Part shown: in pieces, positions 1 to 43,365 of the stretch
Position numbering within the stretch: position 1 is the stretch's first letter
Layout: each line of letters starts with the position of its first letter
Source: Caecitellus pseudoparvulus
Lineage: Eukaryota > Protista > Bigyra: Bicosoecida
Length of the DNA: 43,365 nucleotides
NCBI GenBank assembly: GCA_965644315.1
Contig: CBFFRQ010000145.1
Coordinates: 1 to 43,365 of the forward strand
Direction: 5' to 3'
Translations under genes and position numbers: made by a program
Notes under the pieces: model-generated
The model's database searches: none
What the model was told of the DNA's origin: nothing
Seen by the model: the letters and a program-made list of their open reading frames with translations, nothing else

Positions 1-3000
1 TTCCGAAGCAGAGGCTGCCGAAGCCGAGAAGCAGCAACTGCAGGCACAGCACAGCCACGCCCTCACGGCAGCGCGCAACAAGCAGGTGGAGGAGGCAGTG
101 CAGCGCCTGTTCACGCTGCACCGCCGGTCTCTGACGACAGCCACCATGCGGCTGGTGTTCGGGAAGTGGCAAGGCATGGTGCAGGCTGACCGGGAGGCTG
201 AGGCTGCTGCAGCTGCTGAGGAGGATCTGCAGGCTCGCCTGGCAGCTGTGTGTGAGGAGAAGGATGCAGCTGAGCAGGCCGCCTCTGAGCAGGCCGATGC
301 GCTGAAGGCAAAGCTGGCGGCAGCTGACGGGCGCACTCGGTCCCATGCGCTGGCGGCGTTGCATCGCTTCGTGGCGCTGCAGCAGCGTGTGCAGCAGAAC
401 GGTGTGCTGTCCCTGGCATGGGGTCGGTGGGTGTCCATGGTGCATGCGCAGCGCAAGGCGGAGGCGGATCAGGCGGCCCTGCGTGAGTCACAGGCACATG
501 TGCTGCAGCTGCGGAAGGAGCTGGAGGAGGCCAAGGCGCTGGAGGGGCATGTGAGCAGTGAGCGTGATGCGGAGCGTCAGCGGGCGCTGGAGGAGCGGCA
601 GGCATCGGCTCGTCGTGGTGCGATGGCTGTGCTGGACCGTTTTGCAGTGTTGCGGAAGCGTGGGCTGGCGCACTTTGCGGTGCGGACAGCGTTTGGCAAG
701 TGGCACGATATGGCGTGCGCTGCACGGGCCAGTGAGGCAGCACGTGGCACTGAGGAGGAGCTGTCAGGCCGTGTGCGTGCACTGGCTGCAGAGCTGGAGG
801 CAGCCCAGCAAGCACGCGCTTCCGAAGCAGAGGCTGCCGAAGCTGAGAAGCAGCAACTGCAGGCACAGCACAGCCACGCCCTCACGGCAGCGCGCAACAA
901 GCAGGTGGAGGAGGCAGTGCAGCGCCTGTTCACGCTGCACCGCCGATCCCTGACCACCGCCACCATGCGGCTGGTGTTCGGGAAGTGGCAAGGCATGGTG
1001 CAGGCTGACCGGGAGGCTGAGGCTGCTGCAGCTGCTGAGGAGGATCTGCAGGCTCGCCTGGCAGCTGTGTGTGAGGAGAAGGATGCAGCTGAGCAGGCCG
1101 CCTCTGAGCAGGCCGATGCGCTGAAGGCAAAGCTGGCGGCAGCTGACGGGCGCACACGGTCCCATGCGCTGGCGGCGTTGCATCGCTTCGTGGCGCTGCA
1201 GCAGCGTGTGCAGCAGAACGGTGTGCTGTCGTTGGCGTGGGGTCGGTGGGTGTCCATGGTGCATGCGCAGCGCAAGGCGGAGGCGGATCAGGCGGCCCTG
1301 CGTGAGTCACAGGCACATGTGCTGCAGCTGCGGAAGGAGCTGGAGGAGGCCAAGGCGCTGGAGGGGCATGTGAGCAGTGAGCGTGATGCGGAGCGTCAGC
1401 GGGCGCTGGAGGAGCGGCAGGCGTCGGCTCGTCGTGGTGCGATGGCTGTGCTGGACCGTTTCGCAGTGTTACGGAAGCGTGGGCTGGCGCACTTTGCGGT
1501 GCGGACAGCGTTTGGCAAGTGGCATGATATGGCGTGCGCTGCACGGGCCAGTGAGGCAGCACGTGGCACTGAGGAGGAGCTGTCAGGCCGTGTGCGTGCA
1601 CTGGCTGCTGAGCTGGAGGCAGCCCAGCAAGCACGCGCTTCCGAAGCAGAGGCTGCCGAAGCCGAGAAGCAGCAACTGCAGGCACAGCACAGCCACGCCC
1701 TCACTGCAGCTCGCAACAAGCAGGTGGAGGAGGCAGTGCAGCGCCTGTTCACGCTGCACCGCCGGTCTCTGACCACCGCCACCATGCGGCTGGTGTTCGG
1801 GAAGTGGCAAGGCATGGTGCAGGCTGACCGGGAGGCTGAGGCTGCTGCAGCTGCCGAGGAGGATCTGCAGGCTCGGCTGGCAGCTGTGTGTGAGGAGAAG
1901 GATGCAGCTGAGCAGGCTGCCTCTGAGCAGGCCGATGCGCTGAAGGTGAAGTTGGCGGCAGCCGACGGACGCACTCGGTCCCATGCACTGGCGGCGCTGC
2001 ATCGCTTCGCGACGCTACAGCAGCGTGTGCAGCAGAACGGTGTGCTGTCCCTGGCGTGGGGTCGGTGGGTGTCCATGGTGCATGCGCAGCGCAAGGCGGA
2101 GGCGGATCAGGCGGCCCTGCGCGAGTCACAGGCACATGTGCTGCAGCTGCGGAAGGAGCTGGAGGAGGCCAAGGCGCTGGAGGGGCATGTGAGCAGCGAG
2201 CGTGATGCGGAGCGTCAGCGGGCGTTGGAGGAGCGGCAGGCGTCGGCTCGTCGTGGTGCGATGGCTGTGCTGGACCGTTTCGCAGTGTTGCGGAAGCGTG
2301 GGCTGGCGCACTTTGCGGTGCGGACAGCGTTTGGCAAGTGGCATGATATGGCGTGCGCTGCACGGGCCAGTGAGGCAGCACGTGGCACTGAGGAGGAGCT
2401 GTCAGGCCGTGTGCGTGCACTGGCTGCAGAGCTGGAGGCAGCCCAGCAAGCACGCGCTTCCGAAGCAGAGGCTGCCGAAGCTGAGAAGCAGCAACTGCAG
2501 GCACAGCACAGCCACGCCCTCACTGCAGCTCGCAACAAGCAGGTGGAGGAGGCAGTGCAGCGCCTGTTCACGCTGCACCGCCGGTCTCTGACCACCGCCA
2601 CCATGCGGCTGGTGTTCGGGAAGTGGCAAGGCATGGTGCAGGCTGACCGGGAGGCTGAGGCTGCTGCAGCTGCCGAGGAGGATCTGCAGGCTCGCCTGGC
2701 AGCTGTGTGTGAGGAGAAGGATGCAGCTGAGCAGGCTGCCTCTGAGCAGGCCGATGCGCTGAAGGTGAAGTTGGCGGCAGCCGACGGACGCACACGGTCC
2801 CATGCGCTGGCTGCGTTGCACCGCTTCGTGACGCTGCAGCAGCGCGTGCAGCAGAACGGTGTGCTGTCCCTGGCGTGGGGTCGGTGGGTGTCCATGGTGC
2901 ATGCGCAGCGCAAGGCGGAGGCGGATCAGGCGGCCCTGCGCGAGTCACAGGCACATGTGCTGCAGCTGCGGAAGGAGTTGGAGGAGGCCAAGGCGCTGGA

Positions 3001-3160
3001 GGGGCATGTGAGCAGTGAGCGTGATGCGGAGCGTCAGCGGGCGTTGGAGGAGCGGCAGGCGTCGGCTCGTCGTGGTGCGATGGCTGTGCTGGACCGTTTC
3101 GCAGTGTTGCGTAAGCGTGGGCTGGCGCACTTTGCGGTGCGGACAGCGTTTGGCAAGTGG
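1..3160 (+). repeat. Intragenic 819-bp tandem repeat, about 3.9 copies visible
   Basis: GTGGAGGAGGCAGTGCAGCG recurs at 86, 905, 1724 and 2543 (period 819). Copies differ mostly at synonymous sites. Confidence 0.95.
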
Positions 3161-3718
3161 TTGAGCATGGTGCAGGCTGAACGCGTGGCGGAAGCTGCGG
3201 CAGACGACATCGGCGCTCTGCAAGAAGAAACTGCTTCTCTGCAGAAAGAATCTGCTGCATTGCAGGAAGAAACCGCTTCGCTGCAGCAGCAGTGTGCGGA
3301 GAAGGAGGCAGCTGTGTCGGATCTGCAGAGCAAGCACGCTGATGCTGCGAGTGCAGTGCAGACAGCAAGCTCTGCTTTGGATGAGTCACAGCAACAACTG
3401 GCCAAGGTACAGCAAGAACTTGCCCTCGCAGGCAAGCAGGGAAGTGGGCTGGCACTGCCCATCTATGCTGTCACAGCGACGATCTTGTATTTGACGCTGT
3501 TCTTGTTGGTGCTGGGCTACGCTGGCGTTCTGGATGCTTGGCTTGCTGAGTTGAGCCCAGAGACAGCGCACGCCATCCAAAGCGCGGTGCAGTCCCTCCT
3601 GTCAAACAGGGTCAGCAGCGCCGGGTGTGACGGCAACGACATTCTGCGCTGGGTGCCGGCAGAAGATGGTATGACCATGCTGGCTTGCACGCCAGCTGTG
3701 CCTGATGTGGAGCTGTAA
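1..3718 (+). CDS. Large coiled-coil repeat protein with a near-C-terminal transmembrane helix (5' end outside window)
   Basis: The frame is open from the window edge. It is Ala/Glu/Gln-rich helical sequence built from 273-aa repeats, each with three F/W-x2-W motifs (LVFGKW, LAWGRW, TAFGKW). A hydrophobic segment LALPIYAVTATILYLTLFLLVLGYAGVL lies about 60 aa before the TAA stop at 3716-3718. Confidence 0.85.
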   Translation, partial: SEAEAAEAEKQQLQAQHSHALTAARNKQVEEAVQRLFTLHRRSLTTATMRLVFGKWQGMVQADREAEAAAAAEEDLQARLAAVCEEKDAAEQAASEQADALKAKLAAADGRTRSHALAALHRFVALQQRVQQNGVLSLAWGRWVSMVHAQRKAEADQAALRESQAHVLQLRKELEEAKALEGHVSSERDAERQRALEERQASARRGAMAVLDRFAVLRKRGLAHFAVRTAFGKWHDMACAARASEAARGTEEELSGRVRALAAELEAAQQARASEAEAAEAEKQQLQAQHSHALTAARNKQVEEAVQRLFTLHRRSLTTATMRLVFGKWQGMVQADREAEAAAAAEEDLQARLAAVCEEKDAAEQAASEQADALKAKLAAADGRTRSHALAALHRFVALQQRVQQNGVLSLAWGRWVSMVHAQRKAEADQAALRESQAHVLQLRKELEEAKALEGHVSSERDAERQRALEERQASARRGAMAVLDRFAVLRKRGLAHFAVRTAFGKWHDMACAARASEAARGTEEELSGRVRALAAELEAAQQARASEAEAAEAEKQQLQAQHSHALTAARNKQVEEAVQRLFTLHRRSLTTATMRLVFGKWQGMVQADREAEAAAAAEEDLQARLAAVCEEKDAAEQAASEQADALKVKLAAADGRTRSHALAALHRFATLQQRVQQNGVLSLAWGRWVSMVHAQRKAEADQAALRESQAHVLQLRKELEEAKALEGHVSSERDAERQRALEERQASARRGAMAVLDRFAVLRKRGLAHFAVRTAFGKWHDMACAARASEAARGTEEELSGRVRALAAELEAAQQARASEAEAAEAEKQQLQAQHSHALTAARNKQVEEAVQRLFTLHRRSLTTATMRLVFGKWQGMVQADREAEAAAAAEEDLQARLAAVCEEKDAAEQAASEQADALKVKLAAADGRTRSHALAALHRFVTLQQRVQQNGVLSLAWGRWVSMVHAQRKAEADQAALRESQAHVLQLRKELEEAKALEGHVSSERDAERQRALEERQASARRGAMAVLDRFAVLRKRGLAHFAVRTAFGKWLSMVQAERVAEAAADDIGALQEETASLQKESAALQEETASLQQQCAEKEAAVSDLQSKHADAASAVQTASSALDESQQQLAKVQQELALAGKQGSGLALPIYAVTATILYLTLFLLVLGYAGVLDAWLAELSPETAHAIQSAVQSLLSNRVSSAGCDGNDILRWVPAEDGMTMLACTPAVPDVEL

Positions 3719-3893
3719 GCCGGCCTGACCGCTAGCTGCAGCCGGGGTCCAATGCACTTCGACCTCGGAAGCAATTTCACCGCGACAGGTTCATGCCCGA
3801 AGGCGACCTTTGCCTGTGGTATGGGCATGCAGGCTTCGTCCTGTTGATATCTGGGGGTGGTTCAGTAGTTCACAACTTCCTTCGGTGCACAGC

Positions 3894-5903
3894 ATGGCTG
3901 AGACCGGCGCTCTTTCTACGAGGTGCGTGGACCCATTTCCGCACTTGCCCGGCGTCGCCTGCACGGAGCGCCTTGCCCCATACAGTGACGCAACCCAGGC
4001 AGAGAAGAACACACGGGGCGCATCTCTTCCCCGTGATGAGTTTGGGCGCAGCACGTCTCGCCCTGCTCGTGGGTGCGTGCAGCAAGCGCTGTCAAGGCAC
4101 GCCCTTCCGACGCCGCGCTGGCACTCCCGCGCCACCTCCCACATCCTCAGCCGAAGCAGGTCCCCTCGTCGGAGCCACTCCCGCGACGCCTCCCGCAGCC
4201 GCGGACGAAGTCAGGGTGGCAGCAGACCACGGTATGATGACTATCGCTCACGCTCGCGGTATGACGATCGGCGGTCTCGCTCCCGCTACGATGACCGCCG
4301 CTCGGGCTCACGGCATGATGACCGCCGCTATGATGACCGCCGCTCAGGTTCCCGGTACGATGATGGCAGGGGCTACCACCGCCGTGGGCGTGGCCACTAT
4401 GATGACAGGTACCAAGGGCACACCTGGAGTGGAAGCCGAGGGCGGTATGACCGCGGGCGCAGCCCACCGCGCCACGGCCACCGGCCCCCGTCCCCTGCTC
4501 GCCCACGCTCTCGCAGTCCCCCTGGCAGAGCAGCGCCGGAGACCAAGGTAGATGTCGGCTCATCCGTTGCTCAACTGCTGAAGCAGCTGGGTGGGGGCAG
4601 CGTCGCCGCTGCAGCTGCAGGTGCGTTTGGAGGGGTGTCTGGCGCTGCCTCGGGCTCCGCCTCGCAGGCCGTCTCAGCCTTGGTCAGCTCAGCGCCCTCC
4701 ACATCGTCGACGGATGCCTCTGACCCCATGGCGGCCGTGGCCCGTGCCGCTGCGCTGGTGTCCCAGGCTGCCGTGCCAGCCAACGACAAAATTGCCCGTG
4801 AGCTGTACATCGGCAATTTGCCCGCCGGCATTCTGCCTGCGCAGGTGAAAGAGTTCTTCACGTCTGCCATGGCTGCCATTGGCGCAGCGAGTGGGCCTGG
4901 AGACCCCATTTCCGCCGTGCGGTATGAGGCCAACCAGCGCTTCTGCTTCATCGAATTCCGTGGCCCCAAGGAGGCGGAGGCTGCCACCGCCCTCAACGGC
5001 ATCATGCTGTACGGCAACGCTCTCAAGGTGGGGCGACCCAAGGCGTACCTGCAGATGGCGGCATCCCTGGCCCCCCCTGCCACCTCCTCCAACGCCACTG
5101 AGCTGGGTTCGGGAGCTGCGGACACTGTCGCAGCCCTTGCCGCGCTGGCAGGGGGTGCTGGCGGAGCTGGGGAGCATGCTGCAGACCCTGTGCTCCGCGT
5201 GAGCAACTTGAAGGACGACTTCGGGCCTGAGGCGGTGCGGCAGGTGCTGGAGCCGTTCGGCAAGGTCGTCTCGTGCGAGGCGGTGGAGGCAGCAGGCAGC
5301 GAAGTGCCCGGCGTCGTGCAGGCCCGTCTGGAAGACCCCTCCCTGCACGAGGTGGTGGCTGACCAGCTGCAGGGCCTGGACATGGGCGGGCGGCCACTGT
5401 GCATCAAGGCCACGGAGCTGGGGGCCGATGGCCAGCCGCAGGGGGAGGAGGCTGCTGGGCCAAAGCCTGCTGTGCAGCTGGGCGGCATCCTGACCCTGGA
5501 CATGCTGAGTGATGGGGAGGAAGTGCAGGAGGTGCTGGGCGAGGTGCAGGAGGAGTGTGCGGGATTCGGCACTGTGAAGGGCGTCACGCTGGGCACGCCT
5601 GACGAGGCAGGCGTGCCGATCTTCGTGTGTTTCGCAGATGAAGCTGCCGCAGACAAGTGCGCCGCAGCCATGAAGGGGCGCAAGTTCGACGAGCGCTCCA
5701 TCGTGGCCACGTGCATCACCGAGGCGCAGTACAACGAAGCGGCTGCCCCTGCTCCCTCGCAGGAAGACGCCGCCCCTGCTTCTTCCACCACGGCGGCAGC
5801 TGCAGTTGAGTCTGGTGATGCAGAGGAGGCACCTGCCGCCGTCCCTGAAGGCGCTGTGCTGAACTTGCCTCCACCGCCGCCTGCCGACGCTGACTTGGAC
5901 TGA
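3894..5903 (+). CDS. U2AF2: Splicing factor U2AF large subunit (U2AF65-like)
   Basis: N-terminal RS domain with SRYDDRRS repeats, RRM1 (ARELYIGNLP...FCFIEF), a second RRM and a C-terminal UHM (IFVCF...AMKGRKFDERSI). Probable in-frame GT-AG introns at 3923-3985 and 4073-4150. Confidence 0.88.
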   Translation: MAETGALSTRCVDPFPHLPGVACTERLAPYSDATQAEKNTRGASLPRDEFGRSTSRPARGCVQQALSRHALPTPRWHSRATSHILSRSRSPRRSHSRDASRSRGRSQGGSRPRYDDYRSRSRYDDRRSRSRYDDRRSGSRHDDRRYDDRRSGSRYDDGRGYHRRGRGHYDDRYQGHTWSGSRGRYDRGRSPPRHGHRPPSPARPRSRSPPGRAAPETKVDVGSSVAQLLKQLGGGSVAAAAAGAFGGVSGAASGSASQAVSALVSSAPSTSSTDASDPMAAVARAAALVSQAAVPANDKIARELYIGNLPAGILPAQVKEFFTSAMAAIGAASGPGDPISAVRYEANQRFCFIEFRGPKEAEAATALNGIMLYGNALKVGRPKAYLQMAASLAPPATSSNATELGSGAADTVAALAALAGGAGGAGEHAADPVLRVSNLKDDFGPEAVRQVLEPFGKVVSCEAVEAAGSEVPGVVQARLEDPSLHEVVADQLQGLDMGGRPLCIKATELGADGQPQGEEAAGPKPAVQLGGILTLDMLSDGEEVQEVLGEVQEECAGFGTVKGVTLGTPDEAGVPIFVCFADEAAADKCAAAMKGRKFDERSIVATCITEAQYNEAAAPAPSQEDAAPASSTTAAAAVESGDAEEAPAAVPEGAVLNLPPPPPADADLD

Positions 5904-6101
5904 CCGACCTCCCTGGTGAGCCCTTCTGCCCCGCAGTACAGCGTGTGCACCCCGTTGCAGGTGAAAAAATGCAGCGTGCGAACTCATCTTGGCATTAGCC
6001 TAGGCGTTGCAAACTGCTGACAGCAGAACCTGTGCTGAGTTGTCCTGGGTTGTGCTGAGTTGTGCATCGTTTCGCCTGCGTTTCGCCGGCCCAGCACAGG
6101 C

Positions 6102-8491
6102 ATGGCTGCAGCCTTGCGCTGCGGCACACATCGTGCAGCGGCACGTGCCCGGCTGTGCCCAGTCTTACACTTTCCTGTGCGGTGGGCTGGGTCATTTGAA
6201 GCTCTTGGCCTGTCCCCTTCCGTGCAGCAAGGCCTCGCGCAGCAGCTTGTTCACGAGCCCACACCCGTCCAAGTAAGGGCTTTACGGCGGCATTTGTTGA
6301 GTTCCCCACCTCACCCTGCCCTGCCTTGGCGACCGCAGGCTTCATGCATTCCTAAAGTTGTCGCTGGAGACAACGTCTTCATTCACTCGCACACTGGTAG
6401 GTGCTTGGATCCAGGCTGCGCATCGTCTGGCTTCTCTTCACAACAAAACACGGCCGAGCGCAGGGTCAGGAAAGACGCTGGCCTATGTGGCCCCCCTGGT
6501 GCACCGCTTGAAGGTCGAGGAAGAGGGGAACGGAGTCACCGCTCGGCCTAAGCGTCCTCGAGCGCTCATCATCGTGCCAACGCGTGAACTAGTTGCCCAG
6601 GTTCTGGTGCGTAGGCTTGCTCGTGCACCCTGCCACTCCACGCCATCACGCCGCCGCCCCCCCTCTGGCTCAACAGGGAGTGTGCAAAAGTACTGCTCGA
6701 ACTGCCAAGCTTCGGACCGTGGGTGTCTACGGCGGCGCCAGGCCAGCTCCCCAGCGCAAGGCGTTGCTAGACGCACCAGACGTAGTCGTTTGTACTCCCG
6801 GCAGGCTGCTCGCACTGCTGGACGATCGGTCAGTGTCTTTGGCAGACGTCTCGACTTTGGTACTGGATGAAGCAGACACGCTGCTGTCCGAGTCAGAGGG
6901 GTTTCTCCCTCAGGTGCGCCGCATCGCGACGGCCGCTCGGGGCGCGGCTGCCACGCAGGCCCGGGCGGTGCAGTTCATCTTTGCCGGCGCAACGACGAAG
7001 CAGGGGACGACCAAGGCAGCGGCCGCTTTGGCAGGTGGCGAGGTGCTCATGGGTGGGGACGCCAGCGGCAACCGCCCGCCCCCTGCGCTGACGCAGCACT
7101 TCGTGCAGGTTCGCGGCGGGGCAACAGGCAACAAGCACGCTGTCTTGGTGGACTCCATCAAGCAGTACTACATGGCCATGCGACCGGGCATCATGAAGGC
7201 GATCGAGTCAGGTGAACCCTTGAGCCTTGCCTCTGGCAATGCGCCACGACAGCAGTCTGTGGCGAGCACGGGGCAGCTGAAGGCGCTGCTCCAGGCGGCT
7301 GGCAGTCTGCGCAGCCCCCGTGACCGCATGCCAGGACAGGAAGCAGTCAGCGCTGCAGTGGCACCATCAGTGAGTGCTGCTTCGGGCAGGGCGCCTGCCC
7401 ACCATGCAGCTGCCCCCAGTGTGTGGTCGACCACACTGGCAACGACGCCAGACGGAGCTGCCGCGCAGGAGGCGCCAAGGGACGGCGACTCCCCCCCTGC
7501 GGCACGCAGTCACGTTCGTGGGTCAGAGGCTGGTCTGCCAGTGTCCAGGAGCATGGTGCGCGCTGCAGCTGCATCTGTGGAGGCACTGCACCGAGCCAGC
7601 AGCGGTGAGGCGGCCTCTGCGCCCGTGCTGGACCTTGTGGGTGTGGACACCGACGCGCTGCTGCAGGCCGACTGGGAGCGCGCAGTGCCAGTGCTGCAGT
7701 CGCTGTCGCTGGCCTTGCCCCGAACCATAGTCTTCGTCAACACTGCCGCCAGTGCGCGGGCGACGGGGCGGGCGCTGGACGAGCACGGCATCCCCAACGT
7801 GGCCCTGCACAAGGACATGCCGTTCAAGGTGCGGCAGAAAGAGTTCGCTGCATTCCAGGCGGGCTTGACGCCTGTCCTCGTGTGCACGGATGCTGGCGCC
7901 CGAGGGCTGGACCTGCCCTTGGTGGGGCACGTCGTGTCCGCGGACTTCCCGGACAGCCCTGTGGAGTTCTTGCACCGCGTGGGGCGCACTGCGCGGGCAG
8001 GGGCAGTGGGAGTGGCCACCAGCCTCGTCACTCGCAAGGACCTTCCCCTGGCAAAAGCCATCCATGCCTCGTCCTCTGTTGGCCTGCCTCTGGGAGACCT
8101 GTCCAGCAGCCGCCAGCACTACTTGCAGCAGTTGGCCCCCCAGCGTGACTCGGTGCAGCAAGCAGGGGGCAAGGAACGCCCAAAGGCCACCAGGCGGCGC
8201 ATGCTTCCTTCCAAGCGCCGTGCCCTGGCAAAGGCCAATGCCGAGCAGCCAGCCAGCGAGCGGCTCTCGGCCGGCAAAGGGTTCACAGGGCCCATGCGGG
8301 ATGCCCTGCGACAAGCCGGCGTGCTGGAACACCCCCTCGGCCCCGGAAGCAGTCGGCTTGAGCTGGATGCAGCCCCACTGCCTGAGTCTCTCGAGGGCGG
8401 CGCCGGACTGCAGCGTGCCTTGGAGTCTGCGAGCGGCGCGCTGTCCGAGCGCTTGCGCGTCCTGACGCAGGACTCCCGCAACTCACGCTGA
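6102..8491 (+). CDS. DEAD-box RNA helicase, probably organellar (DDX28/RH39-like), spliced
   Basis: Q motif (FEALGL..TPVQ), TGSGKT across an intron, PTRELV, TPGRL, DEAD, ARGLD, HRVGRTARAG. Introns at 6273-6338, 6397-6463 and 6607-6676. The Arg/Ala-rich N-terminus resembles a targeting peptide. Confidence 0.88.
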
Positions 8492-9620
8492 CTCCAAGGC
8501 GCGGGTGGGTGTGCCAGCCTGCTTGCGTTGCAGTGCGGGGCCTGCGGCTTGCAGGGAGTTTTCCACTTGCACCGTCTCCCCCTTGAGCAGGCGGGAGCTC
8601 TTGGAACTGAGGCCCAAGTTCCGGAACGATGCCAGGGTTTTCAAGTGGTGCTCCACCCGCGCACCGCCTTTCTTCCACATGAACACAGCATTGCGCAGGC
8701 GGTGTGTGAAGACGTGCATGTTGCCAGCTGGCGTCAGGAGCATCGTGTTGGGCGTGGCTGTCACGCTCCCCGCGCAGCAGAACGTGCGTAACACGGCTGC
8801 CCAGCATGACTGGCCGGGCTGGCCCCCGCCTTGCACGTTCTGGCCGTCCTCACTTGGCTGTGATGGCGGACTTGCCACGGGAGTGGTGTTGCCGCGACCC
8901 TTCCTTGCGCTCTTCCGCCTCGGGGCGAACTCAATGACGCAAGCGTCCCCTGTCGGCAGGCAACCGTTCGTTGACAAGCGAAAGTCGACTCGACTGGTGC
9001 AGCAGGGGGACCTCGCTGGAGGCAGATCCTTCTGCACCACGTGGTCAATGCTGGACACGAGCTTGACGGGCGTCAGCTGCCACACCGACAGCTCAGGTGG
9101 CAGGTCCATCCACTTGAACCGCACGCCCAGGTGGCTGCCGGTAACGCGCACTTGAATGGGGTACCACTCCGAAAACAGCCAAATGCAGACGATGCACGGC
9201 AACACCACGCCTCCGTACCACACGATCTGGCCGCCAAGCACCACGGGAACAAGACATGCCGCTGCCCCCATGATGGCCAGGATCAGGCACGAGGCCAGAC
9301 TGACACGCTCCCTCGCCGGCTGGTGGCAAAGCTTGAAGTTGGCAAGCTCTGTCTGGCGCAGGAAGTCTTCGACGCTGATTTCATCCGGGTATGGGCCCCC
9401 ATCCGGCCCTGGATCTCCTACCTCCAAGGAATGCCTTGCTGCGGAGCTGCTGCGCCTGCTTGCCAGGGGACTGGCAGCGCTGAAGTGCCCTGGAGCCAGC
9501 GCAGTCGATGAGCCTCCCAGGCTCAAAGCGGGGGGGTCACTTGAAGCACTGTGGGGTGGTGCAATGGAAACCATTGATGCTTCAAGTGGGCTCGCCGCAG
9601 CGCCACGAGCAGCGGCCATG
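8483..9620 (-). CDS. Hypothetical membrane protein with two adjacent TM helices
   Basis: Part of the 443-aa ORF 8483-9814, with hydrophobic stretches LASCLILAIMGAAACLVPVVLGG and VWYGGVVLPCIVCIWLF. The start codon is uncertain (MAAARG at 9620 assumed). Confidence 0.6.
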
Positions 9621-10290
9621 CTCAGCAGTCGGAGCGTTTCTCTCTGGCGTTGACCTGCGCTGGGCACGGAGACAAACGGCAGCCGGCAAGGATGCAGAGT
9701 ATGATGGAATGACGGCAAGGATGTTATACGCAGAGAGAGGCAAGGAGGGAGGTTGCCATGTGCCGTGAATTTAGGCAAAGCTTGGAGTGCATGAAAGCTA
9801 AATGCCGCGGCCAAGGAAGTGAGCGGCGGAGGGCCGCCTCACAGCGGAGCGGGTGCAAACAACTTCAGAGCAAGCGTATTTTGTGGGGAGCAACAGTACT
9901 ATGCACGGCCGTCCGGCGTTGGACAGCGTTGCAGTGTGCCAGCCGTCTCGATGTACGAGGAATCAATGCAGACGACTTGCGAAGCAACCGGAACATGGCA
10001 ATGTTTGTGTAGGACGATTAGAAGACCTACGTAAAAGAGATGAATCACTAAAGGATAGATTCTTCACCCACTACAAAAACAAAAGAGGAACCAAAGCTAC
10101 TTGAGGAAGGTGTGCTCGCACGGTCCAGTTTGGTGAGGTTTGAGCCCTGTCAAAGTCTGGTCCGAGCCTTGGAGCTTCTCCGTCCAGAAACGGCTGCAGA
10201 TTCCTGAGAGTCACTTGGACGCTGGACACGAGACAGGCGCGGCCGTTGGCAGCCCGGTCCTATTGGGGATGGGCGCCTTGTGCGACAGCC

Positions 10291-12521
10291 ATGGACTCCG
10301 GGCGCGCGTCAGGCCAAGGAGCAGGCGGAGGCGGCCGTCATCGCCCAGCGCCAGACGTGCGTGGAGCAGTGCTGGCCTTCGCAGCACAGCACCCTGACAG
10401 CAGGCTGGACATCGAAGGTCTGTGCAATGTGCTTTGTGGCGTCTTCTCCATGAAGCTTCGAGCGTGGAGGCGCCAGGCGCTGTTTGGGACGTGAGTGTTG
10501 CGCGGAGCGGGAGGGTGTGCGGAAATTGCTTCGCTCATTCTTGTCCCTTCGCGCACAGACTATCTGGCGTGCCACGGCACGAAGTGAAAGCCAAGGTGCT
10601 GGAAATGATTCGTCTGAATCACGTCTCCATGGGCCCCAGCGGCATGGAGCTGGCCAGCAGGCGGCCGGGTGCGCAGGGACTGCAGCCGACTCCGCCAAGC
10701 CAGGGCCATCGCGCAGGGACAGGTCTCCACACGTTGCAGAGGCAGGCGCCACATGGCGGAGCCAAGAGGCCCCGGCAGCCAGTAGCCGTAGCTCCAATCA
10801 AGGCTGCGTCTGCACAAAGTGCAAGCCAGGTGGCGGCCATTTCCTCAGCGCTCCTCCGCGCCTGCGAGGTGCCTGCGGCTCAAGCGCCGAGTGTGGATCG
10901 TGGGGGGGTGTCCATGTCTCCAGAGCAAGCACAAGTGTGGGACTTGGTGACCAGCGGTAGCTCTGTCTTTTTCACGGGGTCTGCTGGGACGGGCAAGTCG
11001 TTCCTGTTGCGCCACTGCGTGGAGGCGCTGCGGGATAAGTACGGCGCACCGGAAGCTGTGCACGTGACGGCTGCGACGGGCATCGCAGCGTGCGCGCTGG
11101 GTGGGACGACGTTTCATTCGTTCGCAGGCATCGGGCTGGGGAAGGGCCCTGTGCGGGCGTTGGTGCGGAAGGTGACGGAGTCCCCCGCGAGCGTGGCGCG
11201 GTGGCGCAGCGCGCGCTGCCTGATCATAGACGAAGTGTCCATGCTGGACGGACGCCTGCTGGAGAAGGCAGAGGAAGTGGCCAGGGCAGTGCGGGGCAGT
11301 TCAGCTCCCTTTGGCGGCCTGCAAGTGGTGCTGACAGGGGACTTCTTCCAACTGCCCCCCGTCGGGCTGCAGAGCGGTGCGGCTGGGGCGGCGGGGGGGG
11401 GTGGACCCATCTTTGCGTTCCAGGCGGCGTGCTGGGAGGACATGGTTCCCCACAAAGTGGTCCTGCGCACGGTGTACCGCCAAAGCGACCCAGCTCTTCT
11501 GCGCGTCCTGAACGCGGTGAGGGTGGGCCACGTGGACGCTGCAGTCATGCGCACGCTCTCACGAGCAGGGGCAGACGTGAAGCGGGGCGTGGGAGGCCTC
11601 ACCCCCACTCGACTGTTTGCGAGGAATCGTGACGTGGACCGCATCAATGCTGAGCAGCTGCGGAAGTGCGAGGGCGAGGTGGTTCGGTACGAAGCCCAGG
11701 ACACGGGGGACGAGCGGCACATGCGGGCGCTTGCCGCCAACAGCTCCGCCCCCACACTGCTGGAGCTCAAGCCTGGGGCCCAAGTCATCTTGCTGAAGAA
11801 CCTTGACGCGTCAGCAGGGCTGGTGAATGGGGCCCGCGGGGTGGTGGTGGACTTTGTCACGAACGAGGAGGGGGGCTGGCCGACCCGCCTCCCAAGGGTG
11901 CGCTTTGCACCCCCTGGGGCAGGACCAGGGGACGAAGAACGCAGCGTCATGTCCACAGTGCAGGTGGGCAGCTGGAACATCGAGCAGGGCGGGCACCCGG
12001 TGGCTGTACGGACGCAGGTGCCGTTGAAACTGGCCTACGCGCTGAGCATCCACAAGGCTCAGGGCATGACCATTGACTTCCTGGATGTCGCTGTGGATGG
12101 AGTGTTTGAGTTTGGGCAGGCCTACGTGGCCCTGAGCCGTGGTGTGTCCCTCCCCCGCATGCGAGTGTCAGGCTTTTCTCAGGCCAGCGTGAAGGTACAT
12201 CCAGAGGTGCTGGCGTTCTACTCAACGCTGGTGACTGCATCTCCAGCAGCAGAAGCAGTTGACGGCCAAGTGGTGGACTTGGTCGATTCGCCTGACGAGC
12301 AGGAGGTGCTGGTAGGCAGCTCGCCCGCGGCAAGCGAGGGCCACGCTTCCCAGCGCCGACCGCGTGCCTTTGCTGCCCCCCGCACACTCTCTTCGCCGAG
12401 AGCAGATCCAGAGGAGGAGCCCCTGGCTTGCGCAAGTGGGAGTGGCGTGAAAGCCCCCGGGCTGGCGGCAGAAGTGCGGCAGGTGTTGGAGGGGCTCACA
12501 GTGGACGATCTCTTTGGCTGA
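10291..12521 (+). CDS. PIF1: Pif1-family 5'-3' DNA helicase
   Basis: FFTGSAGTGKS, IIDEVSM, GDFFQLPPV, YRQSD, LVNGARG, PLKLAYALSIHKAQGMT, FEFGQAYVALSR. Probable intron 10491-10558 (GTGAGT...CAG). Confidence 0.92.
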
Positions 12522-12918
12522 AGCTGCCCTGGCCAGCGTGGCTGCCGCACTGGGCCGCAGGGGCAAAACACGCTGTTTCTCAATTCAAAAGGGATTAGTC
12601 GAGATGTGTCTGGAAGTTTGCTCTTGTGCCTCTCGGTGCTCGTGTGCGCTGAGAGAATGGCCCAGCGGCACGAGAGCCACATCATGAGCAACGCAAGTCG
12701 GTCAAGCACGCAGGGCAGGCAGGCAGCTCAACCTGTGCCAACGGAAATGGACGGAAAACACAGAGAGTGGTGTTCGGCAGATGCCACTCGCATTCGAGTG
12801 CTGTCTTTTTGCTCGCCAAGGCAGGTGCTGCGATGCAGGTGAGTGGACATGGAGAACTGATTTCCGCAGGTTGCTTCTGCAATTCCACGTGCACATGGCG
12901 TAGGCGCCTGAGTCGAGA

Positions 12919-15300
12919 GTGGAGCAGCAGCGCCACATCATGGGAAGTGTGGAAGCCATTCATAGCTTCTCGCCTGTCACGACGGGTGAAAGCGGGTCCC
13001 ATTCTGGCAGATGCACTGCTGTACGTTGCGGCGTCTCGGCTGGCTCGTGCTCGACGCCCACGTTTCCACGTCACTGCCGCACACGCAGGCCTGGCTCATG
13101 GCCAGCAGTGTACAGCGCCTGCCAACGGGGGCCAACCAGTGTGAACGAGGCTCTTGCGACTTCTGTTGGCCTGTCCATCCCTGGGGCGTCTGCGACAGGC
13201 GAGTCGTTGACCGTCGTGCACTCGTCAGGAAGGGAAGGCGACCGCGCGTGCACCAGTGACTTTGCCTTGCCAGGCTTCGGAGTGGCGCTGCAGCCTGGGA
13301 AGCGCAAGGCTTCCAGGGTTGGCTTGGCAGCTCTTTGTGCCTGCGCACCGTACATCGGGGCGGTGGTGCAGCCTGCAGAGCTGGCCAGCCCCCACGTGCC
13401 GGTGCACCGCAGTCAAGCTGCAGCCACGCCCTGCTCAACTCGGCAGGCCTCTGTGGCGGTGGACACTGACCACGTTTCTTGCTTGCTGATGCCGCGCCTG
13501 ACGAGTTACTTCGAAGTCACCATCGGCAACGTGGGGGGCAGAGGGCAAGGAGAGGAGGGAGAGGAGCCGTGGATGCCGCCTGACGTGGCAGCCATGGGCT
13601 CATGCGTTGCGGTGGGCCTCAGCACGGCTCGCTTCCCTCTGCTGGGGCGCATGCCTGGTTGGGACGCAGCGAGCTATGGCTGGCACTCTGACGACGGCAA
13701 GCGCTTCCACCGCACAGGTGTGGGCATGCGTTTCGGCCCTGCCTTCGGCGCTGGGGACACGGTCGGCTGCGGCGTGGACTTCTCCAGCACGGTGCCAGCC
13801 AGCGAGCACCGAGTGGATGCCCCCCACCTCCGAGCGGGCCGCATTTTCTACACCCTCAACGGGGCCTTTGTGGGATACGCTTTCACCGGGGTGGACGTTC
13901 GGGCGCCGCTGTGGCCGGCCGTCGGAGTGGACAGCCCACACCCGCTCACCTTCAACTTTGGCGCCTTGCCGGGTGAGGGTTGCCACGCGACGCCCCGCCC
14001 TTTCATGTTCGACGTGCGGGCCTTTGAGTGGCACCTGTGGCGCAGGCTGGCCCGTCACAGGCGCCGGCTGACGGGGTCGTGGGTACCGCTCACCTGCCAC
14101 GCTGTGGCAAGCGCTGCCAGCACGCCGCCGCACAGCAGCCCCGGCGTCTGCGCCCAGGAGGAGGATCACACAGTTGCCGGCTTTGACGCCACCCGTGTCT
14201 GTGCTGCAGCTGCCGTGCGCACCAGCCTGAAGTGGTCTCGGCGCCTGGCGTCTGCGCTGCGGCATCGTTTCAGGCGCAAAGCTGCCAGCGTGAGTCGGAG
14301 TGCCCATGGCCGCCATGCTGCCTTGCTGGCTGCTTCAACGCATGTGGCAGTTGACCAGCGAGTTTCAGCACTGCACGGGACGGCGTGGGCGCTGGCTGAC
14401 GCCGAGCCTGTGTCTGTGGGAGACGTATTGCTGTCGTGGATGTTGCGGCGGCTGCGGGCACAGCGCGCGCCTGCAGTGGAGCACCCCCCTGCCACCGCAG
14501 TTGCCGAGGAAGCCTCGACTGTGGATGCGGCGTCAGCAGGTCCAGTCGACTACGACAGTGACTATGGCGAGGTTGGGCCTGCCGTGGTGAGTCGGCCGTT
14601 GGCAGGGGAGGTGGCGGACCCGGTGGCCGATGTGTTGGAGGCGATACTGCCAGCTGTCGTGCTGCACCCGAGCCTTCTGGAGTCCGCCCCAGCCCAGCGA
14701 CACCAAGACGCGGCGCCTCCATCTCGCCACGACCAAGCGCTGTCTGCGATGGCGGCAGCCCACTACACGAGTTGGGGAGCGGGTGCCCTGTCCCTGCTCA
14801 TGAGCAGCCGTGGACGAGACACGCCGGCCGCGGCAGCCTGGTTGAGGTCCAGGGAAGGGGCTGGCTTCCTGTCTCCAGGAGGCGGCGCCGCCCACGCGAA
14901 GTCGCCCTCGGGGGATGACTGGGAGACCGGCAGCACCTGGAGTGAGGACTCGCAGTGCCTGCAGCTGCTGGACGGCGGCGCGGTGGCCATCGACAGCGAC
15001 GAGGAGACTGGGCACGCCGACCTGGAGCCCCACGCCACCCCTGTCGCGGCCCACGCCCAGCACGACTCTCCGTGGCCCAGGACAGGGACTGTTGCGCTCC
15101 CACCACAGCTGGGCCTGGGCCACCTCGTGGCGCCAGCGCCAGGCGGAGGTGCGGCGCCGCTTCGCCGCCACTTCTCCCGCCGCCCTCTGCCCCCTGACCT
15201 GCACGCGCGCGCCAGCATGTCAGTGTCCACCAGTGCAGACATGCAGTCGATATTCTCTCAGGGCGTGCGCCCGCCAGGCACCTTGCCCCCCGCGGTGTAA
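12919..15300 (+). CDS. SPRY-domain protein (RanBP9/10-type SPRY) with a low-complexity C-terminus; 5' exon(s) uncertain
   Basis: YFEVTI...VAVGLS..FPL.GRMPGWD..SYGWHSDDG...FGPAFGAGDTVGCGVDF...IFYTLNG...LWPAVG is a typical SPRY signature. Confidence 0.8.
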   Translation: MEQQRHIMGSVEAIHSFSPVTTGESGSHSGRCTAVRCGVSAGSCSTPTFPRHCRTRRPGSWPAVYSACQRGPTSVNEALATSVGLSIPGASATGESLTVVHSSGREGDRACTSDFALPGFGVALQPGKRKASRVGLAALCACAPYIGAVVQPAELASPHVPVHRSQAAATPCSTRQASVAVDTDHVSCLLMPRLTSYFEVTIGNVGGRGQGEEGEEPWMPPDVAAMGSCVAVGLSTARFPLLGRMPGWDAASYGWHSDDGKRFHRTGVGMRFGPAFGAGDTVGCGVDFSSTVPASEHRVDAPHLRAGRIFYTLNGAFVGYAFTGVDVRAPLWPAVGVDSPHPLTFNFGALPGEGCHATPRPFMFDVRAFEWHLWRRLARHRRRLTGSWVPLTCHAVASAASTPPHSSPGVCAQEEDHTVAGFDATRVCAAAAVRTSLKWSRRLASALRHRFRRKAASVSRSAHGRHAALLAASTHVAVDQRVSALHGTAWALADAEPVSVGDVLLSWMLRRLRAQRAPAVEHPPATAVAEEASTVDAASAGPVDYDSDYGEVGPAVVSRPLAGEVADPVADVLEAILPAVVLHPSLLESAPAQRHQDAAPPSRHDQALSAMAAAHYTSWGAGALSLLMSSRGRDTPAAAAWLRSREGAGFLSPGGGAAHAKSPSGDDWETGSTWSEDSQCLQLLDGGAVAIDSDEETGHADLEPHATPVAAHAQHDSPWPRTGTVALPPQLGLGHLVAPAPGGGAAPLRRHFSRRPLPPDLHARASMSVSTSADMQSIFSQGVRPPGTLPPAV

Positions 15301-15418
15301 GTCGGGCTTGTATAATGGGTGCCGCCTTGCCCCCCGCGGTGTAAGTCGGGCTTGTATAATGGGTGCCGCCTTGCCCCCCGCGGTGGAAGTCGGGCGCACA
15401 CAAGGGGGCACCGCCTTG
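15281..15418. repeat. 44-bp minisatellite, two exact copies plus one degenerate copy, spanning the SPRY gene stop codon
   Basis: Unit CCTTGCCCCCCGCGGTGTAAGTCGGGCTTGTATAATGGGTGCCG at 15281 and 15325; diverged copy from 15369. Confidence 0.9.
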
Positions 15419-15565
15419 CGTGCAGCTGAGGGGCAGCGCCACAAACCATGTGCCCGGGAAGGAACGTGAGTTGGACCGATAGGCCTTCACATTGTTCGGC
15501 CCCCAAGCGCCTTCCTTTCCCTGTGTGTGTCGTGATCCTGCCGCGTGTGAAGGGCTGAAGCAGCC

Positions 15566-16722
15566 ATGGCATCTGGCGCAGAGGACGGCGAGGCAGCCGG
15601 CAAAGCCAGCTCCATCATGCCCTTGGACGCCTCGAAGGCTGATCAGCCGGTGGTCCTGTTCAAAGTCCCCGTGAGCAGCCGAGCTGTGTGCCTGGCCAGG
15701 CCACGTGCAAGCCTGCACTTGCCAGGAGCGCTGTCTGCACGCCACAGGAGGTGCTGCGAGATCTCCTTACCCAGCCGACGGAGCAAGGTGCGTGTGTGAG
15801 CGTGCGGGGGCATTCACTGGAACAACTGCAAGCAAGTGCCACACATGCGGGTCACAGAAATTAGCCTTGGCTCGCTGGAAGTGACGACTGTCGGGGGGCG
15901 CAAGAGGGTGAGCTGCGGAAACTGCACGCGCTACCCAACACCCAGCAGACTGCCAGCCGCACCCCCACCACAGGGCAACATCGTGCTGCACGAAGCTTGT
16001 GTTGCAGAGGATGCGAAAGCCTTCACGCCCTTGCGATACTCTGTGTCGTACATGCCCCCGCAAGGGCACCGGGTGCTGGAGCTCACAGACACGTCTGGTG
16101 CGTGCTGCCGTGTTGCCAGGCGCCCTCTCTGTCGCAGTGCACGGCGCCTGCGGTCTGCTGCGCAGCGCTAGCGATCGGCCTGGCCACTGAGAACGCCACA
16201 CTCATCCCCGATGCCAAGGACCCGAGGTACTCCCAGTATTTGAAGCGCCGGCGGACACAGGCCAGCAGCCAGGAGCAGACTAAGCACCGCACGCGGCAAC
16301 TTTTGGCCAAGGACCGGCGAGCAGTGGACGAGGCCGTGCTGTCCCAGCCCATTGGAGCCATGTCTTCTGCAGCACAGCGCGTGAACGCTGCCCACATGCA
16401 CTCCCTGGCCCCTGGCGTAAACTCCGAAGAGCTGGCGGCACGGAGGGAGTCCGCTGCTGTGCTGGACCTGTTTGAGGTGCAGGCGTACTGGCGGGTGGCG
16501 GTGGCGATGGAGTTCTTGCCCGTTGGCATGAACGAAAAGACCGTCAAAGAGACCATGGCCCAGCATGGCACGTACCACACCTCTGGCAAGTACCGTGGCT
16601 GCTACTCTCTCAGGGAGGAGTTCCAGAGCGTCAAGGCGAAAGCTGTCCTGCAGGCCACTGCAGAGGCCGACGCAGCTCTGGAAGCTGCTGCCGCGGCAGA
16701 AGGCACCGCATCTGGGCGTTGA
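15566..16722 (+). CDS. GTF2F2: Transcription initiation factor TFIIF beta subunit (RAP30), multi-exon
   Basis: N-terminal LDASKADQPVVLFKVP matches the RAP30 LD.S.A...VWLVKVP pattern. The C-terminal winged helix reads LDLFE..AYW...P..VKETM...Y...GKYRGCYSLREEF. Exon boundaries are not fully resolved. Confidence 0.72.
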
Positions 16723-17023
16723 AGGGCCCCTTCACACCCATTTATCGTACGTTGCTCTCTTCGGAGGCCTGCAGGCGTTTGTGCCTTGGCATGGCGCATG
16801 CGGAATTTGACCAGCACTTGCGTGTGCCTGTGGATCCGGGCAATATCACACAGGCGTCACATTGAAAGCACCACGAGAATGCACTGCATGTTAGACATCG
16901 TGGATGTACCACAGGTGAGTACTGGAGCAGTCCGACGCTGGCCCTGCTGCGCAGCGTGTGCACTTCCGCCTCCCTCTCCAACGGGCGCGCAGGCGTGCAC
17001 CGATTCAAGCAACGGAAGGCAAC

Positions 17024-18003
17024 ATGGTGAGTCGCAGCCTCGGCAAGAGTGCTGGCACGACAAGGCCAAACAACTGTGCACCTCCTCTCCCGTGCAGGCT
17101 GCCGGGGTTCCCGAGCACCAATTCAAGATGGTCCTGGTGGGGGATGGTGGCGTTGGCAAGACCACGTACATCAAGCGCTTCGAGACTGGGGAGTTCGAGA
17201 AGAAATACGTCGCCACTGTGGGTGCTGAAGTGCACGTGTTGGACCTGAACACCACCAAGGGCCAGGTCCGGTACAATGTCTGGGACACTGCCGGCCAGGA
17301 GAAGCTGACTGTGCTGAAGGACGGGTACTTGTAAGTGCCGCAAAACCGCGTGGCAGGAACACCCGCGTGCCGCCGCGCAGACGGTCGCGGCAAGCTGCTC
17401 TCTTGGCGTGCAGAGGCAGGGCCTGTGCTCACTGCAGTGTGTGGCCGGTGCTTGGGCTGCCGTGCGGCGTCTTGGTGCTGCTTGCCGCTGGTGTGCGCGA
17501 CGCTGGCGTTTCGCTGGTGTGCCGCGCTTCAAACTCTGACCACCGTGCTGCACCCTTCTCGCCCCAACCCCCCGCGCAGCATCAACACTGACTGCGCCAT
17601 CATCATGTTCGACGTGACGAGCCGCACCACACACAACAGCGTGCCGAACTGGTACCGCGACTTGCACCGCGTGTGCGAGGACATCCCCATGGTGCTGGTG
17701 GGCAACAAGGTGGACGCCAAGGACCGCAAGGTCAAGGCCAAGCAGGTCTTCTTCCACCGCAAGAAGAACATGCCCTACTTCGAGATCTCCGCCAAGAGCA
17801 ACTACAACTTCGACAAGCCCTTCCTCTGCCTCACCCGCAACATGTTCAACGACCAGACCGTGAACTTCACCGCCGCCATGGCCGTGGCTCCTCCGGATCC
17901 CAGCGCCTTCATGTCTGCCGAGACCAAGGCTGCCCTGGAGGCTGAGATGGCGCAGGCTCGCACCATGGCTGCTCCGATGGGCGACGACGACGATGACTTG
18001 TGA
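17024..18003 (+). CDS. RAN: Ran GTPase (divergent); exons 17024-17026, 17098-17330, 17580-18003
   Basis: [47 protein letters not shown] and an acidic DDDDDL tail. Introns GTGAGT..CAG and GTAAGT..CAG. Confidence 0.93.
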
Positions 18004-18355
18004 GCCGGGTGCTTGCTACGCCAGGCCTTGCAAGCCGTCTTGTCATGTCTCAATGCACACTCCTACCCGAAACAGTGTCTGGCGTTGTGCTGGTGCTCTT
18101 TTTGCCGCGCAGGGCGCAGTTTGGAGCAGGCGGGGAAGTGTAAAAAGGCACGTGCGCCGACCATTTGCCGATCAAGCGCCAACTGCCAGTCGCTCGCAAA
18201 GCCAGCGTTGCGTTGATTCACAGAAAGTATGAACCAGCACATCCGAATACGTTTGTAGTTGAGTTTGTCTGTGCGGGCACCTGCCTCGATCCGCGCTGCA
18301 TAGTGCAGTCTGGCACGTCCCTTGTCTACGTGCTTGAGCAAGCGTTTTCCGCAGC

Positions 18356-21304
18356 ATGGACCCCGCCGAAGTGCCTGGCGTGCTGCAGAAGCTGGCCTTG
18401 CACAACAAAGCACTGTCCGAGCAGGTGACGCAGCTGTCACAACTGGTGCAGCAGCTGAGCGCGGAACTCAACGATGCCAAGGCCAGCCAGCAGGCAGTCG
18501 TGGATGCAGTGGCTTCCGAGCAGCAAACCATCCGCCAGCGGCTGCTGGAGCAAGGCATGAGCGCCGACGAAGTGAAGGCGACAAAGTTCCTGTTCAACTT
18601 CGTGGAGCTCAAGAACTTGAACGAGAGCCACTTCCAAGCAGTGCAGGACTGGATCACCACAGGCACAGTCAAAGGCGTCCACGCGCCGATGAACCCCGAG
18701 TCTGTGCGCCTCTCCTCAGCGTCGGTCCCGGGACGCGGCCTGCTCCACGCAGCAGCAGCTGGCAAGGGACCGGAGGAGATGCGGTGCAGACTGCTGCGCC
18801 TCCTGGTGCAGGACGGTGCCATCCCAGTTGACAGCGTGGACTTGCTGGGGCGCACAGCACTGCACTTTGCAGCCCACGCACACGCCGCAGAGGTGGTGCG
18901 GTGTCTCCTGCACGAGCTGGGCGCAAATCCTTCCGCCGTAGATGCGCGAGGCACCTCGCCGCTCATGTACGCAAAGACCAAGGTGCCGTCCAGTGCGAGC
19001 GAGGCGAAGGTCAAGGCGCAGCTGGACACCGTGCTGTTGCTGAGCCAGGCGAGCGAGGTCGTGCTGCACTCAACGCAGTCAAGCATGCCCTGCACGCCCC
19101 CACGCAATGCTGCTACGGCGATCGGTGATGCAGCACATGCCTCCTCGCCCCTACCATTTGCTAGCCCCCTGCAGCATTTTCACGGCGTGAAAAGCAGAGC
19201 CGCAGCGGCAGCTAGCCCCCTCCCACCCTGGCGCAGGCGAAGCTCCAGGGAAGCCAGCCCTCTGAAGCAGCCCAGCATCAATCGTGTCGAGTCACATGTC
19301 GTCATCCTTGCCGTTGACGCTGACAGCGCGTGGACCAAGCCGGCTTCCGAGCGCGCAGCGCCCAAGGTGTACACGAGGTGTCTGCCCCTCATCGTGCAGT
19401 CCCGCCACAAGAGCGAGGTGCGCTTCGAAACCATCAAGGCCACTGCACCCCAAGGCATGACTGTCGCGGCGAGTTTTGGCCCTGTCCCGGGGTCATGCCC
19501 CATGACCCAGCGCAAGTGTGCGCGGACTTTGGTTCGTGCATGGCGGCAACTGCACATGCGAGCGGCAAACTCTGGCACTTGTTTGGCAGACTGCAGCAGT
19601 GTGCGGGACAGCTGTCCGCAGCGACAGGGGACAGGGTTCTGCGAGTGGAGCGCCATGCGTGCTGGCGCGATGGTGGTGGGAGGGGAAGCCGGCGAGCTTG
19701 CACCTCCGTTGACGCCAGACAACGCCCCGCCCCTCTTTACACCACTCCTCCCACAGCTGACATGGGCAGAGCTTCTGCCCCCCATCACGAAGAAGCTCGC
19801 AAAGGCAGACTTCAAAGCGAAGAGGGATGCGGTGTCTGCAGGCAGCCTGGGCAGCGAGCTAGAAGTTGATGTGGTGGACACAGGCAGCCCCAGTCCACCG
19901 CCACGTCGCAAAGTGCAGGGGCTGGCGAGGAAGAAGAGGGCGCTGCCTGAACAAGGCAGAGCAACCCCCGAAGGTGAGGAAAGCAGTGGTGGCGGTGCTG
20001 CTGATGGGGGAGGGCGCGGCGGGGCTGGAGAGGGTGTGGAAGATGGGGAGAGTGGAGATGTGATTGAGGAGGGCGTGGAAGGTGGGGAGGGTGGTGGTGA
20101 GGCTGGAGAGGAAGGTGGTGAGAGTGGAGATGAGGCACTTGAGGGTGTGGAAGGTGGTGAAAGCGGTGATGGGGCAGAGGAGGTTGTTGAGGGTGGTGAG
20201 TGCGGTGATGGCGCTAAGGAGGGTGGGGAAGGTTGGGAGAGCTCTGCTGGTGCAGATGAGGGCGTGGAAGGTGGGGAGAGCGCTGCTGGGGCAGATGAGG
20301 GCATGGATGGTTGTGGGAGCGGCGGTGGGACTGGAGAGGGTGTGGAAGGTGGGGAGAGTGGTGATGAGACTGGAGAGGGTGTGGAAGGTGGGGAGGCTGG
20401 GGATGGGGCAGAGGAGGGCGTGGAAGGTGGTGATAGTGGAGATGTGGCAGAGGAGGGCGTGGAAGGTGGGGAGAGTGGTGATGAGACTGGAGAGGGTGTG
20501 GAAGGTGGGGAGGCTGGGGATGAGACTGGAGAGGGTGTGGAAGGCGGGGAGGGTGGTGATGTGGCAGAGGAGGGTGCGGAAGGTGGTGATAGTGGTGTTG
20601 GGACTGAGGAGGGCGTGGAAGGTTGGGAGAGCGCTGCTGGGGCAGATGATGGCGTGGATGGTTGGGATGTAGAAGGCGCCGATAGCGCTGTCCCTTCGAG
20701 CCACATGGCTGATGTCTCCGAACCAGTTGCGCAGGAGCTGGCTCGACTCGAGGGAGGAAGTCCAGTGCCAGCAAGTGCCACTTCCAGGGTCGACTTTTCT
20801 ACTGAGCAGAGAAGGATAGTGGCCGGGTCTGTAGAGACCAAGCCGGCGGCGCTCGCGGGAGAGCAGGGTGGACCCTCTCCTGCCGCCTCCGCAAGCCCGC
20901 CCGCTGATGGATCGTCGCCTGAAACAGTTAGGGAGACATTCAGCCAACCTGCCTCTCAAGCTATGCCGAGTGCAGGGGACTTGTGGGGCAGCGGAGCACA
21001 GGCTGGCGTTGACACTCAAGGCAAGCTTTCGGCTGCAAGCTTTTTTGACAGCGTTCCCACAGACCCGCGACTGCCCTCAGAACAAGAAGGCTTTCCCAGC
21101 TCTGCCTGGTCTCAGTTCGACGATGCTGGTTGGGATGGGCCGCAGGGAGGGTGGGGAGATGATGACATGCAGTTCCCAAGCACTGACGTGGCCGCTAGCC
21201 AGCCAGCCGTTGGAGGGAAGCCGGCTGAGCACGCCCAGGGTCAGGCGGCGGCCATCTTTGCAAATGCCCCAAAGCCAGTCCTTAGCGCGAAGAAGGCGGA
21301 CTGA
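18356..21304 (+). CDS. Ankyrin-repeat protein with an N-terminal coiled coil and an acidic Gly/Glu repeat region
   Basis: GRGLLHAAA, GRTALHFAAH and GTSPLMYA ankyrin motifs in a 982-aa ORF, which may include in-frame introns. Confidence 0.75.
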   Translation: MDPAEVPGVLQKLALHNKALSEQVTQLSQLVQQLSAELNDAKASQQAVVDAVASEQQTIRQRLLEQGMSADEVKATKFLFNFVELKNLNESHFQAVQDWITTGTVKGVHAPMNPESVRLSSASVPGRGLLHAAAAGKGPEEMRCRLLRLLVQDGAIPVDSVDLLGRTALHFAAHAHAAEVVRCLLHELGANPSAVDARGTSPLMYAKTKVPSSASEAKVKAQLDTVLLLSQASEVVLHSTQSSMPCTPPRNAATAIGDAAHASSPLPFASPLQHFHGVKSRAAAAASPLPPWRRRSSREASPLKQPSINRVESHVVILAVDADSAWTKPASERAAPKVYTRCLPLIVQSRHKSEVRFETIKATAPQGMTVAASFGPVPGSCPMTQRKCARTLVRAWRQLHMRAANSGTCLADCSSVRDSCPQRQGTGFCEWSAMRAGAMVVGGEAGELAPPLTPDNAPPLFTPLLPQLTWAELLPPITKKLAKADFKAKRDAVSAGSLGSELEVDVVDTGSPSPPPRRKVQGLARKKRALPEQGRATPEGEESSGGGAADGGGRGGAGEGVEDGESGDVIEEGVEGGEGGGEAGEEGGESGDEALEGVEGGESGDGAEEVVEGGECGDGAKEGGEGWESSAGADEGVEGGESAAGADEGMDGCGSGGGTGEGVEGGESGDETGEGVEGGEAGDGAEEGVEGGDSGDVAEEGVEGGESGDETGEGVEGGEAGDETGEGVEGGEGGDVAEEGAEGGDSGVGTEEGVEGWESAAGADDGVDGWDVEGADSAVPSSHMADVSEPVAQELARLEGGSPVPASATSRVDFSTEQRRIVAGSVETKPAALAGEQGGPSPAASASPPADGSSPETVRETFSQPASQAMPSAGDLWGSGAQAGVDTQGKLSAASFFDSVPTDPRLPSEQEGFPSSAWSQFDDAGWDGPQGGWGDDDMQFPSTDVAASQPAVGGKPAEHAQGQAAAIFANAPKPVLSAKKAD
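20026..20680 (+). repeat. Coding 39-bp (13-aa) minisatellite, EGVEGGESGDETG-like
   Basis: Repeated GAGGG(T/C)GTGGAAGGTGGGGAG units about every 39 nt. Confidence 0.85.
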
Positions 21305-21536
21305 GGGAGTTAATGGCTGGAGTTGTTAGATTGTCCCGTTCAGAGGAGAGTTCACAGCAGTATGCACAGGGCTTGTCAACCTGCAATGCAGTCCTCGCAC
21401 TGCAATTGACTGGAGACCAAGGGGAAGCAAAAAACAACCCCTCAATAACCCCTCCAGCTAGTACCTGTCCCTTTTGCTTTGCAACCGCGAAGCTGCAATC
21501 CAGAGACGAAGTAGTCTGACGCACCCCAGCACCAGC

Positions 21537-24149
21537 ATGGCCAGTGCAGCCGATTCCACCCTCGCATACCCCGTCGCCAAGGCGGGAGACACCGTGGACA
21601 CGCTTCACGGTGTGGACATTCCCGACCCTTTTCGAGGCCTTGAAGAAGACACCCCGGAAACCAAGGAATGGGTTGCTTCCCAGGTGCGTTGGCGTTGGCG
21701 TGGTGGCGCGGAGCTGCTGACTGGACCTTACCATGGCCGTTGCAACCTCACATCGTGCAGGTGAAGCTGTGGGACGGGTACCTCTCAAAAGCTGACAGTA
21801 TCCGCAGCAAGACTCGTGCCCGGTTGGACGAGGTGGGTCTTGGCGCCGCTTCACGGGCTTCCAGGCATGCTGGCACAGAACTTCGCTGCGTACAGGTGTT
21901 CAATTATGCGAAGATTGGCTGCCCTCGCAAGCACGGGGACACGTGGTACGTGTACCATAACACCGGCCTGCAGAACCAGTATGTGCTGTATCAGCTGGAT
22001 GGAGTCGGTGAGTGCCCAGCGCGTGGTCTGACTCCAACGGCAGGAAGACGTTCACACCTTGCGTTGTGCCACCTCAGACCCGGACGTCAGCAAGGCAAAG
22101 GTGTTCCTGGACCTGAACGAGGAGTTCCCGCAAGGGAATGTCGCCCTGCGAGCGAGCGCGTTCAGCCCGGATGGCCGCTTCTTTGCGTACGCCCTGTCAG
22201 TGAGTGGCAGCGACTGGTCCACGATCAAGGTCCGTGACACTGCCAGTGGGGAGGACTTGCCAGACCGCGTGCGGTGGGTGAAGTTCAGCGGCATCTCGTG
22301 GCTGGCTGACTCATCTGGGTTCTTCTTTCAGCGCTATGCTGCCCCCCAGGGAGTGGCGCCTCCCAATGTGGAGGCAGCTGGCACGCCTGGCGCAGCGACA
22401 GAGTCTGGCGCCGAGGAGGGCGAGGCTGCAGCGTCTGCGGGGACAGAGACGGCATCTGTGAAGGGCCACATGGTGTTCTTCCATCGTCTGGGCGCCTCTG
22501 ATGAGGAGGACCGACTGGTGTTTCGGTACGAGGAGAACCCAGACAACACCCTGGGCAGCAGCGTGACTTCTGATGGCAGGTATGTGCTGCTGTACGTCAG
22601 CAATGGCTGCGACCCAGTCAACAAGCTGTACTACTTGGACACCAAGGTGCATGCTGATGCCTGGGAGGCATGGCTGGGGGGTGCGGAAGCGCCTCTCCCC
22701 TTCGTGAAGTTGGTGGACAACTTCGAGGCGGAGTTCAGCGACATTGCGAATGATGGCAACAGGTTCTGGTTCAGGACCAACTTGAATGCCCCCCGCTACA
22801 AAGTAGTCTGTGCAACCTTGCCTGAAGGCCCCGAGGCGGAGGCGGCGGTGAGCGGCAAGGTGGGCGACGGACCTGGTGACTGGCGGGTGCAGGACTGGGT
22901 GCCAGAGGACGAAGAAGGCGGCGTACTGGACTCCGCGTCCGTCTTGAACAGTGCATACCTCTTCACAGTTGTCTCGCGCCACGCGGCTGACCGCCTGCTC
23001 GTGCGAACGCTGTACCAGCCAGATCAAGTGGCAGAGGTGCCGTTGCCAGGCCCAGGCTCTGTGGGCTTGTCCGGCAAGCGGCGCCAAGCGGAGGTGCACA
23101 TCAAGTACGTCTCGTACTTGTACCCAGGGTCCGTATTCAAGGTGACTCTGCCACCCCCTTCCACTGCATGGAGCCCCGAGCTGCCGTACTCCGGAGAGGG
23201 CTTCACTGCTGGCCAAGTTCCAGCGTACGTCGGGGAGCTGCCACCTCTGAGTGTGGCAAGCGACAATGTTCAGGCATGGGCCCACACGACTGTGCCCGGG
23301 TTTGACCCTGCAGACTTCACTGCTGAGCAGTTCTTCGTCGAGTCCACTGGCGGCGTCAAAGTGCCGTACACCGTCGTGCGCACCGCAGCCTCTGCCAGCT
23401 CTGGGCCTGTTCCCACCCTCATGTACGGCTATGGCGGCTTCAACATCTCCCTGACGCCCTGGTTCTCTGCCCCGCGACTGGTCTGGCTGAAGGAGCTGGG
23501 AGGTGCGTGGGTGCTGGCCAACATTCGGGGCGGAGGGGAATACGGAGAGGAGTGGCACAAGGGTGGCAGCCTGCGCAACAAGCAGCATTGCTTCGACGAC
23601 TTTGCTGCTGTCGGCCAGGCTCTCGTGGACTCTGGCGTGACAACCCCCGCGCAGCTAGGCATTCAGGGAGGCTCCAACGGTGGCTTGCTTACCCTGGTGA
23701 GTGCACTACAGTTCCCCCACCTCTACCGTGCAGCCATTTCCCAGGTGCCTGTCGCGGACATGCTGCGCTTCCACAAGTTTACCATCGGCCACGCTTGGAT
23801 CACCGACTATGGCTGCGCTGATGAGAGCAAAGAGTGGCTGGACTACCTGCTGACCTACTCCCCCTTGCACAACGTCAAGGCACCCCAGAGCCCCGCAGAG
23901 GCCTTGCCTGCAGTGCTCATCTGCACTGCGGATCACGATGATCGGGTCGTCCCCGGTCCCCACGCCTTCAAGATGGCAGCCACGCTGCAGACCGTCGCAG
24001 GCGCATCTCCTCACCAACAGCACCCGCTGCTCATTCGCATCGAACAGAAGGCAGGCCACGGAGCAGGCAAGCCAACGGCAAAGGTCTTGGATGAAGTTGC
24101 CGACCAGTACGCCTTCCTCGCGACTGAGCTCGGCGGCACCTGGCATTGA
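21537..24149 (+). CDS. PREP: Prolyl oligopeptidase (peptidase S9A)
   Basis: HGVDIPDPFRGLE N-terminus, YGYGGF, NIRGGGEYG, and catalytic GGSNGG, DHDDRV, GHGAGK. Introns at about 21684-21760, 21833-21895 and 22008-22077. Confidence 0.95.
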
Positions 24150-24395
24150 TCTGAGGCTAGGTTGGGGGCATCGTGTGACAAGGCCGTTCACAATGCATGC
24201 CGGCGCGCATTTTTGACGGTCGTCTGAGCATGCGGGAGTTTATGAAAGCTTGATGTTGTTGCATTGCTCAGCGCACAAGCCGGGGTTGACATTCCTGGGT
24301 CGATTGTGTGGGCTGCAGAGCCAGGCTGACGATCGCACCAGAGCCGGACTCGCTCAGCGGCGTGGGCGCTGGCTTGTGCAACAAAAGCAGCTGCA

Positions 24396-25835
24396 ATGAC
24401 GGCCACTCTTGAGGATCACTGCCCCTTTCCGTCTCAGCCTGCCAATCCACTGCCACAGTGGGAGGAAATGGGGTCCAAGCAGCGCCACATGCGGTTTTTG
24501 TCGGCGTGTCAAGCAGGCAACGTCCAGTTTGTGGAGCAGGCATTGGCCGTGCAAGGCCCCGCAAGCATAAACCCGCGCCGGAAGCGAAGTGTTTGCTTCA
24601 GAGTGGCCTGCAGCTACGGAAGGCTCGAAGTAGTGCGCCGCCTGCTTGACTGGGAGGTGGACGGGGAGGGAGTGGACGTGGATGCTGGCTTGGGCTCCGC
24701 TCTGGAGTCTGCTCTGAGGCACGGCCACGTGGATGTCGCTGCCGAATTGATGGCACTCCCCCTTGCCCGGCGCCCAGATGTCACGCTCGTGTGCCTCCCA
24801 CTCCTTCGATCCGACAAGATGCACTGTTCCTCCCCCTTGCTGGCAGCTGCACAATTCTTGGCGGATCGGAAGGGCGCTTCTGAGTGCATGGAGGCCATGC
24901 TCGCGGCTCTGCCAGAGCCCTACGAGGCAGCATGGACCAGGTGGGGGCGAAGCACCTCTGACTATATCAGGTTGACTGCCCGCATGCTCCTCCTGGCAAG
25001 CATGGGGCAGTACAGGGGTAAAAGCACAGCGCTGGAAATCATGCTCAAGCCTTGCTGGCAGGAGCAACGCAAGCCTGCTCTTGTCGCATGCTGGCAAGCT
25101 GTCCTGCAAGGAAAGCTGCCGACTCTCCTTGGGCAGTTTATCCCGTTGGCGCTGCAGCAGCACCCGTTGGCGGCAGCTCTCTCTCATAGCAGCAGCTCTC
25201 CGCCCAAAGGGTTCGCTTTGATCCTGTCACAACAAGGCGAAGCGCGGGTGCCAACCCGAACGCTGGGTCGCTTTCGCGCATTTGGAGCGCACAGCCTGTT
25301 CTACATTTTCACCTGCAACGGCCAATCGCCCACGAGGTTCATGTGTCCCGAATCTGTAGCGGTGCAAGTCGCGCTCTTCCTACGACACAGAGTGTTCGCA
25401 TGGTGCTGGAGCCGCATCCGCACCGCGCACCCATGGCTTCCTGCTGCGCAACCTGTCCACGAGCGTGTCGACTGGGGTATCGATGAGCCCAGTCTGCAAA
25501 TGGTCGAGGGCCACGATGTGACTGCGGGGCCGGGTGTGGCAGAGGAAGGAGGGGCGTGGCTTCACGATTTCCAGATCGCCCCACCTTCCGTACTGAGCAT
25601 GAAGCTGGGTTTGCTGCTTTCCCTTCCCCTTCCTCAAGTGTGGTGCTTCAATGGACACCAGCACGCGGACGCTGAACCCCAAGCTGCATACGCAGCTGCG
25701 CTCTCAAGACTGCACCCAAACCTGTGGCCACAAATGGTGGCTGTCCGACCATCCCTTACAGACGCCCGTAAGCAGGGAAACTGGGCTATCCGCAGACACA
25801 TGGTGTTGTGTAGGCGGAGTTTGGTAGCCACCTAG
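24396..25835 (+). CDS. Ankyrin-repeat protein (subtelomeric type)
   Basis: FLSACQAGNVQFV, FRVACSYGRLEVVRRLL and ALRHGHVDVAAELM ankyrin-like units in an intronless 479-aa ORF. Confidence 0.7.
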   Translation: MTATLEDHCPFPSQPANPLPQWEEMGSKQRHMRFLSACQAGNVQFVEQALAVQGPASINPRRKRSVCFRVACSYGRLEVVRRLLDWEVDGEGVDVDAGLGSALESALRHGHVDVAAELMALPLARRPDVTLVCLPLLRSDKMHCSSPLLAAAQFLADRKGASECMEAMLAALPEPYEAAWTRWGRSTSDYIRLTARMLLLASMGQYRGKSTALEIMLKPCWQEQRKPALVACWQAVLQGKLPTLLGQFIPLALQQHPLAAALSHSSSSPPKGFALILSQQGEARVPTRTLGRFRAFGAHSLFYIFTCNGQSPTRFMCPESVAVQVALFLRHRVFAWCWSRIRTAHPWLPAAQPVHERVDWGIDEPSLQMVEGHDVTAGPGVAEEGGAWLHDFQIAPPSVLSMKLGLLLSLPLPQVWCFNGHQHADAEPQAAYAAALSRLHPNLWPQMVAVRPSLTDARKQGNWAIRRHMVLCRRSLVAT

Positions 25836-26898
25836 GCGACTTTTGTCTCAGTTGCTCCCTTTCATATCGATGCGACGCCCCTGGCCAGCTCGTCCTGCAC
25901 AGTTGCCCTTGCAGGCGCCAGGGCTGGATCGGCTCACTTCTCCCCGACTCCCACCAGTTAAAGCCAGTGGCCTCCTGCCCTGTGCCAAACTACGACCCAT
26001 CCGTCTCTGCCAGGGCCTTCTCAAAAGTTGCTGCAGCACCACCTGAATCCCGCCCGCCCCTGCCAGGCTTTGGGCGACCTTCCGCGCCATACCCACGGCC
26101 GCTGATGCAGGGTTGTCAACTGCCTCTGTCCCCCCCCAAACCGCCCTTTGCACGCCCCTTCCCCGTCAATTGACCCATTTTTATGGCAACCGCCATAGTT
26201 CGGTCCCCCATGCAGGACACCATCTCCGTCGACAAAGCATGCACCAGTGATTGCAGCGCCGGGTCTGCCTGCATACGGCGCCGGTGGCCCTTGGCCCACG
26301 CCCGGCGCCACCCCTGCGGGCCATATTCTGTGGGTGCGGGTTAGCGAGCGGCCACGGCGTACCAGCTCCGTGTCGCGGCGGGAACGGGAGGTCACTGTGG
26401 TGAGCGGGCCGGGCTCTATCTCCGGCACGCGCAGAGCCTCAACAGCACAGCACACGGAATCCGGTGCCACAGACACTGGCATGTGCTCTACCGGCACCTG
26501 TTGCATGGGATTCTGGATCGTGGTGGACTGCGGGCTGCTCGGCTCGGTACTGTGGTGTGCCGCCCGCTGTCCGCCACGCACTGATGGGGCGGCAGCCCAA
26601 CCTGCATCCTGCTGTGCCTGACCATTGTCGTGTTCTTGCTCAAAGCGCTGCTGGTGCCGACTGCCGCTGCAGCCTTTATGCTGGTTGGTGTTGGGTTTGG
26701 TGCTGACGCAGTGCTTGGCTCAAAAAGCAGCATGACAGTAGCTGAGCAGGCAATGATGTTGTCTTGCGCCTTTTTCAGCTTCGCCCCCTTCCAACTTGTG
26801 CACCCTGTAATGACCCTGCAGGCAGCACGGCACCGTGGGAATGAGCACCCCATGTTGATGGAGCTACATCGAGTGGCTAGAGACGGCAAGGTGGACTC

Positions 26899-27954
26899 AT
26901 GTGGACCAAGGGGCGCCCGGATGTCCTTGCAGGTCTCGGCCAGCCCTCAGCGGCGGCCTCCGTCACAACCATTCGAGGCGACATCGTTCGGGCGTATGAT
27001 GCGCAAGGCTGGGACTGCGTGTACGTTGTACTGGGGAATGAGTCGCAGCCATTGCTTGCTCAGTGCTTCCCTGATGGCCGTCTTGGCCCAGCCAGAGTCC
27101 AAGTGGACCACAGCCGCCTTGCACACGTGCCCAAGGCCGAATGGACTGAGGCGGTGACGCACATGGTTGGGGACCTTGGCAGGCTTTGGAGAGAGAGGGG
27201 TCTGCAAGGCATCCCCAAGGCCATGCGATACATCCATGCAACGAGGGAGAGGTCAGTTGTCCACCCGCCTGTCCCGTTCCAGCCCAAGTTCCAAGAAGGG
27301 GACTCAGTCATCGCACGGGCATTCATCCCACCCGGCCAAGGGGAGGACGGAGAGTCCATGGACTGGGGGTGGACGAATGGGCCTGATGGCCGGTACCCTG
27401 GGCGTGTGTCACAGGGGCATGCCGACGGCACGTACTCCATCACCTTTGAGGATGGCGACAGCCACGACAGAGTGCCTGCCCTGTCTGTGCAAGTGCCACA
27501 GAGGTCGGGGAAAAGGCTGGGCGGGACAAAGAGACAGCGGGCAAGATCAGCTGCGGGTCTGGCAAGGTCTGGGGCAGCTTGTGGTACAGAGGACGACGAG
27601 GATGACGGCAGCGAAGTGCAGGATGGGGATGTGCTCAGCCTCATAGAGCAGCCGCAATGGTACCTCACAGTCAACACCCGTGCGCACACGCGGGCGTACT
27701 TCTACGACCCGCGTGATGGCAAAACTGTGTGTGGGAGGTTCCAGGAAGGGTCCAAGGTCATTGAAGCGGAGTACATGAAGCTGGACGGCGGCGAGCTGCT
27801 TGAGCTTGTCACGAAGTGCGAGCCAGTGAGTCCCCAACATCTGACAGGCGACATCGAGGAAGACCGAGCAGAGTTGCTCATATCCAAGTCAACCTTTTTG
27901 GCCCGCAAGAGCGAGTACAGCATTATTTCCAGAGGAAAACGCAGAAAGACCTGA
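26899..27954 (+). CDS. Hypothetical protein with a Tudor/Agenet-like domain; last host gene before the terminal array
   Basis: FQEGDSVIAR...YPGRVSQGHADGTYSITFEDGD resembles Tudor-like beta-barrels. Basic C-terminal RGKRRKT. Start uncertain. Confidence 0.55.
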   Translation: MWTKGRPDVLAGLGQPSAAASVTTIRGDIVRAYDAQGWDCVYVVLGNESQPLLAQCFPDGRLGPARVQVDHSRLAHVPKAEWTEAVTHMVGDLGRLWRERGLQGIPKAMRYIHATRERSVVHPPVPFQPKFQEGDSVIARAFIPPGQGEDGESMDWGWTNGPDGRYPGRVSQGHADGTYSITFEDGDSHDRVPALSVQVPQRSGKRLGGTKRQRARSAAGLARSGAACGTEDDEDDGSEVQDGDVLSLIEQPQWYLTVNTRAHTRAYFYDPRDGKTVCGRFQEGSKVIEAEYMKLDGGELLELVTKCEPVSPQHLTGDIEEDRAELLISKSTFLARKSEYSIISRGKRRKT

Positions 27955-28191
27955 GAGTAGAAGGAGCTGGGTGCCCTGTGAGCGAGCTTCAGGGAGCAGT
28001 GCAGGCCCACTTCGCAGTGGTGTGCAAGTCAGAGTGGCTCTTTTCGGCGTTGACTTTCGTTTTGAGGAGCCATAGCCCCCCTGGGTGGAGAAGGGAGGAA
28101 GCATCGCACAAGACTTCCGGAATGGGACCTAAGGCAAGAAGCCAAGTGGAGCTGGAGGTCCACGAGGTCAGCGGAGAAGCTGTGGAGACGC

Positions 28192-28205
28192 TTAGGTTAG
28201 GTTAG
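28192..28205 (+). repeat. Variant telomeric seed TTAGG TTAGG TTAG at the proximal junction of element A
   Basis: ...GAGACGC TTAGGTTAGGTTAG CTGTTCAATG... Confidence 0.85.
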
Positions 28206-28410
28206 CTGTTCAATGCATTGCACTTCACCTCCACGCTTGCAACTTGCGCGGTTCGGCTTGGGCGTCACATGCGGCGCTCGCTGCCGTGCACGAATGCACT
28301 GCAGAAGCGCCACAGCGGCTTCCACTTGCGTGGATCTGCAACCAACACAGTCTTGCGACCGTTGTAGAGGTCACCGCTTGCTAGGGCGTGTCCTACGCCC
28401 GCCCCAAGGG
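28206..28410 (-). ncRNA. Conserved structured 3'-terminal RNA module of element A
   Basis: Homologous to 33357-33560. Hairpins ACGGUC-GCAA-GACUGU, UCCAC-GCAA-GUGGA and GUGCA-UUCG-UGCAC, with compensatory changes relative to the B copy. Confidence 0.75.
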
Positions 28411-29007
28411 GAGAAAGTCCCGTCCTTGGCCAGCTTGAACCACACCACAGAGAGTTCATCCAGGTGGCGCGCTCGTCAATCAGCACTTCACATCATAATC
28501 CAACTCACTTCTCTGCACCATTCTTCATGCTTGTTGCCTTCGACATGCCTGCTGCCGCGAGAGAACCTTGCGGGGCAACTGCAGGCCGTTGTGAGGGAGG
28601 GGTGCTGCTGTGGCGTTTCGCTCGAAACGCCGCGGCAGCGGAGGGACCGCCTGGCGCACGAGTGCGCGCCGCAGCACCCCTTCCCTTCCACAGGATACTT
28701 TCTTCATATCAAGGTCAAACTTCTCTTGCACTTGGATGCTGAGTCCGGAGCCGGTGAGTCTATGCCTGCGGCGCCGCGCGTGGGACGTCCGTACGTCAAG
28801 CACGGCTTGTTCCACCCGCGTTGCCGCAGGGCTTCTTCGAGGACTTCAGGAGGCTCCATCATCGTCAGGTAAGTGCCCGTGGACCATTCGTTCAGCAATT
28901 TCTCCTCCTTTCGCAGAGCTATTCGTCAATCATCAGGGGGAGCTTCAGCAGGGGCGCTGCTTCGCAGGAGGGTGACCGTGGTTGTCACCACGACATACGT
29001 AAGCCTG

Positions 29008-30340
29008 CTACTGCCCGCCTGCCCCCTCTGCTGCCCCTCCTCCACTCTCAGGACCATCTCCCATGGAAGTGGACTGTCTTCCTTGGACCAGGCCGTGATC
29101 AAACAAGGTGGACTGCTGGGAGAAGGACCGGGGTGGCCCGCGCTGTGAGCGGTCAGGGAAGTACGTACGCTGTGTCCTCCGCGTGCGCACATCTCGAGTC
29201 TGCCTGTTCACAGCACTGGGCACCGGCTTCGTGTAGCCCGGAAAAGGACAGGCACGGCCATGAGCTGCCCACCAGAGGTACCTTGCGTGCCGCTGGACGT
29301 GCACGTGCTCTGGCGAGGTAAGTCTGAGCATGCGCTGCAGCACAATGTCCCACGCAGATGAAGCGAAGCCAGCCCCAGCCTGGAGCAGCTTCTTCCAGAA
29401 GGCTGGGGGCTTGACTGGACCACGAGTGGAGCGAAGGCGGAGGTGGGGGTGGCTCATGACAGCCGCCCCTTCAGGACTCCACAGTTGCTGCGCAGGATCC
29501 TCATCGATGCGGAAGGGCCATTGGCCACACAAGAGCAGGCGGAGAAGGAGCTTGGAGGACGATCGAGGGAGGGCACTCCGGGACTTCGCCGACTGGAGGG
29601 CGCGAGTCACGGGGGCAGGGATGGTCAAAAGAGCGGAGGGGTGCCCACCTTGGGCCACGCTGTTGGACTGGGCCGCGGTGGCCAGCATGGCTGCCAAGGC
29701 ATCCTGTCTGGCCTCGTCTAAGGCTGGGTGGCGGCACGAGAGCAAGACGTGCTCGTGCAACGTTGCCCAGGAGACACTCCCGCAGAGTGGACACTCCTCA
29801 AAGAGTGTCGGGGTGTCTTCGCCATGGAAAAGCTGAAGGGTTTGCCAGAGATGGACCTTCACAACCTGTGGCCGGTTGCCCTCGCACACCCATAGCAATG
29901 GGCTTGGGGCTGACGGGATGGGGTGGAGCCAGCAGAAGAACCGAGCCCCCACACCCACATGGTACGGCCGTGGGCGACGCACACGGTGCAGGTCACCAGT
30001 GGGGGAGTACCCGAGAGCGGGGCACTCGGACGACTGGGCGATGTGCAAGAAGGAGCACACGACATGCTGTCGGGCGCGCCACGACATGTCGGCAGGGAAG
30101 TCCGGGGGCAGCATCAAGCTGGAGGAGGAGGATGCAGCCAGCCCAAGGTACTTGATCTTGGGTGGTGTGGGATCCAGATCCAGCGTATCCGTCACGCTGT
30201 CGTCTGATGAAGTGTCCGCATTCCCGTCTCTCTGAACCAACTGCTCGAGGGCACTGCGGCTTGGCAGGCAGCCGTGCAACCACAAGTCGAACAGACCATG
30301 AAGGGCGAAGGGGGCGGGATGCCCGACCGTGCCCGATCCA
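29008..30340 (-). CDS. C-terminal continuation of the RT polyprotein in the -1 frame, with a CCHC zinc finger
   Basis: CPLCGSVSWATLHEHVLLSC is the zinc knuckle found downstream of LINE RTs. This frame overlaps the end of the RT ORF, implying a frameshift at about 30290-30340. Confidence 0.7.
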
Positions 30341-32555
30341 GGTCACCGTTCAGGTTGACGAGGAACTCCATCGTGACTGGGGAGGGGAGCATGTCGAGCG
30401 CAATCGGCAGGGTCTGCAGCATGACCCTCGCTACTGGTGTCCCGGCGTGAAGATCGGAGATGAGCTTGCGGAAGATGTTCGAGCGCAGCTTGGTGGCGCG
30501 TATGTGTGCAGGTAGGAAGCCGCACACGGCAAGTTTTGCATAGTTATGCATCCTTGCCAGGGAACTTTGCATGCCGATCTGGGTCTTGCTCAGAGCAGTA
30601 GCGAGGCCCCGGTCCACTTCGCGCAGGGGAAGGACAGAGTTGCGGACCTGAGTAGCCAGTATGTAGTCCGCCGCTGCCGTGATGGAGGCACTACCAATAC
30701 GCTGCTTGAGGTCAATGCCCACCCACTCGCCAGTGAGCAGAGCACTGCAGGCAAACCCTGCTTGCGTGCAGGAAAGACTGGCCTGCTTGAGAGCAGAGGC
30801 CCGTGTCTTGCGGACATCTTCACACAGAGGGGCACCAAGGAAGACATAGCTGCGTGTTCGCTCGATGGGAACGCCACCGACGGTGAGTGTCTTTCCAGAC
30901 TTTAGCCATCTGGATCGCCAAATTGCCTTGCGCCTCTCGTTCGCACAGACTCCGTTGACTGGTGCTGCGTTGGTAATCACCATAATGCCTGACTTCCTTG
31001 GGTTGATCTTCAAGCCAACACGTGCTCCCACAGCCCGCACTTCATGAAACATTCTTTGCATCGCAGATGGGGACGTGGCCAAGCAAGCAAGATCGTCGGC
31101 ATACAGAGTGTGAGTGAGGCGGCCTGCAGATGTAGGCACCCCAGCTCCGGCGTATCCCTGTCCAGGGAGTTCTTGGAGGCGCTGGGACAGAACATCGATG
31201 GCGACTTTAAAGAGTAAGGGTGACAGGGCGCCACCCTGAGGGACGCCGCTTGTGACAGGGAGGGGATCGCACAGTCCGTGGGCCGTGTGGATGGAGACAC
31301 TGGCCCGAGACATGTACTCTGACACAGCCTTGAGCAGGGGCTGAGGCAGTCGGGCAGCTTCAAGGATCTCAAGGATTGCAGCATGGCTGACCGAGTCGAA
31401 CGCTGCCTTAAAGTCGATGAACATGACAAGGACGTGCTTGTCTGGTGAGCGTCTGAGGTATCCGTTCGCGGCCTCTTGAAGAGCAATGATTTGCTCGTGT
31501 GTGTTGCGTGACTTGCTGAACCCTGCTTGCTCTCGCGAGATCCAAGATTTCATCCATGCTTCCACACAGGCCGCGACGACGGAGAAGAACAACTTAGCTT
31601 GTGGAGGCCGACAGACGATCAGCCTGTACGTGTCCACGCGTCCAGGTCGGCTAGACTTCTTGGGAATGAGTGTGCCCACACCCTCGTGGTACTTTGCAGG
31701 ACAGGACCCGTGAGCCAGTGTGTCCAGCAGGGCTTGGGTGTACCTTTCCTTGAAGGCCAGGCTTGAGTACTTCAGGTGTTCAGCTTGAAACTGGCCTGTT
31801 CCAGGATTGCGGTGCAAGTTGAGAGCATCGATGGCTGACATGACCGTTCGCTTCGTGGGCAGCCAGACTTCTGGGGGGCGAAACTCTTCATGCTTGGAGG
31901 GCAGCAGCCTTGCAAGCCCAAACCGCAGAGGGGTTAGAGCTGTCACATCTGGGCTGATGATCGCTGCCATCTGTTCACGGACAGCTTGTTTTACCGCCGC
32001 ACTTGCATACACCAGCTTTCCGTCTCCCCCATACACAGACTGAATGGAAGTTGCCCCAATTTTCTTTCGTCGGCCAGAGAGACGCCTGACATGAACATGG
32101 GCAGCGAAGGGATCAGTGAGTGCCAGTTCTTTGATACGCTGCTTAATCTGAGTGACGGAGTGCTTGTGCTTCTTCTTGAGAAGGTGAGTGCAGCGCCGCA
32201 TTGACTCTTTTCTCATCCACACAGTATGTGCAAGGTCTTCCGCTATCATACCTCTCTGGTCCTCAAGGAGACGGGACATGACAGGATCTGAAGATCTCGC
32301 AGTGTTGTGGACCAAAGCAAGGCGTCGATCAATGCGGCATAGCTCACGCCGCAACTTCTTCGCGCGCGCCGTCATCTTCTTCTTCAGCTTGCTGTACTTC
32401 GATACATCGGTGAAGACTTGCAGTACTTCAGGGGATGTTCCTTTGCAGGTGGCGTGTGCTTTCTCAGCCGCTGCAGCAACCAGCCCGTCCAGCTGGGTCA
32501 ATACCTGCTCTTCTTCGGTGCCGGCTGGGGGCAAGGGTGTGGTAGCCTGGGCTTC
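30192..32555 (-). CDS. Reverse transcriptase, non-LTR (LINE) type, N-terminally truncated
   Basis: Domain 0 PGTGQF..EHLK, LIPKK, YRLI, QAGF, FIDFKAAFDSV, GVPQGGALSPLLF, YADD, GLKINPRKS, YVFLG. Confidence 0.93.
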   Translation of the reverse strand, partial: EAQATTPLPPAGTEEEQVLTQLDGLVAAAAEKAHATCKGTSPEVLQVFTDVSKYSKLKKKMTARAKKLRRELCRIDRRLALVHNTARSSDPVMSRLLEDQRGMIAEDLAHTVWMRKESMRRCTHLLKKKHKHSVTQIKQRIKELALTDPFAAHVHVRRLSGRRKKIGATSIQSVYGGDGKLVYASAAVKQAVREQMAAIISPDVTALTPLRFGLARLLPSKHEEFRPPEVWLPTKRTVMSAIDALNLHRNPGTGQFQAEHLKYSSLAFKERYTQALLDTLAHGSCPAKYHEGVGTLIPKKSSRPGRVDTYRLIVCRPPQAKLFFSVVAACVEAWMKSWISREQAGFSKSRNTHEQIIALQEAANGYLRRSPDKHVLVMFIDFKAAFDSVSHAAILEILEAARLPQPLLKAVSEYMSRASVSIHTAHGLCDPLPVTSGVPQGGALSPLLFKVAIDVLSQRLQELPGQGYAGAGVPTSAGRLTHTLYADDLACLATSPSAMQRMFHEVRAVGARVGLKINPRKSGIMVITNAAPVNGVCANERRKAIWRSRWLKSGKTLTVGGVPIERTRSYVFLGAPLCEDVRKTRASALKQASLSCTQAGFACSALLTGEWVGIDLKQRIGSASITAAADYILATQVRNSVLPLREVDRGLATALSKTQIGMQSSLARMHNYAKLAVCGFLPAHIRATKLRSNIFRKLISDLHAGTPVARVMLQTLPIALDMLPSPVTMEFLVNLNGDLDRARSGIPPPSPFMVCSTCGCTAACQAAVPSSSWFRETGMRTLHQTTA

Positions 32556-33356
32556 GGGTTAGGGTTAGGGTTAGGGTTAGGGTTAGGGTTAGGGTTAGCT
32601 AATCGTAATGCATTTCACCTCGGTTAGGGTTAGGGTTAGGGTTAGGGTTAGGGTTAGGGTTAGGGTTAGGGTTAGGGTTAGGGTTAGGGTTAGGGGTTTT
32701 TTTTTCTTTTTTAGGGTTAGGGTTAGGGTTAGGGGTAGGGTTAGGGTTAGGGTTAGGGTTAGGGTTAGGGTTAGGGTTAGGGTTAGGGTTAGGGTTAGGG
32801 TTAGGGTTAGGGTTAGGGTTAGGGTTAGGGTTAGGGTTAGGGTTAGGGTTAGGGTTAGGGTTAGGGTTAGGGTTAGGGTTAGGGTTAGGGTTAGGGTTAG
32901 GGTTAGGGTTAGGGTTAGGGTTAGGGTTAGGGTTAGGGTTAGGGTTAGGGTTAGGGTTAGGGTTAGGGTTAGGGTTAGGGTTAGGGTTAGGGTTAGGGTT
33001 AGGGTTAGGGTTAGGGTTAGGGTTAGGGTTAGGGTTAGGGTTAGGGTTAGGGTTAGGGTTAGGGTTAGGGTTAGGGTTAGGGTTAGGGTTAGGGTTAGGG
33101 TTAGGGTTAGGGTTAGGGTTAGGGTTAGGGTTAGGGTTAGGGTTAGGGTTAGGGTTAGGGTTAGGGTTAGGGTTAGGGTTAGGGTTAGGGTTAGGGTTAG
33201 GGTTAGGGTTAGGGTTAGGGTTAGGGTTAGGGTTAGGGTTAGGGTTAGGGTTAGGGTTAGGGTTAGGGTTAGGGTTAGGGTTAGGGTTAGGGTTAGGGTT
33301 AGGGTTAGGGTTAGGGTTAGGGTTAGGGTTAGGGTTAGGGTTAGGGTTAGGGTTAG
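32556..33356 (+). repeat. Interstitial (former terminal) TTAGGG tract, interrupted at 32599-32621 and 32696-32710
   Basis: Direct reading; one GTAGGG variant near 32735. Confidence 0.97.
32599..32621 (-). mobile_element. 23-nt stub related to the element 3' terminus (third variant)
   Basis: GGTTAG|CTAATCGTAATGCATTTCACCTC|GGTTAG shares CT, AATGCAT and TTCACCTC with the element A end CTGTTCAATGCATTGCACTTCACCTC. Confidence 0.7.
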
Positions 33357-33560
33357 CTACTCAATGCATTGCAGATTGCCTCCATGCAGGCTACATCATG
33401 GTACAGCTTGGGCTTGGACATGTGGTGCCACCTGCGCCACAACAGAATGCAGTGACACAGACACCACGACGGCACCGCTTGCACGGCTTTGCGACTAGCA
33501 CAGACTCGTGTCCGTTGTATAAGTCGCCGTCTGTCTTGGCGCTTCAGCGCCCGCCCCGGT
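33357..33560 (-). ncRNA. Conserved structured 3'-terminal RNA module of element B
   Basis: Homolog of 28206-28410. Hairpins ACGGAC-ACGA-GUCUGU, GCCGU-GCAA-GCGGU and GUGGUGUC...GGCACCAC. Confidence 0.75.
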
Positions 33561-33971
33561 GGGATGGTCTTGAGGTGTAGGTCCAGGTCTCGGTCCACTC
33601 TTGTCTTGTCCGTCCAGTCCAGTCTCGTCCGTCTCGGTCCGATGTCCAGGGGTGGAGACCCGACTTGCTTGGCTTGGGTGGCGGTGTGGGCTGGAGGATA
33701 TGGACTCGACACGGACTGGGTGTTGCTGAGATGCAAGCACACGACCCAGCCCGGCTGTCCCTTCGGCTCAGGTTTGGGGGCGGCCTCACAGATCTTGCTG
33801 CAAGTGCCTTCCCCTTCCACTGAGCCGAGTCCTGATGTGTTGGTATCGATGTTGGGTTGGTGATGGTGAGGTTGGGTTGGACTTTCCAATGTCCGATGTC
33901 AGCTATGTGCGTCGGTCGCGACACAAAGCTTCAGTCATGTGTGGCACAGGGAGTATGCCCCCACAGGTGAC

Positions 33972-36215
33972 TTACATCAGGCGTCCACCCATCTGCCCGA
34001 TCGAGATGTGGGGCACATCCTTGACCTTGGGCAGGCGACCCTCGCCGTCTTCAGGCACCAGCCGCTTGAGGGGGTCCTTGACCTCAGCCTCCAGGGTGGC
34101 GGCCTGCTGTCGGGTCATCCGCCCATGAGGCATGGCCACCCTTGTGCCCTTGCCAGCGATGAGGGTCTGGGGGTGCACGGTGCCGTCGGTGGCCTTGTGA
34201 GGCAGGGGGAAGTCATCTCGGAGAGACTGGAGTGCCCCTCGAAGCCTGTCCCGGAAGGGTGCTGGACTGCCCGCCTCGGGTGTGGTCCAGATCCGGTACA
34301 AGACGTTGATGCCTTCGGCTGCCAGCCGGGTCATGCACTTGTGCAGGGGCAGCTCGTCATGGAGGTCAGGGATGTCGGGGTTCCACAGCACCAGCTTGCC
34401 TCGATCATGGTCGACGAGGATGAGCTGCAGATGGGCCGTGTTGTCGGTCCACACCTCTCGAAGTGCGAAGGCATACAGCACTCCGTCGAGGTGCCCCTCT
34501 TGGTCACCCTCTTCATCAACCTGGCTGGGGTCGACGCCGGCCTGGCCAAGGTCATCATGCCCGGCTGGGGCACGGTACCCTTGGTTGATGCGGTCGATGA
34601 GCAGGTGCAGGCCGGGAAGCAGGACTGGTGGTGTACCTGGGGCCAGGAAGGTGTCATCCGGCGAGTGCTGGTGCAGCATGTTGCGGAAGACGGCCACCCG
34701 TTGCCCGTCTGAGCGGAAGGGGGAGGGTGGCTTCTGGCCGACGTCCATGATGTCCGAGCTGGACGAGTCACTGACCACCCCCTCCAGCTGCCTGACCATG
34801 TGCTTGAAGGCAAGCTGGGCAGCGTTGATGGTGGCTGCATGCTGGAGTAGGAGGAGGTCCCCAGCCTCGAAGACCCTCTCCCCTGCTGCCGTCTCGAGAC
34901 AGGCCTGGACACAGGGGCGGCCCCCCACGTTAGAGTACACGTGGGTCGATGACAGCAGGTCGGCCAGAGGGCCAGGCTTGATGGGGTACTCGGCCAGGTG
35001 CTCGGGTGTCCGCACACTGTCATGAAGAGGCACCACCCTTGTGATCACCTCCCATGCTGCTGCTGCAGACGGCCGATACCGGTGCACCTCGGGGCTTGCC
35101 TCGCCCGACGGGGTGGGGGACGGCCACTTGCGGTCGACGCCCCGCTGCACCCTTGATGAAGGCAACATGGCATGCACCACAGGGGTGGTGACGGTATCTT
35201 TGGGTGAGCCTTGGGTGGCAGGTGGTGAGGTTGGTCGAGGTGCAGGTGGCCGGACGTTCTTGATGAAGACGTCCTCGAAGGTGAGGGATCGTCCGGCTGA
35301 CTTGCCCTTTCCTCGCTTGCCTCGACGGGTCTTCTTCTTCTTCGGTGCCTTGTCGAGCTGAGTGTCAGTCCAGGTCGATGGTGTCTTGGTGTCGACAGGT
35401 GCATCACCCTCGGAGGGGACGGATTGTCTGACACTGGGACGGACGGCTTGGGCTGGCACGGGGCCATGGTCGAAGTGGGACCTAACGAGGCACATGACCT
35501 TGGCAACATCACCTGACTGGCAGGCGATTTCGGTTGCTTCCTTGGTCACTTGGTGGGCCACTTGGATGGCGGTGGGGTGGGCCTTCACCTTCACTTTCGC
35601 CTTCGCCGATGCGAACTGCTTGGTGTTGGTGTAGGCCACGGCGACGAACCCACCTTGGCCGACTCGAATGGCGAAGTCGTCCTCTTGAGCAGCAAGAATG
35701 CGAAGTTGACGTGCCACTGTTGGTGAATCACCCTCACTTCCGAGCGTGACGAGGATGGTTGGCGATCCGGTGGGTCCCTGGCGCAGGGCCGCATTGGCGT
35801 TGCCGAATTCCGCACTCAGCCCTGGGATCAGCCGTTCGGCGGCTTCCCCATAGACCTCGAGCCACATGTCCCGTGCCGAAGATGAACTATCATGATCAGT
35901 CTTGGGCAGGGGTCCTCCAAGCTCGAAGGTGCGTGCGGCACCCCGACGTGGCATGTCAGTGAAGACACCTGTTCTGGGGCCGAGCACTTGCTTGCGCTTC
36001 AGGCACCCCTCCACGAAGAGGACCCCCAGGACTTGATCCACTTGGGCGTTCATGATGCTTGTCAATGATGCTTTTGATGTCGATCCCAGGTGCATGCCCC
36101 GACCGAGGGCGCAAACTGGGAGCCACGGTGCGATGGTGTGCGGAATTCGCACTACCCCGCCCCGGTGCGCACCACCCAACCAGCAAGCACTGTGCAACAC
36201 CACACTTGGGTGCAC
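33972..36215 (-). CDS. Element B protein of unknown function (about 690-750 aa) with a basic NLS-like tract and a possible degenerate Ulp1-like fold
   Basis: Uninterrupted 747-codon ORF, first ATGs near 36095 and 36053. Contains KAPKKKKTRRGKRGKGK and HLQLILVDHDRGKLVLWNP. No RT motifs. Confidence 0.75.
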   Translation of the reverse strand: MHPSVVLHSACWLGGAHRGGVVRIPHTIAPWLPVCALGRGMHLGSTSKASLTSIMNAQVDQVLGVLFVEGCLKRKQVLGPRTGVFTDMPRRGAARTFELGGPLPKTDHDSSSSARDMWLEVYGEAAERLIPGLSAEFGNANAALRQGPTGSPTILVTLGSEGDSPTVARQLRILAAQEDDFAIRVGQGGFVAVAYTNTKQFASAKAKVKVKAHPTAIQVAHQVTKEATEIACQSGDVAKVMCLVRSHFDHGPVPAQAVRPSVRQSVPSEGDAPVDTKTPSTWTDTQLDKAPKKKKTRRGKRGKGKSAGRSLTFEDVFIKNVRPPAPRPTSPPATQGSPKDTVTTPVVHAMLPSSRVQRGVDRKWPSPTPSGEASPEVHRYRPSAAAAWEVITRVVPLHDSVRTPEHLAEYPIKPGPLADLLSSTHVYSNVGGRPCVQACLETAAGERVFEAGDLLLLQHAATINAAQLAFKHMVRQLEGVVSDSSSSDIMDVGQKPPSPFRSDGQRVAVFRNMLHQHSPDDTFLAPGTPPVLLPGLHLLIDRINQGYRAPAGHDDLGQAGVDPSQVDEEGDQEGHLDGVLYAFALREVWTDNTAHLQLILVDHDRGKLVLWNPDIPDLHDELPLHKCMTRLAAEGINVLYRIWTTPEAGSPAPFRDRLRGALQSLRDDFPLPHKATDGTVHPQTLIAGKGTRVAMPHGRMTRQQAATLEAEVKDPLKRLVPEDGEGRLPKVKDVPHISIGQMGGRLM

Positions 36216-36278
36216 GAGCGCCTGGATTAGGCAATGTTAGCACTTCACAACTTGTGATTAGCTTGACATTTGGAAAGT

Positions 36279-39200
36279 TTAGGGTTAGGGTTAGGGTTAG
36301 CTACTCAATGGTTAGGGTTAGGGTTAGGGTTAGGGTTAGGGTTAGGGTTAGGGTTAGGGTTAGGGTTAGGGTTAGGGTTAGGGTTAGGGTTAGGGTTAGG
36401 GTTAGGGTTAGGGTTAGGGTTAGGGTTAGGGTTAGGGTTAGGGTTAGGGTTAGGGTTAGGGTTAGGGTTAGGGTTAGGGTTAGGGTTAGGGTTAGGGTTA
36501 GGGTTAGGGTTAGGGTTAGGGTTAGGGTTAGGGTTAGGGTTAGGGTTAGGGTTAGGGTTAGGGTTAGGGTTAGGGTTAGGGTTAGGGTTAGGGTTAGGGT
36601 TAGGGTTAGGGTTAGGGTTAGGGTTAGGGTTAGGGTTAGGGTTAGGGTTAGGGTTAGGGTTAGGGTTAGGGTTAGGGTTAGGGTTAGGGTTAGGGTTAGG
36701 GTTAGGGTTAGGGTTAGGGTTAGGGTTAGGGTTAGGGTTAGGGTTAGGGTTAGGGTTAGGGTTAGGGTTAGGGTTAGGGTTAGGGTTAGGGTTAGGGTTA
36801 GGGTTAGGGTTAGGGTTAGGGTTAGGGTTAGGGTTAGGGTTAGGGTTAGGGTTAGGGTTAGGGTTAGGGTTAGGGTTAGGGTTAGGGTTAGGGTTAGGGT
36901 TAGGGTTAGGGTTAGGGTTAGGGTTAGGGTTAGGGTTAGGGTTAGGGTTAGGGTTAGGGTTAGGGTTAGGGTTAGGGTTAGGGTTAGGGTTAGGGTTAGG
37001 GTTAGGGTTAGGGTTAGGGTTAGGGTTAGGGTTAGGGTTAGGGTTAGGGTTAGGGTTAGGGTTAGGGTTAGGGTTAGGGTTAGGGTTAGGGTTAGGGTTA
37101 GGGTTAGGGTTAGGGTTAGGGTTAGGGTTAGGGTTAGGGTTAGGGTTAGGGTTAGGGTTAGGGTTAGGGTTAGGGTTAGGGTTAGGGTTAGGGTTAGGGT
37201 TAGGGTTAGGGTTAGGGTTAGGGTTAGGGTTAGGGTTAGGGTTAGGGTTAGGGTTAGGGTTAGGGTTAGGGTTAGGGTTAGGGTTAGGGTTAGGGTTAGG
37301 GTTAGGGTTAGGGTTAGGGTTAGGGTTAGGGTTAGGGTTAGGGTTAGGGTTAGGGTTAGGGTTAGGGTTAGGGTTAGGGTTAGGGTTAGGGTTAGGGTTA
37401 GGGTTAGGGTTAGGGTTAGGGTTAGGGTTAGGGTTAGGGTTAGGGTTAGGGTTAGGGTTAGGGTTAGGGTTAGGGTTAGGGTTAGGGTTAGGGTTAGGGT
37501 TAGGGTTAGGGTTAGGGTTAGGGTTAGGGTTAGGGTTAGGGTTAGGGTTAGGGTTAGGGTTAGGGTTAGGGTTAGGGTTAGGGTTAGGGTTAGGGTTAGG
37601 GTTAGGGTTAGGGTTAGGGTTAGGGTTAGGGTTAGGGTTAGGGTTAGGGTTAGGGTTAGGGTTAGGGTTAGGGTTAGGGTTAGGGTTAGGGTTAGGGTTA
37701 GGGTTAGGGTTAGGGTTAGGGTTAGGGTTAGGGTTAGGGTTAGGGTTAGGGTTAGGGTTAGGGTTAGGGTTAGGGTTAGGGTTAGGGTTAGGGTTAGGGT
37801 TAGGGTTAGGGTTAGGGTTAGGGTTAGGGTTAGGGTTAGGGTTAGGGTTAGGGTTAGGGTTAGGGTTAGGGTTAGGGTTAGGGTTAGGGTTAGGGTTAGG
37901 GTTAGGGTTAGGGTTAGGGTTAGGGTTAGGGTTAGGGTTAGGGTTAGGGTTAGGGTTAGGGTTAGGGTTAGGGTTAGGGTTAGGGTTAGGGTTAGGGTTA
38001 GGGTTAGGGTTAGGGTTAGGGTTAGGGTTAGGGTTAGGGTTAGGGTTAGGGTTAGGGTTAGGGTTAGGGTTAGGGTTAGGGTTAGGGTTAGGGTTAGGGT
38101 TAGGGTTAGGGTTAGGGTTAGGGTTAGGGTTAGGGTTAGGGTTAGGGTTAGGGTTAGGGTTAGGGTTAGGGTTAGGGTTAGGGTTAGGGTTAGGGTTAGG
38201 GTTAGGGTTAGGGTTAGGGTTAGGGTTAGGGTTAGGGTTAGGGTTAGGGTTAGGGTTAGGGTTAGGGTTAGGGTTAGGGTTAGGGTTAGGGTTAGGGTTA
38301 GGGTTAGGGTTAGGGTTAGGGTTAGGGTTAGGGTTAGGGTTAGGGTTAGGGTTAGGGTTAGGGTTAGGGTTAGGGTTAGGGTTAGGGTTAGGGTTAGGGT
38401 TAGGGTTAGGGTTAGGGTTAGGGTTAGGGTTAGGGTTAGGGTTAGGGTTAGGGTTAGGGTTAGGGTTAGGGTTAGGGTTAGGGTTAGGGTTAGGGTTAGG
38501 GTTAGGGTTAGGGTTAGGGTTAGGGTTAGGGTTAGGGTTAGGGTTAGGGTTAGGGTTAGGGTTAGGGTTAGGGTTAGGGTTAGGGTTAGGGTTAGGGTTA
38601 GGGTTAGGGTTAGGGTTAGGGTTAGGGTTAGGGTTAGGGTTAGGGTTAGGGTTAGGGTTAGGGTTAGGGTTAGGGTTAGGGTTAGGGTTAGGGTTAGGGT
38701 TAGGGTTAGGGTTAGGGTTAGGGTTAGGGTTAGGGTTAGGGTTAGGGTTAGGGTTAGGGTTAGGGTTAGGGTTAGGGTTAGGGTTAGGGTTAGGGTTAGG
38801 GTTAGGGTTAGGGTTAGGGTTAGGGTTAGGGTTAGGGTTAGGGTTAGGGTTAGGGTTAGGGTTAGGGTTAGGGTTAGGGTTAGGGTTAGGGTTAGGGTTA
38901 GGGTTAGGGTTAGGGTTAGGGTTAGGGTTAGGGTTAGGGTTAGGGTTAGGGTTAGGGTTAGGGTTAGGGTTAGGGTTAGGGTTAGGGTTAGGGTTAGGGT
39001 TAGGGTTAGGGTTAGGGTTAGGGTTAGGGTTAGGGTTAGGGTTAGGGTTAGGGTTAGGGTTAGGGTTAGGGTTAGGGTTAGGGTTAGGGTTAGGGTTAGG
39101 GTTAGGGTTAGGGTTAGGGTTAGGGTTAGGGTTAGGGTTAGGGTTAGGGTTAGGGTTAGGGTTAGGGTTAGGGTTAGGGTTAGGGTTAGGGTTAGGGTTA

Positions 39201-41231
39201 GGGTTAGGGTTAGGGTTAGGGTTAGGGTTAGGGTTAGGGTTAGGGTTAGGGTTAGGGTTAGGGTTAGGGTTAGGGTTAGGGTTAGGGTTAGGGTTAGGGT
39301 TAGGGTTAGGGTTAGGGTTAGGGTTAGGGTTAGGGTTAGGGTTAGGGTTAGGGTTAGGGTTAGGGTTAGGGTTAGGGTTAGGGTTAGGGTTAGGGTTAGG
39401 GTTAGGGTTAGGGTTAGGGTTAGGGTTAGGGTTAGGGTTAGGGTTAGGGTTAGGGTTAGGGTTAGGGTTAGGGTTAGGGTTAGGGTTAGGGTTAGGGTTA
39501 GGGTTAGGGTTAGGGTTAGGGTTAGGGTTAGGGTTAGGGTTAGGGTTAGGGTTAGGGTTAGGGTTAGGGTTAGGGTTAGGGTTAGGGTTAGGGTTAGGGT
39601 TAGGGTTAGGGTTAGGGTTAGGGTTAGGGTTAGGGTTAGGGTTAGGGTTAGGGTTAGGGTTAGGGTTAGGGTTAGGGTTAGGGTTAGGGTTAGGGTTAGG
39701 GTTAGGGTTAGGGTTAGGGTTAGGGTTAGGGTTAGGGTTAGGGTTAGGGTTAGGGTTAGGGTTAGGGTTAGGGTTAGGGTTAGGGTTAGGGTTAGGGTTA
39801 GGGTTAGGGTTAGGGTTAGGGTTAGGGTTAGGGTTAGGGTTAGGGTTAGGGTTAGGGTTAGGGTTAGGGTTAGGGTTAGGGTTAGGGTTAGGGTTAGGGT
39901 TAGGGTTAGGGTTAGGGTTAGGGTTAGGGTTAGGGTTAGGGTTAGGGTTAGGGTTAGGGTTAGGGTTAGGGTTAGGGTTAGGGTTAGGGTTAGGGTTAGG
40001 GTTAGGGTTAGGGTTAGGGTTAGGGTTAGGGTTAGGGTTAGGGTTAGGGTTAGGGTTAGGGTTAGGGTTAGGGTTAGGGTTAGGGTTAGGGTTAGGGTTA
40101 GGGTTAGGGTTAGGGTTAGGGTTAGGGTTAGGGTTAGGGTTAGGGTTAGGGTTAGGGTTAGGGTTAGGGTTAGGGTTAGGGTTAGGGTTAGGGTTAGGGT
40201 TAGGGTTAGGGTTAGGGTTAGGGTTAGGGTTAGGGTTAGGGTTAGGGTTAGGGTTAGGGTTAGGGTTAGGGTTAGGGTTAGGGTTAGGGTTAGGGTTAGG
40301 GTTAGGGTTAGGGTTAGGGTTAGGGTTAGGGTTAGGGTTAGGGTTAGGGTTAGGGTTAGGGTTAGGGTTAGGGTTAGGGTTAGGGTTAGGGTTAGGGTTA
40401 GGGTTAGGGTTAGGGTTAGGGTTAGGGTTAGGGTTAGGGTTAGGGTTAGGGTTAGGGTTAGGGTTAGGGTTAGGGTTAGGGTTAGGGTTAGGGTTAGGGT
40501 TAGGGTTAGGGTTAGGGTTAGGGTTAGGGTTAGGGTTAGGGTTAGGGTTAGGGTTAGGGTTAGGGTTAGGGTTAGGGTTAGGGTTAGGGTTAGGGTTAGG
40601 GTTAGGGTTAGGGTTAGGGTTAGGGTTAGGGTTAGGGTTAGGGTTAGGGTTAGGGTTAGGGTTAGGGTTAGGGTTAGGGTTAGGGTTAGGGTTAGGGTTA
40701 GGGTTAGGGTTAGGGTTAGGGTTAGGGTTAGGGTTAGGGTTAGGGTTAGGGTTAGGGTTAGGGTTAGGGTTAGGGTTAGGGTTAGGGTTAGGGTTAGGGT
40801 TAGGGTTAGGGTTAGGGTTAGGGTTAGGGTTAGGGTTAGGGTTAGGGTTAGGGTTAGGGTTAGGGTTAGGGTTAGGGTTAGGGTTAGGGTTAGGGTTAGG
40901 GTTAGGGTTAGGGTTAGGGTTAGGGTTAGGGTTAGGGTTAGGGTTAGGGTTAGGGTTAGGGTTAGGGTTAGGGTTAGGGTTAGGGTTAGGGTTAGGGTTA
41001 GGGTTAGGGTTAGGGTTAGGGTTAGGGTTAGGGTTAGGGTTAGGGTTAGGGTTAGGGTTAGGGTTAGGGTTAGGGTTAGGGTTAGGGTTAGGGTTAGGGT
41101 TAGGGTTAGGGTTAGGGTTAGGGTTAGGGTTAGGGTTAGGGTTAGGGTTAGGGTTAGGGTTAGGGTTAGGGTTAGGGTTAGGGTTAGGGTTAGGGTTAGG
41201 GTTAGGGTTAGGGTTAGGGTTAGGGTTAGGG

Positions 41232-41272
<41 letters not shown>

Positions 41273-43365
41273 GGTTAGGGTTAGGGTTAGGGTTAGGGTT
41301 AGGGTTAGGGTTAGGGTTAGGGTTAGGGTTAGGGTTAGGGTTAGGGTTAGGGTTAGGGTTAGGGTTAGGGTTAGGGTTAGGGTTAGGGTTAGGGTTAGGG
41401 TTAGGGTTAGGGTTAGGGTTAGGGTTAGGGTTAGGGTTAGGGTTAGGGTTAGGGTTAGGGTTAGGGTTAGGGTTAGGGTTAGGGTTAGGGTTAGGGTTAG
41501 GGTTAGGGTTAGGGTTAGGGTTAGGGTTAGGGTTAGGGTTAGGGTTAGGGTTAGGGTTAGGGTTAGGGTTAGGGTTAGGGTTAGGGTTAGGGTTAGGGTT
41601 AGGGTTAGGGTTAGGGTTAGGGTTAGGGTTAGGGTTAGGGTTAGGGTTAGGGTTAGGGTTAGGGTTAGGGTTAGGGTTAGGGTTAGGGTTAGGGTTAGGG
41701 TTAGGGTTAGGGTTAGGGTTAGGGTTAGGGTTAGGGTTAGGGTTAGGGTTAGGGTTAGGGTTAGGGTTAGGGTTAGGGTTAGGGTTAGGGTTAGGGTTAG
41801 GGTTAGGGTTAGGGTTAGGGTTAGGGTTAGGGTTAGGGTTAGGGTTAGGGTTAGGGTTAGGGTTAGGGTTAGGGTTAGGGTTAGGGTTAGGGTTAGGGTT
41901 AGGGTTAGGGTTAGGGTTAGGGTTAGGGTTAGGGTTAGGGTTAGGGTTAGGGTTAGGGTTAGGGTTAGGGTTAGGGTTAGGGTTAGGGTTAGGGTTAGGG
42001 TTAGGGTTAGGGTTAGGGTTAGGGTTAGGGTTAGGGTTAGGGTTAGGGTTAGGGTTAGGGTTAGGGTTAGGGTTAGGGTTAGGGTTAGGGTTAGGGTTAG
42101 GGTTAGGGTTAGGGTTAGGGTTAGGGTTAGGGTTAGGGTTAGGGTTAGGGTTAGGGTTAGGGTTAGGGTTAGGGTTAGGGTTAGGGTTAGGGTTAGGGTT
42201 AGGGTTAGGGTTAGGGTTAGGGTTAGGGTTAGGGTTAGGGTTAGGGTTAGGGTTAGGGTTAGGGTTAGGGTTAGGGTTAGGGTTAGGGTTAGGGTTAGGG
42301 TTAGGGTTAGGGTTAGGGTTAGGGTTAGGGTTAGGGTTAGGGTTAGGGTTAGGGTTAGGGTTAGGGTTAGGGTTAGGGTTAGGGTTAGGGTTAGGGTTAG
42401 GGTTAGGGTTAGGGTTAGGGTTAGGGTTAGGGTTAGGGTTAGGGTTAGGGTTAGGGTTAGGGTTAGGGTTAGGGTTAGGGTTAGGGTTAGGGTTAGGGTT
42501 AGGGTTAGGGTTAGGGTTAGGGTTAGGGTTAGGGTTAGGGTTAGGGTTAGGGTTAGGGTTAGGGTTAGGGTTAGGGTTAGGGTTAGGGTTAGGGTTAGGG
42601 TTAGGGTTAGGGTTAGGGTTAGGGTTAGGGTTAGGGTTAGGGTTAGGGTTAGGGTTAGGGTTAGGGTTAGGGTTAGGGTTAGGGTTAGGGTTAGGGTTAG
42701 GGTTAGGGTTAGGGTTAGGGTTAGGGTTAGGGTTAGGGTTAGGGTTAGGGTTAGGGTTAGGGTTAGGGTTAGGGTTAGGGTTAGGGTTAGGGTTAGGGTT
42801 AGGGTTAGGGTTAGGGTTAGGGTTAGGGTTAGGGTTAGGGTTAGGGTTAGGGTTAGGGTTAGGGTTAGGGTTAGGGTTAGGGTTAGGGTTAGGGTTAGGG
42901 TTAGGGTTAGGGTTAGGGTTAGGGTTAGGGTTAGGGTTAGGGTTAGGGTTAGGGTTAGGGTTAGGGTTAGGGTTAGGGTTAGGGTTAGGGTTAGGGTTAG
43001 GGTTAGGGTTAGGGTTAGGGTTAGGGTTAGGGTTAGGGTTAGGGTTAGGGTTAGGGTTAGGGTTAGGGTTAGGGTTAGGGTTAGGGTTAGGGTTAGGGTT
43101 AGGGTTAGGGTTAGGGTTAGGGTTAGGGTTAGGGTTAGGGTTAGGGTTAGGGTTAGGGTTAGGGTTAGGGTTAGGGTTAGGGTTAGGGTTAGGGTTAGGG
43201 TTAGGGTTAGGGTTAGGGTTAGGGTTAGGGTTAGGGTTAGGGTTAGGGTTAGGGTTAGGGTTAGGGTTAGGGTTAGGGTTAGGGTTAGGGTTAGGGTTAG
43301 GGTTAGGGTTAGGGTTAGGGTTAGGGTTAGGGTTAGGGTTAGGGTTAGGGTTAGGGTTAGGGTTA
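36279..43365 (+). repeat. Telomere, (TTAGGG)n, about 7 kb, G-strand toward the end
   Basis: Essentially perfect hexamer array to the end of the window, with the 10-nt stub at 36301 and one TTTAGGG variant near 41250. Confidence 0.99.
36301..36310 (-). mobile_element. 10-nt stub identical to the terminal 10 nt of element B
   Basis: GGTTAG|CTACTCAATG|GTTAGGG matches 33357-33366 exactly. Confidence 0.8.

Follow-up and report, generated by a model that had tools for sequence, protein, structure and literature searches.

The window, by which we mean the whole 43,365-nucleotide stretch of Caecitellus pseudoparvulus DNA analysed here, ends in an ordinary TTAGGG telomere at a chromosome end, broken up by copies of telomere-only elements. 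These copies very likely represent a lineage-restricted, telomere-only group of APE-type non-LTR retrotransposons (LINEs), accompanied by a partner that is probably mobilised in trans. To our knowledge, telomere-specialised retrotransposons are known from few lineages, namely flies, silkworm, a few fungi, rotifers, Giardia and Chlorella, and we found no publication describing the telomeric system of C. pseudoparvulus. The case bears on how selfish elements join chromosome-end maintenance.

The proximal boundary of the telomeric stack is a copy of a dispersed, non-telomeric repeat (26912-28191), cut off at 28191. Seven other copies of this repeat (93-94%) lie at internal sites on both strands and all stop at query end 4191/4192, and contigs of four runs run beyond 28191 into other sequence. 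Right after the cut repeat, the stack starts with a 14-nt degenerate telomere seed, TTAGGTTAGGTTAG (28192-28205, plus strand). The four inserts delimited in an earlier, sequence-only reading of this DNA were recovered at the same coordinates: 28206-32555, 32599-32621, 33357-36278 and 36301-36310. Their sense strand is the minus strand. As that reading had described, their 5' ends face the terminal array, of ~7 kb; telomere repeats come after each of them, and poly(A) is absent, with no A/T run at the proximal end of any of the four. On the plus (G-rich) strand and directly after ...GGTTAG, they start with CTGTTCAATGCATTGC... at 28206, CTAATCGTAATGCATTTCACCTC at 32599, CTACTCAATGCATTGC... at 33357 and CTACTCAATG at 36301. 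A common start at GGTTAG/CT (the slash marks the junction) had also been claimed. The GGTTAG/ register turned out to be universal, but CT occurs only in elements A and B and in the stubs, and the first letters in other families are ATC.., CAAC.., TTCATTC.., GAAG.. or TCAG... The telomere tracts between the inserts, all on the plus strand, measure 43 nt (32556-32598), 735 nt (32622-33356; slightly degenerate, with a 16-nt T-run at 32697-32712) and 22 nt (36279-36300), and the terminal TTAGGG array occupies 36311-43365 on the same strand. TRF reported TTAGGG arrays at 32556-33356 and 36279-43365, the second being 7.1 kb long with a 99% match and reaching the window end.

The first insert, element A (28206-32555, minus strand), had been read as an RT element. 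It does carry a LINE-type RT, but it is 5'-truncated: it corresponds to nt 3251-7600, the 3' 57%, of a 7600-nt element, being 97.3% identical over 4350 nt to a complete copy (L045). This copy carries the RT, the C-terminal region and the 3' UTR but lacks the APE and the N-terminal region. The remnant of its single long ORF (29008-32534, minus strand) lies in two frames, 30192-32534 and 29008-30285, split near 30309. In the C114 copy of A, the ORF is unbroken. The split is probably an assembly indel, since contigs of X1, X5 and X8 have an extra G after 30309. The RT domain (30933-31667, minus strand; residues 290-534 of ORF 30192-32534) matched Pfam RVT_1 at E 1.7e-32. Element B (33357-36278, minus strand) is a full-length RT-less partner of 2922 nt, which contains a 5' leader (36054-36278, minus strand; (A)CTTTCCAAATGTCAAGCTAATCACA...) common to full-length A, an ORF of 693 aa (33972-36053, minus strand) beginning MNAQVDQV, and a 3' module (33357-33558, minus strand; 170 bits). 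The two remaining inserts, both on the minus strand, are abortive 3' stubs. The 23-nt stub (32599-32621) comprises the unpaired tail and first paired bases of a 3' module, in a tail variant without a second occurrence in the assembly, and keeps exact repeat phase on both flanks (GGTTAG/stub/GGTTAGGG). The 10-nt stub (36301-36310; CATTGAGTAG) is identical to the final 10 nt in the tail of B.

Each autonomous member (A, A' and C) is ~7.6 kb long and has one ORF, in which an N-terminal region without recognisable fold is followed by an APE endonuclease, the RT and a Cys-His C-terminus. The assembly contains about 4 long and about 6 truncated copies of A. In the full-length element, RVT_1 matched at E 3e-31, and the best solved relatives of the RT were those of R2Bm (1.5e-19) and L1 ORF2p (4e-14), in agreement with the earlier view that the RT is of non-LTR rather than Penelope type. 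Self-BLAST of A revealed no terminal repeats (LTRs). Given the RT type, the position of the APE domain N-terminal to the RT, the lack of LTRs, the 5' truncations and the constant 3' ends, the A group is an APE-type non-LTR retrotransposon. An exhaustive HMMER search returned only 8 proteins at E <= 1e-30, the others being generic LINE RTs at 25-30% identity; the nearest proteins are unnamed or generically named, and the names of their clusters carry no clade information. Two distant relatives (P0013 and P0014; 30-34% identity) came from a coral metagenome and a Logan run; telomere repeats and the 3' module were looked for in their contigs and none was seen.

The same sequence-only reading had likened the system to endonuclease-deficient Penelope-like elements. 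This analogy fell with the APE domain. Full-length A matched Exo_endo_phos (PF03372) at E 8.9e-8, with 32.6 bits against a cut-off of 24.5, and the motifs SWNV, LTEPGG, MGDLN, LDHIL and SDH were all found; 5 sequences share the catalytic residues (N, E, D-N, D and SDH). By sequence alone the match to PDB was weak (ExoIII at E 0.007), and confirmation of the domain had to come from its modelled fold, which matched APE1, TRAS1-EN, L1-EN and R1Bm-EN at E about 1e-9. Between A and A', dN/dS was 0.12 in the N-terminal region, APE and RT alike, the constraint on the APE thus equalling that on the RT. Between A and C, the APE was 62-66% identical at the amino acid level against 45% for the N-terminal region, and no other region is as well conserved between families. 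Judging by these motifs and rates, the APE is intact and under purifying selection.

Element B has neither RT nor endonuclease, and an RT element with an RT-less partner sharing its 3' module had indeed been proposed; we found that the 5' leader is common to both as well. Homology links the B ORF with the N-terminal part of the A ORF (40% aa identity over 601 aa, E 9e-107); the B ORF had no match in Pfam, in a PDB sequence search or in the ESM Atlas. An AlphaFold model from a 5-sequence alignment was unusable (pLDDT 39), and no CCHC zinc knuckle was found in A's N-terminal region or in B; by analogy, this ORF might be called Gag-like. B and A are 74% identical over 366 nt at the 5' end and 67% over 205 nt at the 3' end. 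That B might be a simple deletion derivative of A, a possibility raised beforehand, is contradicted by this divergence, both in the shared ORF and in the shared ends, and by selection on B's own ORF (dN/dS 0.16 against a metagenome copy). With about 47 full-length copies at ~100% identity and 73 tails in the whole assembly, B is far commoner than A.

All families end 3' in a structured RNA module of ~180 nt, a ~21-nt unpaired tail and then CTAA in telomere phase. In A, the module spans 28206-28406 (minus strand; 214.9 bits), with a multi-helix structure of ~180 nt before a 21-nt unpaired tail (..GAAGTGCAATGCATTGAACAG). The tails, which hold the palindrome CAATGCATTG, end ..CATTGA../CTAACC and have no A-run. 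The related 3' termini noted earlier thus proved to be a conserved RNA structure: it has nine helices and 56 pairs, 95% paired, and compensatory changes across six families affect 19 of the pairs, as compared with 8.7 +/- 2 in shuffles (0/500 reach the observed value) and 2-7 in slid controls. Because this covarying module is shared, B is probably copied in trans by an A-type RT. The module also offers a concrete handle on RT recognition.

A covariance-model search of the whole assembly placed all 150 scored hits less than 24 kb from contig ends and in one polarity, with 3' ends pointing inward. None was internal or in opposite orientation, and internal GGTTAG sites carried no copies in 30.6 Mb. 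The GGTTAG/ register was constant across about 9 tail families, and CTAA followed 73/73 B-type tails in the whole assembly, a reversed control pattern giving 0 hits. Such figures rule out coincidence. Long TTAGGG arrays had been said to coexist with the elements, and they do so in an organism with telomerase: terminal arrays measure 0.8-7 kb, and a 1389-aa open frame with a Telomerase_RBD match (E 7e-21) indicates that TERT is present. Junction support came from assembled contigs (Logan contigs), and window A has its probable indel at 30309, which would fit an artefact in which telomeric reads were joined chimerically. We consider this scarcely credible: the same element-telomere junctions recur on >50 contig ends, and in metagenomes from other, independent studies there are contigs (L045, L066) that have A and B with CCCTAA repeats on both sides. 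The junction has several alternative flanks, and for this reason the Logan contigs end there.

A different concern was that the arrays were spread and homogenised mainly by chromosome-end recombination (break-induced replication, gene conversion), retrotransposition being rare or extinct. The ~100% identity of the B copies speaks for it, as do seven identical B-CTAA-B junctions, reading GAGTAG-CTAA-CTTTCC, and the 99.7% identity of A in C114 to window A. However, A and B copies are 5'-truncated at many points and have differing proximal flanks while keeping the same 3' end, flanks differ around the near-identical A copies of C114 and the window, and A's 3' end meets further flanks in other strains and metagenomes. 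Moreover, purifying selection acts on the ORFs, which are intact, and stubs of 10-25 nt are hard to produce by recombination. As a main explanation it is improbable, although the near-identical B copies and the repeated junctions could partly reflect such recombination rather than separate insertions.

We propose the following course for the retrotransposition that we favour. The element RT would recognise the 3' module, and B RNA would in this way be copied in trans. A CUAA at the 3' end of the RNA, or after it, would pair with a G-strand 3'-OH ending ...TTAG, and cDNA synthesis toward the chromosome end would amount to target-primed reverse transcription. Synthesis would often abort: a stop at the structure's foot would leave stubs of 10, 23 and 25 nt, and a stop deeper inside would leave 5' truncations. 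Telomere repeats would be added after the cDNA end. Transcription and the true RNA 3' end we infer from the DNA.

What provides the primer is a question of its own. We give about an even chance to nicking at TTAG^GG by the conserved APE that the element itself encodes; a natural or eroded chromosome end, perhaps left by telomerase ending in TTAG, is a lesser but serious candidate, and the remaining probability falls to both being used. Junction phase was considered as a discriminator and rejected, since microhomology and variable phase are expected under both.

In its strict form, the duplex alternative holds that insertion is classical, endonuclease-dependent and site-specific, in the style of Bombyx TRAS1/SART1, and happens anywhere in duplex repeats, natural ends being irrelevant. 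The conserved and constrained APE argues for it, and so do the invariance of GGTTAG/ in about 9 tail families and in 73/73 B tails, the repeat phase kept across both window stubs, and some copies lying between long tracts, such as window B with 735 nt and 7 kb around it. Yet proximal tracts are skewed to lengths of <1-4 repeats, namely 3, 4 (x8), 6-7 (x6) and 14-23 (x10) nt, which random nicking of 1-7 kb arrays would account for only with extra assumptions. Also, at some junctions 3-6 nt of repeat separate the element from unique DNA, and the phase of the 5' junction varies (CCCTAA/, CCC/AAA, filler GGCAAGG). We hold this form to be quite conceivable, if somewhat short of an even chance.

The sequence-only reading had favoured another view, in which the RT extends the chromosome 3'-OH with any module-bearing RNA and repeat addition then resumes, so that the window would be a chronological record. 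In the strict form weighed here, there is no endonuclease step, it is telomerase that resumes, and the main effect of the elements would be to heal ends that are broken or critically short. The premise of a missing endonuclease did not survive; since the full-length RT element encodes a conserved APE, extension of a bare 3'-OH is possible rather than demonstrated. Telomerase products characteristically terminate in ...TTAG, which is the exact primer register, and the Drosophila TART and TAHRE elements keep an APE domain despite attaching to chromosome ends. Element-proximal tracts are mostly tiny (3-23 nt) next to terminal arrays of 0.8-7 kb, internal GGTTAG sites are empty, and at the start of the stack a dispersed repeat is broken (at 28191), with 14 nt of telomere repeat healing the break. 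In addition, at several 3' ends nothing but CTA or CTAACC separates the element from non-telomeric DNA, which is less than the minimum of three repeats that the endonuclease-dependent SART1Bm requires (PMC7265360). Against this stand the intact APE, with its APE fold, its RT-like constraint (dN/dS 0.12) and its top conservation between families, the position of window B 735 nt into a tract, and the exact phase of the 23-nt stub on both sides, as for insertion into an existing array. Short internal tracts could also result from long tracts hit repeatedly until too short as targets. Taken as a whole, we regard this view as possible but not probable. Reading the window as a chronological record of end additions is plausible, and indistinguishable from insertion into existing tracts.

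A further and more speculative reading, which we think rather unlikely, is that this APE-bearing LINE group acts as a second RNA-templated end-healing system beside telomerase. In its details, 4-nt pairing of CUAA would prime on telomerase ends in TTAG-3' or on nearly eroded ends, and the protein-coding partner would be added preferentially to critically short telomeres. If true, it would be a living intermediate between a telomerase-only telomere and a fly-type retrotransposon telomere, of independent origin in a stramenopile. Such a protist could make the alternatives of natural ends and nicks, and the rescue of short telomeres, testable. The organism has a small genome, can apparently be cultured and is widely found in marine samples.

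Compared with known systems, the Drosophila elements HeT-A, TAHRE and TART (Jockey clade) are alike in forming head-to-tail arrays that occur only at telomeres, their 5' ends facing the chromosome end. In HeT-A/TAHRE, too, an abundant RT-less ORF1-type partner shares ends and gene with a rarer RT-encoding relative; HeT-A depends on RT in trans, as B probably does, and TART and TAHRE retain an APE domain. The arrangement of TART/TAHRE plus HeT-A, suggested earlier for this stack, therefore stands as regards the commoner RT-less member with its shared ends and ORF1-type gene. It breaks down on loss of telomerase, given the Telomerase_RBD match and the terminal TTAGGG arrays. Fly elements have poly(A) ends and a host without telomerase and simple repeats, whereas here we found no poly(A), a repeat-phase junction, TTAGGG arrays, TERT, and a single ORF that joins the N-terminal gene to APE-RT; at 25-30%, the similarity in sequence is no more than generic.

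The earlier reading had also considered that A might be an ordinary member of TRAS/SART or MoTeR. It is of the same general kind as TRAS1/SART1 of Bombyx (R1 clade), which are APE-type LINEs that occupy a single telomere-repeat position in a single orientation, their host having telomerase repeats, and whose 3' UTR is recognised by the RT, as is probably the case here; the TRAS1 endonuclease structure was among the best fold matches to A's APE. The architecture differs. TRAS/SART have two ORFs, the first with CCHC knuckles, and end in poly(A), as against a single ORF, no N-terminal CCHC, and a structured module plus CTAA in place of poly(A), so that A has neither the poly(A) tail nor the separate CCHC ORF1 of the R1 clade. 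We know of no RT-less partner described for TRAS/SART. While a minimum of three repeats is necessary for SART1Bm (PMC7265360), many junctions here lie on less than one.

MoTeR1/MoTeR2 (Magnaporthe), FoTeR (Fusarium) and Cnl1 (Cryptococcus) likewise reside within TTAGGG telomeres of telomerase-positive microbes, in fixed orientation and with short repeat tracts separating copies, and MoTeR1/MoTeR2 pair a long RT element with a short RT-less one having both ends in common. However, these are CRE/SLACS-clade elements, which lack an APE and carry a restriction-enzyme-like endonuclease (REL) C-terminal to the RT (PMC12857005), whereas in our elements a REL motif is absent and an APE lies on the N-terminal side of the RT. 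With this motif defined as CCHC..RHD/N..E..R/KPD..D/E (PMC12857005), A had only the C-terminal Cys-His motif CPLCGSVSWATLHEHVLLSCRH, the RHD..E..PD spacing being absent. Architecturally, A is neither a MoTeR nor a TRAS/SART element.

Athena, Coprina and Terminons are alike in their telomere-ward 5' ends, short tracts capping copies and 3' ends able to pair with the G-overhang, but have a PLE-type RT and no endonuclease, in contrast to the LINE-type RVT_1 RT and conserved APE found here; A does not have the PLE-type RT, with a GIY-YIG endonuclease or none, of Penelope-like elements. The eel UnaL2/UnaSINE1 are a stringent-type LINE/SINE pair in which a common structured 3' RNA element mobilises the non-autonomous partner. 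There the element is a single stem-loop, here a nine-helix domain, and unlike UnaSINE1, B encodes a 693-aa protein under selection and shares the 5' leader too. The C. pseudoparvulus system unites traits found separately elsewhere: a silkworm-like APE LINE, an abundant ORF1-only RT-less partner with both ends in common, as in flies and fungi (HeT-A/TAHRE, MoTeR1/2), repeat-phase junctions and short capping tracts like those of rotifer Athena, and a telomerase gene.

The window makes up one entire contig (43,365 bp) of an assembly of 30.6 Mb in 215 contigs, and its plus strand is the G-rich telomere strand. All four inserts described by the sequence-only reading were re-located, and the coordinates and the alternation of inserts with telomere repeats proved right. 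A terminal TTAGGG array of 7.1 kb (36279-43365, plus strand, 99% match) reaches the window end, and the outermost insert is a stub of 10 nt (36301-36310). Inward of it came a 2922-nt insert (33357-36278, element B), a 735-nt telomere tract, a 23-nt stub (32599-32621), a 43-nt telomere tract, the innermost insert of 4350 nt (28206-32555, element A) and, proximal to the latter, a degenerate 14-nt seed, TTAGGTTAGGTTAG. Every insert starts immediately past ...GGTTAG on the plus strand. The 735-nt tract is broken at 32697-32712 by a 16-nt T-run, TTTTTTTTTCTTTTTT (on the C strand, CCCTAA-AAAAGAAAAAAAAA-CCCCTAA), which resembles either a stub added to the G strand with a poly(A) tail as template, or the product of telomerase stuttering.

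Left of 28192, positions 26912-28191 are a copy of a dispersed repeat, of which seven further copies (93-94%) lie internally and on both strands. This copy is cut exactly at the start of the telomeric stack. Four sequencing runs gave contigs in which the repeat passes 28191 and leads into other sequence; therefore, the chromosome once ended within the repeat, gained telomere repeats, and the stack grew outward. The stack start is thus an old chromosome break healed by telomere addition. Further inward, a G-rich tandem repeat (20021-20667; periods 39, 117 and 156, ~76% match) sits within a long plus-strand ORF (18356-21304), whose predicted product appears to be a Gly/Glu-rich repeat protein.

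Element A has the minus strand as its sense strand, and an RVT_1 domain (E 1.7e-32) was found in the ORF at 30192-32534(-). Other genomic copies reach further 5'. A complete copy on a metagenome scaffold, with CCCTAA repeats on both flanks, encodes a protein 98% identical to that of a genome copy on another contig. Complete element A is 7600 nt long, the window copy representing nt 3251-7600 at 97.3% identity. It bears no LTRs and has one ORF of ~2160 aa, made of ~660 N-terminal aa without known domain, Exo_endo_phos (PF03372, 32.6 bits vs a cut-off of 24.5), RVT_1 (E 3e-31) and a long C-terminal region with a single Cys-His motif. The closest solved structures to its RT are the R2 and L1 reverse transcriptases. 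In the window copy the ORF is broken into two frames near 30309. This frameshift is probably an assembly indel, since three runs yielded contigs with one more G at this point and the C114 copy (99.7% identical) is unbroken. Incidentally, we noticed strongly AT-rich blocks (20-30% GC vs ~63% for the genome) adjoining A-type copies on their proximal side, at C194:1-3030 (L035:1-3030) and, on C114, at L002:1250-1485; foreign or viral insertions, or organelle DNA, are possible origins.

The sequence-only reading had likened the polarity and capping of the inserts to those of endonuclease-deficient Penelope-like elements. A, the related A' and family C, and two distant relatives all carry the motifs SWNV, LTEPGG, MGDLN, LDHIL and SDH. 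The APE domain model (pLDDT 62.6, pTM 0.73) matched the APE1, TRAS1, L1 and R1Bm endonucleases with E about 1e-9, and the TRAS1 endonuclease with a TM of 0.72-0.76 by target. Between A and A' (85% identical, intact 2005-aa frame), dN/dS was 0.12 in APE, and likewise in the RT and the N-terminal region. Between A and family C, APE was 62-66% identical, equal to the RT and above the N-terminal region (45%). Sequence and model alike indicate a genuine and constrained endonuclease. Motifs, fold and constraint therefore remove the Penelope-like analogy, and a Penelope-like identity was rejected for A.

Element B, full length in the window, carries neither an RT nor an endonuclease. Its 693-aa ORF is 40% identical to A's N-terminal region over 601 aa (E 9e-107), and the protein contains a stretch of basic residues, KKKKTRRGKRGKGKS, and lacks CCHC motifs. 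The first 366 nt of the two elements are 74% identical and the last ~205 nt 67%. The assembly holds 73 B-type tails. Its full-length B copies number about 47 (~100% identical), with 5'-truncated copies besides. The ORF differs from a 97%-identical metagenome copy by 42 synonymous and 21 non-synonymous changes (dN/dS 0.16). Divergence from A and this constraint show that B encodes a protein under selection and is an old partner evolving independently; the idea of a recent deletion derivative of A was ruled out on the same grounds. In the independent metagenome contig that carries the 97%-identical copy, B is flanked by telomere repeats and followed by another element's 5' end. There, the telomere tract upstream of B (L066:1-40) reads ..CCCTAACC-TAG-CTAACCC.., in which TAG may represent an element-tail stub of 3 nt.

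A covariance model of the ~200-nt 3' module common to all families gave at least 150 full-length matches in the assembly, all with E <= 6e-26. Among those listed, 123 lay on the plus strand, each <=24 kb from the contig start, and 27 on the minus strand, each <=20 kb from the contig's high end; contigs of 0.2-1.3 Mb likewise had listed matches at their ends only. No dispersed or inverted copy appeared among these at least 150 matches across the whole assembly, so the internal or inverted copies that would have counted against the earlier proposal were not seen. CTAA directly followed the B tail in 73/73 cases (0 matches for a reversed control pattern), and CTAACC directly followed every tail type. 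The smallest element-element junction was tail-CTAA-5' end (B-B seven times, C-C once), 7-nt spacers (CTAACCC) also being common. Full-length B 5' ends came after CCCTAA plus 0-2 A, or CCC plus 3-5 A, with the filler GGCAAGG once. Telomere tracts proximal to elements were mostly 3-72 nt, with two exceptions (544 and 735 nt), and terminal arrays measured 0.8-7 kb.

About nine tail types were distinguished. All contain AATGCATT 3-9 nt ahead of the junction, mostly as the perfect palindrome CAATGCATTG. This 10-nt palindrome, located for instance at window 28212-28221 and 33363-33372, belongs to the 3' tail that stays unpaired. Where elements stand head to tail, the 5' end of the next one follows it after ~15-20 nt, and the palindrome could act in RNA dimerisation, or in the neighbour's promoter or terminator as in HeT-A. 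RNAalifold, run on an alignment of the final 230 nt from six families, yielded nine helices and 56 pairs, with 95% of cells paired. Compensatory changes occurred in 19 pairs, vs 8.7 +/- 2.0 in column shuffles (0/500) and 2-7 when partners were slid by 1-3 columns. The final ~21 nt are unpaired, and the three shortest stubs (10 and 23 nt in the window, 25 nt in contig L053) stop within this tail or right at the first short helix. Judging from these ends, reverse transcription may often abort at the structure's foot, leaving short stubs.

The elements thus display one polarity, a fixed TTAG register, 5' truncation, a common structured module, and intact APE and RT, in a genome that encodes TERT (Telomerase_RBD E 7e-21, 1389-aa frame). 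We propose that target-primed reverse transcription would start at the 3'-OH of a G strand whose last bases are TTAG, with which CUAA at the RNA 3' end would pair, and that B would be copied in trans by way of the 3' module. As to the source of the 3'-OH, we give roughly even chances to an APE nick, in keeping with the constraint on the endonuclease and with a repeat phase that is preserved exactly across both window stubs. Somewhat less probable is priming by natural or eroded chromosome ends. In its favor, TTAG is the usual terminus of telomerase products, and fly TART/TAHRE likewise retain APE. The very short proximal telomere tracts also favor such ends, but they could also come from repeated hits using up longer tracts. 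On the same side, internal GGTTAG sites were free of insertions among the matches listed, and some junctions lie on unique DNA with just 3-6 nt of repeat, in contrast to SART1Bm, which needs at least three telomere repeats (PMC7265360). The small remaining probability falls to the use of both nicks and natural ends.

Sequence relatives were few, namely two near-identical metagenome copies and two proteins, P0013 and P0014, at 30-34% identity. At their N-termini the latter bear no relation to A or B, and their contigs show neither telomere repeats nor the 3' module. These contigs (L044, from Logan SRR24000141, and L043, from a coral metagenome) encode APE-RT-C-terminal polyprotein relatives, one ORF reaching 3724 aa with ~2100 aa upstream of APE. 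A literature search turned up no published account of elements of this kind in stramenopiles or any other protist group. The suggestion that A might be an ordinary member of a described telomere-repeat-cutting family held only in so far as A is an APE-type telomere-repeat LINE. TRAS/SART have poly(A) and a CCHC ORF1, whereas A has neither and a single ORF. Kinship with MoTeR, FoTeR and Cnl1 was rejected, as these lack APE and instead bear a REL endonuclease behind the RT (PMC12857005). Functionally, HeT-A/TAHRE is the closest system, yet here telomerase is present and the junction is in repeat phase.
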